Origin: an uncultured bacterium
GTDB lineage: Bacteria > AUK180
Assembly: GCA_937863565.1 (NCBI GenBank)
Contig: CALMGJ010000020.1
Coordinates: 838-64,837 of the forward strand
Direction of reading: 5' to 3'
Length of the DNA: 64,000 bases
Shown here: positions 1 to 64,000 of the stretch, one piece after another
Position numbering within the stretch: position 1 is the first letter of the stretch
Layout: each line of letters begins with the position of its first letter
The notes under the pieces: generated by a model
Databases searched by the model: none
What the model was told of the DNA's origin: nothing
The model's input: only the letters and a program-made list of their open reading frames with translations
Position numbers and translations under genes: made by a program

Positions 1-456
1 ATCCCCCTCGATGAACTCGATAACATATCGCTTCCCGACGAAAAGGAGGGGGAACCGAAAGAGCTTAAACCTTCTGCCGGAATGAAGGATAAAGAACGGT
101 CAAAGGAGGAGATCATACAGAAGTATTTCGAGATCCTTACTGAAGGCAATGAAGATAAAGAAAAAGAATTCATTAAAAGGTACAAAAACGATAAAAAACT
201 CGTCAAGATAATGAAGATCCTGCACTATTATAAACTGGGAAAAGTGAATTTGATCCTGGAGGAGTTCAAGGGACTGGATGTCGCCGCAAACAGTTCATGG
301 ATGCAGAAGATAATCGATGAGATTGAAAGCAAGGGTGCCGATACGGCAGAGAAGATGATGCTCGTTTTCTTCTTCTATGAGGGTATCGGGCAGCACGATA
401 AAGCGGAATTCTATAAAGCAACGCTGTACGACCTGTGGAAGAAGAAAAAACAATAA
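1..456 (+). CDS. hypothetical protein, 5'-partial (frame open to window start; first in-window ATG at 82)
   Basis: ORF 82..456. The same frame has no stop codon back to position 1, so the gene probably starts upstream of the window. Lys/Glu-rich; no recognised domain. Confidence 0.45.
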   Translation: MPLDELDNISLPDEKEGEPKELKPSAGMKDKERSKEEIIQKYFEILTEGNEDKEKEFIKRYKNDKKLVKIMKILHYYKLGKVNLILEEFKGLDVAANSSWMQKIIDEIESKGADTAEKMMLVFFFYEGIGQHDKAEFYKATLYDLWKKKKQ

Positions 457-468
457 AAAGGTACCTTT

Positions 469-1332
469 TTAACTTAAAAACTCATACCATTTCTCCGGAA
501 AACCCATTGAATCAATTTCCGGTTTATATTTCTCTATAAGCACTTTTAGTTTGTTTAACCATTTAATCCAAAAATTATTATCGGGACATAGGTGTTTACA
601 CATCATAATAATTGAGAATATCTTCTGATTATTTATATGCTTCCATTTTTCCTCCTTTTTAGGTTTCATTCCGGTTATAGATAAGAGTCTGTTCCATAAC
701 CTGCTGTGATGAGCACATAAATTTCTTATATATACCAGCGCGTGAAGCCAAGATGTCAATATTGCCTTATCAATCGTATAATTATTTCTTGCGATTTTTT
801 GCTTATCACTACTCTTCAAGAGTTTATATAATATTGATAAATCTCCGAATGACATTGTCTCGATGGCCTTCCATATTGGAAGATACTTTTCATTTTTATG
901 TTTTTTAAAATATTCCTTAACAAATACCTCCCGCGATTTATCTACGGTCTCCTCTAAGCGCTTCATCCACTTCAACGCTAAATCGTTATGAATATAGATG
1001 TTTATATTCGTGTATCCGAATGCACCATATGTGGAAGCAAGATAATAAGCAACTTTCGTTCTAATTGAAATCTCAATTAATTCAATGATATCTAAGAACA
1101 AAAGCCTTAAATTTCTATCGAATTTATATAATCTGAACACATCATCAAATGTTGTTCCTTCAATGAAGATATCCTTCTTTATTTGAAAGGGTATAAAATA
1201 GGCACTCAAACGGTAATAATTCACATTCATTAGAACATGCAGGGCATTTTTTTCATCTTCTACTATTAAACCCCTCTTTTTAAGGAGAAGTATTTGATCT
1301 TCATACGATTTTGCAGACTTAGTGAATTTCAT
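469..1332 (-). CDS. Abi_2 (AbiD/AbiF-like) abortive-infection phage-resistance protein
   Basis: 287-aa ORF. N-terminal region matches the Abi_2 family pattern (..LL..RGL.I.DE..A...L..VNYYRLSAYF.PF). Sits in a ~30% GC islet against ~47% GC elsewhere. Confidence 0.7.
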   Translation of the reverse strand: MKFTKSAKSYEDQILLLKKRGLIVEDEKNALHVLMNVNYYRLSAYFIPFQIKKDIFIEGTTFDDVFRLYKFDRNLRLLFLDIIELIEISIRTKVAYYLASTYGAFGYTNINIYIHNDLALKWMKRLEETVDKSREVFVKEYFKKHKNEKYLPIWKAIETMSFGDLSILYKLLKSSDKQKIARNNYTIDKAILTSWLHALVYIRNLCAHHSRLWNRLLSITGMKPKKEEKWKHINNQKIFSIIMMCKHLCPDNNFWIKWLNKLKVLIEKYKPEIDSMGFPEKWYEFLS

Positions 1333-1341
1333 ATGTCTCAG

Positions 1342-1390
1342 AAAAAAAGAATACCCGCCGGGGTGCGCATCGTTGAGAGGCGTGGCGGGT
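1342..1390 (-). terminator. hairpin (ACCCGCC...GGCGGGT) plus 7-nt T-run on the minus strand, ending 10 nt upstream of the abi ATG
   Basis: Inverted repeat at 1353-1359 / 1384-1390, followed on the minus strand by TTTTTTT (1348-1342). Looks like an intrinsic terminator or attenuator. Confidence 0.35.
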
Positions 1391-1617
1391 ATGTTGGTGT
1401 ATTATAAACAAAAAACAGAAAAATGTCAAATGTTTTTTCGCTCATCTATATTCCTTGTATAACTTTAAGCACTTCCATGCAAAGCAATCGGTCCAAACAA
1501 ATTTCCTTTCATTGTATTTTACTGTATTTTTCCATTTTTATCAAATAATACTTTATATTAAATAGTGTACTGTTATTTCTTGCCATACAAGCATAAATAA
1601 TCTTGATTCAAGAAGCG

Positions 1618-1648
1618 TAAAATGTAAAGACCAGGTACCTTTTCAGGT
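1618..1648. repeat. direct repeat copy A (aatgtaaa..aagaccaggtac.tttt) at the 3' end of the small membrane-protein gene
   Basis: About 24 of 30 positions match copy B at 2067-2098. The two copies bracket ORF 1643..2041. Confidence 0.6.
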
Positions 1649-2041
1649 ACCCTTCTTTCTTAATAGTATCTCTCTCCAGATCAATGCCAATCCGTAACCC
1701 CAAAAGAAGAACGGCGCGGCAATGCTAACGGGAAACAGATCATGAACATAGAACAATGATATTCCGCCTATGGCAACAAGTAACCAGGACAGGATATTGT
1801 TGACAAGTAAGGTTTTAAAAATGAGCTGATTGACCGTAGGGAGTATCAATATAAAAGTAAAAAATGCCGTTTCTTTTGCCGCATAACTGTACATTTTCAA
1901 CCATGATAAGAAGAGAGCGAGCATCAGGCAGAACAAATAGACTATACCGACAAGGACGAGATCCTTGGTCTTTTTCCCGGACATCATCTCTATGAAGGAG
2001 TCATTCTTCAAAATAAAGAATATCCGCTCTTCCTTTTTCAT
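1643..2041 (-). CDS. small multi-pass membrane protein, hypothetical
   Basis: 132 aa with about 4 hydrophobic helices. AT-rich. Flanked by the direct repeats. Confidence 0.45.
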   Translation of the reverse strand: MKKEERIFFILKNDSFIEMMSGKKTKDLVLVGIVYLFCLMLALFLSWLKMYSYAAKETAFFTFILILPTVNQLIFKTLLVNNILSWLLVAIGGISLFYVHDLFPVSIAAPFFFWGYGLALIWREILLRKKGT

Positions 2042-2066
2042 AATATGCTCCCTAACAGCACTCCAT

Positions 2067-2098
2067 CAATGTAAAATATAAAGACCAGGTACTTTTAC
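2067..2098. repeat. direct repeat copy B (caatgtaaaatataaagaccaggtactttt)
   Basis: Matches copy A at 1618-1648. Lies immediately 5' of ORF 1643..2041. Confidence 0.6.
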
Positions 2099-2102
2099 TA
2101 AC

Positions 2103-2199
2103 TCTCAATTCTCAATTGTCAATTCTTCACTTTTCACTGTTCACTCTTCACTGTTCACTGTTCACTTCGTTTCGACCGACTCTCAACTCTCAACTCTTC
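2103..2199. repeat. heptamer tandem-repeat tract: 3x (c/g)tcaatt, 6x t(c/t/g)ttcac, 2x ctcaact
   Basis: Read directly: ctcaattctcaattgtcaatt cttcacttttcactgttcactcttcactgttcactgttcac ... ctcaactctcaact. Lies between the nif3 stop and the start of the small membrane-protein gene. Confidence 0.8.
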
Positions 2200-2951
2200 T
2201 ACAGTCCCGTAGGTATCTCGTAGAATCTGCCTCTGATCCCGAATTTATCCTCGATAAGTTCCTTGAGCTTCAGCAGGCCCTCGCGTTCCGTGCAGTAATG
2301 GCCTCCGAAGAAAAGGTCCATATCGTTCTCCTTGGCATAGTGATAGATATAATGTTTCGCTTCGCCGGTCACGAAAAGATCTATCCCCTCTTTTACCGCA
2401 TCCGTTATCAGGTCTGCGCCTCCACCCGAGATGACGCCTACTTTCCGGATGTTTTTCCCGGATAATTTCATGTAACACCCGGCTTTAAAAAGGGATTTCA
2501 ATTTTTTCTCCGCCTGCGCCGTGCTCATGCCTCTGGGCCATTCCCCCATGAAGCCGATCGTCTGGCCATGGTAATTCCCGAAACCCTTGATGTTCTTGAG
2601 CGAAAGTTTTCTTGCGATCTCTATATTATGGCCCACTTCGGCATTCAGGTCGAGCGGCAGATGAACTCCGTAGAGCGCAAGGCCGCCGTTGAACAGTGTT
2701 TTAAAGCGCTTATAGTTGTATCCCGTGAGCCTGAAAGCCTTCCCCCAGAGGAGACCGTGATGGACGATGATAAAATCATTGCCGTCGGAAGCGGCCTTTT
2801 CAAAAAGCTCCAGGCAGGCATCGACTCCGTAGGCGATCCCGTGCACACGGGCCTCTGTGTCGCCCACCTGCAGACCGTTCTGGGAGTCATCGGAGATCTC
2901 TGCATTTTTTAAGTACCTGTCCAGAAAATCAGCGAGTTTCTTTATCTTCAT
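2199..2951 (-). CDS. Nif3-family dinuclear metal-centre protein (YqfO/YbgI-like)
   Basis: Conserved NGLQVGD...VHHGLLW...HLPLD motifs. Start taken at MKIKK (2951). ATGA overlap with the upstream dppA-like stop. Confidence 0.8.
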   Translation of the reverse strand: MKIKKLADFLDRYLKNAEISDDSQNGLQVGDTEARVHGIAYGVDACLELFEKAASDGNDFIIVHHGLLWGKAFRLTGYNYKRFKTLFNGGLALYGVHLPLDLNAEVGHNIEIARKLSLKNIKGFGNYHGQTIGFMGEWPRGMSTAQAEKKLKSLFKAGCYMKLSGKNIRKVGVISGGGADLITDAVKEGIDLFVTGEAKHYIYHYAKENDMDLFFGGHYCTEREGLLKLKELIEDKFGIRGRFYEIPTGL

Positions 2952-3796
2952 TTTCTCTCCAGTATGTTCCGCGCGGCCATGCAGACATAAACGCATGACA
3001 TCAGCGCATCGTAAAGTTCAAGAGCATCAACCGCTTTGAACATGATGGTCCTCCCTCCCGTTCTTCTGAAACCGGGAATGGATTCGCACATATCGGCCCG
3101 CAGCGTATCAAGGAGCGTCAATTCGAGAATAAAAGGTTTTTTCATCATGAAGGGCTTGACCTTATCAAGGCAGCCGAGACTTTTTTTTGCGGCGCGGAAT
3201 ACAGCACTGCGGACGGCCGCAGGTTCGGCAAGTTTTCCGGCAAACCTCGAAATACCCTTTTTAAGCGACAGGACCTCCGTTCCGAATTCCGAGAAGGTCC
3301 GCGCGCTGTGCTTCTTCAGACCGTCGTCTCCCGTAATAAGGAGCACGGGCACTCCGTAATAACCGGCGAGCAGCGCATTTATCTCGGATTCGCCGCAGAT
3401 ATGTCCGTTCACTTTCGCTTCGAAGATCGCCGATGAAGAATAGGTGTGATCCATGAGGGAATACCCCTCGCCGGCCGGCGCATGATACCCGATAAGGAAA
3501 ACACCGCTATATGTCTTATCGAGGCCATGCATCATATAATATCTCCGCGGGAACCCTCTGATAAGAGCGACGCGGGGACGGGAGAACTCGAAAGGCAGAT
3601 TCTCGCCGAAAGAATGCGAATCGCAGACAAGTATCTCGGTGTAACGGGGAAATCTTTCGGCCACGGCATCTATCACGGCATTTATATCCGCAAGCGCACT
3701 TCTAAGATATTCTTCATTAGTGCGGCCTCCGTCCATTCCCTTCCACGATACGGAGGAACTTACGCCCTCGTAATCGAATGAGATGAAAAATTTCAT
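2948..3796 (-). CDS. dppA: M55-family D-aminopeptidase (DppA-like)
   Basis: 282 aa. N-terminus MKFFISFDYEGV is like B. subtilis DppA (MKLY.S.DMEGI); CDSHS motif. ATGA overlap with the upstream gene. Confidence 0.75.
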   Translation of the reverse strand: MKFFISFDYEGVSSSVSWKGMDGGRTNEEYLRSALADINAVIDAVAERFPRYTEILVCDSHSFGENLPFEFSRPRVALIRGFPRRYYMMHGLDKTYSGVFLIGYHAPAGEGYSLMDHTYSSSAIFEAKVNGHICGESEINALLAGYYGVPVLLITGDDGLKKHSARTFSEFGTEVLSLKKGISRFAGKLAEPAAVRSAVFRAAKKSLGCLDKVKPFMMKKPFILELTLLDTLRADMCESIPGFRRTGGRTIMFKAVDALELYDALMSCVYVCMAARNILERK

Positions 3797-5847
3797 TTTG
3801 CCTCCTTTGAAAGCAGGGCCTTTACTTCCTTGATCTCCTTTATATCCGCAGAAAGCCCGTTGAAATACTCTCTTCCCTCCTTGATCATTCCGAAATAATT
3901 GAAGTATACGGCGATACGCGCATAGATCTTCTCAAGTGTTTCCTTCTTCCCTACTTTTCCGGCAAGTTCAAGATAAAGTTCCAGGCTGTCCTTCGGCCGG
4001 CCTCTTGTGCTGAATAGATATTCAAATACGGGATAGAGTTCGGAATAACCGGGTTTGATGTTAAGATCGTCCTTGATGTCCCGCTCAAGAACATCGAAGA
4101 ACGCGCTCTTCTTCTCAGGCATACCGAGTTCATCATAAAGGCTTACAAGATAATTGTAAACATCCGGGTCCACAGGGTTCTGCCGGAAGTAAGTCTCGAA
4201 CTCTGTCAGCGCTTCCTTCTTCTCCCCTTTTGTAAAATGAACACGACCGCGCAGAAGGTGAAGCTGGACATAATCGGGGGCATGGCTCCCGGCTTTATTG
4301 TAAAATTCCATAGCTTCATCAAGAAGGGCCGGATCCTTTTGAAGCGAGAAGAGGTCCAAACGGAGATTGCCCGAAAAATACAGAGCGATGACGCTCGTGT
4401 ATTTCTTTAAAGAACGCTCGTACAGGGCTCGCGCCTGCTGGAAAGCTTTCATAGCGGAAGTCTCATCCTTTTTGCTTTTCTTCAAAACACCGTACTTCGA
4501 GAACCCTATCGCTTTGGCGAGGTCCCTGTCGGCCGATGTTCGTCTGCTTGAAAGAAAGAAAAAGAATGAAAGGAGCATAATGACGATAAGGGCGGACAGT
4601 GCGGTTATTTTCACTGTTATCCTCGCCTTGAAGCGCTCTTTAATGATCGACATACCTAAGGCAAGTACGAGCTGGAGCAGTATTATCGAGGAGATCCACT
4701 TAAGATTAACGCAGAAGAAATTCCCCGCAAGGAAGCCTGCCAGTCCAGCTCCGAGCGCCGCGATCATCACTTTCCTTCCTCCCCTGATGCCGCTTCTCAG
4801 AAAAAGCGCCAGGAACATGAACAACATGACCAGATACATGCCGAGGCCGAGGAATCCCGAATCGGCCGCCGTCTCCAGATAATCATTGTGCGCATGTATC
4901 GTTTCGGCATTGCTGTGGCCTTCGAACAGAAAGATCCTCTTGCTTTTGTAAGAGGGATAGAATACTCTGAAGTTCCCCGGGCCGACGCCGAAAGGATGGT
5001 CCTTGATGATCTGCATCGTCGAATGCCACGTATAGAGCCTGAACATAGGAGTGCCCGTTCTGATGTCCTTGAGCATCTTGATCCGCGTCCAGTAGTCATG
5101 AGGCACAAGAAGGAGTATCAAAGCGAGCACTGCCGCACCGCCGATCAATACTCTCTTCCCGAGCAGCTTCTCCTTTATCAGGAAAACGGCGAAGAGAACG
5201 AAGAACACGAAAAGCCCGAGGAAAGCGGCGCGTGTTTTCGTAAGGAACATTGCAAATAGATCTGCAGAAAAAACAAGCGCGTGCAGACTTTTACGGAAGA
5301 TGCCGTCAGCGGTAAAGAACCTTCCCGCACTGACAGCAATGACAGGAACGAGGAAACCCGCGAAAAATGTGGAGTTTGCAAAAAATGAAGGTGTTCTCGG
5401 GCTCGGCAGACCGCCGTAAAGATCAAAGATATCGGCACCGTAATAGAGGGCTATTCCGTAGAATGAAGCCGCAAAACCCGATAGTTCGATAGCGTCCAGA
5501 AGAACTTCAGGACTAAACTCCCTCGCGGCAAAATAGAACGCGGCGGAAACGAACATCACCTGAACATATGTGAACGCGAATAACCTGTAAGGGAGTAGCA
5601 GGAACAGAATAATATTCAGTCCGAGAAAGAAGAGCATTATCATATCGGGAAGATACAGTCCGATGCTCCTTTTCCTGAAGAAAACGATGCCGAAGCAAAG
5701 AACGGTGCCCATGAAGAAAACCGTTTCCTTGATCTGATTGATAGTATAAAGGTCCTTTTCAAGAATAAGAAGGGAAAGAACGGCAATTGCAATGAAAATG
5801 ATATTGAAAGCCGGGCTTATGCTTTTTTTCTGAACTTCTCGAGCCAT
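3793..5847 (-). CDS. O-antigen ligase (Wzy_C)-like polytopic membrane protein with C-terminal TPR repeats
   Basis: About 10 TM helices. HAHNDYLETAADSGFLGLG ligase-type motif. C-terminal ~250 aa are TPR-like. Confidence 0.75.
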   Translation of the reverse strand: MAREVQKKSISPAFNIIFIAIAVLSLLILEKDLYTINQIKETVFFMGTVLCFGIVFFRKRSIGLYLPDMIMLFFLGLNIILFLLLPYRLFAFTYVQVMFVSAAFYFAAREFSPEVLLDAIELSGFAASFYGIALYYGADIFDLYGGLPSPRTPSFFANSTFFAGFLVPVIAVSAGRFFTADGIFRKSLHALVFSADLFAMFLTKTRAAFLGLFVFFVLFAVFLIKEKLLGKRVLIGGAAVLALILLLVPHDYWTRIKMLKDIRTGTPMFRLYTWHSTMQIIKDHPFGVGPGNFRVFYPSYKSKRIFLFEGHSNAETIHAHNDYLETAADSGFLGLGMYLVMLFMFLALFLRSGIRGGRKVMIAALGAGLAGFLAGNFFCVNLKWISSIILLQLVLALGMSIIKERFKARITVKITALSALIVIMLLSFFFFLSSRRTSADRDLAKAIGFSKYGVLKKSKKDETSAMKAFQQARALYERSLKKYTSVIALYFSGNLRLDLFSLQKDPALLDEAMEFYNKAGSHAPDYVQLHLLRGRVHFTKGEKKEALTEFETYFRQNPVDPDVYNYLVSLYDELGMPEKKSAFFDVLERDIKDDLNIKPGYSELYPVFEYLFSTRGRPKDSLELYLELAGKVGKKETLEKIYARIAVYFNYFGMIKEGREYFNGLSADIKEIKEVKALLSKEAK

Positions 5848-6641
5848 CTCAGGATCTCATCCTTCTGAGGAGAATAACCTGTGTACTTTATCAGATAAAG
5901 AAAATCGAGTATGTCGAATATCATCTCCTTCCGGTCAATGCTGAACTCTTTTTTCTCAAGCACGCTTTTTATCTCGTCTTTAACGCTGTTCTCGGGGATT
6001 TGATATCTTTCTTTAAGATAATCGTTGAATTCCCCGACGAAATGTTCAAGTACCGTTTCAACGCTATCCTCGGCCTGCGGTTCCCATAAGGCATTGTTCC
6101 TGCCCTGTTCAGGTTCCTTGTGCTCCTCTCCCGGTTTCCTTTTTCTCGAGAGTAAGAATAAAATGAGGAATGACCCGGAAAGCGCAATGAGCAATATGCC
6201 CGGTAAAGAGAATTTCCCCTTGCTCTTCTTAACTGACATTTTCACGGGGTCGGTCCGGATCTCCACGGAGGCATTAGTGGAGGGATCCCGGTAAGGGATG
6301 CTCACTGCAGGGAATATATAATTGCCAGTCTTTAAAGCTTTGAACCGTACCTTGTACGTCGTTACGCTCTGCGTCTGTTCGTTCAGCATCTGAAAACTGT
6401 TCATGCTGGAGAAACCGGATTTCAGCGCCCAATCTAGTTCCGGAAGCTGCGGCGACTGCACCGATACTTCGCGGATGCCCGTTTTCTTTATTTCTATGGT
6501 CAATGTAAAAACATCGCCTACGGAGATCTCCTGCTTATCGATCTCGGATTTCACGTATATCTGGAAAGCCGTTTCCGCGTTAATAGAGCCGGCGGAGATC
6601 ATTATGGTCAATAGAAGGGCAAGACCTGCTTTCATTCTCAT
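5817..6641 (-). CDS. hypothetical secreted/membrane-anchored protein
   Basis: Signal peptide, ~150-aa ectodomain, one TM (ILLIALSGSFLILFLL), ~100-aa cytoplasmic tail. Overlaps both neighbours, so translationally coupled. Confidence 0.5.
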   Translation of the reverse strand: MRMKAGLALLLTIMISAGSINAETAFQIYVKSEIDKQEISVGDVFTLTIEIKKTGIREVSVQSPQLPELDWALKSGFSSMNSFQMLNEQTQSVTTYKVRFKALKTGNYIFPAVSIPYRDPSTNASVEIRTDPVKMSVKKSKGKFSLPGILLIALSGSFLILFLLSRKRKPGEEHKEPEQGRNNALWEPQAEDSVETVLEHFVGEFNDYLKERYQIPENSVKDEIKSVLEKKEFSIDRKEMIFDILDFLYLIKYTGYSPQKDEILRWLEKFRKKA

Positions 6642-7735
6642 TATCTGATCCTCATCATGAAACCGCCCGGGATGTTCTGAGAGGGCGTGTATAAGACCGT
6701 ATCCCCTTCCGAGAGCCCTTCAAGCACTTCAAAGTGAAGAGTATCGCTCTTACCGAGCTTCACTTCCGTTTTTGCCTTTTTACCCTGCATACGGACATAC
6801 GGCCTTCCCTGTTCCCAGAAGACCGCGGCGAGAGGGATTATCAAGACATCCGGCGTTTCAAAAAGCACGATATTGACATTTGCGCTCATCCCCGGTTTGA
6901 TCGCACCGGCGGGATTATCGTTAATGCCTACTTTTACAGTAAACTGATTGAACACGTTCTTGGTCACTGCATTGAGGGAGATGAATATCACCTCGCCGTT
7001 CACTTTCATCTGCGGCATGGCATCAAAAGAGATCTCGCATCTCTGGCCCTGTTTAATGAAGGGTATATCGACCTCATCGACATCGATCATGATCTCGAGT
7101 GTCTTGAGGTCGCCTATATATCCTATGACCGTTCCGGCGGACATATTCTCCATCGCGGATTTTATGAATTCTCCCTCCTCCACCGTTTTCCCGTAGAATG
7201 TTCCGGCAGCGGTCGCCGAAACGGAATAAACGAATTTGCCCGAGAAGGTCCTCTCTTTAACATCTGAAAGGTATTCCATCTCGATCTTCGCGTTCTCGTA
7301 GGCTATTTTCGCGGCAATGTAATTCTTCTCCGTTTCATCGAACTCATTACGGGAGACGAATCCCTTTGGAAGCATGTCCTTGTACGAATCGTATTCATTG
7401 GAGACCGTCTCGAAGTCCTTTTTACTCAATGCATAGTTCTTTTTGATCCCGTTTATTCTTTGTATCTCGCTGATGTCGGGGTAGATGAAGAATATCTCCT
7501 GGCCTTTTTTAACCGACTCCCCTTCGTTCACGACATATCTTGCAAGTTCTCCCGATATCTTCGACATAACCTTAACAACGCTCTTAGGTTGGCATATGCC
7601 GCTTTCCATGACCTTTTTCGAGATCACGCCCTTTTTCACCTGGAACATTCTCTCTTCCGGCGCGGACATCTTTGCCTTTCCTTTTCCGCATGACAAAGCG
7701 AGAAGAAGGATCAAAAAAACAGGGGGTCGTTTCAT
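6641..7735 (-). CDS. efflux-transporter periplasmic adaptor subunit (HlyD/MacA-like membrane fusion protein), lipoprotein
   Basis: Lipobox LALSCG. Biotinyl/lipoyl-like hairpin (ISGELARYVVNEGESVKKGQEIF), coiled-coil segment, beta-barrel domain. No cognate pump gene adjacent. Confidence 0.75.
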   Translation of the reverse strand: MKRPPVFLILLLALSCGKGKAKMSAPEERMFQVKKGVISKKVMESGICQPKSVVKVMSKISGELARYVVNEGESVKKGQEIFFIYPDISEIQRINGIKKNYALSKKDFETVSNEYDSYKDMLPKGFVSRNEFDETEKNYIAAKIAYENAKIEMEYLSDVKERTFSGKFVYSVSATAAGTFYGKTVEEGEFIKSAMENMSAGTVIGYIGDLKTLEIMIDVDEVDIPFIKQGQRCEISFDAMPQMKVNGEVIFISLNAVTKNVFNQFTVKVGINDNPAGAIKPGMSANVNIVLFETPDVLIIPLAAVFWEQGRPYVRMQGKKAKTEVKLGKSDTLHFEVLEGLSEGDTVLYTPSQNIPGGFMMRIR

Positions 7736-7793
7736 TCAAACTCCGTAATGTGTAAATATAACCTTTTTTGAGGAAATTTTCAATACCATCCTT

Positions 7794-8210
7794 TCATTCC
7801 CCAATGATCTTCACCAGGACCCTTTTCCTTCTTTTTCCATCGAACTCGCCGTAGAAGATCTGCTCCCAAGGACCGAGATCAAGAGATCCGCCCGTTATCG
7901 CAATAACGGCTTCCCTGCCCATCACGGTTCGCTTCAGGTGTGCATCGGCATTATCTTCCGCCCTGTTATGCCGGTACTGGGAATATGGTTTCTCGGGAGC
8001 AAGTTTTTCGAGAAATGTCTCAAAATCAGAGAGCAGACCCTGTTCATTGTCATTGATAAAAACGCTTGCGGTTATATGCATGGCATTGACAAGGCAGAGT
8101 CCCTCCGTGATCCCGCTTTGCCGCACGCAATCCTCGATATCCGGCGTAATGTTCACATAATCCCTTCTTTTTGATGTGCAGAACCAAAGTTCCTTCCGGA
8201 AATTTTTCAT
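7794..8210 (-). CDS. yjbQ: YjbQ-family (UPF0047) secondary thiamine-phosphate synthase enzyme
   Basis: 138 aa. The YjbQ fold pattern is conserved over the full length (ITP..E.....G.TEGLC.V...HITA...IN.NE). Confidence 0.8.
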
Positions 8211-8289
8211 ATTCCTCCCTTCTCGCGTAAGCTAAAGGAAATGATACAAAAAACTTGAAAAAAAATCAAAAAAACATTAAAATTCCCTT

Positions 8290-11200
8290 ATGGGAAGAAT
8301 CGACGAACTTCAGGTCTTTTTAAATCGTATTCAAAGCAACATTGCCAAAGATTCGGATTATCTTTCGGCCATGGCCATTCTTGCCAAGGAGGACAATTAC
8401 CCCAAGATACTTTCCCTCGCTCAGAATGGAAGAGCCCTCTTTCCGAATAACGGCATTTTTGATTACTGGTTCTCCCTCTCCAACTACAAAACCGGTAATA
8501 TCGAGATGGCCTTCGATACGATCGTCATCGCGATCGGAAAAACCCCCGAACACAAGGACAGCATTCTGCTGGCGCTTGATCTGGCAAGGATCACTAATGA
8601 AACAGGCAGTCTGATATCTTTCTTTAAGCTTGCCTTGGAACAATTGCCGAATAACCCCGATGTCCTCGAGAAGATAAGGGATTTCTTTGCCAATAATCCG
8701 GAATTGGTGAACGAGAACACCGATCTTCTGATGAAGACATATCTGAACGGCAAAAAAGAGGCCGGCGAGCTTTTATTCGACAAACTGTACTTTGAGAAAG
8801 CGGATGCCCCGGAAGCCCTTGATATATTCATCGAGAATTACGAGAAGAAGAAAAGCGATGAGGATTTCCTGAAATTCCTCGTTCTGGGCATCATTAAGAG
8901 CAGCCGGAAGGACCCCAAGGCGATAAATGCTTTGCGTGAAATATACAAGGCCGGGTTCAAATACAAGGACGTTATAAGTTACCTCGCCGATTTCTTTGCG
9001 TCCAAGGGGGTTTGGGACGATGAATCCCAGATCATCTGTGAAAATGCCGTTGCGTTGAAGATAGCCTCCTTCAACGTGTACAAGTTCCTTGCGCAGAAAT
9101 ATATGATGCTCCAACTCAAGGATGAGGACTCCCTCGAGATCATCTTCGGGTTCTTTGTTCATGAATCTGACAATAAAGATACGATAGCCTATCTCATTCC
9201 GTATATTATTAAAAAGGATAAATTCACGGAAGAGGAACGCGCATTCCTCAAGATCGCGTTCAAACTTTATCCCGAAAATTTCGATATCTTCAAAAAACTC
9301 GTGGAAAACCTCCTTTTCACTCCGGAAGAGGTTATCGACAATCTTTCTCTTCTTCAAAAGTATCTTGAAGAGAACCCCAATTCCGAGAGCGCCATAAGGC
9401 TTCTCGGCAATTCATACCTCAAACTCGGAAGAAGGGATTCTGAAGCCCTTTTCATTTACGAGAACCTCGTCAGGTTTGAACCGGAGAACGAAGAGCTGAT
9501 CCGCATACTCACAGAGTATTATCTCAGCGAGAACAGGAAGAGCAGACTGGCCATCATCATTTATGAGAAAGCTTTCTCGATGGGCATCAAATCGGTCCCT
9601 CTTTACAAACTGCTTTCAGACTACTATATCGAGAAGAACCTCGTCAACAACGACAATATTTCCGTTTTCCAGTTCGTATACGAGGATATCAGACAGGTAA
9701 GGGAGCACTATAGCGAATTTCTCGGACTTTTGCTAGGTTCTATAAAGGAAGGCAAGGTCAAACTTGAAGCTAACGAGTTCTTCTTCGATGTGCTCCGCGA
9801 CATCATCGACATACTCGGCGACGAGAACTACCTGAATGAATTTCTGAAATACGCGGTTGAATTCAAACGGATAGATAACGATTCACTCGCTCTTTACAAG
9901 AAGCTGTACGATAAGAAAAAGGACGACAAGGATTTTATCACACTCCTTTCCGAATGTTATTTCTCACGCAATGTCCTCGATGATACGGGAAGAGAGGTTT
10001 TTGAAAAACTTTTCCCCTCCTTTGAGGGCGATAAGAAACAGAAGGCCATCCTCCTTCTTTCGCAGTTTTATGTGGACAATAAAGTTCGCAATGATTTTTC
10101 TTCGGAGATCATTTCCTGGTCAAATGAACTTGTTTCCAAGGGCATCAAGCACGAGGGTAACCTCGAAAGGATGGTGCAGTTCGCCGTCAAGCACGGGAAA
10201 CAGGACCTTGAAACGCTCGAGCTGCTCACGCATTACCTCGAGATCAATAAGAACAATGCCGCCGTTTACCAGGCCGCAATGAATATAACCATAGCGCAGA
10301 GGATATACGAGAAGAAATACATCGGCATTGCAAAAAGAGCGCTCTCTTTCTACCCTGAATGGCCGGACCTTTTTAATTACTATGCGGTACTTCTCGCAGA
10401 GAACAAAGTGCGCGATGACGATACGTACGCGATATGGGAGAAATACCTGTTGCGGGGAGGAGAGGCGGATGTTATCATCTTCGAACTTCTTTCCTATTAT
10501 ATAAACAACAGAACGATCGACTCGAAAGCCGAGAAGGTCATTAAGATAGCGATATCAAAAGAATACAAGAACGCCCAGATACTGCTTCAGTATGCAAGAT
10601 GCCTTGCCAAAAGCGGGAACTTCACCGAACTTATTAAGGTGCTGGTCGAAGTGATCAATTATGAGATCACCGCAGCGCCTGACGTGAAGTTCATAGCCGA
10701 CAATCTGATGCTTTTTGCCAAATTCGATATTTTGAACAAATTTCTGGACAAATATTCGGAAAAGTCACGCACGATAATGGGTTACAGGATCAGGAATCTT
10801 TTCTATTCTGATCAGCTGGATAAATACGAGAATTATCTCGTGGCCTATGTAAAGAATGCAGAAATGATACCGGAGAACGCCGATGTGTTCGAGATATTCG
10901 GAGATCATTTCTTCTATATTAAAAACGACCCCAGAAAGGCCATGCTGGGTTATGAATATTACCTTAACGTTTACGCCAATGACCCGCTCGTTCTTTATAA
11001 AGCCTCTTTGTGCTCAATAGCCAACGGGGACCTCTACAGCGCGTTAAAATATATAAAAAAACTTCTGCTTTTCAGAGAGAGCGATATCGAAGCGCTTAAG
11101 ATCGCAGCGAACATCCACCTCGAGCTCGGCCAGTATGACGAAGCCGCCCAGCTCTACAAGAAGATCCAAAGCGGCGGATACAATGATTTCCAGATCCTGA

Positions 11201-14200
11201 AGAATTATGCGGAAGCGCTGTTCAAATCCGGCCAGTATTTCTCCGCGGTCGATATTCTGCGTGAAATACTGACGGAGAATCCCGACGATACGGAGATCAT
11301 GCTGAAACTGGCCTATGCATATACGTATATCGATTTCAAGGAGGACGCAATACATACTCTCGAAAGGACGATCGAGCTCGATCCCTTGAACAGGGAGGCT
11401 ATTTTTTCGCTTTTCTCGATCTGCCTTGAAGACCAGCGGTGCGACGCCAAGGCTCAGAGGATCTACGAGATGGTGCTCACACTGGATCCTAAGAACATGG
11501 ACTCGGGTAAGATGCTCTCGCGCATTTATGCCATCAACGGGCGCAATGACGAACGCGCTTTCGCCGTTTATAAATTCTCCTTCTCGTACGGAGAACCACT
11601 TCCCGAGGTCGTGAAGATACTTGCCAACAGGGCTATCGAGAAGAACGCCGACCTCGAAAAGGATTTTGCCATAGAAGTCCTGAAGAACGCGGTGGATTTC
11701 TTCCCGTCGAACACGAAATACTGGTCCACACTAATAGACCTCCTTGTGGGCGAATTCGAACTCGAACAGTATGCCGATTTCTTCGAACGTTCCTTTAAGA
11801 AGGAAATAAGAGTGGCGGACTGCGCAGAAAAGCTTGCCGAGATATTCTTCGAAAGGAAGGATCTGGATAAGGCCCTGTTCTATTCGGTGGCCGCTTTGAA
11901 CCAGAATCCTTACAAGAGCAATATTTACAACCTCATGGGCGAAATATACATCATCAGAGGCGATATGGAAAAGGCGCGTGAAGTGCTGGAAAAGGCCATC
12001 AATTACGAACAGAACGGATTTGCGGCCTATGTGAACTACGCCAATGTGATGTATGAGCTGAAGAACGCTCCCCTTGCGCTCGCCAATCTCGAGAAGGCCC
12101 TGAAAATAAATTCATACTATCTGCCTGCCGTATTGAAATACGCAAGCATCGCAGCGGAGAAGAACGCCGAACTCGAAAAAGCGAAGGAATACCTGCGCTT
12201 CATCAAAGAGATCTATCAGAAGAACTGGAGCATCCCGTACTGGCTTTCCGTGCTCAATAAAAAGCTTGGGGATTATGATATCGCCGTTGCCAATGCCAAA
12301 GAGGCCCTCGAGATAGAGAAGAACGAGGAGATCGTTCTTCTGTACAGCGAGCTTCTATGGGAGAGCGGCAACAGAGAAGATGCGATCAACTTCCTCATGC
12401 CTTACAGGGAGATGAACTCCCCGCGGATATTCACCGCTTTGGGTAAATATTATTTCCAGAAGCAGGATTTCGACAATGCGAAACTCAATTTCGGACAGTC
12501 GATGAGCATCGATCAGAAGGATGTCGATACGCAGATCGAGATGGGCAAGCTGCAGTATTACGTGGACAAGGACATGGAAGCGGCGCAGGTGGCTTTCCAG
12601 AATATCTTCGATTTCGATCCCGAGAACGCCGAAGCGAAAAGATTCCTCGGCAAGATCCATTTTGCACGCAAGCAACTTGACAAATCGTACGAATATTATA
12701 ATCAGGTTCTGGAATTCCTCGATGAAGAGGATCAGAACTACCTCACGATGATCAATTTCCAGAATGAGCGATATGAAGATGTGCTCCAGATCGGGCCTCA
12801 GCTTCTCCGCAAGAATCCGGATAATATCAAGATCCTCTACATTCTTTTCAGAACCTATAAAAAGCTCAACCTTTACGAGCAGGCCATCGCGACCTTCAAT
12901 AAACTTCGCTTAAAATCCTCCGAAGCGGCCCAGGAACTTTTCGGAGAGTTCTTCGCCATACTGCTCGAAACGGGAGATGTGACCGGACTCAGGAAGGAGC
13001 TCATCACTCTCACAAAGGACCCGAAGGTCAAGGGCAACTATTCTGAATATTTCTTCTTTATCGAATACCTGCTCTATCAAACGGATTATAACGAGATCAA
13101 ATATGTGCTGCCGGACGTTCTGAAAGCAAAAGAGGAAACAGCGGATTTCAAAAAGAACAAATCGCTCATGCTCCTCCACATCCTTCTTTTCGAAAATGAC
13201 CTGGCCGCGATCGACAAGTTCATACATTTTTTCAACCGCGCAGACGAAACGATAAAATTCCTGACGGCCATTTTCCAGCATAAAAGCGGCAGACAGGAAA
13301 GTGCGATCATGAATTTCAAGGACACGCATATCTTCTGGGATAAACCTTTCTTTTACAGGTTCCTGAAGCTCTTCAAGGACAGCGGGGCCCTCAAGCATCT
13401 CAAAGAATCTTACAGATTCTCCCTCATCCTCGATATCTTGAGGATCGACGAGGCTTACAGCGACCTCGAAGGATGGATCGAACTTTTCATTTCTTTCGCC
13501 GAGGACCGCCTGGGAGAGAAATTCGCCGATAAGAACATCGACAAGGCGCTGAAGAACCTGCTCGCTCGAATGGAGCGTTACGAGCATATAGAAGGGAAAC
13601 AGCAGGACATCAACACGGACCTCGTACTTCATGTAACGCAGATCTTCAATTTCACCAAGAAGAATTACAAGGAAGCCAAGAAGATATCCCAGAAATACAC
13701 GAAAGACGGTTTGCTCTTCTGCAAAGCATTCTACGAAGAAGCCATGAAAAAGAAGATCGATACGAAGAAACTCCTGCGGGTGATCTCGGAGAACCTGCTC
13801 AAGGAAGAGATCCCGTTCTTCGTTTCCTTCCTTATTCAGCACAATATACCGGAGCTCATCAAGATCAAGATGCTTGACGAGGCGAAAGAACCCCTCGGGG
13901 AAGCTGAGATCGCCATTCTCTTCGATCTGTACAAGACCGGTCTGTTCGAGGATTCCGAATCTCTACGCGAGAAGCTCAAGACTTCGAATTCGTACTATAT
14001 GCGTTATCTCGTGTACAATTCACGCTTCGAAGAGGCTTACGAACTTGTTAAGAAGATGCATTATTTCGAATTCATCTCGCTCGAGAACAGCAAATATATA
14101 ATGGAGGTCCTCCGAATCAACGAGGACTACGATCAGCTCCTCTCCTACAAATTCAGGTTCTTCGAGAAGACCTTCATCGACGATGATTTCCAGCTCTATT

Positions 14201-17200
14201 ATGCGGTTTCTCTTTCAAAGTTCACGCTCGTGGATAATGCTCTCAAGATCTTGAGCTCCGTTAATTACTCCGAAGTGAGCTTTCTAAGCGCCATTGCGTC
14301 CGTCACGGACAATGATCAGGTCCCCGGAGATGCTGTTATAGATTCTTATATAGCATCCTCTCCAAGGCCGGAAGCCGTCTTTGAGCTTGTGAACTTCGCC
14401 AAAGATTACCGGAAAGACGTATTCTTGAAGCACGAGGAGCACCTGCGGGAGATCCTTTCACCGGAGGATTTTGAACTTCTTAAAGGCCGCACGCTGTTCA
14501 TGGAAGGAAAGTACTCTGAAGCAGCAGTATTCCTGAAGAAAAGCGACAGGCCGCAGGATTTCATGTGCGTGAGCTCGTTCCTTACCCCTGAAGAGAATAA
14601 GGCCATCCTGAAGCGTACTCTGTCTTATGTGGAATCAAGGATCGGTTATTTTTCGAAATACGAATCATTCCTCCCCTTCTCCTATAAAGGCATTTTCCTT
14701 CATAAATCCGCAGAGGATCTGCACAGGCTCCGTTATACTCTTTACGGCATCTATTCAGACGGGAGCGAACTCGATCAGCAGCTTCTCGTGGGAGAAGAGA
14801 TCGTCTCTGCCACTCCTGACCAGATGGAGATCTACAGCGGCATCTATTTCATCTATAAGGATTTTAAAAAGGATTACGGAAAAGCCCTGCATATTCTTAA
14901 TAAACTTCTCACCGCGAATCCCGAGGATTCGAAGCTTATCATCGAGAAAGCTAAACTGCTTAATGAGGAAGGCCGCGTCGATTATGCTCTCAATTTCCTC
15001 CTCGCCCAAGAAAAGAAAACGCGCGACATCCTTGCATTCACCGCAGAACTTTATGAGAGCAAGAAGATGTTCATAGATGCTATCGGCATCTATTCCCAGC
15101 TTTATGATATCTACAAGGAGCGCGAGATCTTCGAGAAGATCATTTCTCTTAAATATGATCTGAACCTGTACGCAGACCTGATAGATTCCGTGGGAAAAAG
15201 CGGGTTGAACTCGGATATGCTGTTTTACTATACAGGCATGTCCTTTCATAAGACCGGCGAATACAGAAGATCTAATGAGATGCTCACCAGGGTGAACCCC
15301 GACTTCCAGTTCAAGGATACCGTCAGCATAACGCTCGGGTTGAACAGCTTCAATCTCAAGGAATTCGAGAAGTCAAAGGGCGCTTTCAGCAAGGCCATCC
15401 AAAAGAAGATGAACGAGGATATCGCCTGGGCTAAACTGGCCGAAATACTTTATGCGAACGGTGAAAATGCCAATGCCGCGAAAGCTCTTGAAAAGGCGTT
15501 CAAGGTAGGTATAAATGATCCTACCGTGCATCTTCTCGCCGCGGAACTGTATTTCACGATGAACAAGAAGAGCGAACTCGTTAAAGAACTCCGTTTCCTT
15601 ACAAAGAATCCTCTGCCGGACGAGGCGCAATACCATCTGAGATACGGCAGCGTGCTATACAAGACGGGGAAGAACGACAAAGCTGAAACAGAGTTCCTCA
15701 GGGTACTTGACCTCGAGAATGACAATAGTGAAGCCCTGAAATACTTGACCGAGATATACCTTAAGGAGGAGGCATACCTGAAGTGTCTTCCCATCGTTCA
15801 AAGAGCCTATGAAGAAGACCCCGTCAAGAACGCGCTGTCATATTCGATCGCTCTTTATTCTACGGGCGAATACGCAAAGGCGAAAGAGATCGTTAAGAAC
15901 ATTTCTTCCGACGACGAAACGGTTTATTTGCTCAAAGGGAAACTCTACTATGAACTTAAGTCTTACGAGGAAGCCCAGGCCAGGTTCCAGATCATCCTTT
16001 CCAAGAATCCCAAGAATTTCGAAGCCCAGTTGTATATGGGGAAAGTGTACTCTGCCCAGTTCAAGATTCAGCAGGCCCTTCAGCATCTGAAGATCGCGGA
16101 ATCCCTGAACGAGAACAATTTTGAAGTGCTCAAATTCCTCGGTCTTTGCTACAATAAGCTCAGCGACACCATCAATACGATCATTTTCCTCAGGAAAGCC
16201 CTTACGGTCAAGCCCAACGACCATGAGACCATCGTCGAACTGGCCCAGCTCTACTTCAACAAAAAAAGATATAGAGAGGCTATCAAGGAGTTCAATAAAG
16301 CGATCAATATCAAGTTCAATATCCCGCAGTCCCATTTCCAGCTTGCAAAAGCATACCGAAATGTGGGAGATCTCTCCAATGCGGAAACGGCGATCAAGAA
16401 TGCGCTCGATCTTGACCCGAAGGAAGAGGTTTTTCTCGAGGAGAAGATCAATATCCTCAAGCTCAAGAGCAATTTCTCCGAAATATGCAAAACCCTTGAA
16501 CAATTCGAACAGGGCGGCGGGCCGCTTTCCCCGAAGTTCATGATGCACAAGGTCGAGGGGCTGAGGATGACCAACCGTTTCGATAATGCCCTGACCGAGA
16601 TCGGAAAATACGAGTTCCCCGCACCACTGAAGCGCGATGTAGAGAAGGAAAAAGCCCTGACGCTTTACCAGTTGCAGCGCTATGATGAAGCGCTCGTCAT
16701 CCTTGAAAAGCTCTACAAGGAGATCCCGGAGGATAAGCTGTTCATACCGCTCTGCCTTTCTCATCTCGAGAAGGACAATATCACAAGAGTGAAGCAGATC
16801 CTGAAGGGTTACAAGGGCGAACTGTTCAAGAGCGAGATCATCCCGTACATTCTCGGCTATATCGAGAAAAAAGAGGGCAATAAGGAGATCGCTCTCAATT
16901 ATTTCTATCAGGCGATCACCGTCAATAAAGGATTCGTCCGGGCATACCGGGAACTTTCTGAGATCTACTTCAAGAACCGCAACTATATAATGGCTGCGGA
17001 CATCATACACAATGCGCTGAAGTACGAAAAAGTGAAAAAGATGGATTTCTTCTACTACCTGGGCATCTGCTATATGAACCTGAACGAATACCCGAAGGCA
17101 TTGAAATACATGAAAGAGGCGCTGGCCTGGGATTATCAGGATTCCGGCCACTACATCTCCCAGATATACAAGAAGCTCGGATTGTGGGGATTCGCCCTTA

Positions 17201-17691
17201 TAACGATAAAAAGACTTCTTTTAGAGAACAGGATGAAAAGCGAGATCGCATGGCCGGACATCATTTATTACCTTTTCAGGATGGGAAGAAGGACCGATGC
17301 CGTTATCGAATCGTTCTTCCATCTGTCAGAGATAAAAGACGAGGAGATCATGAAGGAATTCTTAATGACGCTTCTCGAAGATTATGAAAAACCGTTCAGC
17401 GTGTACCTTATCGTAAGCCCGGGGCTGGATATATCACTGAAGAACGAGACGATGCTGGCCATCTATCTTGAAGCCGTATCCGGGATCGATAATCTTCCGG
17501 AGATAAAGGATACCGTGAAGAAAATAGAAGCGACCTTCGCCAATGCAGAGGCTCCCAGGCTTTTCGAAGCCCTTGGCGTTTACCATTACAAGAAGAACGA
17601 TCCTTCAAAGGCCTCCACATATCTGAAAAAAGCGATCGATCTCAATCCCGATCTGGAAAAGGCGATATATTTCCTTTCATTGATGAAATGA
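8290..17691 (+). CDS. giant (3133 aa) cytoplasmic tetratricopeptide-repeat (TPR) solenoid protein
   Basis: Single uninterrupted 9.4-kb ORF with no signal peptide. TPR signatures (..Y..G..Y...G.Y..A...F..AL.L.P.N) recur across the full length. Its stop overlaps the next gene's start (ATGA). Confidence 0.85.
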   Translation: MGRIDELQVFLNRIQSNIAKDSDYLSAMAILAKEDNYPKILSLAQNGRALFPNNGIFDYWFSLSNYKTGNIEMAFDTIVIAIGKTPEHKDSILLALDLARITNETGSLISFFKLALEQLPNNPDVLEKIRDFFANNPELVNENTDLLMKTYLNGKKEAGELLFDKLYFEKADAPEALDIFIENYEKKKSDEDFLKFLVLGIIKSSRKDPKAINALREIYKAGFKYKDVISYLADFFASKGVWDDESQIICENAVALKIASFNVYKFLAQKYMMLQLKDEDSLEIIFGFFVHESDNKDTIAYLIPYIIKKDKFTEEERAFLKIAFKLYPENFDIFKKLVENLLFTPEEVIDNLSLLQKYLEENPNSESAIRLLGNSYLKLGRRDSEALFIYENLVRFEPENEELIRILTEYYLSENRKSRLAIIIYEKAFSMGIKSVPLYKLLSDYYIEKNLVNNDNISVFQFVYEDIRQVREHYSEFLGLLLGSIKEGKVKLEANEFFFDVLRDIIDILGDENYLNEFLKYAVEFKRIDNDSLALYKKLYDKKKDDKDFITLLSECYFSRNVLDDTGREVFEKLFPSFEGDKKQKAILLLSQFYVDNKVRNDFSSEIISWSNELVSKGIKHEGNLERMVQFAVKHGKQDLETLELLTHYLEINKNNAAVYQAAMNITIAQRIYEKKYIGIAKRALSFYPEWPDLFNYYAVLLAENKVRDDDTYAIWEKYLLRGGEADVIIFELLSYYINNRTIDSKAEKVIKIAISKEYKNAQILLQYARCLAKSGNFTELIKVLVEVINYEITAAPDVKFIADNLMLFAKFDILNKFLDKYSEKSRTIMGYRIRNLFYSDQLDKYENYLVAYVKNAEMIPENADVFEIFGDHFFYIKNDPRKAMLGYEYYLNVYANDPLVLYKASLCSIANGDLYSALKYIKKLLLFRESDIEALKIAANIHLELGQYDEAAQLYKKIQSGGYNDFQILKNYAEALFKSGQYFSAVDILREILTENPDDTEIMLKLAYAYTYIDFKEDAIHTLERTIELDPLNREAIFSLFSICLEDQRCDAKAQRIYEMVLTLDPKNMDSGKMLSRIYAINGRNDERAFAVYKFSFSYGEPLPEVVKILANRAIEKNADLEKDFAIEVLKNAVDFFPSNTKYWSTLIDLLVGEFELEQYADFFERSFKKEIRVADCAEKLAEIFFERKDLDKALFYSVAALNQNPYKSNIYNLMGEIYIIRGDMEKAREVLEKAINYEQNGFAAYVNYANVMYELKNAPLALANLEKALKINSYYLPAVLKYASIAAEKNAELEKAKEYLRFIKEIYQKNWSIPYWLSVLNKKLGDYDIAVANAKEALEIEKNEEIVLLYSELLWESGNREDAINFLMPYREMNSPRIFTALGKYYFQKQDFDNAKLNFGQSMSIDQKDVDTQIEMGKLQYYVDKDMEAAQVAFQNIFDFDPENAEAKRFLGKIHFARKQLDKSYEYYNQVLEFLDEEDQNYLTMINFQNERYEDVLQIGPQLLRKNPDNIKILYILFRTYKKLNLYEQAIATFNKLRLKSSEAAQELFGEFFAILLETGDVTGLRKELITLTKDPKVKGNYSEYFFFIEYLLYQTDYNEIKYVLPDVLKAKEETADFKKNKSLMLLHILLFENDLAAIDKFIHFFNRADETIKFLTAIFQHKSGRQESAIMNFKDTHIFWDKPFFYRFLKLFKDSGALKHLKESYRFSLILDILRIDEAYSDLEGWIELFISFAEDRLGEKFADKNIDKALKNLLARMERYEHIEGKQQDINTDLVLHVTQIFNFTKKNYKEAKKISQKYTKDGLLFCKAFYEEAMKKKIDTKKLLRVISENLLKEEIPFFVSFLIQHNIPELIKIKMLDEAKEPLGEAEIAILFDLYKTGLFEDSESLREKLKTSNSYYMRYLVYNSRFEEAYELVKKMHYFEFISLENSKYIMEVLRINEDYDQLLSYKFRFFEKTFIDDDFQLYYAVSLSKFTLVDNALKILSSVNYSEVSFLSAIASVTDNDQVPGDAVIDSYIASSPRPEAVFELVNFAKDYRKDVFLKHEEHLREILSPEDFELLKGRTLFMEGKYSEAAVFLKKSDRPQDFMCVSSFLTPEENKAILKRTLSYVESRIGYFSKYESFLPFSYKGIFLHKSAEDLHRLRYTLYGIYSDGSELDQQLLVGEEIVSATPDQMEIYSGIYFIYKDFKKDYGKALHILNKLLTANPEDSKLIIEKAKLLNEEGRVDYALNFLLAQEKKTRDILAFTAELYESKKMFIDAIGIYSQLYDIYKEREIFEKIISLKYDLNLYADLIDSVGKSGLNSDMLFYYTGMSFHKTGEYRRSNEMLTRVNPDFQFKDTVSITLGLNSFNLKEFEKSKGAFSKAIQKKMNEDIAWAKLAEILYANGENANAAKALEKAFKVGINDPTVHLLAAELYFTMNKKSELVKELRFLTKNPLPDEAQYHLRYGSVLYKTGKNDKAETEFLRVLDLENDNSEALKYLTEIYLKEEAYLKCLPIVQRAYEEDPVKNALSYSIALYSTGEYAKAKEIVKNISSDDETVYLLKGKLYYELKSYEEAQARFQIILSKNPKNFEAQLYMGKVYSAQFKIQQALQHLKIAESLNENNFEVLKFLGLCYNKLSDTINTIIFLRKALTVKPNDHETIVELAQLYFNKKRYREAIKEFNKAINIKFNIPQSHFQLAKAYRNVGDLSNAETAIKNALDLDPKEEVFLEEKINILKLKSNFSEICKTLEQFEQGGGPLSPKFMMHKVEGLRMTNRFDNALTEIGKYEFPAPLKRDVEKEKALTLYQLQRYDEALVILEKLYKEIPEDKLFIPLCLSHLEKDNITRVKQILKGYKGELFKSEIIPYILGYIEKKEGNKEIALNYFYQAITVNKGFVRAYRELSEIYFKNRNYIMAADIIHNALKYEKVKKMDFFYYLGICYMNLNEYPKALKYMKEALAWDYQDSGHYISQIYKKLGLWGFALITIKRLLLENRMKSEIAWPDIIYYLFRMGRRTDAVIESFFHLSEIKDEEIMKEFLMTLLEDYEKPFSVYLIVSPGLDISLKNETMLAIYLEAVSGIDNLPEIKDTVKKIEATFANAEAPRLFEALGVYHYKKNDPSKASTYLKKAIDLNPDLEKAIYFLSLMK

Positions 17692-18116
17692 GATTCAAGA
17701 GGATAATCGCTTTTGTTCTTCTGCTCTTCATCCTCGCGGTGAACGCATTGCCGGGTTCATCCGTACAGAGCACGAAGGTCCTTGCCTTTTACCGGACTTC
17801 GGCTAACATTCTTTCCGTTTTCTCTTCAGGCGCTATTCTTCTTGGGACGGCCAATCTCTTCATCAGGGGCGATCCTGTCACTGAAGATCTCGATAAACTC
17901 CTGCATTTCACTTTCTATTTTATCCTTTCCTGCGCCTTTTTCGGGTCGGTGACGGGGCATACCGTCAGTCTCGGTTTTCTTTCATATTTTTCACTCGTGG
18001 ACGAACTTCACCAGATCCCCGTTTCCGGAAGAAGTTTTTCCCCCGGAGATATTTTTTTCGATCTGCTGGGTATTGCCCTGGTCTTCACGATGGCGGGTTC
18101 AGATGAAAAGCATTAA
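17688..18116 (+). CDS. VanZ-like family membrane protein
   Basis: 142 aa with 3-4 TM helices. DKLLHFTFYF...DELHQIPVSGRSFSPGDIFFDLLGIAL resembles the VanZ family motifs. Confidence 0.6.
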   Translation: MRFKRIIAFVLLLFILAVNALPGSSVQSTKVLAFYRTSANILSVFSSGAILLGTANLFIRGDPVTEDLDKLLHFTFYFILSCAFFGSVTGHTVSLGFLSYFSLVDELHQIPVSGRSFSPGDIFFDLLGIALVFTMAGSDEKH

Positions 18117-19521
18117 GTTCAAAACCCTGTTTTTTGTCCTGTGTCTTCTCGCTTTCCTTTTCATATTTCAATGGTATTTTATAAATTACTTCCTGAAGGG
18201 AGCTCTGGAAAAGCAGCTCATTAATTTCATGGCTAATATCGGCCAATCGGTCACGGGAGAGATCGATACGCGCCACCTCCAGGTTTTTGAGGGTTTTGAT
18301 ACAACCGTAACATATTCCAGACTGAAAGAGCGGCTTGAACATTATCTTGAAGATTTCAATATCGACAATATCAGTATCATCGATACGAACAAAAAGGTCG
18401 TAATAGACCTGAAATCAGGGCTTAAAAACGGCGACGACTTCGGGTATCTGGACCTCAACGAGATCCAGTTCAATGCCTTGAAGAGCGGAGTGATCAAACG
18501 TTCATCCCTTTACAAGAACGTTTACGGGAAATACACCGAGAACGTTTATATTCCGGTTTTCACCCCGAAGAGGGAATGCGCAGGCATTCTCATACTCAGC
18601 GCGTCTGCAAGGTTCTTGAACAGCATCGAAGATTTCCGCAAGAACATCCTGTGGCTGTACATTTCGCTCATTGTTCTTTCCTTAGGCCTGGGATTCCTGC
18701 TTTCCTCTTCTTTCGCACAGCCCGTTATCAACCTTTCAAAGATAGTTGACAGGATAGGCGGAGGCGACTACAGATCGCCGATACCGTACAGGAAGCGCAA
18801 TGACGAACTCGGGCATCTCGCAAGGAAGATCACAGAGATGATGCGCAAGATCGAACTTCGCGACCTTTTCATGAGGAAGATATCCGCGGGCATCGCGCAT
18901 GAGATAAGAAATCCCCTGACCGCGATCAAAGGCAATCTGATGCTGATCAAACGCAAATCGAACGGGAAGGAGATCGGTGAAATGATCGATGATAATCTGA
19001 AACAGGTGGACGCGCTTGAGGAGCTCGTTGCCGATTTCATGAATTTCGCCAAACCCGTAACGCTCGATATGAAACACATCCGTATCGGTGAAGTGTTGGG
19101 CTACGCATTGAAAGAGACCGAAATACTCCGCGGACAGAAGGAAGTAGAGCTCTTCTACGAATGCCCCGACGACGCTCTTATAGAAGGCGATATGAACTAT
19201 CTGAAAAGAGCTCTCGTAAATCTCATACGGAATGCGGCGGAGGCCGTGCCGGTAGGCGGGATGATCGAGATCACATGCCGCAGCGCCGACGGTAAATTAA
19301 CGCTGTACATAAAGGATTACGGGGCCGGTATAGACCCGGAGGACGCCGACAGGATCTTCGAACCGTTCTTTACGACAAAAACTACCGGCACCGGGCTGGG
19401 ACTTTCAATTGTTAAGGAAATCATGGAAAAACACGGCGGAAGCATAGATTTCGAATCCGTCAAAGGCGAGTATACGCGGTTCCGGATAGAGATGCCGCTT
19501 GCCAGGAGAGATTATGCATAG
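18103..19521 (+). CDS. sensor histidine kinase (periplasmic sensor, HAMP, HisKA, HATPase_c)
   Basis: Two TM helices flank a ~150-aa periplasmic domain. HAMP segment, H-box AHEIRNPLTAIKGN, N/G1/G2 boxes (NLIRNAAEA, DYGAGI, GTGLGLS). Start chosen at MKSIKF. Confidence 0.85.
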   Translation: MKSIKFKTLFFVLCLLAFLFIFQWYFINYFLKGALEKQLINFMANIGQSVTGEIDTRHLQVFEGFDTTVTYSRLKERLEHYLEDFNIDNISIIDTNKKVVIDLKSGLKNGDDFGYLDLNEIQFNALKSGVIKRSSLYKNVYGKYTENVYIPVFTPKRECAGILILSASARFLNSIEDFRKNILWLYISLIVLSLGLGFLLSSSFAQPVINLSKIVDRIGGGDYRSPIPYRKRNDELGHLARKITEMMRKIELRDLFMRKISAGIAHEIRNPLTAIKGNLMLIKRKSNGKEIGEMIDDNLKQVDALEELVADFMNFAKPVTLDMKHIRIGEVLGYALKETEILRGQKEVELFYECPDDALIEGDMNYLKRALVNLIRNAAEAVPVGGMIEITCRSADGKLTLYIKDYGAGIDPEDADRIFEPFFTTKTTGTGLGLSIVKEIMEKHGGSIDFESVKGEYTRFRIEMPLARRDYA

Positions 19522-20890
19522 AATACTTGTTATCGACGACAATGAACCCATCAGGAAGATGATCAAGAGGATCTTCGAAGCGGAAGACTTCGATTTCAGG
19601 GAAGCGGATACTCTGAAAAAAGCCCACGGCCTTCTCGATAAAGAGATGTTCAATCTTATCATCACCGATCTGAAGCTGCCTGACGGCGAAGGATCGGAAG
19701 TCCTGGAAAGGCGCAATGCTAACCGGTGGAACAGTGAAGTGATCATCATAACGGCGTACGGCGACGTTGAAACGGCCGTGAGCGCCATGAAGGAAGGCGC
19801 TTTCGATTTCGTGATAAAACCGATCAATATCGATGAGTTCGAGGCAAGGGTCAAGAAGGCCCTCGAGCGCGTCAGTCTGAAGAAAGAGAACGAAGTGCTG
19901 AAGCAAACGATCAATTACATTGTCGACTCGGATCACGCCGACCTCGCGTTTTCCGACATCATAGGCCGGTCTTCCCAGATGGACGAGATCATTGAGCTTG
20001 TAAAAAGGGTGAGCCGGTCTTCCGCATCGGTCCTTATTACCGGGGAATCCGGCGTGGGAAAGGAATTGATCGCCCGGGCCATTCATTTCAATTCCGACAG
20101 GAAAGACAAGCCGTTCATCAAAGTAAACTGCGCGGTTTTTTCCGAGGGCATACTCGAGTCGGAGCTGTTCGGGCACGAAAAGGGAGCCTTCACGGGAGCA
20201 CTGCAAAAAAGACTGGGCAGATTCGAGATCGCTGACGGCGGCACTATATTCCTGGACGAGATCGGCGATCTGTCGCCTCACCTTCAGATAAAACTGCTTC
20301 AGGTTCTCCAGGAATACAATTTCGAGAGGGTGGGAGGGAATGAGGTCATCAAGGTAGATGTGAGGATCATTGCGGCTACGAACCAGGACCTTGCGGAGAA
20401 GATCAAACAGAAAACTTTCAGGGAGGACCTCTTCTACAGGATAAATGTCGTCCCTTTACATATTCCGCCTCTCAGAGAAAGGAAAAAGGATATAGAGGTG
20501 CTCACTGAGCATTTCATTTGCAAATACGCATCCCTGGCGTCCAAGGGGCCAATGAGGATAGACGGCAAAGTGATGGAGATACTGAAGGATTATGATTGGC
20601 CCGGGAATGTGAGGGAACTGGAACATGCCATTGAACGCATGGTGATATTAAGCCGCGGCGAAACGATCTCCGAAGCCGATATTCCAAGGGAGATATTCAA
20701 TCCCGAGCCGAAGAAACCGCAAAGCGACAATATTGACGGCGACCTGAAGAGCATCCTTGAAAATTTCGAAAAGGAAACGATAAGGTTCTATCTTGTGAAA
20801 TTCAATTTCGACAAGAACATCGTAGCGGCGAAACTGGGATTGAAGTTATCCACGCTGTATAATAAGATAGAGAAATACGGTCTTAAGTGA
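19514..20890 (+). CDS. sigma-54-dependent response regulator (NtrC family: REC, AAA+ sigma-54 activator, Fis-type HTH)
   Basis: REC with ITDLKLPDG. Walker A GESGVGKE, GAFTGA motif, C-terminal HTH. The ATG overlaps the kinase stop. Confidence 0.9.
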   Translation: MHRILVIDDNEPIRKMIKRIFEAEDFDFREADTLKKAHGLLDKEMFNLIITDLKLPDGEGSEVLERRNANRWNSEVIIITAYGDVETAVSAMKEGAFDFVIKPINIDEFEARVKKALERVSLKKENEVLKQTINYIVDSDHADLAFSDIIGRSSQMDEIIELVKRVSRSSASVLITGESGVGKELIARAIHFNSDRKDKPFIKVNCAVFSEGILESELFGHEKGAFTGALQKRLGRFEIADGGTIFLDEIGDLSPHLQIKLLQVLQEYNFERVGGNEVIKVDVRIIAATNQDLAEKIKQKTFREDLFYRINVVPLHIPPLRERKKDIEVLTEHFICKYASLASKGPMRIDGKVMEILKDYDWPGNVRELEHAIERMVILSRGETISEADIPREIFNPEPKKPQSDNIDGDLKSILENFEKETIRFYLVKFNFDKNIVAAKLGLKLSTLYNKIEKYGLK

Positions 20891-21612
20891 AAAAAGGCAT
20901 CGCAACCGCCTTACTGATACTTTTCCTTTTGGCGGTCGGCGCAGAAGATCATAAGGCGATCCTTGCCAGGATGAAGTCCAGGGAATCGGAGATACTCAAG
21001 ATAGAGAAATCGGAAAACGCCCTGATGACCAAACTCGAGAAGTTGGAAGGGCGGACGGATTTCCTTTCCAACAAAAGAAGGGAGGGTTATCTGAATAAGA
21101 TGAGCGCCCTGCAGCACAAGAAAGCCGAGAATAAAAAGATCTACGACGAGCTCAAAGCAAGATTGAGGACGGTGCTTCAGGACGATCTTGAGATAATGGA
21201 AAAAAGGATGTTCACCGTTCTGAAATCGGCGGATGCTTCGGAGATGCTCGTTTTCCTGGAGGAATTCTTCGACAAAAAGAACCTTTTTGATTTTTACTTT
21301 GACGAGAAAATTGATATAATAACGACAGAGGATGAGCCGGAGGATATCGTAAAAGCGAAACTCAAGCTCATCGGAGATAAGGTGAACACCTATAAGGACA
21401 GCATCGATAAGAGCCGAAAGATGATTAAGGATATTGAGGCACAGATAAAGTTCTTCAAAGACACGCAAATAGATATCCTGAGCGGAAGGACGCTGAGGAA
21501 CGAAACGATCGATTTCCTTGAGAAGATCGTAAGGTATCTCGAAAAAGACATCGAGAATAAGGAACGCCTTTCTGAATTCTACAAGGAACAGATGAGAAGA
21601 ATGGGGGGATAA
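20887..21612 (+). CDS. hypothetical periplasmic coiled-coil protein (signal peptide)
   Basis: N-terminal signal peptide. Highly charged and helical. Overlaps the upstream gene by 4 nt. Confidence 0.5.
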   Translation: MKKGIATALLILFLLAVGAEDHKAILARMKSRESEILKIEKSENALMTKLEKLEGRTDFLSNKRREGYLNKMSALQHKKAENKKIYDELKARLRTVLQDDLEIMEKRMFTVLKSADASEMLVFLEEFFDKKNLFDFYFDEKIDIITTEDEPEDIVKAKLKLIGDKVNTYKDSIDKSRKMIKDIEAQIKFFKDTQIDILSGRTLRNETIDFLEKIVRYLEKDIENKERLSEFYKEQMRRMGG

Positions 21613-21613
21613 G

Positions 21614-22276
21614 ATGAAGAAGCGTCTGCTGTTAATACTGTGTTCATTAATGCTTGCCGGGCCTTTTATTGTCCGGGCGGCCGATACGAAGGCCAAGAAC
21701 ATAATCCGTCGCGATGACATGCTGGACAATGAATTCCATGATTTCCTTGATAACGAGTATCTCGGTTCTTTCATTTTATCGGACAGGACACTCGGGATGA
21801 TCGCGACGATCAATGGCAATTCCTTCTATGTGAAGAGAATCAAGGACGCCGATAATTTCTGCCTGAAGATCATCGACATGGATACGGGACAGCAGCTGAC
21901 CACTCTTCCGTATTTCCGTATGGACCAGTTCTCGCTCGATCCTACCGGCAATTATTACGTGATAGAACTGGGGAATGGAGAGGTCATAGAGATCCCTATC
22001 TGGATGAGCGCCGCCGATATCGCGCAAGTCCTTGCCAATTACTCGGGTGTTCCCATCTATTACGGCGATCAGATAATCGGCGTGACCCTGTTCCTTACCG
22101 ACAGCATCCAACTTAGCCTTTTCAATCCGTTCTACGGCCTTTACAATGTCCAGTTCAAGAATCTGACCGATAAGATCTTCGAGAACATGAAGCTGGACCT
22201 CTTCTTTGATTCGGGTGCCGGCCTCATCTTTGAAAAGAAAAAGGAAAAAAACGAGAAGGAAGAAAAAAAGGAATGA
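21614..22276 (+). CDS. hypothetical secreted protein
   Basis: Signal peptide MKKRLLLILCSLMLAGPFIVRA. Lys/Glu-rich C-terminal tail. Confidence 0.5.
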   Translation: MKKRLLLILCSLMLAGPFIVRAADTKAKNIIRRDDMLDNEFHDFLDNEYLGSFILSDRTLGMIATINGNSFYVKRIKDADNFCLKIIDMDTGQQLTTLPYFRMDQFSLDPTGNYYVIELGNGEVIEIPIWMSAADIAQVLANYSGVPIYYGDQIIGVTLFLTDSIQLSLFNPFYGLYNVQFKNLTDKIFENMKLDLFFDSGAGLIFEKKKEKNEKEEKKE

Positions 22277-23367
22277 ATAAGACCTCCGGACTGTTGATCG
22301 CGGCTTTATTGCTTTTTATATTAATGCCTCTTCAGGCCGAGCAGTCCTTCATCCTCATTAACGGATATGAGAAAACGCTTGCCCTTTACCAGAACGGATG
22401 GAAGATCAATATCGCGGATGAATTCAAGAGTTTCGATATCGATCTTTACCTTCTCAATATCAACCAGTTCACCAAGGAGAATAAATTCCTGTCCAGTTAT
22501 TTCACTTATGCGGGGATCGCCCGGGATATCGATCTCGGAACGAAAGACTACTTGAAATTCGAGCTCGTTCTGAAGAACGAGGACAATTACGATCCCCTGC
22601 TCTCATCTTCGAAAATAATGCTCAGGGAGAATTTCTATCATATCATCAATATCAACAATTACCTGAAATTCCAGCTCTTTCAGCAGTATGCCGATTTCAC
22701 TAATACGGATATCCTCGATTTCTACAGGTTGGGATTGTTCGGGAAGGTCCTTAAAAGGGCGTCCGCGGCGGATTCTATTTTCTCCAGCGCGCAGATTTTG
22801 TACACATACCTGCCTAAGTGGCGGGGAAGTGTAGACGAGGCCGGCGAGAAAAGGCACGACTTCACGGGCACCGTATTCGTATCATTCTCCAGATATCTTA
22901 GCCGGAACTTCATATTGGACATGAAATATCAGATGATATTCAACACATCATCCTCGAAAGCAGGGCAGATTGACATCAAATACTATCAGCTGGAATTGCC
23001 CGGGGATGAAGATGCTCCGGCTGTCGCATACGATTATTATGATTATTTCCTTCACGCCCTCTCATTTGAGTTCGTCCGATATCTCAGTTCGCGCTTTTTT
23101 GTCAAGATCCTCTTTAAATTCGAAAGCAAGGAATATTCGGAACGGAAAGCGTACAGAGAGGACGGGACGCTGAAAAGCGAACTGGAACGCGATTTCAATA
23201 TGATCAGCAGTCTCCTTTTCATCCTGAAGGACATTCCCGTGAAACATATCAATGCTTTTATCGAACTGAAGTATGAAAATAAGAGTTCAAATAATGAATT
23301 TGAAGGCTATTTCTACTACAATGTCAGGAAGCTCTACTTAAACCTGAATCTTCTGTACAATTTCTGA
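22273..23367 (+). CDS. hypothetical secreted protein, possible outer-membrane beta-barrel
   Basis: Signal peptide. Alternating amphipathic beta-strand pattern. Ends in ...LNLLYNF (aromatic C-terminal residue typical of OMPs). Confidence 0.5.
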   Translation: MNKTSGLLIAALLLFILMPLQAEQSFILINGYEKTLALYQNGWKINIADEFKSFDIDLYLLNINQFTKENKFLSSYFTYAGIARDIDLGTKDYLKFELVLKNEDNYDPLLSSSKIMLRENFYHIININNYLKFQLFQQYADFTNTDILDFYRLGLFGKVLKRASAADSIFSSAQILYTYLPKWRGSVDEAGEKRHDFTGTVFVSFSRYLSRNFILDMKYQMIFNTSSSKAGQIDIKYYQLELPGDEDAPAVAYDYYDYFLHALSFEFVRYLSSRFFVKILFKFESKEYSERKAYREDGTLKSELERDFNMISSLLFILKDIPVKHINAFIELKYENKSSNNEFEGYFYYNVRKLYLNLNLLYNF

Positions 23368-23386
23368 TCGATTTCTGAAAAATTAC

Positions 23387-23415
23387 TTGAAAAAATGGTA
23401 AAAATCCTTTATAAT
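23387..23415 (+). promoter_or_regulatory. consensus sigma-70-type promoter TTGAAA-N17-TATAAT for the por operon
   Basis: TTGAAA at 23387-23392, 17-nt spacer, TATAAT at 23410-23415. A GGAGG Shine-Dalgarno lies 8 nt before the ATG at 23447. Confidence 0.5.
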
Positions 23416-23446
23416 GTTAAATAAATTTTATCATGGAGGCATAGTT

Positions 23447-24022
23447 ATGTCGAAGGTCTTTGAAATAACATGGTACGGAAGAGGCGGGCTCGGCGCCAAA
23501 ACGGGAGCGATCCTGCTTGCCGATGCCGCTATCGCCGCAGATAAATACGTTCAAGCGTTCCCCGAGTACGGTCCCGAAAGACAGGGCGCCCCTCTTAAGG
23601 TCTATAACAGGATATCGGACGATCCGATCAGGCTTCATACGGCCGTTACCGAACCCAATTTCATCATCGTAATAGATCCTTCCCTTCTCGAGAACATCAA
23701 TTTCGAGGATGAGCTGAAAGAGGACGGGATGATACTCGTCAATACGGATAAGAATGTGGACGAGATAAAAAAACGGATGAAGACGGGGAAGAAGAATTTC
23801 AAGATATACGCCCTGGATGCGACTGCTATCTCTATGAAGCATCTCGGAAAGAATATACCCAATATCGCCATTTTAGGAGGATTTGCAAAGATCACCGGAC
23901 TTATCCGGCTCGACGAGATAAAAAAACACCTTCATGCCAAACTAATCACGAAATACGGTGAAGACATCATAAAGAAGAACGTGCTCGCACTTGAAAGCGC
24001 ATACGAGGAGGTCAAACAGTGA
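23447..24022 (+). CDS. porG: 2-oxoacid:ferredoxin oxidoreductase gamma subunit (PorG/PorC-like)
   Basis: Typical gamma-subunit N-terminus (EIxWHGRGGQG-like: EITWYGRGGLGAKT). Start at MSKVF, supported by the SD. The longer ORF start at 23414 overlaps the -10 element. Confidence 0.85.
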   Translation: MSKVFEITWYGRGGLGAKTGAILLADAAIAADKYVQAFPEYGPERQGAPLKVYNRISDDPIRLHTAVTEPNFIIVIDPSLLENINFEDELKEDGMILVNTDKNVDEIKKRMKTGKKNFKIYALDATAISMKHLGKNIPNIAILGGFAKITGLIRLDEIKKHLHAKLITKYGEDIIKKNVLALESAYEEVKQ

Positions 24023-24306
24023 AGGAACAGAAGAAATCCTGGAATGAGCTGCCGATAGGCGGAAGCATACTCGAAGCGGGCAACTCCAAGAACTATTTCA
24101 CCGGTACATGGAGAACGTTCAAACCCGTCCATAATGCAAAACTTTGCATAAACTGCTATTTTTGCTGGATGCATTGCCCGGACGATTCTATTGTGATCGA
24201 GAACGGTAAAGTCACAGGTATGGACCTGGATCACTGCAAGGGCTGCGGCGTATGCGCCGAGGTTTGCCCCAAGAAAGCGATAACGATGGAAAAAGAGGAG
24301 AAGTAA
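24019..24306 (+). CDS. porD: 2-oxoacid:ferredoxin oxidoreductase delta subunit (2x[4Fe-4S] ferredoxin)
   Basis: Two CxxCxxCxxxCP motifs (CINCYFCWMHCP, CKGCGVCAEVCP). Confidence 0.85.
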   Translation: MKEQKKSWNELPIGGSILEAGNSKNYFTGTWRTFKPVHNAKLCINCYFCWMHCPDDSIVIENGKVTGMDLDHCKGCGVCAEVCPKKAITMEKEEK

Positions 24307-24307
24307 T

Positions 24308-25492
24308 ATGTCATCCGGCAGATTCATAGCTGTTGACGGCGCCGATACGGCGGCTTTCGCCATGAAGCAGATCGATCCCGATGTCGTAGCGGCATACCCC
24401 ATTACACCGCAGACTGAGATCGTGATGAAATTCTCCGAATATGTAGCCAACGGTGAAGTAAAGACCAGATATGTGACCGTAGAATCCGAACACTCTGCGA
24501 TGTCGGCATGCGTTGCGGCCGCCGCGGCCGGTGCGAGGGCGATGACGGCAACTGCTGCAAACGGCCTGGCACTGATGTGGGAGATACTCTACATAGCTGC
24601 AAGTTACCGCCTTCCTATAATCATGGGCGTTGCAAACAGAGCCCTTTCCGGACCCATCAACATTCACGGAGATCATTCCGACGCGATGGGCGCAAGGGAT
24701 TCCGGCTGGGTGCAGCTTTATTCCGAGAACAATCAGGAAGTATACGATAACTATATCATGGCCCTGAAGATTGCAGAACATAAGGATGTCATGCTTCCCG
24801 TCATGGTCAATCAGGACGGGTTCATCACTTCCCATTCTGTCGAGAACGTCGAACCTCTCACCGATGAGCAGGTGCGGGATTATATCGGCAAGAAGCCTGC
24901 GCATTTCAAAGGGCTTCTCACTTACGGCAAACCTGTTACGATAGGCCCGCTCGATCTTCAGGATTACTATTTCGAGCATAAGATGCAGCAGCATACGGCT
25001 ATGCAGAAAGTCCTTCCCGTGATAAAGGAAGTACAGGAAGATTATTTTAAAAAGTTCAACAGAAAGTACGAGATCATAGAGAAATACAAAGCGGATGATG
25101 CAGAAATGGTGATAGTCGGGATGAACTCCGTCATGGGGACCGTTAAGGACCTCGTTGACGAACTCAGGGAGAAAGGCGTGAAGATAGGGGCAATAAAACC
25201 GAGAGTGTTCAGGCCTTTCCCGAAAAATGAGATCGCGGACATACTGAAAAACTTCAAGGCGGTCGCGATCCTGGACAGAGCGGATTCGTTCGGTTCATTT
25301 GCGCCCCTTTATGCCGAAACATTGGCCGCAATGTATAAATTCGAAAAGAGGCCTTATATTAGAAGTTATATACACGGCCTTGGCGGAAGAGATACGACGA
25401 TGGAGCTTCTGGGCACCGTCGCAAACGATCTGATCAAGATGAAAGATTCCGGCGAAGGGCATCTTTCCGAAGCTTATTTAGGCGTGAGATAG
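24308..25492 (+). CDS. porA: 2-oxoacid:ferredoxin oxidoreductase alpha subunit
   Basis: 394 aa; the typical PorA/VorA/KorA N-terminal transketolase-like domain. Confidence 0.9.
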   Translation: MSSGRFIAVDGADTAAFAMKQIDPDVVAAYPITPQTEIVMKFSEYVANGEVKTRYVTVESEHSAMSACVAAAAAGARAMTATAANGLALMWEILYIAASYRLPIIMGVANRALSGPINIHGDHSDAMGARDSGWVQLYSENNQEVYDNYIMALKIAEHKDVMLPVMVNQDGFITSHSVENVEPLTDEQVRDYIGKKPAHFKGLLTYGKPVTIGPLDLQDYYFEHKMQQHTAMQKVLPVIKEVQEDYFKKFNRKYEIIEKYKADDAEMVIVGMNSVMGTVKDLVDELREKGVKIGAIKPRVFRPFPKNEIADILKNFKAVAILDRADSFGSFAPLYAETLAAMYKFEKRPYIRSYIHGLGGRDTTMELLGTVANDLIKMKDSGEGHLSEAYLGVR

Positions 25493-25502
25493 GAGGCGGG
25501 TT

Positions 25503-26456
25503 ATGGCATTTCTATTGAAAGACCTTATAAAAAAACAGGCCCCTTTAGCAAGCGGACACAGAATGTGCGCAGGCTGTCCCGCACCTGTTATAGTAAAACA
25601 GGTGCTGATGAGCACGGATCATCCGAAAGTATGTACGAACGCTACGGGCTGTCTTGAAGTTGCAACGACCATATTCCCCTTCACCTCATGGAAAGTTCCC
25701 TGGCTTCACATCGCGTTCGAGAACTCGGCCGCTGCGGTATCCGGCGTAGAGGCTGCATATCACGGACTGGCAAATAAGGGAGAACTCCCCGAGGATATGA
25801 AGAACGCCAAATTCATCGCTTTCGGCGGCGACGGCGGCACATACGATATCGGCATTCAGGCTTTATCCGGAGCCCTGGAAAGAGGTCACAATATGCTTTA
25901 TGTCTGCTATGACAATGAAGGATATATGAACACCGGCATCCAGCGCTCTTCAGCGACGCCTATCGGAGCGAATACAACTACCACCCCCGTAGGATCGCAG
26001 AGCTACGGTAAAAGGGAGATCCGCAAAGACCTGCTTTCCATCGTTGTAGCGCATCATATCCCGTATGCCGCGACATGTGCGCCCCATGACTGGATGGACG
26101 GTATGAAAAAATCCCAAAAGGCCATTGAGACCGAGGGGCCTGCTTTCCTGAATTATTTCTCGCCGTGCATACCCGGATGGAAGATCCCGGCCGATGCCTG
26201 GAGAAAGCTGAGCGAATTAGCCGTAAAGACCTGCTTCTGGCCGCTTATCGAAGTGGAGAACGGAAAATGGAGTCTGACCGGTGAATCGAAACGCATAGCG
26301 GACGGCAAGGCCGAGAAAGTGCCCGCAGTGGAATTTATGAAGAATCAGGGCAGGTTCAAACACCTCTTCACGCAGAAAAAGGACGATGTCCTGGCTTTGA
26401 TACAGGCCGATATTGACAGAAGCTGGGATTTCTACAGGAAGATGGCGGGGTACTGA
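25503..26456 (+). CDS. porB: 2-oxoacid:ferredoxin oxidoreductase beta subunit (TPP-binding)
   Basis: GDG...N TPP-binding motif (FGGDGGTYDIGIQ...YDNEGYMNTG). N-terminal Cys cluster. Confidence 0.9.
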   Translation: MAFLLKDLIKKQAPLASGHRMCAGCPAPVIVKQVLMSTDHPKVCTNATGCLEVATTIFPFTSWKVPWLHIAFENSAAAVSGVEAAYHGLANKGELPEDMKNAKFIAFGGDGGTYDIGIQALSGALERGHNMLYVCYDNEGYMNTGIQRSSATPIGANTTTTPVGSQSYGKREIRKDLLSIVVAHHIPYAATCAPHDWMDGMKKSQKAIETEGPAFLNYFSPCIPGWKIPADAWRKLSELAVKTCFWPLIEVENGKWSLTGESKRIADGKAEKVPAVEFMKNQGRFKHLFTQKKDDVLALIQADIDRSWDFYRKMAGY

Positions 26457-26465
26457 TATTAAGAT

Positions 26466-27053
26466 ATGAAGCTTTCGCAGATCGGCGGCAGGATCGAAGA
26501 GATCAATCATAAAATAAACGATTTTATCGCCGAAGTCCAGGCTCTTTGCGCTATCGTATGCGATATGGGCGGGGAGATCCTGACAACTCAGGGCGATACC
26601 GGTATGCTTGATTTCGTTAATATCGCCGCTATGGCCGCAGGGAGCTTTGCCACTACAAAAGGCATCGCCAATCTGCTCGGCCAGAAGGAATTCTCGCTTC
26701 TGTTCCATCAGGGCACAAAGAACAATATCCTGATCTCCAATATTGAGAATTTCTCGATCATTATCATCGTATTTGACAATAATTCGATCCTCGGGGTAGT
26801 GAAGCAGAAAACGACCGAGCTCAAGGACCAGTTAAAGGTCGTTTTCGAAGATATAGTGAAGGGTCAGGGGATCATCATAAAGAAGGCGAAGATATTTGAA
26901 GAAAGGGGGCCTGCCGCCCAGCCTGCGGCCGAACCTGCTAAAAAGGAACCCGAGAAGAAACCTGAAGAAAAACCGCAGGAAAAGCCGAAAGACGGGAAGA
27001 AGAAGTTTGACTTCGATTCTCTGATGGTCGATGATCTGGACGATCTCTTTTAA
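26466..27053 (+). CDS. Roadblock/LC7-domain protein (MglB paralog) with low-complexity Lys/Pro/Glu linker and acidic C-terminal tail
   Basis: N-terminal ~110-aa Roadblock fold pattern. Linker PAAQPAAEPAKKEPEKKPEEKPQEKPK. Tail FDFDSLMVDDLDDLF. Confidence 0.7.
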   Translation: MKLSQIGGRIEEINHKINDFIAEVQALCAIVCDMGGEILTTQGDTGMLDFVNIAAMAAGSFATTKGIANLLGQKEFSLLFHQGTKNNILISNIENFSIIIIVFDNNSILGVVKQKTTELKDQLKVVFEDIVKGQGIIIKKAKIFEERGPAAQPAAEPAKKEPEKKPEEKPQEKPKDGKKKFDFDSLMVDDLDDLF

Positions 27054-27067
27054 ATGAGGGTAGTACT

Positions 27068-27655
27068 ATGACGATGATCAACTACGCAAAAAAAGAGATC
27101 ATATGCAAAGTAGTCTACTACGGGCCCGGGCTTTGCGGAAAGACTACGAATCTAAAATTCATTTATGACAATATCATGGGCCAGTACAAAGGGAAGATGA
27201 TCGCCCTTGCCACAGAATCGGAAAGGACGCTTTTTTTCGATTTCCTCCCTCTCGATTTCGGGAAGATCAAGAATTTCAATGCTAAATTCCAGCTGTACAC
27301 TGTTCCGGGACAGGCATATTATACGAACAGCAGAAAACTTATTCTGAAGGGAGCAGACGGTGTCGTTTTCGTAGCGGATTCCCAGACCGACAGGTTCGAG
27401 GAGAACAAGGAATCGCTCAAAGACCTTGCCGTCAATTTGAGGGAGCAGGGGTTGGACATCAGGAAGATCCCTCTCGTACTTCAGTGGAATAAGAGGGACC
27501 TTCCCAATATCGTCCCTATCCAGACACTCGAAGAAACCCTGAATTTCAGAAAGGTTCCGACATTCGAAGCTGTTGCCGCAAAAGGGATAGGTGTTTTCGA
27601 GACGCTGAAGACCATCGTGAAAATGGTCTTCGTGAGCCTCGGGGGTCAGGGTTAA
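27068..27655 (+). CDS. mglA: MglA, Ras-like small GTPase (mutual gliding-motility / cell-polarity GTPase)
   Basis: Near-collinear with M. xanthus MglA (INYAKKEIICKVVYYGPGLCGKTTNL...FDFLPL...QLYTVPGQ..Y...RKLILKGADGVVFVADSQ...NKRDLPN). P-loop, MglA-type TVPGQ switch II and NKxD are all present. Confidence 0.9.
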   Translation: MTMINYAKKEIICKVVYYGPGLCGKTTNLKFIYDNIMGQYKGKMIALATESERTLFFDFLPLDFGKIKNFNAKFQLYTVPGQAYYTNSRKLILKGADGVVFVADSQTDRFEENKESLKDLAVNLREQGLDIRKIPLVLQWNKRDLPNIVPIQTLEETLNFRKVPTFEAVAAKGIGVFETLKTIVKMVFVSLGGQG

Positions 27656-27658
27656 ATC

Positions 27659-28129
27659 ATGTTCAAAGGCAATAAAGTACTACAACCTGAAGATCTTGAC
27701 AAGATCAACGATATCATAGAGAAGCTCAAGGTTCAGACAAAGGCGCTCGTGATCCTTGTCGTTGACGATACCGGGCAGCTCATTGCGAACACCGAGAGCG
27801 ATCCTTCGATAGATCCGATCCTCCTGGGCACGCTTACCGCAGGTAATTTCGGAGCGACCAATGAGCTGGCAAAGCTTATCGGGGAAGCCGATTTCACGCT
27901 TGTTCTGCATGAGGGAAATAAAGAGAACATTCATATGCTCGCCATCGGTGAATGCGGGATTCTTGTCGTGATCTTCAACAACACCACTCCCATAGGCCTC
28001 ATCAGGATGTATTCGCAGAAGACGACGAAGGAACTTCTGCCGATACTCGAGAAAATGCAGCAGGAAAAGGAAAAGAAAAAGACCGACCTGCCTTCCGATG
28101 AGGACTTGAACAACCTGTTCAACTGGTAA
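27659..28129 (+). CDS. mglB: MglB-like Roadblock/LC7 protein (putative MglA GAP)
   Basis: 156 aa with Roadblock fold pattern. Directly downstream of mglA. C-terminal tail DLPSDEDLNNLFNW resembles the tail of the upstream paralog. Confidence 0.75.
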   Translation: MFKGNKVLQPEDLDKINDIIEKLKVQTKALVILVVDDTGQLIANTESDPSIDPILLGTLTAGNFGATNELAKLIGEADFTLVLHEGNKENIHMLAIGECGILVVIFNNTTPIGLIRMYSQKTTKELLPILEKMQQEKEKKKTDLPSDEDLNNLFNW

Positions 28130-28130
28130 A

Positions 28131-28853
28131 ATGAGTTTCATCGGAGTGCTGGATGATCTTACTTTCTCCGAGGTCCTTCAGTTGCTTCATCTCGAGCAGA
28201 AGACGGGGACACTTAATATCTGGAATCAGGTCGACGGCAAAAAGATCATTTTCAAGGAAGGTAATATCCTTTTCGCCGGGAGTATGGAAAAGGACGAGAA
28301 GCTCGGAGATATTCTCGTAGCATCCAAGGTCATCAACGACTCTCAGATCCGCGAAGCCCTCAGGGTCCAGCGTGAATTAAGGGGCGCGAAAAGGGTCGGC
28401 GACATCCTGAAGGATAAATACGGAGTAACGGAAAGCGATATTCAAAAGGGGCTGAATGAATTCATGTGCGAATCGATCTTCTCCATCTTCTCATGGGATG
28501 AGGGTGATTTCAATTTCAGCAATGAAATGGAAAGAAGAGAGGAGCAGATCCCCTTCCCTCTCAATATTTCGATAGAGAACATAATCATGGAAGGTTCCCG
28601 AAGGATCGATGAGACTGGAAAGATAATGAAGGAGATCCCCGATATGAATTCTATCCTCAAACTCAATGTCGAACTGGAAGGCATCGAGAACATCAATCTT
28701 CACCCGGATGAATGGAAAGTGCTTTCCCTTGTTGACGACAACAAGAAGATAGACGACCTCAGGATACTTACGGGATATACCGAATTCCAGCTTCTCAAAA
28801 TCATCTTCTCGCTCAAGAACGCACATATCATAGTTCTGGAGAAGAACAAATAA
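28131..28853 (+). CDS. DUF4388 (PATAN-like) domain protein
   Basis: N-terminus GVLDDLTFSEVLQLLHLEQKTGTLNI...G.I.FKEGNILFA matches the DUF4388 pattern (G.L.....l..LLQ.l....ktG.L.........G.i.f..G.i..A). Confidence 0.65.
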   Translation: MSFIGVLDDLTFSEVLQLLHLEQKTGTLNIWNQVDGKKIIFKEGNILFAGSMEKDEKLGDILVASKVINDSQIREALRVQRELRGAKRVGDILKDKYGVTESDIQKGLNEFMCESIFSIFSWDEGDFNFSNEMERREEQIPFPLNISIENIIMEGSRRIDETGKIMKEIPDMNSILKLNVELEGIENINLHPDEWKVLSLVDDNKKIDDLRILTGYTEFQLLKIIFSLKNAHIIVLEKNK

Positions 28854-29900
28854 ATGCCGAAGGTCATACTCGGACTTTCGGGCGGCATTGACAGCACCGC
28901 AGCCCTTATCCTTCTATTAGAACACGGTTTTGAACCGCATTGCATAATGCTGAGGGTCTATGACGGCACTTCAAAATGCAGCGCAGAGAAAAGTGCCCGT
29001 TTAGCGGCAGATATCACGAAAAGGCTTGGCGTTCCATTTGAACTGATCGATGTCCGCAAAGAGTTCAGGGAGCAAGTTCTGGATTATTTCTACGTGTCTT
29101 ATAAAAAGGGAGAAACCCCTAATCCCTGCGTGCAGTGCAATCTTAAGATCAAATTCAGGTACCTGAGCGAAATAAGACAGGAGAAAGGAGCCGATTTCAT
29201 CGCAACCGGACATTATGCCAAAATGAACCTTTTCAACGGAAAACATCTCATAAGCTGCTCCCGGGATATTAAGAAAGACCAGACATATTTTCTCGGATTT
29301 CTCGGAGAGGAAATTACGCGATATCTCATGTTCCCTCTCGGATCTTATCTCAAGGAAGGGATGAGAAAGATCATCAGCGAGGCGGGATTACCTCTTCCCG
29401 AGATCGCCGGCGAGTCACAGGACCTTTGCTTCACGGAAGATAAAGATATCCCCTCTTTTCTTGAGAGCGAATATGGATTCCGTGTTGATGAAGGGGATCT
29501 TGTTTTCGGCAGTAAAAAACTCGGCGTTCATAAAGGATACCCTTTCTATACGATCGGACAGAGGAAAAGACTTTCTCACAATTACCATCTCCCGTTGTAT
29601 GTCAGGGAAAAGGATATTGAAAGCAATACCGTATATATCGACCTCAAGGAGAATACGGAATCGCAGGAGTTCATCTTTTCGAATGCTGTCTTTCATGTCG
29701 ATCCGGGATGCCTTGACGGGCAGGAATTATTCGTGAAATTGAGGCACAGGGGAGAAAAGATCAAATGCGGACTCCGTAAAGAGAACGGGACCTACAGAAT
29801 AAGTCTCGAGGGGAACAAAGCGATGATCACTCCCGGTCAAGCAGCTGTGATCTATTTCAAAGATATGGTCTGTGCAGCAGGCTGGCAGAAGCGCTCTTGA
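28854..29900 (+). CDS. mnmA: tRNA 2-thiouridine(34) synthase MnmA
   Basis: PP-loop SGGIDS at the N-terminus. Full-length MnmA architecture. Confidence 0.9.
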   Translation: MPKVILGLSGGIDSTAALILLLEHGFEPHCIMLRVYDGTSKCSAEKSARLAADITKRLGVPFELIDVRKEFREQVLDYFYVSYKKGETPNPCVQCNLKIKFRYLSEIRQEKGADFIATGHYAKMNLFNGKHLISCSRDIKKDQTYFLGFLGEEITRYLMFPLGSYLKEGMRKIISEAGLPLPEIAGESQDLCFTEDKDIPSFLESEYGFRVDEGDLVFGSKKLGVHKGYPFYTIGQRKRLSHNYHLPLYVREKDIESNTVYIDLKENTESQEFIFSNAVFHVDPGCLDGQELFVKLRHRGEKIKCGLRKENGTYRISLEGNKAMITPGQAAVIYFKDMVCAAGWQKRS

Positions 29901-29915
29901 AGCTGCACTTGTTCT

Positions 29916-30944
29916 TCAAAGCAATTTTCCCGTATAGTCCGTTATCGCTTTTTTAAGTCTTTCAAGATCACCGTCCCCCACATCATTGTGGAAAGTGACC
30001 CTCACCCTGTCTCCATGCGGAATAACGAGGATGCCTTGCTCTTCCAGCGTTCTGATGACCCTCATATTGTCTTTAATGTGGAAATATACCATGTTCGTAT
30101 TAACGCTTTCCCTGTCCAAACTGATGCCGGGAATATCGCTTAAAAAATCCGCGAATGCGGAGGCCCTTTCATGATCTTCTTTCAATCTTTCGATCATCTT
30201 CGTAAGCCCGATTATCCCGCAAATGGCAAGTATACCCGCTTGTCTCATCCCTCCGCCAAGCATTTTCCTTATCTTTCTGGCTTTCTTCATATGTTCTTTA
30301 GTGCCGAGAAGAAGAGACCCCACCGGCGAACAGAGACCTTTGGAAAGACATATCATTACCGTATCCGCATAAGAGGCGAGCTCTGCTGCCGAGAGTTTCA
30401 GATGAAGCGCGGCATTGAAAATACGCGCGCCGTCAAGATGAACATGCAGTCCTTCGCTTTCGGCGATCGCCTTTATCTCTTTCATGTATTCCGGAGAGAC
30501 CGCAACGCCGCCGTCATCATTGTGAGGGTTCTCAAGGCATATAAGAGCGGTTTTCGGAAAATGAATATCCTCTCCCCTGATGCACTTTTTCACTTCATCG
30601 GGGTCCATTCTGCCCCGTATTGTTTTCAGTGTTCTTGTTTGTAGCCCGGCTAGACGCGCGGCAGCACCGACCTCGTGCTGGATGATATGCGATGTATCCG
30701 AGAGTATGATCTCGTCTCCGGGATCCGAAAGGACCCTGAGCGCTATCTGATTTCCCATGGTTCCGCTGGGAACAAAGAGTGCCTCCTCCTTTTTCAACAT
30801 CTCTGCCGCAAGAGATTCAAGGCGGTTGACCGTCGGATCGTCGCCGAAAACATCATCTCCCACTTCTACCGTCATCATTGCCTTGCGCATCTCTTCAGTA
30901 GGTCTTGTCACCGTATCCGATCTGAAATCCGATATCCTATCCAT
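29916..30944 (-). CDS. ltaE: low-specificity L-threonine aldolase (PLP-dependent)
   Basis: N-terminal RSDTVT..PT..M..AM and GTMGNQIAL motifs. Start at MDRISDF. Confidence 0.8.
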   Translation of the reverse strand: MDRISDFRSDTVTRPTEEMRKAMMTVEVGDDVFGDDPTVNRLESLAAEMLKKEEALFVPSGTMGNQIALRVLSDPGDEIILSDTSHIIQHEVGAAARLAGLQTRTLKTIRGRMDPDEVKKCIRGEDIHFPKTALICLENPHNDDGGVAVSPEYMKEIKAIAESEGLHVHLDGARIFNAALHLKLSAAELASYADTVMICLSKGLCSPVGSLLLGTKEHMKKARKIRKMLGGGMRQAGILAICGIIGLTKMIERLKEDHERASAFADFLSDIPGISLDRESVNTNMVYFHIKDNMRVIRTLEEQGILVIPHGDRVRVTFHNDVGDGDLERLKKAITDYTGKLL

Positions 30945-31055
30945 AATCTCTCCATAAAAAAGAAATTTAACATATTTTCCCGAAAAATCCAAAAATCCCG
31001 TTTATCGGCCCGTTCACGGCACACCTTTACCCGGCCCGCCTACTCAGTTGCACTG

Positions 31056-31084
31056 TTGATTTTTTTACATTTTCCTGTTATAAT
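31056..31084 (+). promoter_or_regulatory. sigma-70-type promoter TTGATT-N17-TATAAT for tRNA-Leu
   Basis: -35 at 31056-31061, -10 at 31079-31084. tRNA 5' end 10 nt downstream. Confidence 0.5.
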
Positions 31085-31094
31085 ATGCGGAATT

Positions 31095-31178
31095 GCCGGG
31101 ATGGCGAAATTGGCAGACGCGCATGGTTCAGGTCCATGTGGAGGCAACTCTTTGCAGGTTCAACTCCTGTTCCCGGCA
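31095..31178 (+). tRNA. tRNA-Leu (anticodon CAG)
   Basis: Cloverleaf folded by hand. Acceptor GCCGGGA/TCCCGGC, anticodon loop TTCAGGT, long variable arm, T-loop GGTTCAACTCC, discriminator A. CCA not encoded. Confidence 0.85.
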
Positions 31179-32080
31179 CTTCCTTTCTCGTACCGGAATC
31201 CCTTCACATCTGTATATCTGGCGATCTTGAGCGTTTTTTCACCAGTATAAATGAACCTTCCCGGTGCACCGGACGCCTTTTTCAGGAATTTCTTTCTTGT
31301 ATACACCACATCGATCTCGGAAGCAGAAAACCCCTTCGAATGTATCATTGCAAGTAACGCTCCGAACCTGAGAAGTTCGAAATCGGGTGTTTCTTCGGGA
31401 GCTATGAGGAAAACGCTCGAACCGTGATAATCCCTTGCATGGAACCACCAGTCATTACCCCCTCCCGCGAATTTGAAAAGATCCCCGTTCTCATGTTCAT
31501 TTCTTCCGACTAGAAAGAAGTGTTCCTTATAATAATAGATCTTTCCCAGTGTTTTTCTGATCCGTTTGACTTTACCGACATCAGGCAGCTCGAGACGATA
31601 CTTCTTTTTCAGTTCTTTGAGAAATTCAATATCATCGGCAGCATCGATCTTTGAAAGAAGCTCCTTAAATTCCGAGATCTCTTCCTCGGACTCCTTCAGT
31701 CTTTCCAGAGAGACGGCAAGACCCTTTTTCATCTTCCGCCCTTTCTTGAAATACTCCTCCATGTTCTCAAGAGGGGTCAACTCCGGTTTCAGGACGATCT
31801 CGACAGTGCTTCCGTTCTCCCAATCCTGCATTGAAAACGAAGACGCGCCTTTTTTTATCTTAGCAAGAGAGTATTTCAAAAGTTCACCCGTCTTCAGATG
31901 AACTTCATAAAGGGAGTATTTTTTGATATCGTTCCCGATATTAGTTATTTTTTTTGCAGTTTTTCTGATCAGGGTCTTTATATGAGCCGTAAGAACGGTC
32001 TTCAGCCGTACGGCTTCTTCCCCGGGGTCATCACCTTTTCGCAACATCGAGAAAATGGAAAGAATATATATAGCCGCCAA
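31160..32080 (-). CDS. NFACT-R (DUF814) domain protein with coiled-coil region (RqcH/FbpA C-terminal-half homolog lacking NFACT-N)
   Basis: WWFHARDYHGSSVFL...GAPGRFIYTGEKTL matches the NFACT-R signature. Start is uncertain: the ORF overlaps the FHA gene by 50 nt in another frame, and its 3' end overlaps tRNA-Leu by 19 nt on the opposite strand. Confidence 0.55.
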   Translation of the reverse strand: MAAIYILSIFSMLRKGDDPGEEAVRLKTVLTAHIKTLIRKTAKKITNIGNDIKKYSLYEVHLKTGELLKYSLAKIKKGASSFSMQDWENGSTVEIVLKPELTPLENMEEYFKKGRKMKKGLAVSLERLKESEEEISEFKELLSKIDAADDIEFLKELKKKYRLELPDVGKVKRIRKTLGKIYYYKEHFFLVGRNEHENGDLFKFAGGGNDWWFHARDYHGSSVFLIAPEETPDFELLRFGALLAMIHSKGFSASEIDVVYTRKKFLKKASGAPGRFIYTGEKTLKIARYTDVKGFRYEKGSAGNRS

Positions 32081-32390
32081 TGGAGAACATATCCCCTTCC
32101 TTGAGTATTCTTTTTTTGATCCTTACATTATCCACAAAAGTCCCGTTTGTTGAATCAAGGTCCTCCAGGATGAAAGATGCATCAGAATCATTTATCGAGC
32201 AGTGTATTCTGGAGATATTGTCATCATCTATGGTAAGGTCGCAATCATCGCTTCTTCCTATAATGAACTTTCTTGCCGAGATCAGTACTTTTTCCTTTGT
32301 TTTCGAGTTTATTAAAAAACTTCTCGGGATATAGTTCTGATCCTCCGGCTGAAGCACATTCGTCGACTCATTCCATTTGTCTTCCATCAT
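32031..32390 (-). CDS. FHA-domain protein
   Basis: FIIGRSDDCDLTIDDDNISRIHCSI......LEDLDSTNGTFVDNVRI is the canonical FHA (GR..-SxxH-NGT) pattern. Confidence 0.75.
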   Translation of the reverse strand: MMEDKWNESTNVLQPEDQNYIPRSFLINSKTKEKVLISARKFIIGRSDDCDLTIDDDNISRIHCSINDSDASFILEDLDSTNGTFVDNVRIKKRILKEGDMFSIGGYIYSFHFLDVAKR

Positions 32391-32809
32391 TTCACCTCGA
32401 AATACGGGACAGTGCCTTCTTTCCTCGCAACTTTAATGATCCCCCTTTTTTTCATCGTATTAAGAAGATTGGAGGCATAACTGCGGTTATAGGAAAATTT
32501 CGCGCAGATCTCGGCCGTGCTTCTCGGTATCCTCAGGAATTCCAGAAGTCTTTCATCGCGCGCTTCTCCCCTTTTGTTCTTTCCTTTCGCTCTCGAGGAA
32601 TTCTTACGAAGTGATTCCTCGGCAAAATCCCCGATCTCTTCTACCCGCTCCTTCATCCGTTTCAGCTCCTCCATGGAGCGTTCCAGCTTTTCCAGTCTCG
32701 CGTCTATCTGGTTTATTCTTGCAAGAACCTTCGTTTCAAAGGATTCAATGATCTCAGCGAATTCTTCTACTTTGAGATTTTTAAATATGGCCATCTCAGC
32801 TGACCGCAA
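32387..32809 (-). CDS. hypothetical coiled-coil protein with C-terminal winged-HTH-like segment
   Basis: 140 aa. Heptad-rich N-terminal half. C-terminal LLEFLRIPRSTAEICAKFSYNRSYASNLLNTMKKRGII resembles a wHTH. Confidence 0.5.
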   Translation of the reverse strand: MRSAEMAIFKNLKVEEFAEIIESFETKVLARINQIDARLEKLERSMEELKRMKERVEEIGDFAEESLRKNSSRAKGKNKRGEARDERLLEFLRIPRSTAEICAKFSYNRSYASNLLNTMKKRGIIKVARKEGTVPYFEVK

Positions 32810-33302
32810 GGATCAACGCAACAACGGAAATAATGAACGAACCTATTGAGATATAGTAAAGGGTCTTATACTGCCCGGTGTCTTTTGAGCCCATCCTGTC
32901 TTCGAGCTCCTTCACCTTCTCTATCGTCTTGTTTATCGAATTTTTATTGATCATGATATCCTGCTGCATGCCCGCCATCATGTTCTTCATCTCAGTGAGA
33001 AGGCTTGACTGCAGTTTGAAATTCTCGTCGCTGACGTCGATCTCGTCCCCTTGATCGGGATGGAGCAGTTTATTCACAAGCCTGTCCGTTGCTACAGCGA
33101 ACTCGTATCTGGTAAGGGCTTTGTCCCCCTGAAATGTCAGTTCACCCTTTTTCACTATACCCTTGAATATGCCGAATTCGCTCATTCTCAGCACGGAGCC
33201 GTAAGCCCAGTGCGTATTGACAAGATCTTTGTACGGATTGTTCTCGGCGTTTACCGCGAACGCTGCGCAGATGATAAAAACGGCCAGCAGGACCTTCTTC
33301 AT
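32796..33302 (-). CDS. small SLH (S-layer homology) domain protein with signal peptide and C-terminal TM anchor
   Basis: YKDLVNTHWAYGSVLRMSEFGIFKG......LTRYEFAVATDRLV is like the SLH motif. Followed by a coiled-coil and a TM helix (LYYISIGSFIISVVALILAV). Confidence 0.6.
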   Translation of the reverse strand: MKKVLLAVFIICAAFAVNAENNPYKDLVNTHWAYGSVLRMSEFGIFKGIVKKGELTFQGDKALTRYEFAVATDRLVNKLLHPDQGDEIDVSDENFKLQSSLLTEMKNMMAGMQQDIMINKNSINKTIEKVKELEDRMGSKDTGQYKTLYYISIGSFIISVVALILAVS

Positions 33303-33305
33303 AGA

Positions 33306-34460
33306 TCACTCCTTGTATTTGTTGAAAATTTCCAATATTTCTTCGCGGCCCTTGAAAAAGGCCTCGACGACATAGGGGCAGAATTGTTTTCCGCTTTGTT
33401 CCTCTATGTATGTGAATACCTTGTCCAGGGGCCATGGACCTTTATATACACGTTTTACCGAAAGCGCGTCAAAAACATCGGAAAGAGAGCATATTCTTCC
33501 CTCGATAGGGATCTCTTCACCCCGGAGTTTTTTAGGATACCCCTCACCGTCCCATTTCTCATGATGGGAAAGAGCGATATCCCGGGCCATTTTGATAACA
33601 TCGGAATCAGGATTTTTCAGGATATCGGCGCCGATCGTCGTATGCTTCTCCATGATCCGCCGCTCATCGTCATCCAGGGGCCCCGGTTTCCCTAAAATAG
33701 CATCGGGAACGCCGAGCTTCCCTATATCGTGCATAGGCGATGCGTAAAGAACGAGTTCCTGGAAATCACGGTTGAACCCCATATGTTTTGCGATTATCGT
33801 CGAATAATTGCTCATCCTCTCAAGATGATGGGCCGTATCGGGATCTTTGTATTCTGCCGCGCTGACAAGCCTGTATATCGTGGAAAGATGTGATTCCTTC
33901 AAACTTTGCGCGAGAAGCGCATTCTTCAATGCTATCGCAGCGAAAGAACCGAGCGTGCATACGAGTTTTACATCTTCCTCTGAAAAGCTTACGATATCGC
34001 CCGAGGGCGTCATTGAATTAATTATCTGGAGCACCCCTATGATCTCACCGTCGCGGTCTTTAAGCGGTATCACGAGCATGGACTGCGTATGGTATTCGAA
34101 TTTGCGGTCAAAAGTATCCCAGTGTTTATACGGCAATTTGGAGTCCAGCCGGTACACGTCCTGAATGTTAAGTATTTCGCCGGTTAAAGCCACATATCCT
34201 GAAAGATTCTCTTTCGTCAAAGGAACGGGGTTAGGTTTGAAGAGCCGGGCAGAATCCATCTTGAACCGTTTTTCGAGAGTATCGTTCTGGCTGGCGATGA
34301 ACTCCAATCTGCTGTCCGTTCTGATATATATGCTTCCCGCATCTGCGTTCGTGATCTCACGGGATGTCTTGAGTATAGTCCGGAAAAGAGTGTCCAGATT
34401 AGTCTCTGAGGAGAGTATCAGGCCGATATCAATGATCTTTTCAAGACTGCGTTCTTTCAT
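33306..34460 (-). CDS. GAF-domain HD-GYP phosphodiesterase (c-di-GMP signalling)
   Basis: HD...HHE.WDG.GYP motifs (PMHDIGKLGVPD...HHEKWDGEGYP). N-terminal GAF-like domain. Start taken at MKERSLEK (34460). Confidence 0.85.
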   Translation of the reverse strand: MKERSLEKIIDIGLILSSETNLDTLFRTILKTSREITNADAGSIYIRTDSRLEFIASQNDTLEKRFKMDSARLFKPNPVPLTKENLSGYVALTGEILNIQDVYRLDSKLPYKHWDTFDRKFEYHTQSMLVIPLKDRDGEIIGVLQIINSMTPSGDIVSFSEEDVKLVCTLGSFAAIALKNALLAQSLKESHLSTIYRLVSAAEYKDPDTAHHLERMSNYSTIIAKHMGFNRDFQELVLYASPMHDIGKLGVPDAILGKPGPLDDDERRIMEKHTTIGADILKNPDSDVIKMARDIALSHHEKWDGEGYPKKLRGEEIPIEGRICSLSDVFDALSVKRVYKGPWPLDKVFTYIEEQSGKQFCPYVVEAFFKGREEILEIFNKYKE

Positions 34461-34651
34461 TTGTTTGATTATACTAAAAAGACGGTAAAAATACAAATAA
34501 TGCAACACTATGAAAACCAGGCTTCGCGCGTCATGCAGTTTTTTTACAACTCCATCCTGCCTCTTCGGAAAATCTTTTTGACTTATTTCATTTAAATGTG
34601 TATAATTCCAAAGTATAGCATTTTTTGGCATTAAATATGCAGGCATAAACC

Positions 34652-35962
34652 ATGATGAAATATTTTCTGGCGCTCGCGCTTATTCTTATAGGATCTTCGC
34701 TGGGAGCCTTCTCGCTTAATGATTTCTGCGCGAAGAATTCAGCCGATTATTCATATGACCCCGATTTCAATATCCTTACGCTCAGGTGGAACGGAAGGAC
34801 CTTCAATTTCTTCGTGAACGGATCTGTTTACTATGAAGGCATCAAGGTCTACTACCTTACCAGGGATGTTACCGTCCGCAGCAATGACTTTCTGATAGAC
34901 GATGATTTCCTCTCCCGCTGGATGCCTAAAAAGGGCATACACAAATTCGAGGTAACCCGTTCCGGAGAACTCACTGTTCTTACTTTCTTCTCCTTCTCTA
35001 AGATCGCCGTTACCAATACGGACATAGGGTGCTTCACTCTTGAGGGCGAGGATCCTTCCGATATCAAGCCTGAATACCAGAACGATACCGAGAGAGGGAT
35101 CGAGTACATAAAGTCTTTCGATAATAAAGTTGAACTGAAATTCACTAATGCGGCGGAGATCTCCTGTGAGAACTCCGGCACGCAGGAAGTAAGGTTCGTA
35201 TACAAGATACTGAAACCTGTCGAAAAACTCAAGGAGCCGGAGCCGGTGATAAAAAAGAGCAACGGATTCGATAAGAAGAAGATCACGATCGTTCTCGATC
35301 CCGGCCACGGAGGCAAAGATCCCGGTGCGATCGGCATAACGGGAGTTAAAGAAAAGGCCGTAGTCCTTTCACTTTCCAAACAGATCCACTTGCTTTTAAA
35401 GGACCTCGGGTACAGCGTTCTTCTGACCCGGAGTTCCGATAATTTCATACCCCTCCGTCAGCGCACGGAGTTTGCCAATAAGAACAATGCTTCCCTGTTC
35501 GTAAGCGTGCATGCCAATGTAGCCTTCAATCCGGGCGTATACGGATTCGATATCTATTACCTCTCCACCTCGGCCTCGGATGACGAATCGCGGCAGGTCG
35601 CCGCATACGAGAACAATGTTATCAAACTTGAACAGGCCGAGAAAAAGGATACGCTCGGCGAAATAATCTGGTCTATGCTTTCAAATGAGTTCGAGAACGA
35701 ATCCATTACCCTTGGAGGCATACTCGCTAAACACATGAAGGAGATAGGCGCGCCGAACGGGAACCCTGTCAAACACGCGCGTTTCTATGTCCTGTACGGT
35801 GCAACTATGCCTGCCATCCTCATTGAAAGCGGATTTCTTACCAATAAAAAAGAAGAGGCTAAACTCAAAAACCAGGAATATCAGAAGAAACTCGCCGAAA
35901 GGGTCGTAGGCGGGTTGGACGAATACATTGAAAAGAACTACAGGAAATTTATAAATGATTAG
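34652..35962 (+). CDS. N-acetylmuramoyl-L-alanine amidase (Amidase_3) with N-terminal targeting domain
   Basis: Signal peptide. ITIVLDPGHGGKDPGA...SVHANV catalytic motifs. Confidence 0.85.
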   Translation: MMKYFLALALILIGSSLGAFSLNDFCAKNSADYSYDPDFNILTLRWNGRTFNFFVNGSVYYEGIKVYYLTRDVTVRSNDFLIDDDFLSRWMPKKGIHKFEVTRSGELTVLTFFSFSKIAVTNTDIGCFTLEGEDPSDIKPEYQNDTERGIEYIKSFDNKVELKFTNAAEISCENSGTQEVRFVYKILKPVEKLKEPEPVIKKSNGFDKKKITIVLDPGHGGKDPGAIGITGVKEKAVVLSLSKQIHLLLKDLGYSVLLTRSSDNFIPLRQRTEFANKNNASLFVSVHANVAFNPGVYGFDIYYLSTSASDDESRQVAAYENNVIKLEQAEKKDTLGEIIWSMLSNEFENESITLGGILAKHMKEIGAPNGNPVKHARFYVLYGATMPAILIESGFLTNKKEEAKLKNQEYQKKLAERVVGGLDEYIEKNYRKFIND

Positions 35963-36749
35963 AAGACCCATAGGTATCTTTGATTCCGGTATCGGCGGTT
36001 TGACCGTCCTGAACAGGCTGCTCGAAGCGATGCCAGGCGAAAATTTTGTGTATTTCGGCGATACCGCCAGGCTCCCCTACGGTTCGAAATCGAAGGATGC
36101 CATAGTTCATTATTCACAGCAGAATGCCAGGTTCCTTCTTTCCAGAAAAGTGAAGATGATCATCGTTGCCTGCAATTCCGCTTCTTCGAATGCGCTTACA
36201 TCGCTCAAACGGAATTTCGACGTTCCCGTCTTCGGCGTTATAGAACCGGCGATCAGAGGTATAAAGAAAGGCTTTGGGAAGATCGGTCTCATCGGAACTT
36301 ATGCAACGGTCGAATCGGGTGCTTATCAATCGCTGATAATAAGGTCCTTTCCCGGGATCAAGATCTTTCCCAGGGCCTGTCCGCTCTTCGTTCCCTTCGT
36401 TGAGGAGGGCATGGCCAATTCGAACATAGCGCTTGAAGTGATCAGGTATTACCTTGAACCTATGAAAAGGAAGAACATCGATGCACTGATCCTTGCCTGT
36501 ACACATTACCCGGTGCTCGCTAAGAAGCTGGGAAGCTATTTCGGAAAGAGCACCGCACTTATCGATCCTGCTGCCGAACTCGCGCGAGAGATCAAGGTCT
36601 TCGTCAGGGAACGGGGCATTTCCAATCCGTCCGGAGGAAAAATAGATTTTTTCTTAAGCGACATACCGCGGAATTTCGGAGCGCTGGCGGGGCATTTTCT
36701 GAAAAGGGAGATCGGCCGAATTAAAAAAATAGACATAGAGAGGTATTAA
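35955..36749 (+). CDS. murI: glutamate racemase
   Basis: IGIFDSGIGGLTVL...ACNSAS...CTHYP motifs. Confidence 0.9.
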   Translation: MIRRPIGIFDSGIGGLTVLNRLLEAMPGENFVYFGDTARLPYGSKSKDAIVHYSQQNARFLLSRKVKMIIVACNSASSNALTSLKRNFDVPVFGVIEPAIRGIKKGFGKIGLIGTYATVESGAYQSLIIRSFPGIKIFPRACPLFVPFVEEGMANSNIALEVIRYYLEPMKRKNIDALILACTHYPVLAKKLGSYFGKSTALIDPAAELAREIKVFVRERGISNPSGGKIDFFLSDIPRNFGALAGHFLKREIGRIKKIDIERY

Positions 36750-37466
36750 GTGAGAAGCGGAAGAGGGAACGACGAATTGCGGAAGATCGAAGTGATCAAG
36801 AACCTGAATAAATGGGCGGAAGGTTCAGCTGAAGTCATCTGGGGGGGGAATCGGATCAATGTCACCGCCTCCTTGGAAAAGAGGGTACCTCCTCATCTTC
36901 TCAACACGAATTCCGGATGGATCGCTGTCGAATACAGAATGCTCCCGCGCTCCACTTCGGTGCGGAAGATCAGAAATGAGAACCTCATCAATACCGACGC
37001 GAGACAGGTAGAGATCTCCCGCATACTCGGAAGGATCATCCGCAATACGGTTGATCTTACCGCTTTCCCGAAAAAAACTATATGGCTCGACTGTGATGTG
37101 ATACAAGCCGACGGAGGCACGAGGATCGCCGCCTTGTTCGGCGCTTTCATTGCGCTGCACGAATGTCTGAAAATGATGCGCACACAGGGGATTTTCACTG
37201 AGATGCCTCTCAAATACCGCGTTTGCGGGATCAGCGCTGCCATCAAGGACGGTGAAATACTCGTTGATCCGGATTTTAACGAAGATTTCTCTTCAGATGC
37301 AGATATCAATATCTTCCAGAACGACAAAGGCGAGATCCTGGAGATCCAGGGAGGAGCCGAAGGACGCGGTTACTCCGGAAATAAACTCATGGAACTCTTG
37401 GAGAAAGTGCAACCCGTTTTCAGAGAACTTTTCGACCTGCAGAAGAACATCGTAGATGGAGGATAA
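36750..37466 (+). CDS. rph: ribonuclease PH
   Basis: 238 aa. RNase PH motifs (R.DGR...ELR......GSA.V..GNT.V, DADGGTR). Confidence 0.9.
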   Translation: MRSGRGNDELRKIEVIKNLNKWAEGSAEVIWGGNRINVTASLEKRVPPHLLNTNSGWIAVEYRMLPRSTSVRKIRNENLINTDARQVEISRILGRIIRNTVDLTAFPKKTIWLDCDVIQADGGTRIAALFGAFIALHECLKMMRTQGIFTEMPLKYRVCGISAAIKDGEILVDPDFNEDFSSDADINIFQNDKGEILEIQGGAEGRGYSGNKLMELLEKVQPVFRELFDLQKNIVDGG

Positions 37467-39792
37467 GAAAGGGCTTCATCCGGAAACGGATAAGAAAGGG
37501 CTTCATCCGGAAACGGATACAAATGACCTCTATCCTGAAATCGAGCGGATTCTCCCTTTGGTCCAGTATCCTCAGAGATATATCGGCAATGAGATCGGTG
37601 CGGTAAAAAAGAAAAATTTCAAAAATAAGATCGTCTTCGGCTTTCCCGATCTGTACGAGCTCGGAATGAGCAATCTCGCTCTCAAGATATTCTACGATAT
37701 TTTCTACGATGATCCCGATATCGCTTTCGAGAGGACATTCCTCCCCGCCGGGGACATGCTGGAGCTGATGAGGACAAACGGGATACCTCTTTTCACTCTT
37801 GAGAGCTTCAGCCCGGTGAAGGAGGCGGACCTTCTCGCGTTCACCCTTCCCTCCGAACTCCTTCTTATAAACGCCCTGAGGATGATGAAGGCGGCACTGA
37901 TCCCATTATTCTCGACGGAAAGAGACAAGGGAGGATATCCCATTCTTGTCGCCGGCGGACCTGGCACCGTTAATCCCCTGCCGCTTTTCCCTTTCTTTGA
38001 TGTCATCTTCATCGGCGAAGCGGAAGAAGCGTTCCCCCGGATGGCTGCACTGCTTAAAGAACATCGCAACAGGGAAGATCTCCTTCACATCTTGTCCCGC
38101 TTGGACGGATTCATCATTACCTCTATTTATAAGAAAACGTCTTTCGGGGAATTCCTGATAGCGGAAGGTCCTCTTAAGGATTACGTGAGGTGGGAGAAAT
38201 TTCACGATACTCCCCCCGCCGCAGAGCGTCTCATACCAATAACACAGATCGGCGAGAAACGGCGTGAGATAGAGATCATGCGCGGATGCTCGGCCATGTG
38301 CAGATTCTGCCTTGCGGGATCGCTTTACAGGCCCAGAAGAGAAAGAGATGTCAATACCGTGCTGCAGGATATCATTGCGGGCATTGAAAAGAACGCTTCA
38401 GACAGCATTTCTCTTCTTTCACTTTCCTCCGGCGATTATTCCGGGATCAATGATCTCATCAATGAACTCCTTAAATTGAAGGATGATATCCGCATATCCC
38501 TCCCCTCGCTGAGGATAGACAGTATCGATACGGAACTTTTGACCGCTCTCGGCTCCAGAAAGATCACCAATCTTACTTTTGCGTTGGAAACCGGAAGTGA
38601 GCGGCTGAGAAAGGCAATTAACAAAAAGATCACAGATGCAGAGTACTTCGGTATGCTCGATAAGATCCGCGATAAAAGTTGGAGAACGGTGAAACTCTAT
38701 TTCATGTTGGGATTGCCGGGAGAGACCGACGATGATATCAAGAGCACGGCGGGACTCATTGAACGGACCGTATACATTCTCGGGAAGAGGTTTTCCATTA
38801 ATATCTCGATATCTGTTTTCGTACCGAAACCGCATACGCCGTTCGAGACATCTGATCTTATTTCGCCGGAGGATTTCAAAAGGAGGATCTCTTTTTTCCA
38901 CTTCTTAAGGAAATATAAGAACGTGAAGATCAATTACGGCGACCGCGAAACTGCCGCGCTCGAAACGATGGCTTCCCGTGGCGATATCCGCGCCGGGATG
39001 TTCCTCGCCGAGCTGGCAGAAAAAGGCCTCGACCATGATGCCCTTTTCGCGAACAGGGAAATCATCACGGAAGCGGCAGGGAAAGCCGGCATGGACAAGT
39101 TCCTTTACAGTTTCGATACGCCTTATTGGAGGGATATCGTTTCGATCTCCGACGGAGATTTTTTAAGGCGCGAGCGCGAGGCTGGCGAGAAGTGCGAAGA
39201 GACACAGGACTGTTTCGAGGGTACATGCCTGGCTTGCGGGGCATGCGGAGGCCGTGAACCCGGATACAGGAAGAGCGCGCCCATTACCGTTTCGGTTAAA
39301 CCGCAGCATACGGATACGGCTGAAGACCGCTTGTACCTTCTCAAATTCGAAAAAAGAGGGATCTCAAAATTCCTTTCGCATAACGACCTGAACTATGTGG
39401 TCTGCCGCCTTCTGGAGATGAGCGGGATGCATCTTGTCAAAAGAACGGGATTCGCGCGCAATGCCAAGATATCGTTCTTCCATGCCCTCCAGCTCGGTAT
39501 AGAGAGCTTGGCCGAATATGCCGCATGCCACTTGAAAGAGAAGGTGGGCGAAGAAAGAGTCCGGGCTTTCAACAACAGAGCGCCGCAGGGCCTGCGTCTT
39601 ACCGAAGCGAAGGAGATAGAAAGCTTGCCGCGGATCGCATCCGTGGAATTTACCGCTTTTTATTCTGACGGGCGCGCAGAAAAATTCGTGCTTGTCAGGA
39701 AAGAGGGAAATATTGAATCATTACCGGCATATCTTGACGCCCTTCCGGAAAAACCCCTGAAGGTGATCAAAACGGGCTCATTTTTTGAATAG
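37456..39792 (+). CDS. radical SAM protein (B12-binding-like N-domain, CxxxCxxC) fused to DUF2344 domain
   Basis: CSAMCRFCLAG radical-SAM cluster motif. C-terminal LYLLKFEKRGISKFLSHNDL... looks like DUF2344. The first 20 aa come from the tandem repeat, so the true start may lie downstream (a possible TTG near PLVQYPQRY). Confidence 0.75.
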   Translation: MEDKKGLHPETDKKGLHPETDTNDLYPEIERILPLVQYPQRYIGNEIGAVKKKNFKNKIVFGFPDLYELGMSNLALKIFYDIFYDDPDIAFERTFLPAGDMLELMRTNGIPLFTLESFSPVKEADLLAFTLPSELLLINALRMMKAALIPLFSTERDKGGYPILVAGGPGTVNPLPLFPFFDVIFIGEAEEAFPRMAALLKEHRNREDLLHILSRLDGFIITSIYKKTSFGEFLIAEGPLKDYVRWEKFHDTPPAAERLIPITQIGEKRREIEIMRGCSAMCRFCLAGSLYRPRRERDVNTVLQDIIAGIEKNASDSISLLSLSSGDYSGINDLINELLKLKDDIRISLPSLRIDSIDTELLTALGSRKITNLTFALETGSERLRKAINKKITDAEYFGMLDKIRDKSWRTVKLYFMLGLPGETDDDIKSTAGLIERTVYILGKRFSINISISVFVPKPHTPFETSDLISPEDFKRRISFFHFLRKYKNVKINYGDRETAALETMASRGDIRAGMFLAELAEKGLDHDALFANREIITEAAGKAGMDKFLYSFDTPYWRDIVSISDGDFLRREREAGEKCEETQDCFEGTCLACGACGGREPGYRKSAPITVSVKPQHTDTAEDRLYLLKFEKRGISKFLSHNDLNYVVCRLLEMSGMHLVKRTGFARNAKISFFHALQLGIESLAEYAACHLKEKVGEERVRAFNNRAPQGLRLTEAKEIESLPRIASVEFTAFYSDGRAEKFVLVRKEGNIESLPAYLDALPEKPLKVIKTGSFFE
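37462..37515. repeat. perfect 27-bp tandem duplication (gataagaaagggcttcatccggaaacg x2, plus 4-nt partial third copy)
   Basis: Read directly. Spans the rph stop codon and the first codons of the downstream ORF. In-frame; encodes DKKGLHPET twice. Confidence 0.85.
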
Positions 39793-40353
39793 TCTTTTCA
39801 CGCCTTGCGCAGATCTGTAAAGTATATCGAAAAAAGTCCCGAGAGGACAGAAAGCATTACACCAGATGAAGGGGAAAAATATCAGTATCGCGGCGAAGGC
39901 GCTGATGAAAATGATCCGGAAAAGCGTGTACGGCGGAGTAAGGTAGAGGAATGGAAACACAAGCAGGTATCTGAGCCCCATAATATACAGAATACAGGCT
40001 GCAGCAAGAAAAGCGAATTTCAAATACGGATATTCCTTTGTTCGTATCTTCTTGCATTTCAGCAGACAGGCTTTCTCCGACAGGAATCCTACGGGACACA
40101 GAGTGAAGCAGTAGGGTCTCTTTCTGAAGAAAGATATAATGAGAATAAAAAGAGCAAACACGGGGAACACTGAAAGCGTGAACCCGCCTTCGAACATGGC
40201 AAGATAGTATTCCAGGGAAAGTATCCTTTTCATGATCAGGATGAAGAAAATAAAATAAAAGGCTAATGCCGCATATCTGAGGATATTTTTCCTGAGGAAT
40301 ACGGAAAGCACGGTAAGAGCGATCAGCAGACCTAAAGCGGCCGATTCAGTCAA
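39778..40353 (-). CDS. polytopic membrane protein with two CP(V/L)G Cys motifs (NosR/NapH-like 4Fe-4S-binding membrane module)
   Basis: FTLCPVGFL and AFCPLGTF motifs between TM helices. Confidence 0.5.
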   Translation of the reverse strand: MTESAALGLLIALTVLSVFLRKNILRYAALAFYFIFFILIMKRILSLEYYLAMFEGGFTLSVFPVFALFILIISFFRKRPYCFTLCPVGFLSEKACLLKCKKIRTKEYPYLKFAFLAAACILYIMGLRYLLVFPFLYLTPPYTLFRIIFISAFAAILIFFPFIWCNAFCPLGTFFDILYRSAQGVKRLFKK

Positions 40354-40889
40354 CGGGACTTTTTTTTTACGGCTTTGTTCTCTTTGAGGAAAGCGTCGAG
40401 GTCTAAAAGTATATCTCTGATGCAGCTGCTCGTGTATGTAGCGCCGGTCACGGTATCAGCCGGTGCCTGTATCTTCACTTTGTTCCGGGTCGCGCCCGAC
40501 ACGGACTCCACTTTCAGGACTGCAGAGGACACCTTCTTCCCTTCGAATCTTTCAAGATAACCCGATTCAAGAACGATCTTCATATAGGCGGGAGTTTCAT
40601 TGTGTGAGAAGATGAATATCTTCCGTATGGCATCCTTCTTTTCATTCAGGACGATCGCAAGCACGATCTTGCCGTTATAACCTTCCCGTGAAGAAAAGCC
40701 GTCGCTGAAGAACATGAAGGATTTCTCATCTTTACCGGATATCGAATAAATGAATTTCGAGGCTTTTCTAATTTTGAAGCCCGGGTATTTTTCTTTCGCG
40801 AAAGCGGCCCTGGCATCGGCCGGATATATTCCGCAGGAAACGAGAAAAACTAAAACTGCGGCAATTATGATCTTTAAACGAGGTCTCAT
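40350..40889 (-). CDS. FMN-binding domain lipoprotein
   Basis: Lipobox LVSCG. C-terminal SGATRNK...TVTGATYTSS resembles the FMN_bind motif. Start taken at MRPRLK to avoid overlapping the upstream gene. Confidence 0.6.
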   Translation of the reverse strand: MRPRLKIIIAAVLVFLVSCGIYPADARAAFAKEKYPGFKIRKASKFIYSISGKDEKSFMFFSDGFSSREGYNGKIVLAIVLNEKKDAIRKIFIFSHNETPAYMKIVLESGYLERFEGKKVSSAVLKVESVSGATRNKVKIQAPADTVTGATYTSSCIRDILLDLDAFLKENKAVKKKSR

Positions 40890-40891
40890 GA

Positions 40892-41563
40892 TCAAAGCGC
40901 CGTTCCGCATTCCGTACAGAATTTCGATTCCGGCTGATTCTTTGCCCCGCACTTGGGACAGACCTTCCCGGCAAGGTTCGCACCGCAATTCGAACAGAAT
41001 TTCCCCTCGCCTGCAGGTTTGCCGCATTTCGGGCAGAGCGTAACCTTTGCCTCTATCTCCCCGGTGAATACCTGCGTTTCAGCGGCCTTGGTCTTAATAT
41101 CCTGGACCATTTTCTCCGCATGGGCGGCTGCAATCTCCACATTAGCCCTCGGCGCGTCGCCGACGCACAGGCCGGCACCTTCATTCCAGCAATTGTCGCA
41201 TACCCACTTGGAACATCTCGGGCATCTCTTGAAATGTCCTTTAGCCTCGTTCTGCGCTTCTTCGAAAGCCTTCTCGTGTTCCTTATGCCATTCGGGGCTC
41301 ATCCCTTCGAAACGCTCGCTTATAATGTCGCTGCCCCGCTCCAGGCCGCTTCCCACATTATATTGTCCCATCATCGTTGCGGCGGCTCCGGCGATCTTGC
41401 CGATATTCTTAAAGAAATTCTTTTTCTTGTATGTCTTTGATTCGATGAACCTTGTCTTGTAACCCTCATTGCAGATATTGCAGAAGAAGGTGAATTGGAA
41501 ACCCGCTTCCGTGGAATTGTCCGCGTAGTTGTCCGTGAAAGCGATGAGTTTTTTACCGTTCAT
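40892..41563 (-). CDS. hypothetical protein with C-terminal triple zinc-ribbon (CPKCG..CSNCG..CPKCG..CTECG)
   Basis: Cys pairs with zinc-ribbon spacing. N-terminal ~130 aa not recognised. Confidence 0.55.
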   Translation of the reverse strand: MNGKKLIAFTDNYADNSTEAGFQFTFFCNICNEGYKTRFIESKTYKKKNFFKNIGKIAGAAATMMGQYNVGSGLERGSDIISERFEGMSPEWHKEHEKAFEEAQNEAKGHFKRCPRCSKWVCDNCWNEGAGLCVGDAPRANVEIAAAHAEKMVQDIKTKAAETQVFTGEIEAKVTLCPKCGKPAGEGKFCSNCGANLAGKVCPKCGAKNQPESKFCTECGTAL

Positions 41564-41901
41564 ATATTCTCTCCTTTAATGTTCTTCCCGCATTTAATGC
41601 ATTTATCTCCCAGAGGCGGCTGTTCGAATCCGCATTTTTTATTCGCACATCTTACTGTAAGACGTTTCCCGCAATGAACGCAATAATCGCAGAAGAACCC
41701 TTCCTTCCCGCAAAGGGGGCAGACCACTTTAAGTTCAAACCCGCAGCCGGGGCAGGCTTTATATTCTTTTTTCACAGGATGTCTGCACTTCGGACATCTG
41801 AATTCGTCCGCGGGATCGATCTTCCCGCAGTACGGGCAAACTCCGCCATCGCTTTCAACGAGTTCATTGCAGTATTTGCACGGCTTTTTATATCCCGGCA
41901 T
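41560..41901 (-). CDS. multi-zinc-ribbon protein (113 aa, about 7 CxxC pairs)
   Basis: CKYC, CPYCG, CPKC, CPGCG, CPLCG, CDYCVHCG, CIKCG. A TATAAT and GAGGTG SD lie just upstream in the 41902-41954 gap. Confidence 0.55.
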   Translation of the reverse strand: MPGYKKPCKYCNELVESDGGVCPYCGKIDPADEFRCPKCRHPVKKEYKACPGCGFELKVVCPLCGKEGFFCDYCVHCGKRLTVRCANKKCGFEQPPLGDKCIKCGKNIKGENI

Positions 41902-41954
41902 TTCTCACCTCGCTTCATTATAGCACAATTCCCGCCAGCGGCAAAAAAAACGCA

Positions 41955-43184
41955 TTAGCCCTTGGCTATCAGCCCTCGGAGTATTTCAGCATGATCGCCT
42001 TTGCCGTGGATCAGCCTTCCCGCAAAAGCCCTTCTCAGCATCTTAAGCTCATCTATATGAAGATACGCGTACAGATATTCCTCGTTCCCCGGCTTTCTAA
42101 GGTCATCCTCTTCCATATACACGGGCTCTCTTCTGAAATCAACCTTGTTCATCGCTCTGTTCAGTTCGGTCATGAAGCCGCGGAGCCCATTTTGTCCATT
42201 CTCCCTTATATCCCTGAAAAGGTATGCCGCCCGGCCTTTTTCCTGAGAGACCGTCTCCAAGAGAACATAATCGGCTTCCGTTCCCGTTCGCTCCTTCGGA
42301 ATGGGAAGGAATAACCATAGATAATCCCCCGAGAGATCACCCATCAAGCCCTTTTTAAAACCAATGCCACGGTCGCCGGAAACAATATTTGAAAGCGCTC
42401 CGATATAAGGTCCTGTATTTGAGCTGCCGATATACGCTTCGATTGCATCCCGGAGGGCCGGTGAGACGCTGCATATTTCCTCGGAGAATACCAGCCGGCC
42501 CTCCCTGATCAGCTTCACGGCATTTCTGAGCTCCAACGCATCTATTCCGGGGAAGATGCCTTTAATGAAATCCCTCGATCTTTCGGAGAGACCCGCAAGA
42601 AGCTCTTCAAGTTTTTTACCGAAAAGATCGGTCTGCCTGCCAAGTTTCGAGATAGAGAGCGCAGATCCGCCTTGAAGTCCGATCTCGTATTTATGATCGT
42701 TGAGCACACAATTCTCTATCTCGCCGAGGGATATCCGCTCGAGCCGTCCCGCTTCGGGGATCAGAACAAGGGCGGAAGAGTAAAGTCTTATCTCCCCTTC
42801 CGCACCGATAGATCTTCCGTCCTCTCTTCTGAAGTCAAGACGGATCGGGGAGAAGGAAGCTTTCATTCTCTCGCTCATCAGAAGATGGGAAGCGATCTCA
42901 TCATGCCAGGATGAAAGAAAGGCTTTCATGAATCCGTCATAGACTGTGCCGAGCATTTTTAAAACAAGACATCCGGTTGCAGTTTCTAGCTCCACTGTAT
43001 AATCGACAAATCTGACGGTGATGATCCTGATAAGCGGAATATCCGCTATGTCCCCGGCACCCAGATCGAGCTTTAGCTTTTTTCCGAAGAGCTCGGCAGT
43101 GATCTTCAGGTCCGTATTTTCGCCGCGGAAACCGCCCTTGCCTCTTACAGTGAACAGCGTTTCTTCCTTTTTATCTTCTTCCAT
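41955..43184 (-). CDS. hypothetical protein (409 aa), no recognised domain
   Basis: Long ORF with genome-typical composition. First gene of the minus-strand operon that contains the zinc-ribbon genes. Confidence 0.55.
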   Translation of the reverse strand: MEEDKKEETLFTVRGKGGFRGENTDLKITAELFGKKLKLDLGAGDIADIPLIRIITVRFVDYTVELETATGCLVLKMLGTVYDGFMKAFLSSWHDEIASHLLMSERMKASFSPIRLDFRREDGRSIGAEGEIRLYSSALVLIPEAGRLERISLGEIENCVLNDHKYEIGLQGGSALSISKLGRQTDLFGKKLEELLAGLSERSRDFIKGIFPGIDALELRNAVKLIREGRLVFSEEICSVSPALRDAIEAYIGSSNTGPYIGALSNIVSGDRGIGFKKGLMGDLSGDYLWLFLPIPKERTGTEADYVLLETVSQEKGRAAYLFRDIRENGQNGLRGFMTELNRAMNKVDFRREPVYMEEDDLRKPGNEEYLYAYLHIDELKMLRRAFAGRLIHGKGDHAEILRGLIAKG

Positions 43185-43479
43185 CCCTGCTCCATTGTAT
43201 TATTATACGGAATTTGTATTGTTTTTCAAAGAAAAAGAGGGACGTTGGTTGAAAAAGGTGAATCTTTTTTCATTTACTCTGTCCATTATAATACGCTTTA
43301 CAGCGCTATGCGCGACTTATCTGAGGAAACCTTCCGGTGAGCACTTCACGCTTGGTATTCACCGATATTTTCCCCTACAATGAATTATTTAAGCACATGT
43401 GTTTAAGATCTTGTCAACAATATCGAACACTCTTTGTCTTGGAATTTTGCGGGGCCGGATTTTTATGGTATAATATCCC

Positions 43480-44265
43480 GTGAAAAGGTCTTTATGCATC
43501 ATACTTTTTATTTTAATTGGCGGCTTTCAGACAACGGCGCAGGACCTCAGAAGTTTCGTGGTCTATGAGAACACGCTTTATATCGGATTTGACAATATTG
43601 AACTTTACAAAAGCGAATATTCCGATAAGGCGAAGGGCTTCCTGAATTACTATGTTTTCTATTCGGAGAGGTATTTCGAGGACATAACAGCGGGCTATCT
43701 TAACGGTAAGGCATTGAGACCTTCAAGAGCGAAAAATTACGAGTTCTCCGACAATCAGGATGAGGATTTCGAGGCCGAATTCTATGAAAGCGAGGAGGCG
43801 CAGACAAGAGGTGAGACCGATTTCATCATCAAAGGGATGATCGTTCTTGACGAAAAAGGGGGCCTTGTGTTCTTCAAAAGCGAGGAGATCCTCAAAGACG
43901 GCAATATCCAGTACAGGGTCATACGCGCCGAATGGAATTTCGGGAAAAAGATGTACGAAATAACCGTTGACGATAAGAAGCGTTCCGCCGACGGTAAGAT
44001 AGAGAGCTTCGAACTGAAGACCGGGAAAATGATACCCGTACTTTCGTATTTAATCTCTTTTGCTTTTCTGGACCTTAAAAATTGCGCGGAAGACGAGATC
44101 GCGCTCAAGGCCCTTGACCCCTTTGCCGCCAACCGGACATCATTCGACAGCCAAAGCAGTTTCCCCGCGGTAGCACCCGCTGTTTTCGATTTCACGATCA
44201 ACTGGAATGAGGGAAAGTACTCCATCCCCCGTTTCTCCCTCAATGCTGCCGGGGAAAGGAGATGA
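43480..44265 (+). CDS. hypothetical secreted protein
   Basis: Signal peptide MKRSLCIILFILIGGFQTTAQ. An extended -10 element TGGTATAAT lies at about 43462-43470. Confidence 0.5.
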   Translation: MKRSLCIILFILIGGFQTTAQDLRSFVVYENTLYIGFDNIELYKSEYSDKAKGFLNYYVFYSERYFEDITAGYLNGKALRPSRAKNYEFSDNQDEDFEAEFYESEEAQTRGETDFIIKGMIVLDEKGGLVFFKSEEILKDGNIQYRVIRAEWNFGKKMYEITVDDKKRSADGKIESFELKTGKMIPVLSYLISFAFLDLKNCAEDEIALKALDPFAANRTSFDSQSSFPAVAPAVFDFTINWNEGKYSIPRFSLNAAGERR

Positions 44266-44843
44266 GAAGCGCGTCTTTCCGTATCAGAGGATTTTATTTC
44301 GCCCTTTTTTCTTTTTTTGCTCTTTCGGTGTTCGGAGATACACCTAACGGGAAAACGAATCTCGAAGATGTGATCCTTTCGGAAGGTCTTGTTCTGGCTA
44401 AAGTCGAAAAGAACCATTTTAAAAAGAAACTCGCCGTGGCAGAGATAACCGTTATCCGCGTATTTGCGGGAAAGACAGAGAAAAAAAGATATTCCGTGAT
44501 CCTTAAAAACGGTAAGGATTTTGATTTTACTCTCCGTGAGGGAGATGTTTACCTTTTCGGCCTTAAGGGGGAAATCGATCCCGGGATCGCCGCCGGATTG
44601 AAGAGAAAGATCAAGAGGGCGTTCGGTAAGACGGTAGGCGCGCTCGACATTCTTCCCTGCCGCGGTGAAAGGTTCTTTTTGAGAACAGGTGAATACGAAG
44701 GCTGTATATGCGCCGTCATTGAACCATTTGACCATGATGTTCCGGAATGTCTGAGGGACCTGCCGGGCCCGAAATCTAGGGCTTACAGATTCGTCATAGC
44801 GCTTGAAGATATTTTTAATTACTACCGCCTTCAAGGCGATTGA
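44262..44843 (+). CDS. hypothetical secreted protein
   Basis: Signal peptide. 4-nt overlap with the upstream gene. Confidence 0.5.
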   Translation: MRSASFRIRGFYFALFSFFALSVFGDTPNGKTNLEDVILSEGLVLAKVEKNHFKKKLAVAEITVIRVFAGKTEKKRYSVILKNGKDFDFTLREGDVYLFGLKGEIDPGIAAGLKRKIKRAFGKTVGALDILPCRGERFFLRTGEYEGCICAVIEPFDHDVPECLRDLPGPKSRAYRFVIALEDIFNYYRLQGD

Positions 44844-44864
44844 AACAATAAGTCAGGAGGATAT

Positions 44865-45524
44865 ATGTGGGCGTTCTTCAATCTGTTCTATAAAAGCCCG
44901 ATAGAGCTGATCAACGAGCATTTCAAGGTCGTAAGCGAGGTTTACGAACTCGCCAAACTGAATTTCAACTGCTGGCGGGAAGGCAAGGAGTTCAATTACG
45001 AAGTCGTCGACCAGAAAGAGCACGAAGCGGATATCATCAGGGAGAAGGTAAGCGAGGTCATTACGACCAGCCTCATGTCCTCCCTCAGAAAAGAGGATAT
45101 CCTGAGCCTTGTCTGGGTGCAGGACGAGATCGCAGACGCTTGTCAAGACTTGATGCACATACTCGACTTCAAAAGAGTCAAACTCACTCCCGAGATGACG
45201 GAGAAGTTCCGCCAGATCTTCGAGATCACTGATAAGGCAATGACCGAGTACTCTGCACTTTTAAATAATTTCTACAATTTTTCGAGAGCTGACTGGGCGC
45301 CGCGTTACAAAAGAGTAATACCTCAGGAAATTGAAAATATCAGTAAGTTCGAGAAGGATATCGACCGTGTTAAGCATTCTCTCGGAAAGATCATATATAA
45401 TTCCGAGAGCACGCATTCGGCGATAGAGATATATTTTATATCGAAGATGACGATCATTATCGACCGCACGAGCAATGAGCTGAAAAGGGCGGCCGAGCGC
45501 ATCAAAAGAATGATAGCCAAATAA
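44865..45524 (+). CDS. DUF47 / PhoU-like phosphate-transport regulator (YkaA family)
   Basis: Helical ~210-aa protein of the DUF47 pattern, immediately upstream of a PiT transporter gene (the conserved pairing). Confidence 0.7.
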   Translation: MWAFFNLFYKSPIELINEHFKVVSEVYELAKLNFNCWREGKEFNYEVVDQKEHEADIIREKVSEVITTSLMSSLRKEDILSLVWVQDEIADACQDLMHILDFKRVKLTPEMTEKFRQIFEITDKAMTEYSALLNNFYNFSRADWAPRYKRVIPQEIENISKFEKDIDRVKHSLGKIIYNSESTHSAIEIYFISKMTIIIDRTSNELKRAAERIKRMIAK

Positions 45525-45527
45525 ACG

Positions 45528-46802
45528 ATGTTTCTGATCCTGACACTCCTGCTTTGCTTCTATGTCGCATGGAATATAGGCGCGAACGATGTCGGCAACA
45601 ATATGGGAACTCCCGTATCGGCCGGGTCACTCTCTTTTAAAAACGCCGTTCTGATCGCAGTGATCTTCGAGTTTCTGGGGGCAGTGCTCGTTGGCGGTTA
45701 TGTGGTTAAAACCATCAGCACGGACATACTCAACTTGAGCCTATACGAGGGGGATCCCCGCATTCTTATCATCGCTATGTTCTGTTCGCTCCTCGCATCA
45801 GGATTCTGGATAACAATTGCCACCGTATTCAAAATGCCTGTTTCCACAACCCACTCGATCATCGGCGCCGTGGTAGGAGCGGGACTTGTAACGGTCGGGG
45901 CGGGAGCTATTTGCTGGGCGAAGATAAAACTTATCGCCATTTCCTGGCTGGTCTCCCCTTTCCTCGGAGGACTGATAAGTTATATTATCTTTAACATTTA
46001 TAAATACTTGATCTTCAATAAAGATGATCCGTTCATACAATTGAAAAGGATCGCTCCATTCTTTGTTTTCATCGTGATCTTCACTCTCGCCATGGCAACT
46101 ATTTATAAGGGTTTGAAGAACTTACATCTAAACCTGGATCTCGTCCCCGCACTTCTTATTTCAGTTGCCGCAGGAGCAGCCGGCGCCGTTTTCACAGCAA
46201 TACGGATGAAGAATAAAAAAGCTTCCGGCGACCAGGTCAACGATGTTGAAGACTTCTCCAAGCCCCTTCATGTGATCGCTGCATCGTACGAATGTTTCGC
46301 TCACGGCGCAAATGATGTAGCTAATGCCGTGGGCCCCGTTTTCGGCATCATCATGCTTACAAAATACCTTAAATACAAGGCGGGATCGGACATCCCCGGC
46401 AGTATGATTCAATTCATGACATGCTCAGGCGGCGGCATTCCTCCATATATCCTTCTCATCGGAGCCGCAGGGATCGTGCTTGGCATCACCACTTTCGGGA
46501 AGAACGTTATGGAAACGATCGGTAAAAGGATCACCGAGATCACTCCTTCAAGGGGTTTTGCTTCCGGCTTCGCTACCGCCACTACCGTCCTCCTCGGATC
46601 ACGGCTCGGATGTCCGCTTTCATCAACCCATATCGTTGTCGGCACCGTTGCCGGCGTAGGCATAGGAAGAGGTATAGGGACATTAAATGCAAAAGTATTG
46701 TTGTCCATTTTTATGTCGTGGTTCCTTACATTGCCCGTATCTGCAGGCCTTTGCGTATTACTGTATCTGCTGTTGAAGGACATCATCATCCGGTTAATCT
46801 GA
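45528..46802 (+). CDS. pit: inorganic phosphate transporter, PiT (PHO4) family
   Basis: Duplicated GANDVANAVGP-type signature (GANDVGNNMGT...GANDVANAVGP). About 10 TM helices. Confidence 0.9.
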   Translation: MFLILTLLLCFYVAWNIGANDVGNNMGTPVSAGSLSFKNAVLIAVIFEFLGAVLVGGYVVKTISTDILNLSLYEGDPRILIIAMFCSLLASGFWITIATVFKMPVSTTHSIIGAVVGAGLVTVGAGAICWAKIKLIAISWLVSPFLGGLISYIIFNIYKYLIFNKDDPFIQLKRIAPFFVFIVIFTLAMATIYKGLKNLHLNLDLVPALLISVAAGAAGAVFTAIRMKNKKASGDQVNDVEDFSKPLHVIAASYECFAHGANDVANAVGPVFGIIMLTKYLKYKAGSDIPGSMIQFMTCSGGGIPPYILLIGAAGIVLGITTFGKNVMETIGKRITEITPSRGFASGFATATTVLLGSRLGCPLSSTHIVVGTVAGVGIGRGIGTLNAKVLLSIFMSWFLTLPVSAGLCVLLYLLLKDIIIRLI

Positions 46803-46854
46803 TATTTCTCACCTCATGTATTGTAAAAACGCTTTTTTTTGATTATAATATGGT

Positions 46855-47637
46855 ATGAAAAAAGACAGGATATATGCCCTTATACTTGCCGTCGTTACGG
46901 ATATACTCCTGTTCTATCTTCTTACGCTGATGATACCGGACCATCACGGGAGAAGACCGCTCAAGGAACTCCCTCCGAGAAGACTCGTTTTCCTTCGCAC
47001 CTCATCCTCCGGTGATAAAAAACCCCAACAGGCAGTTGTGAAAGAAGGTCATGTCAGCGTGCCGTTGCCTTCAGAATTTTTCAAGGAGAAGGAAGGATCT
47101 TCCGAAGAGATCCCGGATGGAGGGACTAGTATCGTTTTCAGGCATTTCTCTCAGAGGATCACAGATGATAAGGCATATTCGATGAACGATCCCGTGCAGA
47201 GAGAAATGGGTGAATTCATTAAAAAGACCGTAAAAGAGGGACCGAAGGAGGAACCGGGGAGCGGCTCGGGTGGAGCCTATGGCGGAGTAGCGGTGAGCTT
47301 CTCCTGGGAGCAGTTATTCGCCTCCGTTTATTATGCGGCGGCCGGAAAACCATGGAAGGCATACGACAATTACAGGATATTCGATATCTCCGTGAAAGCC
47401 TATAAAAGCGGCGATCTGAAAACAGCTTGCGAAATGGCAAGTTACGTTGCCGCTGACACGCCTGACCCGGAGCTCAGGGAAAAAGCGTTCTACAGGAGAC
47501 TGATGTGTCTTTTCAGCCTCGGAGAGAACGAAGAACTCGTAAAGGAAGGCAATGCCTTTCTCGGCATGTTCCCCAATTCTTCTTTTCGGGAAGGCGTATC
47601 GGCATTCCTTGTCTTAGCCGGCCGTGCTGACGAATAA
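46855..47637 (+). CDS. hypothetical N-terminally membrane-anchored protein with C-terminal TPR-like helical domain
   Basis: One N-terminal TM helix. Gly-rich linker. C-terminal helical repeats. Confidence 0.5.
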   Translation: MKKDRIYALILAVVTDILLFYLLTLMIPDHHGRRPLKELPPRRLVFLRTSSSGDKKPQQAVVKEGHVSVPLPSEFFKEKEGSSEEIPDGGTSIVFRHFSQRITDDKAYSMNDPVQREMGEFIKKTVKEGPKEEPGSGSGGAYGGVAVSFSWEQLFASVYYAAAGKPWKAYDNYRIFDISVKAYKSGDLKTACEMASYVAADTPDPELREKAFYRRLMCLFSLGENEELVKEGNAFLGMFPNSSFREGVSAFLVLAGRADE

Positions 47638-47701
47638 GGGCTCCGATGCCCGGTGATCCGTTCATTGATTTTTTACCAGAAGAAAAGTATAATATAAAAT
47701 T

Positions 47702-48235
47702 ATGAGTTCCGAAAAAAAACTTTATCTTTCAATCCTTTTTTCAGCGGGGCTGTTCATGGCATACATGCTGATCAACGCCTTTCTTTCGGGAAATTCCGCA
47801 AAATACATCGATGTACCTGCGGGTGAGGAAGAGATCATGGGGAAAGGGATATCCATCCTGAAAAAACAGAGGGCTTTCAAGATATTTCTCATTTCCGTCA
47901 AGGTTGAGGACGGCAAACTCGTCAGGGCGGGCATCTCGGCAGAGAGAGTGCACCAGGACATCTTCGAAGAACACCTTTTTTTCGGAGATAACAGGAGGTA
48001 TGACCTCTACTACGCGAACGGGCGTTTCACGGGCATCTCGGTGGGAGAACTGAAACACGGAACAGCGCCGGTGATCGATCCGGAGAAAGTGAACATCTCT
48101 TTTACGATCAAAAAGATATGCCGCATGTTCGAGCTTGACGAGTACGAATGCGATTTTGACCTTGAGAGAAGCCTCATTATTATAAAGACCGGCGGGCGGG
48201 TCGAGAAAATCCTATCCATTTGGGAGTACTTATGA
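47702..48235 (+). CDS. hypothetical membrane-anchored protein
   Basis: N-terminal TM helix. No recognised domain. Confidence 0.45.
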   Translation: MSSEKKLYLSILFSAGLFMAYMLINAFLSGNSAKYIDVPAGEEEIMGKGISILKKQRAFKIFLISVKVEDGKLVRAGISAERVHQDIFEEHLFFGDNRRYDLYYANGRFTGISVGELKHGTAPVIDPEKVNISFTIKKICRMFELDEYECDFDLERSLIIIKTGGRVEKILSIWEYL

Positions 48236-49299
48236 AAAAATATGTCTATCTTGCATTCCTGTTCATCCTTCTTGTTCCGAGAGCGCAGGATCAATTAAAA
48301 TACCTTGGAAGTTTCGACCTCAGAGATGCCGCGGAGATCGAGAAGGCCGTGGACATGATCAGGACGGACCCGAAACTCATTCATATAGTTGCTTCCCGTA
48401 TCAGATTCGATACGCCTCCCGAAGAACTTATCCGTTTCATTTTCCTTCTTTCTTTGGAGAAGTACCCGGCCTCGTACTTTCCCGTAAAATTGATATTTGA
48501 CGCTGAACCGGACGAAGTGCTTTTCGCCGCCTGTGTTAATTATTTCGTATCGATGAATACTGATGCCTCCAAAGGATTGCTTCTTGATTATTTGAATGAA
48601 AAGGAAAAATATACGGACACATGGTACCTCAGCGCTTTTAAGCTCGTAAAAGAAGGCTTTGAACCGAATAAGATATTTCCCCTTCTTTTCATGGAAGGGT
48701 GTGACAAGTACCGTTCCGCATCAGTTCTGTGTCTTGCGCCTGACACATTTAAAAAAGACATGATCGATCTTTTCATTTCTCAAGAAGATCATTTCGAAGC
48801 ATCGGCCTATGCTCTGTATATGATAGCCACCCGTTTAACAGAAAAGGAGTTACGGACTCTCTTTGCCAAATGCAGAAGGGATCAGGGCAAATTGTTCCTG
48901 CTTTTTTCAGTTTTCGAAAAATCAGGAGAGATCGAAGCCGTGCAATTCCTTCGTAAATCGGCAAAGAAGGGGGCTTTGAAAAAGGAGGCTTCAGAAAAAC
49001 TCGGCGAGATCAAGAAGATACTGGAAGTGGATTGGGTGAAGAAAAAGATATTTAAACCTCAGGGGGACACAGCTGCCTTGAAAACGATGATAGACGGTAT
49101 CGGGACCGATCAGGAACTTTACGATTACGCGAAATTAACCGAGTTTGCCGGAGCAGGAGATATCGGAGAACTCCAGCGTTTGCAGACCCTTCTTCCGGAT
49201 ATCTTCTCATCCAAGGGCCTTAAACGCATTGATGAGATAAATAATCTCATATTCATTTTAAAAGCATCGGGCGATCTTTCCTATTTTCTGGAGTTATGA
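48232..49299 (+). CDS. hypothetical secreted alpha-helical (HEAT/ARM-like) protein
   Basis: Signal peptide after MKKYVYLAFLFILLVP. The helical repeat assignment is weak. Confidence 0.5.
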   Translation: MKKYVYLAFLFILLVPRAQDQLKYLGSFDLRDAAEIEKAVDMIRTDPKLIHIVASRIRFDTPPEELIRFIFLLSLEKYPASYFPVKLIFDAEPDEVLFAACVNYFVSMNTDASKGLLLDYLNEKEKYTDTWYLSAFKLVKEGFEPNKIFPLLFMEGCDKYRSASVLCLAPDTFKKDMIDLFISQEDHFEASAYALYMIATRLTEKELRTLFAKCRRDQGKLFLLFSVFEKSGEIEAVQFLRKSAKKGALKKEASEKLGEIKKILEVDWVKKKIFKPQGDTAALKTMIDGIGTDQELYDYAKLTEFAGAGDIGELQRLQTLLPDIFSSKGLKRIDEINNLIFILKASGDLSYFLEL

Positions 49300-49300
49300 T

Positions 49301-51067
49301 ATGAAGGCCGTTCTGAAACCCCTGAATACTTCCGCCGGTGACCTTGAAGGGAATGCCGCGCTGATAACGGATTGCATCAGAGAAAACCCCGGAGAGCATT
49401 TCTTCGTTTTTCCCGAGATGTGCCTCAGTTCATATCCTTCGTACGATCTGTGGCAGAACAAGGATCTTGTGCTCGCTGAACGCAATATGTTGAGCCGTAT
49501 CGCAGAACTTGCGAAAGGGAAACTGGTCATATTGGGGGCTTCGAGGATAGCTGACGACACCGAACGGAAATACAGCGATCCCACAAAGATGAAGGACTCT
49601 CCTTTTGACCTTAAAAATTGCGCCTATGTCCTCTTTAATGGCCGTGTGGCGGGATTCCAGGATAAATTCAATCTGCCCTCTTATGATATTTTTTTCGAGA
49701 ACAGGTATTTCAATCCCGGGAAGGATATCTATGTTTTCATGCTTGTTTCAAACGGCGACCGGCTTCAAAAGGTCTTAAATTTTGTTCTCGAGAACGGTAT
49801 GCTGAGGGAGCCGCATTCGAATTTCAGGATGAATAAGTGGGAAGCCGAGACGAAATATTCGAAAGGTCACAAAGTTCGATGGTTGGGGCTTTCGGTCTGT
49901 GAAGATATCTGGGTCAAGGGCAGTGTGCCGTACATACAGGGCGAATTCGGATGCGATATTTTTATCAATATTTCCGCTTCCCCTTTCTATGCCGGAAAGG
50001 CCGGGGAAAGAGAAAAACTCCTTGTCTCCTTCTCGAAGAAATACAGAGGTGAACTCCTCTATGTCAACAGAAGCGGGGCAGAGGATCATCTCCTTTTTGA
50101 CGGGGCAAGTCTGTATTTGAAAAACGGTAAAACGGCCGGCGTTTCGAGGCCGTTTCGGGATGATGCGCTGAAAACAGCAGGAAAAACCGGCAGGAAAGTA
50201 TCCGCTCATGTATTAATCCCCCGGGAAGAAGAACTATTTAACGCTCTTATAGCGGGAATAAGGAATTACTTCGTTAAAAACGGGTTCACTAAAGCGGTCA
50301 TTGGGCTCTCAGGAGGCCTGGATTCTGCAGTTGTAGCCGTTCTTGCCGCAAAGGCCCTCGGGCCGCGCAATGTAACAGGTATAATGATGCCCGGGCCATA
50401 TTCCTCGGATTCTTCCGAAAAGGATGCGCTTGAATGCGCAAAGCGGCTCGGCATCAAAAGAGAAAAGACATGCATCGGCCTGATCTACTCTTCATATATT
50501 GAAGGATTGGGCATCGAACAAGGCAAGAAGGTTTCGCTCACCGAACAGAACATTCAATCCCGGATCAGAGGCAATATTCTTATGGCCCGCGCAAATTCCC
50601 TGAACGCGCTTGTGCTTTCCACCGGGAATAAATCCGAGCTTGCTATGGGCTACTGCACACTCTACGGGGACATGGCAGGCGCGCTTTCTCCCATCGCCGA
50701 TATTTTCAAAACGGATGTTTATAAGATCGCCGGATATATAAACGCTCGGTTTGGGAGACCTATACCGGCCGAAATAATCAGGAAGGCCCCTTCAGCTGAA
50801 CTGGCACCCGGGCAAATGGATGAGGATGATCTGCCCCCCTACGCGATCCTTGACAGGATACTCGGGCTTTATCTCGAGGAAAGGCTGTCAGCTGATGAGA
50901 TCGTTAAAAAGGGATTTGAAAAGAAGACCGTAAAAAGGATCATAGATAATATCAGAAGAACGGAGTTTAAAAGAAAACAGGCCGCGGTTTCTTTGAAAGT
51001 ATCCGTAAAGGCCTTCGGCCCGGGCAGGATCATGCCCATCTCGGACAGGAGCAAAGATGAAGCTTGA
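49301..51067 (+). CDS. nadE: glutamine-dependent NAD+ synthetase (CN-hydrolase plus NAD-synthase domains)
   Basis: C-terminal GLSGGLDSAVVAVLA PP-loop. N-terminal nitrilase-like domain. Confidence 0.9.
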   Translation: MKAVLKPLNTSAGDLEGNAALITDCIRENPGEHFFVFPEMCLSSYPSYDLWQNKDLVLAERNMLSRIAELAKGKLVILGASRIADDTERKYSDPTKMKDSPFDLKNCAYVLFNGRVAGFQDKFNLPSYDIFFENRYFNPGKDIYVFMLVSNGDRLQKVLNFVLENGMLREPHSNFRMNKWEAETKYSKGHKVRWLGLSVCEDIWVKGSVPYIQGEFGCDIFINISASPFYAGKAGEREKLLVSFSKKYRGELLYVNRSGAEDHLLFDGASLYLKNGKTAGVSRPFRDDALKTAGKTGRKVSAHVLIPREEELFNALIAGIRNYFVKNGFTKAVIGLSGGLDSAVVAVLAAKALGPRNVTGIMMPGPYSSDSSEKDALECAKRLGIKREKTCIGLIYSSYIEGLGIEQGKKVSLTEQNIQSRIRGNILMARANSLNALVLSTGNKSELAMGYCTLYGDMAGALSPIADIFKTDVYKIAGYINARFGRPIPAEIIRKAPSAELAPGQMDEDDLPPYAILDRILGLYLEERLSADEIVKKGFEKKTVKRIIDNIRRTEFKRKQAAVSLKVSVKAFGPGRIMPISDRSKDEA

Positions 51068-51740
51068 CATCGTCGAGCTTCCTGCTGCGGATATTAGAAT
51101 TGTTTTCCCTTATGATGGGATTTATATCAATGAACCTTTAAAGATAGTTTATTATAAAGATGCATACATTTCCTTTGACGGCCTTCCCTCAAAAGAGAAG
51201 CAGGTCTGTATCCGCTATGAAGGATTCGGGAAGGATGGGATCCTCGGGTTCAGGGCAAACAGATACCCTTCTATTCGTTTCAAGGATGAATATTTTTTAT
51301 TAAAGTATTCCGGGGAAACAATGAACAATGGTTTGAACCGGCTGTTCAATATTCTCGGAGAGCCTGCTTTAAAATTCAATGATCCCGAACTTCTATCTCT
51401 TTCCGGAAAGACCGATGAGTTCCTTTCATTCATTCAACCTCTCATTGCGGATTATACGCCCGGACGGAATAAGATAGAGGAATTGAATCTCCTTTTTCTG
51501 TCAGCACGGGCGAAAAACCTGGAACCTGTACCCCCTTCCCTTCAATTATCCGGGAAACAGTTCTTCGATTCCGTACGGAATTCACTTTTGACGATCACGA
51601 ATCCCGGATTGACCGGGATCCGAAGAAAAGCTGAGGCATACGGGAGAAAACTGGCAGGTAAAACCGGCGAGAAAGTGACTTTTAAAATCAAAGACGGAAG
51701 GGTGGAATTCCACATTATTCAAGATTTTAGCAATCTATAG
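51057..51740 (+). CDS. hypothetical protein
   Basis: 227 aa. Overlaps the nadE stop. No recognised domain. Confidence 0.5.
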   Translation: MKLDIVELPAADIRIVFPYDGIYINEPLKIVYYKDAYISFDGLPSKEKQVCIRYEGFGKDGILGFRANRYPSIRFKDEYFLLKYSGETMNNGLNRLFNILGEPALKFNDPELLSLSGKTDEFLSFIQPLIADYTPGRNKIEELNLLFLSARAKNLEPVPPSLQLSGKQFFDSVRNSLLTITNPGLTGIRRKAEAYGRKLAGKTGEKVTFKIKDGRVEFHIIQDFSNL

Positions 51741-51806
51741 TCCCGGATACATCTTCCCTTTATAACTATACTTATCCTTATCTGTTATTTTTATTTAAAA
51801 AATTTC

Positions 51807-51835
51807 TTGACAAAGAAACTGTTTTTTATTATAAT
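51807..51835 (+). promoter_or_regulatory. consensus sigma-70 promoter TTGACA-N17-TATAAT for groESL
   Basis: TTGACA at 51807-51812, 17-nt spacer, TATAAT at 51830-51835. Confidence 0.6.
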
Positions 51836-51862
51836 TTAGCAGTTAAGAGGCTAGACTGCTAA
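51836..51862 (+). promoter_or_regulatory. CIRCE-like inverted repeat (HrcA operator candidate) TTAGCAGTT-N9-GACTGCTAA
   Basis: 9-N9-9 architecture immediately after the -10 element, the classical CIRCE position. Four mismatches to the consensus TTAGCACTC-N9-GAGTGCTAA. Confidence 0.55.
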
Positions 51863-51877
51863 TATATGGAGGTAGAT

Positions 51878-52168
51878 ATGAATATCAAACCGTTAAGGGA
51901 CAAAGTCATTTTAAAGCCGGAGGAACCGAAGGAAAGTAAGGTCGGTTCACTCTACATCCCTGACACAGCTCAGGAGAAAAAGAATATCGGTATCGTAACG
52001 GCCATCGGACCCGGAAAAAGAGATAAGGACGGGAAACTTATACCCATGGATGTCAAAGAGAAAGACAGGGTTATCTATTCCAAGTATGCCGGAACTGAGA
52101 TCGAAATAGGTAGCGAGAAACTGATCATACTCGATCAGGACGATATTATCGGCGTTATCGAAGGTTAA
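51878..52168 (+). CDS. groES: co-chaperonin GroES
   Basis: MNIKPLRDKVILKPEE... GGAGG Shine-Dalgarno 5 nt upstream. The in-frame ATG at 51866 lacks an SD. Confidence 0.9.
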   Translation: MNIKPLRDKVILKPEEPKESKVGSLYIPDTAQEKKNIGIVTAIGPGKRDKDGKLIPMDVKEKDRVIYSKYAGTEIEIGSEKLIILDQDDIIGVIEG

Positions 52169-52172
52169 TTAG

Positions 52173-53828
<1,656 letters not shown>

Positions 53829-53860
53829 TAAGGAAAAGCAGCTTACATAGGCGCTTTACC

Positions 53861-53894
53861 GGGGGAGGGACGAAAGTTCCTCCCCCTTTTTTTT
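53861..53894. terminator. bidirectional rho-independent terminator (GGGGGAGG-loop-CCTCCCCC plus T8) between convergent groEL and lepA
   Basis: Perfect 8-bp GC-rich stem followed by TTTTTTTT. Confidence 0.7.
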
Positions 53895-53940
53895 GATGTG
53901 TATAACGTAAAATCGGATAAAACAGATCCGGATAGCGGGG

Positions 53941-55740
53941 TCAATCTATTTTCAGAATATTTAAAAATGCGCTTTTGGGTACATTGATATTCCCGATCGA
54001 GCGCATCTTCTTCTTTCCTTCTTTTTGTTTTTCCAGAAGTTTTCTCTTTCTTGTGATATCGCCCCCGTAGCATTTTGCAAGCACATCCTTGCGCAGAGCT
54101 GAAACCTGCACTGACGCGATGATCTTGGATGAGATGGCCGATTGGATCTTGATCACGAAAAGGTGACGGGGTATCTCTTCCTTGAGTTTTTCGATGATCT
54201 CACGGGCTCTTCTTTCCGCTTTGCTCCTCTCGGTAAGAAAAGAGAATGCTGGAACGGGTTTGCCATTTAAGAGTATTTCCACCTTGATGATATCGGATAC
54301 TTTGTATACGGGATTCCCGTAATCCAGGGAGGAATACCCCTTTGTAGCGCTTTTCATTTTATCGAAAAAATTCGAGATGATTTCGGAAAGCGGTATGGTA
54401 AAATGCAAGATGATCCTGTTATCGCCGATATATTCGGTTTTCTGTGTTAATGTTCCCCTTTTTTCTTCAATGAGCCTGATTAGTATATCCACATAATTAA
54501 TGAAACTGATTATCGTTGCTTCAACGAAGGGTTCAAGCACTTCTTCGATCTGGGCCGGATCGGGGAACTGCTCGGTATCGTTCACCAGAAGTTCGGTCCC
54601 GTCTTTCTTCTTTACCTTGTACTGGACGCTCGGGGCGGTCAACACGGCATCTGTTTCGAATTCACGGGACAGGCGTTCGCTCACGATCTCCATATGAAGA
54701 AGACCCAGAAAACCGACTCTGAAACCGAACCCTAGGAAATTCGATGCCTCATGCTCGTAGATCAACGAGGAATCGTTCAGGACGATCTTTTCCAGAGACC
54801 TTTTTAATTTCTCATAATCCTCGTTCTGGGCAGGATACAAGCCCGCATAGACCATGGGTTTTATCTTTAGAAAACCTTGAACGGGAAGACCGTGTTCATC
54901 CCCTTTCCTGAAGACCGTATCCCCGATGAAGACCTCCTTAAGGTCCCTTATGCCGGCCACAATGTATCCGACTTCGCCTGCTTTCAGCATTTCCTTTTCG
55001 TACATACGCTCCTTGAACACGCCAAGTTCAAGTATCTCGTAAATACCCTTTGAGGAATTGAGGATGATCTTCTTTCCCTTTTCAAATTCTCCGTCAAAAA
55101 CCCTTATATGCAGTATAACGCCTCTGTATTGTTCATACTGGGCATCGAAGATCAGAGCTCTCGGAATTCCGCAGGTCGATACCGGGGGTTTTATTCTCTC
55201 TTTAATAGCTTCCAGAAGATCGGGTATATTCTGTCCTGTTTTTGCAGAGATCCTGATTATCTCCTCCGACCTGAACCCGAACGCGTCCTTCAATTCTTTC
55301 TTGACCTCCTCTACACGTGCATTGGAAAGATCGATCTTATTTATGACGGGGATGATGTCAAGACCCTGATTGAAGGCCATGAACATGTTCGAGAAGGTCT
55401 GCGCTTCAAGCCCTTGCGAAGCATCCACGAGAAGAACGGCTCCTTCGCATGCGGCGAGGCTTCTCGAAACTTCATAAGAGAAGTCGACATGGCCCGGGGT
55501 ATCTATAAGATTGTAAATGTAATTCTTACCGTCAGAAGAGAAGTAATTTAAACGAATCGGCTGGGCTTTGATCGTGATGCCGCGTTCCCTCTCGATATCC
55601 ATTTTATCAAGGAACTGCGGGCGCATTTTTCTCTGCGGGATCGACTGCGTTGACTCGATAAGGCGGTCCGCAAGGGTCGATTTCCCATGATCTATATGCG
55701 CTATTATCGAGAAGTTGCGCGTATTGTCCCCGGAGTCCAT
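53941..55740 (-). CDS. lepA: translation elongation factor 4 (LepA)
   Basis: NFSIIAHIDHGKSTL G1 motif. Full-length LepA. Confidence 0.95.
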   Translation of the reverse strand: MDSGDNTRNFSIIAHIDHGKSTLADRLIESTQSIPQRKMRPQFLDKMDIERERGITIKAQPIRLNYFSSDGKNYIYNLIDTPGHVDFSYEVSRSLAACEGAVLLVDASQGLEAQTFSNMFMAFNQGLDIIPVINKIDLSNARVEEVKKELKDAFGFRSEEIIRISAKTGQNIPDLLEAIKERIKPPVSTCGIPRALIFDAQYEQYRGVILHIRVFDGEFEKGKKIILNSSKGIYEILELGVFKERMYEKEMLKAGEVGYIVAGIRDLKEVFIGDTVFRKGDEHGLPVQGFLKIKPMVYAGLYPAQNEDYEKLKRSLEKIVLNDSSLIYEHEASNFLGFGFRVGFLGLLHMEIVSERLSREFETDAVLTAPSVQYKVKKKDGTELLVNDTEQFPDPAQIEEVLEPFVEATIISFINYVDILIRLIEEKRGTLTQKTEYIGDNRIILHFTIPLSEIISNFFDKMKSATKGYSSLDYGNPVYKVSDIIKVEILLNGKPVPAFSFLTERSKAERRAREIIEKLKEEIPRHLFVIKIQSAISSKIIASVQVSALRKDVLAKCYGGDITRKRKLLEKQKEGKKKMRSIGNINVPKSAFLNILKID

Positions 55741-57098
55741 TAAAATTTATTCATGCTGTTCAAGTATTCCTGGTTGTTCTCCGTTTTCTTCATGAAGCGG
55801 AGTATGTATTCCATCTGAGCTACGGGGTTGTCGTCTGCCAGTATCTTCCGGAGAAGTATGATCTTCGCATAATCCTCGGGACTGAGGATGAGCTCTTCCT
55901 TTCTTGTGCCGGATTTCTGAAGATTAATTGCCGGGAATATCCTTAGATCGGACAACTGCCGGTCAAGGTGGATCTCCATATTGCCGGTTCCCTTGAATTC
56001 TTCAAAGATGACCTCATCCATTCTGGAACCCGTATCGATAAGGGCTGTTGCGATGATCGTCAGGCTTCCGCCGTCCTCGGTGTTTCTTGCGGCACCGAAG
56101 AATTTCTTCGGTTCTCTTACGGCGGAGGATTCGAGACCCCCGGAGAGGACCCTCCCCGACGAGGGCTGTACGGCATTGTTCGCCCGCGCGAAGCGTGTAA
56201 GGCTGTCCATCAATATCACAACGTCTTTGCCAACTTCAACGAGTCTTTTGGCATATTTCAGGGTCATCATGGCAGCTTGAAGCTGTTGATGGGGAGCCTC
56301 ATCGAATGTAGAAGAAATAACAAGTCCGTTCACCGATCTCTGCATGTCCGTAACCTCTTCGGGTCTTTCGTCGATAAGAAGGACTATAAGATGCACTTCG
56401 GGATGATTCGCCGTGATCGAGTTGGCTATTTCCTTCAGTATAGTGGTTTTCCCCGTTCTGGGAGGCGCTACTATCATACCTCTTTGTCCTTTCCCGATAG
56501 GAGTGAAGAGATTCATGATCCTTGTTGAGAACACATTGGATTTGAATTCGAGATTGAGTTTATCTTTCGGATAAAGCGGCGTAAGATTCTCAAAAAGCGG
56601 GCGGTTCGCGATCTCGTCGAGGGTCAGATTGTTCACTTTCTGGACATTCATCATCGCCCAGTATTTTTCACCCTCGTTCTTCGGGGGTTTGATGATACCG
56701 AAAACAAAATCCCCTTCGCGAAGGAAATGCCTTTTGATGATCTGGGGAGCTACATAGATATCCTCGCTGCTCTGGATGAAATTCTCTTTAATATTCCTTA
56801 GGAAACCAAAACCCGTATTCTGGATCTGCAGGATACCTCCGCCGAGATAGAATTTCGTTCCTTTCTCGTTCAATCTTGTATCTATGATCTTCTGGATAAG
56901 CTCGTGCTTCCTGTAACTGATATATCCGTCTATCTGAAGCTGTTTCGCTATTACCTGAAGTTCTTTAACAGTTTTTTCCTGCAATTGACTCTGGTTCAGA
57001 AGTTCATCGTTATCCACTTGTTCTGCGACATCTCTTTCGTAATCCACAGGGGTATTGATGATCTCTTCGGAATCTGATTTTTTCTTTCTGCCTGCCAT
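55740..57098 (-). CDS. rho: transcription termination factor Rho
   Basis: Walker A PPRTGKT, Q- and R-loops. N-terminal extension relative to E. coli Rho. Confidence 0.95.
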   Translation of the reverse strand: MAGRKKKSDSEEIINTPVDYERDVAEQVDNDELLNQSQLQEKTVKELQVIAKQLQIDGYISYRKHELIQKIIDTRLNEKGTKFYLGGGILQIQNTGFGFLRNIKENFIQSSEDIYVAPQIIKRHFLREGDFVFGIIKPPKNEGEKYWAMMNVQKVNNLTLDEIANRPLFENLTPLYPKDKLNLEFKSNVFSTRIMNLFTPIGKGQRGMIVAPPRTGKTTILKEIANSITANHPEVHLIVLLIDERPEEVTDMQRSVNGLVISSTFDEAPHQQLQAAMMTLKYAKRLVEVGKDVVILMDSLTRFARANNAVQPSSGRVLSGGLESSAVREPKKFFGAARNTEDGGSLTIIATALIDTGSRMDEVIFEEFKGTGNMEIHLDRQLSDLRIFPAINLQKSGTRKEELILSPEDYAKIILLRKILADDNPVAQMEYILRFMKKTENNQEYLNSMNKF

Positions 57099-57109
57099 AA
57101 TATATCCTC

Positions 57110-58291
57110 CTATATTTCTATTCGGTTCTTTCCTGAACGTTTTGCCCCGTACATTTTCTTGTCCGCGGCTTCAATGAGTTCATAGGGCGTATTGCCGTCA
57201 CCGGGGAATGCCGCCAACCCGCAACTTACAGTTATCTTTCTCATAATAGAGTATTCGGTGAAATCATGTTCCTCGAATTTCCTTCTTACATTGTCCATCG
57301 TTTCATATACGCTTTCTTTGGTCTCCCCTATCGAAAGAACAAGAAATTCCTCGCCGCCGTACCGGCCTGCGATATAGCCTTGATCTATAAGATCTCTGAG
57401 AAGGGATGAGAAGACCATGAGCACTTTATCTCCAACGGGATGCCCATATGTATCGTTTACCGACTTAAAATCATCGATATCGAAAAAACTTATCGTAAGG
57501 GGGATTTTTTTCCTGACGCATCTGTTGAAGTCTTCGATCAGGTATTCGATAAGTATGCGTTTTTTGAAAAGCCCCGTTAGAAAATCCGTTTTTGAGAAAT
57601 TATCGTATTTCTGGAACAGATATATCTTCATCAGAACGATCAATGTGGTACTTATGAATATTCTCAGCTCGTCCTTGATCGCATCCTTAGAACTCAAATG
57701 GAAATAAAGGGTCAAAGTGATATTGCTCCTCTCCATCTTCTTCCCGTAATAACCTTTCCCGATCTCTCCGCATTCATCCGGGATGTCGCTCAATCCGAAT
57801 TTTTTTTCTACATCCTTCCTTACATGGAATATCTCTTCATTTCCCTCATAACCGGATATCCCCATCGCATCAACGGCGAACATCTGCTTAAAATAATCGA
57901 AGATCGTCTCGGAGATAGTCTGGAAATTGTTCTCGTAGCCTATCTTCTCGTACATATCGAGGATCTGGAAATAAAACTCTTCGAGGATCCTGAAATCCTC
58001 CATCTTGGACATGAGCTCCTTTTCCTCATATTCAAGGTTTTTAAGTTCATATTTTATCTGTTCTATCTTCCTTGCTATCCGTTCTCTTCTCAAGATCGCA
58101 TACCTGTCCATGAAAATGACCAGAACAGCGCTCAGAATGCCGAAGAAACAGAACGGTTGTCGCATCCCCGCAATAACAGCAGCTGCTGCCGATAAGATTA
58201 TCAGGATGAAGAAGAGCGACTTTTTACTCTTTGATGTTATGAAGTAAATCAAGTAAGGTACTAGTACAAATATTAATGGGATCACAAACAA
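57110..58291 (-). CDS. membrane-anchored diguanylate cyclase (GGDEF domain, GGEEF active site)
   Basis: Two N-terminal TM helices and a coiled-coil. C-terminal GGDEF with RYGGEEF. Confidence 0.85.
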   Translation of the reverse strand: MFVIPLIFVLVPYLIYFITSKSKKSLFFILIILSAAAAVIAGMRQPFCFFGILSAVLVIFMDRYAILRRERIARKIEQIKYELKNLEYEEKELMSKMEDFRILEEFYFQILDMYEKIGYENNFQTISETIFDYFKQMFAVDAMGISGYEGNEEIFHVRKDVEKKFGLSDIPDECGEIGKGYYGKKMERSNITLTLYFHLSSKDAIKDELRIFISTTLIVLMKIYLFQKYDNFSKTDFLTGLFKKRILIEYLIEDFNRCVRKKIPLTISFFDIDDFKSVNDTYGHPVGDKVLMVFSSLLRDLIDQGYIAGRYGGEEFLVLSIGETKESVYETMDNVRRKFEEHDFTEYSIMRKITVSCGLAAFPGDGNTPYELIEAADKKMYGAKRSGKNRIEI

Positions 58292-58566
58292 ATTAAACGC
58301 CGGATCAGTTAATGTTCCTGTCGCTCTGATCGGCTATCCGCGCATACGTGGATCAGAGAGATTTAGCGGTCACGAATAAACTTTCGCTTCGCTTACCGTT
58401 TTCGCGACCCCGCCTCGCCTGTCGAGTCAATGTTCCATTGACTTTGGACATGGCTCCGGCTTTCGAATCTGCCGGGACACACCTTAAGAAAGGAATGTCC
58501 CGAATCCGGAAGCAGTTCATGTTTCTGCCTCTCTTCTAACCCTTAGCCTCCAGCCTCTCTATTATC

Positions 58567-58657
58567 TGGCGGAGAGGCAGGGATTCGAACCCTGGGTTCG
58601 ATTAACTCGAACAACTGCTTAGCAGGCAGCTCCCTTCGGCCTCTCGGGCACCTCTCC
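58567..58657 (-). tRNA. tRNA-Ser (anticodon GCU), CCA encoded
   Basis: The reverse complement folds as a cloverleaf closely similar to E. coli tRNA-Ser(GCU). Acceptor GGAGAGG/CCTCTCC, anticodon loop CTGCTAA, long variable arm, T-loop GGTTCGAATCC, 3' GCCA. Confidence 0.85.
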
Positions 58658-58756
58658 CCTGAGATTTGTCAAAGAAACTTATTCGGCTTGTTAAAAACTG
58701 AAATCATTTATTCTTGTCAGTGATTATAATGTATTTAAAATAAAAAATCAAGTATT

Positions 58757-58987
58757 TTATTGTTTTTTGACCTTGATCCTGATCCGCCACCCCTTCTCCC
58801 CTGCGTTAACGGCTTCTTCGACCTCGCATCCGAGGGCTCCGGCGCCCATCTTTATCTCTTCGAAGGATTGAGGGTGATCGCCTTTTATCGAAATAATATC
58901 CCCTTCATTCGCTTTGAGGACGGCTTTCCTCATATTGATAAGCGGATACGGGCAAGTTTTTCCGGTGGTATCGACTTCAATCTCCAT
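58757..58987 (-). CDS. tusA: TusA-like sulfurtransferase (SirA/YedF/YeeD family)
   Basis: CPYP motif (TCPYPLIN). Start at MEIEVD. Confidence 0.75.
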   Translation of the reverse strand: MEIEVDTTGKTCPYPLINMRKAVLKANEGDIISIKGDHPQSFEEIKMGAGALGCEVEEAVNAGEKGWRIRIKVKKQ

Positions 58988-59615
58988 TCGGGACGACCTC
59001 AACTTTTCTTATATCCCATAGAGGGCTGATGCGCTCAATGATCTCGTCCTTGACATTGGCGAAGAACTGCTCGTCTTCCTTCATTTTCACGTGTACCTTT
59101 ACAGTGCCCGAGGAGATATCGATGCCGTTCACAAGATCGGTGGAGATGATATCTTTTCCTAAAACGGGATTGATAACGCTTCTGAGCCTTTTTGTGACCG
59201 TGCTTTCATCGGTCGGGATTTTTTCTTTAAGAAGTCCGTGGGTATGTTCGTAATTCTCTATGGCTGTCTTCAACGCATCTACAGCCAACACGGCGCAGTG
59301 GATCTTGACCGGAGGCAAGCCTCCGAGTTCCCTGTTCGCGCTCTCCCAACTTATCTGCTTTGCCTCCTCTATGGTTTTGCCTTTGGCTATTTCAGTAATG
59401 ATCGAGGCAGTGGCGATATTTGAAGCGCACCCGTAGGATTGGAATTTAATATCCTGGATAACGAGTGTCTCCGGATCCACTTTAAGATAGAGTTTCACCA
59501 TATCCCCGCAGGCGGGCGATCCCTCTGTCGCTGTAGCGTCGGGATTTTCTATCTGCCCTACATTCTTCGGGTTCAGGAAGTATTTCAGTATGGTCTGGTT
59601 ATACGGCATCGACAT
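58977..59615 (-). CDS. nifU: NifU/IscU-like Fe-S scaffold N-domain fused to DUF59 (MIP18-like) C-domain
   Basis: GSPACGDMVKL...GCASNIATAS...HCAVLA (three scaffold Cys). C-terminal VTKRLRSVINPVLGKDIISTDLV resembles DUF59. Confidence 0.8.
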   Translation of the reverse strand: MSMPYNQTILKYFLNPKNVGQIENPDATATEGSPACGDMVKLYLKVDPETLVIQDIKFQSYGCASNIATASIITEIAKGKTIEEAKQISWESANRELGGLPPVKIHCAVLAVDALKTAIENYEHTHGLLKEKIPTDESTVTKRLRSVINPVLGKDIISTDLVNGIDISSGTVKVHVKMKEDEQFFANVKDEIIERISPLWDIRKVEVVPNGD

Positions 59616-59624
59616 ATTCGCTCC

Positions 59625-60779
59625 TTATTTTATGGGGCTTATTTCCCTCAATTTATTTACTACGAAACGCGCTTTTTCGGCGGCATACTCAATTTCGACT
59701 CCACTTGATAAGCGCGATAATCCGAATCTCACCGATCCGTGAGCCCTTTCATGCGTGTAGCCCAAGGCCATCATCACATAACTCGGTTCAAGGGATTCCG
59801 AAAAACACGCCGACCCGGTTATCACCGAGATGCCGTGCATGTCGAGATGGAGGACGATGGCCTCGCCTTCCGCTCTGTAGAAAGTCACATTGACATTATT
59901 ATCAACTCTTTTATCTTTCGGGCCGTTTAGAACGGCATCGTCTATTTTCAGAAGGTCCGCGATCAGTTTATCCCTCAGCGGCTTCACTTTCATTATGTTC
60001 TCCTTGTTCTTTTCTATCAATTCGGCGGCTTTGCCGGAACCGACTATGGCGGGAACATTCTCAAGGCCTGGCCTTATATAGAATTCATTGAAATTACCTT
60101 CGAAGAGCCTGTCTATTTTTACATTCTTGTTCTTATAAAGAATTCCGGCTCCTTTCGGACCGTGGATCTTGTCTGCGGAAAGTGTCATAAGAGAGATGTT
60201 CTGCTTTTTCACGTCGATGGGAAACCAGGAGAAGGCATAGGAGGCATCCGTATGGAACAGAACACCTCTTTCGGCGCAGAGCGTACCGATCCTCTCGATA
60301 TCCTGCATCGTACCTACTTCATGATTAACGTATGAAACGGAAACCAGAGAGGTTCTCTCTGTCAGAGCTCCCTTGATATCATCGGGATCCGCAAAACCTT
60401 CCCCGTCCACTTTAATAATGGAGGTCCCGAAACCTTCCTTTCCGAGTTTCTTGACGGAGTTCAGTACCGACCGCGGTTCTATGGGCGAAGTGATCAGATG
60501 ATCTCTCTTCTTCTTTCCGTAATACGCCGCTCCCTTAACGGCGAGATTATTCGATTCGGTCTCTCCGGAAGTAAAAATGATCTCGGAAGGTTCCGCATTA
60601 ATGCATGCGGCGATCCTTTCCCTTGCCTTTTCTATGGCATCAGAACCGAGGATGCCGTCCTGATGGGAGAATTGCGAAGAAGGGATGGCATAGATCTCGC
60701 TGAAATACGGGAGCATCTCCTTCAACACTTCGTCATCCACTCTAGTCGTTGCAATATTATCGAAATAATACCGTCTCAT
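59625..60779 (-). CDS. nifS: cysteine desulfurase (NifS/IscS, class V aminotransferase)
   Basis: YFDNIATT N-terminus, SADKIHGPKG PLP lysine, SGSACFS active-site Cys. Confidence 0.9.
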   Translation of the reverse strand: MRRYYFDNIATTRVDDEVLKEMLPYFSEIYAIPSSQFSHQDGILGSDAIEKARERIAACINAEPSEIIFTSGETESNNLAVKGAAYYGKKKRDHLITSPIEPRSVLNSVKKLGKEGFGTSIIKVDGEGFADPDDIKGALTERTSLVSVSYVNHEVGTMQDIERIGTLCAERGVLFHTDASYAFSWFPIDVKKQNISLMTLSADKIHGPKGAGILYKNKNVKIDRLFEGNFNEFYIRPGLENVPAIVGSGKAAELIEKNKENIMKVKPLRDKLIADLLKIDDAVLNGPKDKRVDNNVNVTFYRAEGEAIVLHLDMHGISVITGSACFSESLEPSYVMMALGYTHERAHGSVRFGLSRLSSGVEIEYAAEKARFVVNKLREISPIK

Positions 60780-61171
60780 AGAACTCCTTTTTCTGTGCAA
60801 AGCAGATCATGCTTTTTAAGGTATTCCTTTATATGTTTATTAAGCCCGTTCAGGATGTTCATTGTCGAGCAATCGGCGGAATTGCACTTGGAATTCCTGT
60901 AACAAAGGCCTTGCTCAACATCCCCCTCCAAAGCGATATAAAGATCATAAAGCGAAAGAGTTCTTCTGAAGGGATCGATCTTATAACCCCCGGCCGGGCC
61001 TCTTACGGTTGAAAGGATCCCTTTTCCTGTAAGGCAATGCGCAAGTTTTTCAAGATACTTTTTAGAGATACCCAGTTCAGCGGTCATCTCGGACATGCGC
61101 ACAGGGCCTTTTCTTTGCCGGATATATGTTACCATTCTCAGTCCGTAAATGAAACGCGTTGTAATTTTCAT
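60776..61171 (-). CDS. iscR: Rrf2-family transcriptional regulator (IscR-like)
   Basis: N-terminal wHTH (YGLRMVTYI...GPVRMSEMTAELGISKKYLEKL). Three C-terminal Cys. Start at MKITTRF. Confidence 0.75.
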   Translation of the reverse strand: MKITTRFIYGLRMVTYIRQRKGPVRMSEMTAELGISKKYLEKLAHCLTGKGILSTVRGPAGGYKIDPFRRTLSLYDLYIALEGDVEQGLCYRNSKCNSADCSTMNILNGLNKHIKEYLKKHDLLCTEKGVL

Positions 61172-61265
61172 ATCATTATACTCTACTAAATAAGTATACA
61201 ATAATCTCTCTTGAAAGTCAAGTATTTTCTGCTCTATGCTAAAATCATCGGGTGACCATTACCCG

Positions 61266-64000
61266 TTATTTAACAACTGCGAATTTACCTGTCTTATTCT
61301 CTCCGTGGGCATTGGTGATCACATAAAGATAGATCCCCGAGGATAATTTCCTCCTGTTTTCATTGCGGACATCGTAGTAAAGCGTCTTTTCCTCGTTCTC
61401 AAGCACCTTCACAAGAGAACCGTTTATGTCGAAGATCCGGATCACGCAGCCCTTTGTCAGGTTGGCGAATACGATTTCATCAGTTATTCCCGTATTGACG
61501 GGATTCGGGTACAGTATAAAATCCTTGAGATCGTCGAAGAAGAGCCTTGTGCCCGTGAAATCCAGTGTTTCAAATGCGGAAAGATCGTACAGCGCGGATG
61601 AATCCGGGAAAAATGACCAGTTCTGCAAAGACGGCGTTACCGTATATGTCGCGCCGGCATTCAGACCTGCGAATTCGTAATACCCCGTTACATCCGTTAC
61701 AGTACTTGCCGTGGTATTACCTGTAAGGTTCACGGTAACATTCGCAAGAGGATCCAATCCGTCGGTAATGGTTCCCGAGATCGTCCACGTATCGAAAGTG
61801 CCGGTAAAATCCCCGTCCGTAATGTCGGAGCCGAGTTCAGCGATCGTTATATCGGGAGGGTTGAAAGACCAGTGTGTTTTGGAAGCCGTAAGAGTGTACG
61901 CTGCGCCGGCATCAAGGCCGATAAACGAGTAGAATCCCGTATCGCTTGTTGTAGTGCTCGAAATTATTCCCCCGCTGATATTGACAGCTGCTCCCGGAAT
62001 AGGCGCTGAACCATCCGTGATTATGCCGGAGACAGACCATGTATTCAGTATCCCCGTGAAATCGGCACCGCTTATCCCGGCGCCGAGATCGGAATATATC
62101 CTTTCACCAGGAGAGAAGACCCAGTGCGTCATTGAAGGAGTAACCGTATATGTCGCCCCCGCATCAAGCCCCTTGAATGAATAGAATCCGGTATCCGAAG
62201 TTGTCGTGGAGGAAACGGCGCCGCCGATCAAAGAGACCGCAACATTAGCAAGCGCCGTGAATCCGTCTGTCACTGTTCCGCTGATATCCCATTTGTTGAG
62301 CGTTCCCGTGAAATCCGTTGTCATATGATCCGCAGAAAGCGCATTATAGGCCGTTTCTACGGGCAGGAACGTATAGTGGGTCTTCGAAGGTGTGATCGTA
62401 TAATCCGCCCCCGCATCAAGCCCCTTGAATGAATAGAATCCGGTATCCGAAGTTGTCGTACTTGCTGCAGCACCTCCGGAAAGGGAAATGGATACTCCGG
62501 GCATTGGATCTGTACCGTCGGTAACCGTTCCTCCGACATCCCATGTATCTATCGTCCCTGCGAAATCACCCGTATTGTTCCCCGAGAGTGAATAAAAAGT
62601 CCGGGAGGTCGGCGAGAAGTTCCAATATGTCCGGCTCGGGGTGACAGTATAGTCGCCGCCTTCCGTCAGGCCAGTAAAGATATAGAATCCCGTATCGCTC
62701 GTCGTAGTGGAAGCCGTCATACTGCCGGTAAGATTAATGGAAACGCCGTTCATCGGATTGCTCGAACCATCCTCTATGATGCCGGAAATGTTGTATGTTA
62801 TCAAAGTAGCTGAAAAATCAGCGGTTGATATATCGGCAGAAAATTCGGGATAATTCCGGCTCGAAGGAGCGAATAAATAATGTGTTTTTGACGGAGTTAC
62901 GGTATATGTCGCTCCGGCATCAAGCGATTTAAAGATATAGTATCCCGTATCGCTCGTTGTCGTCGAAGAGACCGCGCCGCCGCTTAAAGATACCGTAGCG
63001 CCGGAAAGAGGCGCGAGGCCCTCGGTTATTATGCCTGAAATATCGTATACGTTAAATGAGCCTGTGAAATCAACATCTGCTTTTTCCGAATCAAGTCCCG
63101 CAAATGTTATGAAGACCGGAGTGAAACTCCAATATGCTTTTGACGGGGTTACCGTATATGTAGCGCCGGCATTAAGCGATTTGAAGATATAGAATCCCGT
63201 ATCGCTCGTTGTCGTCGAAGAGACTGCCCCGCCGCTCAAAGAGACCGTAATACCGGTTAGCGGGTTGATGCCGTCTGAGACCACACCTGAGATATCGTAG
63301 GAATAAAGACCGCATATGAAATCCACGACCTCATCGGCACTGAGGTCGGGAAAGGCCGCAGATGCGGGACCGAACCAGTAGAATTGCTTTGAAGGATTGA
63401 TCGAATACGCTTCATGTGCTGGCAGGTCAGTGAAGGAGTAATCCCCGTTGATATCGGTCACGGCAGTATCGGATACGGCGCCGCTCAAAGTAACAAGAAC
63501 ACCGGGCATCGGCGAACCGCCGGATGTGATCGTCCCGGATATGGTATGCGGGGAGGAGAGAGTGGTTATTCCCAGCTCATCAGAAGCTGTCCTGATAAGA
63601 GGAATACAGTTCGAGACCGTAACCTTGTAATAATAATCGGTATCAGGTGTCAGACCCTCATCAGTGAAGCTCAGAGCTGTTGTGTCGGACACGAGAAGCG
63701 TTGCAGCGGCCGTATCCACAGGGCTTGTCCCGCTCCGGTACAATGAATAGAGCACAGGTTCCATCGTTTGTTCATCATCGGCAGCCTCTGTCCACTCAAT
63801 AACGGCATCCGTGCTTGAGTATGATGCAGAATCTATTCCGGAGGTCCCGGATACCGTCCAATCAGGAGCCGTGGTATCGGCGGGATCGCAAAGAGGCAGT
63901 GTTGATGCCGCAAGTTCATCAGATGCGGTCCCGGTAAGCGGAACGCAGTTGGAGACCGTTACTTTGTAATAATAATTTGTATCAGGTGTCAGGCCTTCAT
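61266..64000 (-). CDS. large T9SS-sorted surface protein, N-terminally partial (frame open to window end): FN3-like domains, about 8 tandem ~87-aa CarbopepD_reg-like beta-sandwich repeats, C-terminal T9SS sorting domain
   Basis: The frame is open upstream of the annotated Met to the window edge and encodes a second FN3-like domain (EGLTPDT.YYYKVTVSNC). Repeats of the form YDISG.I.DG..P..G..V.L.GG..SSTTTSDTGFY.FK.L.AGA.YTVTPSK. C-terminal LYPNPV......L.VITN.HG...GKFAV.K sorting domain. Confidence 0.8.
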   Translation of the reverse strand, partial: EGLTPDTNYYYKVTVSNCVPLTGTASDELAASTLPLCDPADTTAPDWTVSGTSGIDSASYSSTDAVIEWTEAADDEQTMEPVLYSLYRSGTSPVDTAAATLLVSDTTALSFTDEGLTPDTDYYYKVTVSNCIPLIRTASDELGITTLSSPHTISGTITSGGSPMPGVLVTLSGAVSDTAVTDINGDYSFTDLPAHEAYSINPSKQFYWFGPASAAFPDLSADEVVDFICGLYSYDISGVVSDGINPLTGITVSLSGGAVSSTTTSDTGFYIFKSLNAGATYTVTPSKAYWSFTPVFITFAGLDSEKADVDFTGSFNVYDISGIITEGLAPLSGATVSLSGGAVSSTTTSDTGYYIFKSLDAGATYTVTPSKTHYLFAPSSRNYPEFSADISTADFSATLITYNISGIIEDGSSNPMNGVSINLTGSMTASTTTSDTGFYIFTGLTEGGDYTVTPSRTYWNFSPTSRTFYSLSGNNTGDFAGTIDTWDVGGTVTDGTDPMPGVSISLSGGAAASTTTSDTGFYSFKGLDAGADYTITPSKTHYTFLPVETAYNALSADHMTTDFTGTLNKWDISGTVTDGFTALANVAVSLIGGAVSSTTTSDTGFYSFKGLDAGATYTVTPSMTHWVFSPGERIYSDLGAGISGADFTGILNTWSVSGIITDGSAPIPGAAVNISGGIISSTTTSDTGFYSFIGLDAGAAYTLTASKTHWSFNPPDITIAELGSDITDGDFTGTFDTWTISGTITDGLDPLANVTVNLTGNTTASTVTDVTGYYEFAGLNAGATYTVTPSLQNWSFFPDSSALYDLSAFETLDFTGTRLFFDDLKDFILYPNPVNTGITDEIVFANLTKGCVIRIFDINGSLVKVLENEEKTLYYDVRNENRRKLSSGIYLYVITNAHGENKTGKFAVVK

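Follow-up and report, generated by a model that had tools for sequence, protein, structure and literature searches.

A probable, very compact AbiF toxin–antitoxin module with an upstream abiF RNA motif in an AT-rich islet of an uncultured bacterium

The window analysed here, a stretch of 64,000 nucleotides from an uncultured bacterium, carries near its left end an AT-rich islet (457-2198). Two minus-strand genes lie in it, abiF (469..1332) and a 132-aa membrane ORF (1643..2041), and the neighbours of the islet are NIF3, an M55 peptidase and a TPR protein. The GC content of the islet is 0.343, as against 0.469 for positions 2199-64000, and it is the minimum among all 1742-nt windows of the 64 kb, about 5 standard deviations under the mean of 0.466 (sd 0.023); beyond the first 3 kb, the lowest value of any such window is 0.417. 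Within the islet, abiF (0.314) and the spacer at 1333-1642 (0.332) have the lowest GC, and the membrane ORF reaches 0.40. Codon usage departs from the host in the same genes: the synonymous-codon score is -0.163 for abiF and -0.074 for the membrane ORF, compared with 0.113 ± 0.034 for 23 host ORFs, 0.114 for the ORF ending at position 456 and 0.141 for NIF3. The first-pass annotation had described an AT-rich islet at 460-2200 with a GC content well below that of the rest, and had placed an Abi_2 gene in it as a candidate foreign locus; composition, codon usage and the family matches given below agree with this.

Low GC alone does not date the acquisition, because in 80% of 60 loci examined AbiF has a higher AT content than the DNA that flanks it. 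No tRNA gene was found within 29 kb of the islet, no recombinase in the flanks examined, and no other defence gene within about 17 kb rightward of it. AbiF, the membrane ORF and the left ORF are all singletons in clustering at 90% identity, and a scan of genome contigs for syntenic relatives with NIF3 returned nothing but a Flavobacteriales locus, which is unrelated and 27% identical.

The product of abiF, noted at first from the letters as a 287-aa Abi_2 protein, is a predicted HEPN ribonuclease toxin of the Abi_2/AbiD/F family. It matches Pfam Abi_2 (PF07751) with an E-value of 3.3e-57 and 194.2 bits over profile positions 1-184 of 184, the curated cut-off being 25.6 bits. The PADLOC check that had been proposed for the locus returned AbiD (E 1.2e-85, 285.6 bits), and PHROG 2158 was matched with an E-value of 3.5e-68. 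With phmmer, residues 3-283 align to residues 7-294 of PDB 8vz6_A, an 'Abi family protein' (PbAbiF), at an E-value of 1.6e-33. The HEPN motif is intact (RNLCAH, residues 203-208, that is, R203-x4-H208), and its RNLCAHH aligns to RNSCCHH of 8VZ6. In an alignment of 35 AbiF homologues R203, N204 and H208 are invariant, and all 27 invariant columns of this alignment are present in the window protein. The ribosome-binding site of abiF is weak (GAGA).

High mobility marks the AbiF family, relatives of which occur on 408 plasmid records and 80 viral contigs. The nearest relatives have at most 63% identity and are spread over Calescamantes, Phycisphaerae, Omnitrophica and Legionella.

An RNA element stands between a promoter and the abiF start codon. 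The predicted sigma-70-type promoter (1401..1429, minus strand) is TTGACA-17 nt-TATAAT, with 12 of 12 consensus matches, although the sigma-70 consensus may not be that of the host; from promoter to abiF ATG there are about 100 nt. Downstream of it, at 1353..1389 on the minus strand, lies the abiF RNA motif (Rfam RF03085), which scores 55.2 bits (E 6.8e-9, model positions 1-37 of 37) against a gathering threshold of 37 bits, and ends 20 nt ahead of the abiF ATG on the same strand. It is composed of a 6-bp outer stem (CCCGCC/GGCGGG), a 3-bp inner stem and the conserved loop CUCUCAACGAU. This match is the only one in the 64 kb; a second motif, of the kind found in RCd22, was sought at E-values up to 10, with none in positions 1-3000 or in the whole window. 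Immediately 3´ of the motif stem follows a U-tract, AUUCUUUUUUUC (1341..1352, minus strand), and since the tract directly abuts the stem, the two together resemble an intrinsic terminator or attenuator.

The predicted antitoxin would thus be an AbiFr-like ncRNA of about 50 nt (1342..1395, minus strand), with ends placed from the promoter position and the U-tract: the start site at A1394/1395 and the 3´ end at the end of the tract. Its fold, in which the outer stem lengthens to 9 bp, has a free energy of -18.9 kcal/mol (z -3.2). The order of promoter, ncRNA, terminator and toxin gene is therefore present at the sequence level. The first-pass reading had missed this RNA element, and the main text of PMC5737381 does not mention the abiF motif.

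The arrangement is shared by relatives of the locus. A covariance model built in this analysis, which gives the window motif 62.4 bits, the upper end of the range for the family, places the motif just upstream of AbiF and on the same strand at 55 of the 77 metagenomic loci and 45 of the 81 viral ones (100/158), with a median gap to AbiF of 25-34 nt (20 nt in the window). About one third of the related loci have no motif match by this model, and some family members may therefore work without the RNA or with a diverged one. Compensatory changes occur at 9 of 9 motif base pairs among 63 distinct relatives, in an alignment fitted to the model, and a U-tract stands 3´ of the motif in 67 of 79 distinct related copies. 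Seven divergent copies agree without exception at CGCCUCU, AUGCG and neighbouring motif positions. The layout of promoter, motif, U-tract, Shine–Dalgarno sequence and ATG is fixed across 8 divergent AbiF loci, with a TTGAC -35 and a TATAAT-like -10 kept at constant spacing.

The membrane ORF lies upstream of this unit. As described at first, it encodes a four-helix protein of 132 aa: four long helices are predicted, and no family match was found in Pfam, PADLOC, PHROG or NCBIfam, the best PHROG score being no better than E 0.68. It is an ORFan. A search of 5.8e9 proteins retrieved only the protein itself, among 1.84e9 representatives HMMER found a single weak match, to a transmembrane repeat, a scan of viral contigs was negative, and no relative was present among the ORFs of 164 AbiF loci. 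The structure model has a pLDDT of 61 and a pTM of 0.33, values too low for a fold search. The gene comes with a ribosome-binding site of its own, AGGGAG at 6 nt from the start codon, and, just after its stop codon, with a terminator hairpin (-19.1 kcal/mol, z -3.5). A holin was rejected for want of a PHROG, Pfam or NCBIfam match, and a host-like origin, considered for its GC3 of 0.53, was overturned by the synonymous-codon score, which is atypical for the host. The membrane ORF is cargo of the islet unrelated to AbiF, to which no link was found.

The junctions of the islet are marked by repeats. At the left one, a 16-nt perfect palindrome, AAAAAGGTACCTTTTT (455..470), with a weak predicted hairpin, spans two convergent stop codons. 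The membrane ORF is bracketed by a 26-nt direct repeat in two copies identical at 24 of 26 positions. The left copy, GTAAAATRTAAAGACCAGGTACYTTT (1617..1642, plus strand), forms the 3´ half of the hairpin past the membrane ORF stop, and the right copy (2071..2096, plus strand) is unstructured and lies 30 nt upstream of the membrane ORF ATG. AGGTACYTTT occurs in the window only at 459, 1633 and 2087 (0.09 expected), which are all three junctions. The right edge of the islet is occupied by three abutting heptamer arrays, TCTCAAT x3.4, TTCACTG x5.9 and ACTCTCA x2.7 (2103..2197), the only ones in the 64 kb. The 18-mer core of the 26-nt repeat has a single match in viral contigs, in L167, which is compatible with chance.

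To the left of the islet, the ORF ending at 456 (1..456, plus strand) has no stop codon back to position 1, so that the window edge cuts a larger gene, of which the C-terminal 151 codons are left, and not one for a 124-aa protein. The product, a TPR, single-TM and acidic-linker protein, shares 65% amino-acid identity with the C-terminal part of a protein of 751 aa in L165, a Calescamantes locus. A protein search with the fragment gave no matches, a viral-contig scan was negative, and the one homologue known came to light by chance, in L002/L165. From this homology the left ORF is the predicted C-terminus of a host TPR/membrane protein of about 750 aa, outside the defence module. It had been put forward as a possible defence component, which its host-like codon score, its TPR-protein homology and the lack of any PADLOC or Pfam defence match do not support.

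In L165 a related AbiF adjoins the same flanking gene, inside an AT-rich defence island where its neighbours are Dcm-Vsr and GmrSD/HEC-05. Nucleotide homology between the window and L165 spans exactly promoter to stop (1434-465), and it breaks at the palindrome, at 465 on one side and at 449 on the other. That AbiF stands beside the same TPR-membrane-protein gene in the window and in a Calescamantes genome points to a hot spot for defence islands in that group, L165 being one distant comparison and the only comparable locus. One TGTTCACTGT lies downstream of the TPR gene in L165, and a connection between it and the TTCACTG array was considered but dropped as too weak, being post hoc and in the opposite orientation.

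Taken together, the protein family, the catalytic motif, the homology to 8VZ6, the RNA motif above the Rfam threshold and the layout conserved in relatives make it very likely that positions ~465-1434 constitute a self-contained AbiF type III toxin–antitoxin or abortive-infection module. A role in phage defence by abortive infection, argued from analogy, would belong to this reading as a whole. The first-pass annotation held that Abi_2 proteins usually stand alone; the RF03085 element at 1353..1389 on the minus strand indicates an RNA partner, since the abiF RNA has been identified as the antitoxin of AbiF (PMC12373285; PMC12737573; PMC13064643). Judged from the sequence, it is this small RNA just upstream, and not the neighbouring membrane protein, that is the likely partner of AbiF.

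The mechanism proposed takes transcription, termination, RNA–protein binding, toxicity and phage trigger from published AbiF work. A strong constitutive promoter (1429..1401, minus strand) would transcribe an RNA of about 50 nt with the abiF motif (1389..1353) as its core. The GC-rich outer stem of the motif and the U-tract would act as a terminator, so that most transcripts would end there and accumulate as the small RNA, and a minority would read through into abiF (1332..469) and be translated from its weak ribosome-binding site. The 287-aa AbiF, a HEPN RNase, would dimerise, and binding of the small RNA would block the R203/H208 active site, allowing the cell to survive. Phage infection or loss of the locus would halt replenishment of the RNA or displace it; the AbiF thus freed would cut cellular RNA, leading to growth arrest and an aborted infection.

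Other readings of the same locus differ in the part given to the RNA, to the setting and to the membrane gene. It is distinctly unlikely that AbiF is a single-protein Abi system whose motif does no more than limit abiF transcription in cis, as a leader or attenuator. The motif stem and U-tract do look like a plain terminator, PADLOC models AbiD as one gene, and a riboswitch-like cis role is discussed in PMC12373285. However, the loop and bulge, unchanged across the 7 divergent copies, are far more conserved than a terminator requires, and direct RNA–protein binding with trans rescue is reported for two homologues (PMC12373285; PMC12737573, PDB 8VZ6), one of which is homologous to the window protein over its full length. 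The logic of a type III toxin–antitoxin system suits post-segregational stabilisation equally well, and the module might mainly be an addiction or stabilisation element of the variable-island hot spot by the TPR gene and contribute little or nothing to phage defence. Anti-phage activity is unproven even for C. difficile AbiF (PMC12373285), and the L165 AbiF, adjoining the same flanking gene, lies inside a larger island. This reading is unlikely, though it retains some weight, given that lactococcal AbiD, AbiD1 and AbiF are experimentally anti-phage (PMC13064643) and that the L165 neighbours are themselves defence genes.

Type VI-B CRISPR systems offer examples of a HEPN nuclease accompanied by a small membrane partner. 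The first-pass annotation had suggested the membrane protein as an effector or immunity partner of AbiF, and by analogy with Cas13b and Csx27/Csx28 the two might form a two-gene system, as they lie on the same strand, 310 bp apart, in one AT-rich islet. This is very improbable: the membrane ORF is an ORFan without a homologue in the 164 AbiF loci, and small multi-TM ORFs are not enriched upstream of AbiF (12/99, against 8/99 downstream). In addition, there is a hairpin past the stop codon of the membrane ORF, and abiF is preceded by a promoter of its own. Homology to L165, the nearest AbiF locus, begins only at that promoter, and the membrane ORF is bracketed by its own direct repeat. A variant of this idea, hardly more than a conjecture, would make the membrane gene a 454-bp mobile mini-cassette in which slippage of the heptamer arrays sets the expression of a protein that modulates or executes the AbiF arrest. 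It is drawn from adjacency, the 26-nt direct repeats, the AGGTACYTTT at every islet junction and the heptamer arrays and, if true, it would constitute a lineage-specific pairing of a HEPN protein with a membrane effector. The weak ribosome-binding site, the strongly non-host codon usage and the absence of mobility genes nearby could also be those of an inactive relic, a decaying foreign gene, but the ORF is intact and of full length with 27 of 27 family-invariant residues, the promoter is a perfect consensus and the RNA motif reaches the upper end of the scores in the family, so that decay is most improbable.

With the AbiF–RNA module as the preferred reading, the filing of Abi_2/AbiD matches as single-gene defence systems appears as a common annotation error: a 37-nt RNA, invisible to protein-based tools such as PADLOC and DefenseFinder, is part of the functional unit. 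AbiF has been proposed as the ancestor of Cas13. A compact family member from an uncultured lineage, with one motif and its own stem as terminator, is mildly useful to work on this ancestry, as it bears on the minimum size of the RNA partner. Beyond the RNA partner and the hot spot, the finding is an ordinary one.

Among known systems, Cas13b with Csx27/Csx28 (type VI-B) resembles the islet in having a HEPN RNase beside a small multi-helix membrane protein, but the window has no CRISPR array, no membrane-ORF homology and no conserved co-occurrence. The type III systems ToxIN and AbiQ share with the locus the promoter, RNA antitoxin, terminator and endoribonuclease toxin, whereas the ToxN/AbiQ fold is unrelated to HEPN and the antitoxin consists of tandem repeats processed by the toxin, in place of the single hairpin motif without repeats seen here. 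[quoted passage not shown] The lactococcal AbiD/F group is described as two-component, a protein with an upstream RNA, and it is for its members that reduced phage propagation at the expense of the infected cell has been shown (PMC13064643). These systems are plasmid-borne in Firmicutes, while the window locus is chromosomal in a 47%-GC bacterium with its nearest relatives in uncultured lineages.

For PbAbiF–AbiFr of a Prevotellaceae bacterium (8VZ6), a cryo-EM structure of the protein–ncRNA complex and an assignment to type III toxin–antitoxin systems have been published (Zilberzwige-Tal et al. 2025, summarised in PMC12737573 and PMC13064643). The two systems are alike in full-length protein homology, in an R-x4-H that aligns to the catalytic R210/H215 and in a single cis-encoded ncRNA upstream. 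The homology is distant, its E-value of 1.6e-33 being weaker than the 1e-59 to 1e-103 of metagenomic AbiF relatives, and the likeness of the RNA runs through the Rfam model, not AbiFr itself.

AbiF(Cd)–RCd22 of the C. difficile phi027 prophage has a promoter, an ncRNA with abiF motifs, a terminator and read-through (PMC12373285). RCd22 RNA binds the AbiF toxin directly and neutralises it in cis and in trans, and toxicity requires R202/H207 (PMC12373285). The window has the same predicted order of sigma-A/sigma-70 promoter, RF03085 ncRNA, terminator and abiF, which implies read-through, and RN-x-CAH is common to both proteins. The C. difficile gene sits in a prophage lysis module between holin and endolysin; the window has no prophage context, with no holin match upstream and no holin, endolysin or other phage gene beside abiF. 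RCd22 fits two abiF motifs plus a separate terminator into about 100-130 nt, against one motif whose own stem would serve as terminator in about 50 nt, and because there is one motif copy and no separate terminator, stoichiometry and regulation may differ from those of RCd22. The locus is a divergent, very compact member of the known AbiF system.

The AT-rich gene at 469-1332 (minus strand) encodes a full-length Abi_2 protein (Pfam, E 3.3e-57) that also matches PADLOC AbiD (1.2e-85) and PHROG 2158, "abortive infection resistance protein" (3.5e-68). These matches bear out the identity proposed in the first-pass annotation, and both of the ORFs named there, the Abi_2 gene and the membrane ORF, are present as described. 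Relatives of the protein number 3897 at E below 1e-10, and even the nearest share just 56-63% identity with it; these derive from metagenomes and MAGs labelled Calescamantes, Phycisphaerae, Omnitrophica and Legionella. It aligns across its full length with 8vz6_A, an AbiF of known structure (E 1.6e-33), with its RNLCAHH paired with RNSCCHH. Residues R203, N204 and H208 show no variation across 35 homologues.

The abiF gene is part of a promoter-RNA-toxin module. Abi_2 proteins had been described as usually stand-alone, which overlooked a likely RNA partner: the Rfam abiF RNA (RF03085) spans 1353-1389 (minus strand) as a complete 37-position match, scoring 55.2 bits where the gathering threshold is 37. 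It was the one significant match in a scan of both strands of 1-3000, and the 64 kb contains no second match to this family. Upstream on the same strand, TTGACA (-35, 1429-1424) and TATAAT (-10, 1406-1401), separated by a 17-nt spacer, agree with the consensus promoter at 12/12 positions. The motif, CCCGCCACGCCUCUCAACGAUGCGCACCCCGGCGGGU, starts 11 nt past TATAAT and is followed by AUUCUUUUUUUC, next by UGAGACAU and then by the abiF AUG at 1332. The minimum-energy fold of this region (-18.9 kcal/mol, z -3.2) reproduces the Rfam structure and lengthens its outer stem to 9 bp, with a U-tract directly after, so the hairpin would double as a terminator-like element. A small RNA of ~50 nt (about 1395-1342) is predicted.

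The conservation of this layout was analysed in 160 related AbiF loci, using a covariance model built from seven Rfam-level matches and run against all of them. Where a locus includes enough upstream sequence, a coding-strand copy of the motif was found no more than 200 nt ahead of AbiF in 55/77 metagenomic and 45/81 viral cases; the median gap is 25-34 nt, and there are almost no matches elsewhere in the loci. Compensatory changes occur at all nine base pairs, and 99.5% of the alignment cells are paired versus about 42% when partners are slid, figures that lean towards structure because the alignment was fitted to the covariance model. In eight divergent upstream regions, an invariant TTGAC -35, a TATAAT-like -10, the motif, the U-tract, a ribosome-binding site and the ATG follow one another at fixed spacing, and 67/79 distinct motif copies have a U-tract after them. 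Additional motif matches downstream of the AbiF gene in three related loci (L021, 3874-3931, minus strand; L071, 4141-4180; L009, 3249-3302) probably stand ahead of another abiF copy close by, arranged in tandem or convergently; such neighbouring copies have been reported (PMC12373285). In another locus, L014, four tRNA genes lie immediately downstream of AbiF (3878-4222), with a Guanidine-II riboswitch match beyond them (6398-6440).

The AT-rich stretch noticed at first pass is well defined. Sliding-window GC is 0.30-0.37 from ~460 to 2100 and 0.46-0.55 past 2200, and no other kilobase across the 64 kb falls below 0.415. Block 457-2198 has a GC of 0.343 versus 0.469 in the remainder, the minimum among all 1742-nt windows (mean 0.466, sd 0.023), with uneven composition inside (abiF 0.314, spacer 1333-1642 0.332, membrane ORF 0.401). 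Codon usage was scored on synonymous codons after training on 23 long ORFs from the window: host genes reach 0.113 +/- 0.034, versus -0.163 for abiF and -0.074 for the membrane ORF, and the flanking genes resemble the host set (left ORF 0.114, NIF3 0.141, M55 peptidase 0.164). GC and codon scores together therefore place the islet between two stop codons, the one at 456 and that of NIF3 at 2199. As to horizontal acquisition, 80% of 60 loci have an AbiF gene with more A+T than the DNA on either side (mean difference, 5.9 points), so low GC is a family trait and not proof of recent acquisition. At 90% identity the products of abiF, the membrane ORF and the left ORF are singletons, and a search for NIF3 relatives found none.

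The islet edges carry unusual repeats. A 26-nt direct repeat (1617-1642 and 2071-2096; 24/26 identical) encloses the membrane ORF and its ribosome-binding site as a 454-bp unit. The sequence AGGTACYTTT has three sites only in the window (0.09 expected by chance), at 459, 1633 and 2087, which are the three module junctions; at 455-470 it belongs to a perfect 16-nt palindrome across both convergent stop codons. The window's sole heptamer arrays are three abutting tracts at 2103-2197 (TCTCAAT x3.4, TTCACTG x5.9, ACTCTCA x2.7); they coincide exactly with the GC transition and lie between NIF3 and the right repeat. Possible explanations for the repeats, the 10-mer sites and the arrays are scars left by insertion, att-like junctions or a regulatory tract prone to slippage, and these features account for part of the remaining interest of the locus. 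On a viral contig, L167, CTGGACTAAAGACCAGGT occurs twice in tandem (13585-13630), one copy being an 18-nt match to the 26-nt repeat core, probably by chance.

The first-pass annotation had put forward the membrane protein and the left ORF as candidate defence components, noting that defence genes often cluster. The membrane ORF (1643-2041, minus strand) found only itself among 5.8 billion proteins, and an exhaustive HMMER search of 1.84 billion representatives added one weak match, 30% over 42 residues at E 4.6e-7, to a repetitive TM protein. It has no match in Pfam, PADLOC, PHROG or NCBIfam and no relative among all ORFs from 164 AbiF loci. Small multi-TM ORFs in general show no enrichment ahead of AbiF genes (12/99 upstream versus 8/99 downstream). 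A single-sequence structure model gives four long helices at low confidence (pLDDT 61). With AGGGAG 6 nt ahead of its ATG, a stable hairpin beginning at its stop codon (-19.1 kcal/mol, z -3.5) and AbiF's own promoter 210 bp beyond, it looks like a separate gene; nothing was found that ties it to AbiF, and the proposed partnership is not supported.

To the right lie NIF3, M55 peptidase, Wzy_C/TPR, BatD-like and HlyD-like proteins and a 3133-aa TPR protein, among which there is no meaningful PADLOC match; the window shows no defence cluster, with no further defence gene over some 17 kb on this side, and no tRNA lies closer than 29 kb. As listed, the NIF3 ORF shares 49 nt with the M55 gene (2948-2996); its Pfam match begins at residue 16 (MKIKK...), so the true start is probably the ATG at 2951, directly past the M55 stop, which would imply tight operon coupling. 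The 3133-aa ORF (8290-17691) is nearly all TPR repeats, matching 26 TPR-type Pfam families, and its PADLOC "PrimPol" match is weak, with no matched stretch above threshold alone. A 27-nt tandem repeat, GGATAAGAAAGGGCTTCATCCGGAAAC, occupies 37461-37540 (2.2 perfect copies, 3 copies at 87%).

Over its 151 codons the left ORF, open back to position 1, shares 65% identity with the C-terminal end of a 751-aa protein encoded on L165, a Calescamantes-type contig. This homologue carries TPR-like repeats in its N-terminal part, a single TM helix, a long linker rich in acidic residues and lysine, and a conserved domain at the C-terminus. It has no PADLOC match, and the window copy has a host-like codon score. 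The first-pass observation is confirmed and its interpretation supported in part: a defence-family Abi_2 gene does lie in an AT-rich islet, but neither the membrane ORF nor the left ORF is supported as a component.

The same contig holds the closest named AbiF (P0006, 63%), convergent with the left-ORF homologue as in the window. When 20 kb of L165 was compared with the 64-kb window, two segments only were common: promoter, RNA and abiF (window 1434-465, 66% nucleotide identity) and the TPR gene C-terminus (window 449-100, 70%); the islet-edge repeats, junction 10-mer and heptamer arrays are absent from L165. There, flanked by the left-ORF homologue, 2524-14079 forms an AT-rich defence island of about 11.5 kb (GC 0.32-0.35 versus 0.42-0.49 in the flanks). 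Its genes are those for a HATPase_c_3 protein, Dcm methylase with Vsr, a PD-(D/E)XK/Cas4-like protein, AbiF with its RNA, two unknown products and a GmrSD/HEC-05 nuclease. Dcm-Vsr and the PD-(D/E)XK protein, among others, are encoded upstream, and three genes, one of them for the GmrSD/HEC-05 nuclease, separate AbiF from the TPR gene. The L165 AbiF gene call begins too late, at 10001 (264 aa): the in-frame ATG at 9938 (MKFNKPAKS...), 17 nt past the abiF motif and U-tract, aligns to the window AbiF N-terminus, giving a gene at 9938-10795. Read most simply, these data point to a site for defence islands 3' of the TPR host gene in related bacteria, where AbiF would have resided long enough to diverge about as far as the flanking gene. 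A possible hot spot shared with Calescamantes genomes is a further part of the remaining interest.

In C. difficile, the AbiF ncRNA RCd22 is made from a SigA promoter, with most transcripts ending ahead of abiF; it represses abiF in cis and neutralises the toxin in trans, binding it directly, and toxicity requires R202 and H207 of the RNQCAH motif (PMC12373285). According to reviews, cryo-EM of Prevotellaceae PbAbiF (PDB 8VZ6) revealed a HEPN dimer in which each monomer binds one ncRNA that blocks the active site; AbiF is assigned there as a type III toxin-antitoxin and proposed as the ancestor of Cas13 (PMC12737573; PMC13064643). On the basis of this published mechanism, the 8vz6_A match and the invariant R203, N204 and H208, a toxin-antitoxin model was adopted. 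The arrangement of the parts is seen in the sequence itself; transcription, binding, toxicity and a phage trigger at the window locus are proposed by analogy with the published homologues. A constitutive promoter would yield an abundant, terminated antitoxin RNA, with abiF reached by rare read-through; toxin and RNA would form an inert complex, from which infection would release HEPN RNase activity, leading to growth arrest.

In comparison with C. difficile, where RCd22 comprises two RF03085 motifs and AbiF carries RNQCAH (R202/H207), the window locus has one motif and RNLCAH (R203/H208). It is a divergent, very compact new example of the known AbiF/abiF-RNA type III toxin-antitoxin abortive-infection family.

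Follow-up and report, generated by a model that had tools for sequence, protein, structure and literature searches.

Gene content of the locus

The window analysed here is a 64,000-nucleotide stretch of contig CALMGJ010000020.1 (assembly GCA_937863565.1), from an uncultured marine-sediment bacterium of the FCB group. Seven genes follow each other closely on its forward strand, behind a predicted promoter:

8255..8283, + strand: putative sigma-70-type promoter, TTGAAA-17 nt-TAAAAT, with 6 nt between it and the ATG of the giant gene
8290..17691, + strand: giant TPR/degenerate TPR-like alpha-solenoid protein, 3,133 aa, most likely cytoplasmic; intact ORF with TPR matches in Pfam
17688..18116, + strand: VanZ-family (Lipocone, VanZ-2-like) inner-membrane protein, 142 aa; PF04892, NF037970
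18103..19521, + strand: sensor histidine kinase; TM1, periplasmic domain of ~150 aa, TM2, HAMP, HisKA, HATPase_c
19514..20890, + strand: NtrC/AtoC-type sigma-54-dependent response regulator; REC, AAA+ with GAFTGA, HTH_8
20887..21612, + strand: S1, exported, K/E/L-rich, probably coiled-coil, 241 aa; GTG start, without lipobox Cys
21614..22276, + strand: S2, exported, 220 aa, with a K/E-rich C-terminal tail; signal-like N-terminus
22273..23367, + strand: S3, exported, aromatic-rich, 364 aa, Y-N-F end; signal-like N-terminus; candidate outer-membrane beta-barrel

The junctions are tight, at -4 nt (TPR/VanZ), -14 nt (VanZ/kinase), -8 nt (kinase/regulator), -4 nt (regulator/S1), +1 nt (S1/S2) and -4 nt (S2/S3), with an ATGA overlap at the first and the last. 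A preliminary description of this DNA had the genes joined by 4-8-nt overlaps. This holds for TPR/VanZ, kinase/regulator, regulator/S1 and S2/S3, but not for VanZ/kinase, which overlap by 14 nt, or for S1/S2, which are separated by a 1-nt gap. The same description had correctly placed the stop codon of the giant gene over the VanZ start as ATGA, and its reading of the downstream genes as VanZ, histidine kinase, sigma-54 regulator and three signal-peptide proteins agrees with Pfam and hydropathy.

Conservation of the module

Three other complete MAG loci (L003, L004 and L005) carry all seven genes with order, strand and tight junctions unchanged. On two truncated contigs, L001 and L002, the TPR gene, VanZ and the N-terminal part of the kinase gene are present up to the contig ends. 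At its 3' end, the L001 scaffold has a chimeric appearance. At all loci the stop codon of the giant gene overlaps the VanZ start as ATGA, and both flanks of the module are different in every lineage. Thus VanZ, the kinase, the sigma-54 regulator and the three secreted genes are retained together with the giant gene in L003-L005, and the synteny, extending to the contig ends in L001 and L002, between unrelated flanks, supports the view that the seven genes form a single conserved unit. Members of the family come from a few MAGs, and four lineages were compared, so the sampled conservation is phylogenetically narrow. Envelope-glycan genes lie beside the module in only two of these four lineages: the window encodes a Wzy_C protein, and L004 has GT9/GT2 genes.

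The giant protein

The giant gene (8290-17691, + strand) is one frame of 3,133 codons without stops, the chance of which is ~(61/64)^3133, or roughly 1e-65. Five other assemblies contain full-length orthologues (3,138-3,140 aa), and hence the single 9.4-kb ORF reported for this DNA is not an assembly artefact. Hydropathy detected no hydrophobic segments, so that the protein has neither a signal peptide nor a transmembrane helix, and no Walker A, HExxH, CxxC or GxSxG motif was found in it. These scans agree with the earlier statement that a signal peptide and a catalytic domain are missing, and the sequence points to a protein that is most likely cytoplasmic.

The families that match the giant protein in Pfam, NCBIfam and the PDB are of TPR type only. 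TPR_19 (244 bits) and TPR_2 (188 bits) score above their cut-offs, as do many other TPR families (Pfam clan CL0020). These Pfam matches are strong only at ~aa 900-1560 and 2200-3133, weak at ~aa 350-420 and 755-790, and absent in aa 1-314 and 1571-2198. An HMM of 34 aa trained on the protein's own repeats counted ~29 repeat units. The AF2 model of aa 1501-2300 is all-alpha, with 51 short helices and no strands, at a mean pLDDT of 66.9 and with 187 residues below 50; Foldseek matched it only to TPR/HAT solenoids, including IFT-A, Ski3, Ctr9, APC/C and Naa15, at TM 0.15-0.26. Given the all-alpha model and the exclusively TPR/HAT fold matches, an all-alpha TPR-like solenoid is a reasonable description of the modelled part. 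The same fold may extend to aa 1-900, where only TPR matches occur and composition is uniform. Therefore, of the uninterrupted TPR solenoid of 80-90 repeats that had been proposed, the TPR-type nature and the helical centre stand, whereas the repeat number and the continuity are not confirmed, given the ~29 units and the Pfam-negative stretches.

Orthologues of the giant protein are 40-50% identical, with an average of 46% over the four lineages, whose alignment contains only 35 gapped columns and no indel larger than 3 aa. Purifying selection and even conservation extend over the whole length of the protein, and the gene is free of DNA-level tandem repeats. Moreover, among 1.84 billion proteins, the central 640 aa find homologues only within the family: a search with aa 1501-2300 returned 165 matches at E <= 0.001, and among the best 150 of these nothing outside the family matches profile positions 1-640 of the query. 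Proteins of this size built only from TPRs had been called rare; this claim has to be qualified, as other TPR proteins of 2,900-3,600 aa occur in unrelated contexts and GltI reaches 3,822 aa (PMC11761067).

VanZ, the two-component pair and the exported proteins

The VanZ protein scores 37.7 bits on PF04892 (cut-off 30.1) and 37.6 bits on NF037970 (cut-off 20). Three of its windows exceed the hydropathy threshold, and further transmembrane helices are expected from its family membership. The motifs D69-K70-L-L-H73, D105-E106-x-x-Q109 and D121-I-F-F-D125 are invariant in the four lineages. In the passages of the Lipocone paper that describe VanZ-2, the active-site motifs are RKxxH in helix 2 and DxxxD in helix 4 (PMC12419801); the DKxxH of our protein has D in place of R, and DxxxD is present. 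Judged by these residues, the catalytic motifs are intact. The reaction proposed for VanZ in those passages acts on flipped intermediates at the outer face (PMC12419801), and a cytoplasmic partner would therefore contact only loops or termini.

The kinase most likely starts at ATG 18103, as suggested by the conserved N-terminus MKSIK/MRSIK of its orthologues, to which it is 46-47% identical. According to hydropathy, transmembrane segments at residues 1-31 and 180-206 flank an external domain of ~150 aa, and this sensor domain has no Pfam match. The regulator, from ATG 19514, matches Response_reg (E = 4.5e-24), Sigma54_activat (1.8e-72) and HTH_8 (2.7e-06) and contains GAFTGA; by its domain content it is a complete sigma-54 activator. 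Its best NCBIfam match, AtoC, reaches 464 bits against a cut-off of 714, and the equivalog assignment is withheld for this reason. At 65% identity to its orthologues, the regulator is the best-conserved gene of the module.

As for the exported proteins, S1 has a hydrophobic segment at its N-terminus only, has no relatives in Pfam, NCBIfam, PADLOC or the PDB, and is 32-34% identical to its orthologues in L003-L005. S2 is the best conserved non-regulatory gene (55-59% identity, with long invariant blocks) and has no family or PDB match in Pfam, NCBIfam or the PDB. S3 starts with a hydrophobic segment at residues 1-29 and is rich in aromatic residues (F+Y+W = 17.9%). Its final YNF, which had been pointed out before, is conserved as Y-[NE]-F in four orthologues. 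Only orthologues matched S3, with PDB, Pfam and OMP-family matches absent; an AF2 model from 2 sequences reached a pLDDT of 35.4, and the hydrophobic moment test gave only 7 amphipathic beta segments. S3 is thus best described as a candidate outer-membrane beta-barrel. PADLOC defence-system models returned generic TPR and AAA+ similarity only for the proteins of the module.

Promoter and sigma-54 sites

A consensus scan placed the sequence TTGAAA-17 nt-TAAAAT directly before the giant gene, with 10 of 12 consensus matches. The AAAAAACTTGAAA block, the spacer of 17 nt, the TAnAAT and its distance of 5-6 nt from the ATG do not vary between the window, L001, L003, L005 and L004, and conservation is absent from the DNA further upstream. 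This pattern suggests that the element functions as a promoter. Since the conserved promoter ends 5-6 nt before the ATG and the giant gene has no Shine-Dalgarno sequence, the mRNA is probably leaderless. We also scanned the DNA upstream of the module genes for sigma-54 sites (GG-N10-GC, <=3 mismatches), and neither the window nor L001-L005 has a -24/-12 site before any of the seven genes. Control of the three secreted genes by the two-component system, as suggested earlier, is not borne out by these data, which point to a sigma-70-type promoter instead.

Comparison with known systems

The set TPR-VanZ-kinase-regulator-S1-S2-S3 is real and matches no described system, in agreement with the preliminary description, which knew of no characterised system with this gene order. 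Partial likenesses exist. The VanZ-2 operons of Burroughs et al. (eLife 2025), in the passages that present them, share with the module a small VanZ-2-type protein with an intact active site, outer-membrane or periplasmic components and an FCB-group host, and coupling of VanZ to signalling proteins is described in passages on the Lipocone superfamily as one of its themes (PMC12419801). However, the FCB VanZ-2 operon described in those passages comprises a SprA-like channel, a GcvH-like protein, TonB-C proteins and a Wzi-like barrel, none of which occurs in the module; conversely, a giant cytoplasmic TPR partner and a classical kinase/sigma-54 pair are not among the VanZ-2 contexts in the main-text passages.

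The combination of a long TPR array with a candidate outer-membrane barrel also recalls the export pairs AlgK/AlgE, PelB, BcsC and PgaA. The context is glycan-related in both cases, here through VanZ and through the Wzy_C or GT9/GT2 neighbours in two lineages. In these export pairs the TPR array lies in the periplasm and is often part of the same polypeptide as the barrel, whereas the TPR protein of the module carries no export signal, is separate and is ~10x longer. On the BcsC and PgaA models it scores 55-71 bits against cut-offs of 367-858.

Alternative explanations

The function of the module is something that we infer, and several readings compete. One of them starts from the PrsK/PrsR/PrsT trio, typical of sediment and biofilm bacteria, which combines a large TPR protein, a transmembrane kinase and a sigma-54 response regulator exactly as in the module and has its regulon outside the operon (PMC1569441). 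The giant protein would then be an accessory of the kinase/sigma-54 pair, the trio would activate sigma-54-dependent surface or exopolysaccharide genes elsewhere, and VanZ and S1-S3 would be passengers or targets. This is consistent with the 317.2 bits of the giant protein on the PrsT model TIGR02917 (cut-off 312.2), which include a colinear stretch (aa 745-1411 against profile positions 142-803), with PrsR being among the top matches of the regulator (389.8 bits), and with a regulon that evidently lies outside the module, as no sigma-54 sites were found within it. However, the PrsT score is summed over 5 stretches of a protein 3.5x the model length, the N-terminal 900 aa alone reach 36 bits, and the cut-offs of MamA and SctY are passed likewise. 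The regulator also stays below the PrsR cut-off (502.6 bits), with AtoC and NtrC scoring above PrsR. PrsK is absent from the best 25 NCBIfam families of the kinase, neither the window nor the loci yielded PEP-CTERM proteins or an exosortase, and VanZ and S1-S3 are foreign to Prs. PrsT itself is a lipoprotein. Its model, labelled PEP_TPR_lipo in NCBIfam, has 899 positions, whereas the giant protein has 3,133 aa and neither signal peptide nor lipobox. Moreover, a pure accessory role would leave 3,100 residues that are colinear to within 3 aa unexplained. We regard this explanation as rather unlikely. A gliding or focal-adhesion machine is a quite improbable alternative, in which the solenoid would be a functional analogue of GltI (AgmK), S1-S3 the outer part, and MglA the polarity control. 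In Myxococcus xanthus, the cytoplasmic TPR protein GltI, 3,822 aa long, acts as a scaffold of the Agl-Glt complexes (PMC11761067). Like GltI, the giant protein is most likely cytoplasmic, is predicted to consist almost entirely of TPR-type helical hairpins and is encoded with envelope proteins, which in the module include a candidate outer-membrane protein; GltI is regarded as a probable scaffold for several envelope-spanning complexes (PMC11761067). In addition, the T9SS cargo (61266-63764) and the MglA module (26466-28853) that had been reported are indeed present in the window. MglA is a true one, with the P-loop GPGLCGKTT and the switch TVPGQ, and lies beside two MglB-like Roadblock proteins and a PATAN/DUF4388 protein, 3.1-5.5 kb downstream of the seven genes. 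This neighbourhood is not conserved, though: in L003, L004 and L005, the 4-10 kb of DNA flanking the module contains no MglA, MglB or PATAN genes, and the proposed link to motility is not supported. Nor do indirect comparisons point to specific homology with GltI. The score on the GltE model (103 bits, cut-off 225) reflects generic TPR similarity, the central 640 aa have relatives only in their own family, and no protein of ~3,800 aa is among the best 150 of the 165 matches to aa 1501-2300. According to Pfam and NCBIfam, the module lacks a TolQR/ExbBD/MotAB-like motor and TonB-like, FHA and GYF proteins such as GltG/J, and neither the AglRQS motor nor Glt envelope domains were found in the module or the window genes scanned; VanZ and a sigma-54 two-component pair, foreign to Agl-Glt, stand in their place.

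The strict length conservation of the giant protein would also suit a molecular ruler or cytoskeleton-like element that spaces membrane complexes (VanZ, the kinase) along the envelope. Orthologue lengths of 3,133-3,140 aa, the scarcity and small size of gaps at 46% mean identity, even conservation, and the lack of DNA tandem repeats, and hence of drift in repeat number, argue for such a role. However, hairpins that each bind a specific partner would be expected to show strict colinearity just as well, neither polymerisation nor a length-dependent phenotype has support, and only four lineages were sampled; we consider a ruler very unlikely. Finally, seven unrelated ORFs might be adjacent by chance, or the giant ORF might be chimeric, as could be suspected from a module of unknown function and from the 3' end of L001. 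Five independent assemblies share the full-length ORF and the gene order between different flanks, and the overlapping start and stop codons are conserved. The synteny result leads us to reject this explanation, which retains hardly any credibility.

A proposed envelope module

The best reading, which we put forward tentatively, is that the locus encodes an envelope module specific to this lineage, with a cytoplasmic scaffold that docks to VanZ at its core. A cytoplasmic scaffold linked to envelope components, as envisaged in the preliminary description, fits the locus because the cytoplasm is the most likely location of the giant protein, and the other genes encode membrane or exported proteins. 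A precedent is GltI, a giant cytoplasmic TPR scaffold organising envelope machines (PMC11761067). The gene content, the junctions, the conservation as a unit, the domain assignments, the missing export signals of the giant protein, its helical prediction and the intact VanZ motifs are observed, and the physical interactions, the substrate of VanZ and the direction of signalling are all part of the proposal. Against it stand the outer-face site of the proposed VanZ reaction, the presence of envelope-glycan neighbours in only two of four lineages and the narrow sampling of the family. The operon would be transcribed from the conserved sigma-70-type promoter, probably as a leaderless mRNA. The length-conserved solenoid of ~3,100 residues, ~90 nm long if extended (scaled from the GltI model), would be produced in step with VanZ, whose gene overlaps its own, and probably docks on it. 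The periplasmic and outer-membrane parts of the assembly would be supplied by S1 (a coiled coil), S2 (globular) and S3 (a likely outer-membrane protein), a placement based only on co-transcription and signal peptides. The predicted substrates of VanZ are envelope intermediates, either polyprenyl-phosphate-linked or phospholipid, whose head groups it would act on, and the solenoid may provide a platform from which cytoplasmic partners reach this membrane site. Through the periplasm-sensing kinase and the sigma-54 activator, the condition of the envelope would be signalled to a regulon elsewhere in the genome of this sediment bacterium.

Gene organization and conservation

The module opens with a giant gene previously described as a single open reading frame (ORF) of 9.4 kb. 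This ORF (8290-17691, + strand) runs from an ATG start to a TGA stop over 3,133 codons without an internal stop, a run expected by chance with a probability of about (61/64)^3133, or ~1e-65. An identical protein is recorded in NCBI, ENA and Logan. Moreover, five other assemblies (related loci L001-L005) encode full-length orthologues of 3,138-3,140 aa with 40-50% identity, which bears out the earlier description and rules out an assembly artefact. The six ORFs that follow are also as described:

17688-18116, + strand: VanZ, passes both VanZ family models
from ATG 18103, + strand: kinase (HK) with HAMP, HisKA and HATPase_c domains and two TM helices
from ATG 19514, + strand: sigma-54 regulator (RR) with REC, Sigma54_activat and HTH_8 domains, carries GAFTGA
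three ORFs after the regulator, + strand: S1, S2 and S3, whose sole feature is an N-terminal hydrophobic segment

By the conserved N-termini of the orthologues (MKSIK... and M-x-[KR]-IL-[LV]-[IV]-DDN), the kinase starts at ATG 18103 and the regulator at ATG 19514. Hence, the successive junctions are -4 (ATGA), -14, -8, -4 (GTGA), +1 and -4 (ATGA) nt. The earlier statement that the genes are joined by 4-8-nt overlaps holds for the -4, -8, -4 and -4 junctions and fails for VanZ/kinase (-14) and S1/S2 (+1). The ATGA overlap between the giant-gene stop and the VanZ start is kept in every lineage, which points to coupled synthesis of the two proteins. Two long antisense ORFs are nested in the giant gene (15838-17151 and 12910-13842, - strand; 437 and 310 aa). 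They have no Pfam match at E <= 1 and are most likely by-products of sense-strand codon usage.

When each module protein was compared by tblastn with loci L001-L005, gene order and strand proved identical from the giant gene to S3 in L003, L004 and L005, and L001 and L002 contain the giant gene, VanZ and the kinase N-terminus as far as the contig end. At the 3' end of the ENA scaffold of L001 (12600-12701), the kinase N-terminus gives way to an RnpA-like peptide (...KRNRIKRRMREIYRK), and this scaffold end is probably chimeric.

Table. Identity of the module proteins in related loci to those of the window.
Giant TPR protein: 40-50%
VanZ: 35-42%
HK: 46-47%
RR: 65%
S1: 33-34%
S2: 55-60%
S3: 48-50%

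The flanks differ. In the window, UPF0047, HlyD, BatD and Wzy_C-TPR genes lie upstream, and pyruvate:ferredoxin oxidoreductase genes, an MglA module and MnmA lie downstream; none of these flanking genes recurs beside the module in the other loci. In L003 and L005 the module follows P-II/GAF genes and precedes pyrimidine genes; in L004 an AAA_14/DUF4143 ATPase lies on its upstream side and GT9/GT2 glycosyltransferases lie on its downstream side. Thus, the neighbourhood is conserved as a unit that spans exactly the giant gene to S3.

Outside these loci, relatives are scarce. With aa 1501-2300 of the giant protein as query, an exhaustive HMMER search over 1.84 billion representative proteins gave four matches at E <= 1e-30, namely the protein itself and three fragments, and all remaining matches were confined to the query's terminal TPR units. 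Scanning of JGI metagenome contigs with the S2 and giant-protein alignments yielded no relatives, and a word-based search with S3 found a single orthologue. Judged by these searches, the giant-protein family is rare. Two further candidate loci (L007 and L008) were discarded, as they encode ordinary TPR proteins, with 23-30% identity over parts of the sequence, and no VanZ. Other TPR proteins of 3,000-3,600 aa (P0004, P0012 and P0018) lie in unrelated contexts with Laminin_G_3 or WD40 neighbours; to judge from these neighbourhoods, the pairing of a giant TPR protein with VanZ is not a general theme.

Promoters and sigma-54 sites

Two putative sigma-70-type promoters bracket the module:

8255-8283, + strand: TTGAAA-17-TAAAAT, best + strand match within the 79-nt gap that precedes the giant gene
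23387-23415, + strand: strong near-consensus TTGAAA-17-TATAAT after S3, marks the next operon

The upstream promoter ends 6 nt before the giant-gene ATG, and a Shine-Dalgarno sequence is absent. The AAAAAACTTGAAA block, a 17-nt spacer, TAnAAT and a distance of 5-6 nt to the ATG are all kept in the window, in L001/L003/L005 and in L004, and the sequence farther 5' is not conserved. From this arrangement we infer a leaderless or near-leaderless transcript. In L002/L006, the most divergent lineage, this promoter is absent, and the giant gene starts 17 nt after a PP-loop-family gene (L002 2590-2606), with the Shine-Dalgarno-like motif AGAGGGA in front of it; lineages therefore differ in how translation is initiated. 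Downstream of S3, the + strand showed no intrinsic terminator. The -10 box of the downstream promoter overlaps ATG 23414, the listed start of the pyruvate:ferredoxin oxidoreductase gamma-subunit gene, so that either this start is misplaced or that operon is leaderless too.

The two-component system had been proposed to control the co-encoded envelope genes. Scanning the window for TGGCAC-N5-TTGC with up to 2 mismatches gave 19 matches, against 31 expected by chance. A scan for -24/-12 sites in the window and L001-L005, with GG/GC required and up to 3 mismatches, found none upstream of any module gene. This result gives the proposal no support and led us to reject sigma-54 auto-regulation, placing the targets of the regulator elsewhere. 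The best sigma-54-like site of the window lies at 34626-34641 (+ strand; TGGCATTAAATATGCA), with 2 mismatches to TGGCAC-N5-TTGCA. An N-acetylmuramoyl-L-alanine amidase (Amidase_3) gene begins at ATG 34652, 11 nt downstream of this site, which also overlaps an opposite-strand GAF-HD gene (33306-34646) at the 5' end of that gene and may be a target of a sigma-54 activator.

Structure of the giant protein

In a Pfam search by ten pieces, the giant protein gave strong TPR matches in aa 943-1570 and 2199-3133, weak ones in aa 315-942, and none in aa 1-314 or 1571-2198. A 34-residue HMM trained iteratively on its own repeats and on the orthologues detected 29 units, ~20 of them clear. The AF2 model of aa 1501-2300 (3-sequence alignment) contains 51 short helices and no strands, with a mean pLDDT of 66.9 and good stretches above 80. 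With this model, Foldseek retrieved only TPR/HAT-type scaffolds from the PDB (IFT-A TTC21B, Ski3, Ctr9, APC/C subunits, Naa15 and TTC7) at E-values of 1e-6 to 1e-3 and with low TM-scores, which we attribute to a flexible superhelix. The composition is even along the chain, with 3-9% Pro+Gly per 200 aa. Hence, the initial view of an all-TPR protein of 80-90 repeats agrees with the all-helical model of aa 1501-2300 and its TPR/HAT matches, and is at odds with the 29 units counted and the two Pfam gaps. The absence of a signal peptide or catalytic domain was upheld: we found no TM segment and no Walker A, HExxH, CxxC or GxSxG motif.

On the modelled fold, a cytoplasmic alpha-solenoid of canonical and degenerate TPR-like hairpins would be a fair description. 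It would comprise ~100 hairpins if the helix density of aa 1501-2300 holds throughout. GltI, the giant TPR protein of Myxococcus xanthus gliding, is longer (3,822 aa) and has been modelled at ~1,100 Å (PMC11761067); scaled from that model, the extended solenoid would measure ~90 nm. The alignment of four lineages, with a mean pairwise identity of 46%, spans ~3,135 residues with 35 gapped columns and no indel above 3 residues, and conservation is even along the length (0.33-0.64 per 100 aa). Such strict colinearity and evenness are unusual for a repeat protein and imply that each hairpin is individually constrained. A recent repeat expansion was rejected because the giant gene contains no DNA tandem repeats.

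VanZ, regulators and exported proteins

The role of the widespread VanZ proteins has been unclear ever since vancomycin-resistance operons were described. In the module VanZ, the motifs D69-K-x-x-H73, D105-E-x-x-Q109 and D121-x-x-x-D125 are invariant in four lineages. They correspond to the VanZ-2 motifs RKxxH (helix 2) and DxxxD (helix 4) given for the Lipocone superfamily, for whose members head-group cleavage or transfer on polyprenyl-phosphate-linked intermediates of peptidoglycan or exopolysaccharide is predicted (PMC12419801). The main-text passages of that paper that were consulted describe neither a giant TPR partner nor the module operon.

The kinase has a 150-aa external domain with no Pfam match at E <= 1. 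The regulator is a complete sigma-54 activator that scores below the equivalog cut-offs for AtoC (464 vs 714 bits) and PrsR (390 vs 503 bits). Searches of S1, S2 and S3 against Pfam (E <= 1), NCBIfam and PADLOC gave no family match, profile searches of the three against PDB sequences gave no meaningful match, and PADLOC defence models gave only generic matches to the module proteins. S1, rich in K, E and L, probably forms a coiled coil. Among the structural genes, S2 shows the highest conservation; its product has long stretches of invariant residues and ends in a K/E tail. S3 is aromatic-rich (18%) with an invariant C-terminal Y-[NE]-F, which fits a candidate outer-membrane barrel; its AF2 model, built from 2 sequences, reached a pLDDT of 35 and was left out of the fold search, and a hydrophobic-moment test for barrel strands picked out only 7 amphipathic beta segments.

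Host and genomic context

The host GroEL shares 80% identity with proteins labelled only '[bacterium]' and 67-70% with those of KSB1, Calditrichota and Zixibacteria. Going only by sample names such as 'CSMAG', marine-sediment or cold-seep studies seem to be the source of the related MAGs. Three further features of the window were noted:

61266-63764, - strand: T9SS cargo, 832 aa, with 8 CarboxypepD_reg-like repeats and a Por_Secre_tail C-terminal sorting domain
26466-28853, + strand: MglA module, with MglA (P-loop GPGLCGKTT, TVPGQ switch), a flanking MglB-like Roadblock pair and a DUF4388/PATAN protein
3793-7735, - strand: TPR-fused Wzy_C (O-antigen ligase-like) membrane protein, BatD-like protein and HlyD-family membrane-fusion protein

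The first confirms that the host uses type IX secretion, in line with the T9SS cargo named in the preliminary description. The DUF4388/PATAN protein carries an MshEN-type c-di-GMP-binding motif. The third provides an envelope-glycan context upstream of the module, and its adjacency is not conserved in other lineages. At the window start, positions 1-2000 have 35.8% GC, against ~46-47% elsewhere, and include an Abi_2 (abortive-infection-like) gene (469-1332, - strand); this AT-rich stretch may be foreign DNA.

Discussion

To judge from its synteny, the module is a well-supported conserved system. The analysis establishes the genes and their junctions, their synteny, the identity of the domains, the missing export signals of the giant protein, the predicted helical fold and the intact catalytic motifs of VanZ. 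Our preferred, still tentative reading is a lineage-specific envelope module built around a cytoplasmic solenoid docked on VanZ. In this scheme, whose contacts, substrate and direction of signalling we infer, the solenoid would attach to VanZ, and possibly to the kinase, at the inner membrane and serve there as a platform for recruitment. The substrate of VanZ would be a lipid-linked envelope intermediate, the kinase/sigma-54 pair would report the envelope state to a regulon elsewhere, and S1-S3 would form the periplasmic and outer-membrane side.

A TPR protein, a kinase and a sigma-54 regulator are also the exact make-up of PrsT/K/R, the regulatory trio of the PEP-CTERM system (PMC1569441), and the whole giant protein exceeds the NCBIfam curated cut-off for PrsT (317.2 vs 312.2 bits). 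This score, however, is additive over five stretches, and the cut-offs for MamA (213.6 vs 200) and SctY (112.1 vs 70) are likewise exceeded, so that annotation pipelines may misname the protein. Moreover, the giant protein lacks the signal peptide implied by the model name PEP_TPR_lipo, the regulator and kinase fall short of the PrsR and PrsK models, and no PEP-CTERM tails were found in the window and loci. A Prs-like signalling trio is therefore unlikely. A GltI-like gliding scaffold, in line with the motility role first suggested, would gain from the genuine MglA module of the window (TVPGQ, two MglB-like proteins and a PATAN protein). Yet the MglA module is absent near the TPR module in other lineages, which undercuts the motility link, and the module has no motor or TonB-like component, leaving this explanation decidedly improbable. 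The length invariance of the giant protein is what suggests a molecular ruler, which as an explanation by itself we hold very unlikely. Chance adjacency or an artefact is refuted by the synteny and has next to no probability.

A bolder version of the envelope-module reading, which we regard as doubtful, is an as yet undescribed type of envelope organiser in which a length-invariant cytoplasmic ruler or track of ~90 nm would position a catalytically active VanZ, as a lipid-head-group enzyme, together with dedicated partners in the periplasm and outer membrane from three orphan families, with a kinase and sigma-54 output of its own. If true, it would be the first defined macromolecular context for the VanZ family.

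Giant TPR scaffolds, VanZ operons and modules of TPR protein, kinase and sigma-54 regulator are already known kinds. The supposed rarity of giant TPR proteins has to be qualified, since several of 2,900-3,600 aa exist in unrelated contexts and GltI is longer. The novelty lies in the conserved combination, within one operon, of a strictly colinear giant solenoid, whose central third is family-specific, with an overlapping VanZ, a classical kinase/sigma-54 pair and three orphan exported proteins. The literature searched contains no description of this combination, in agreement with the earlier remark that no characterised system has this gene order. The family is confined to a few MAGs of an uncultured lineage, and its giant protein is striking in being colinear within 3 residues despite the divergence of these lineages. 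Beside GltI, it is a candidate second, apparently unrelated case of a bacterial cytoplasmic TPR protein that exceeds 3,000 residues and may serve to organise components of the envelope. With an active-site-intact VanZ coupled to a scaffold, a sensor and exported proteins, the operon would offer a specific new setting in which to test the idea, as set out for the Lipocone superfamily, that VanZ acts on lipid-carrier head groups.
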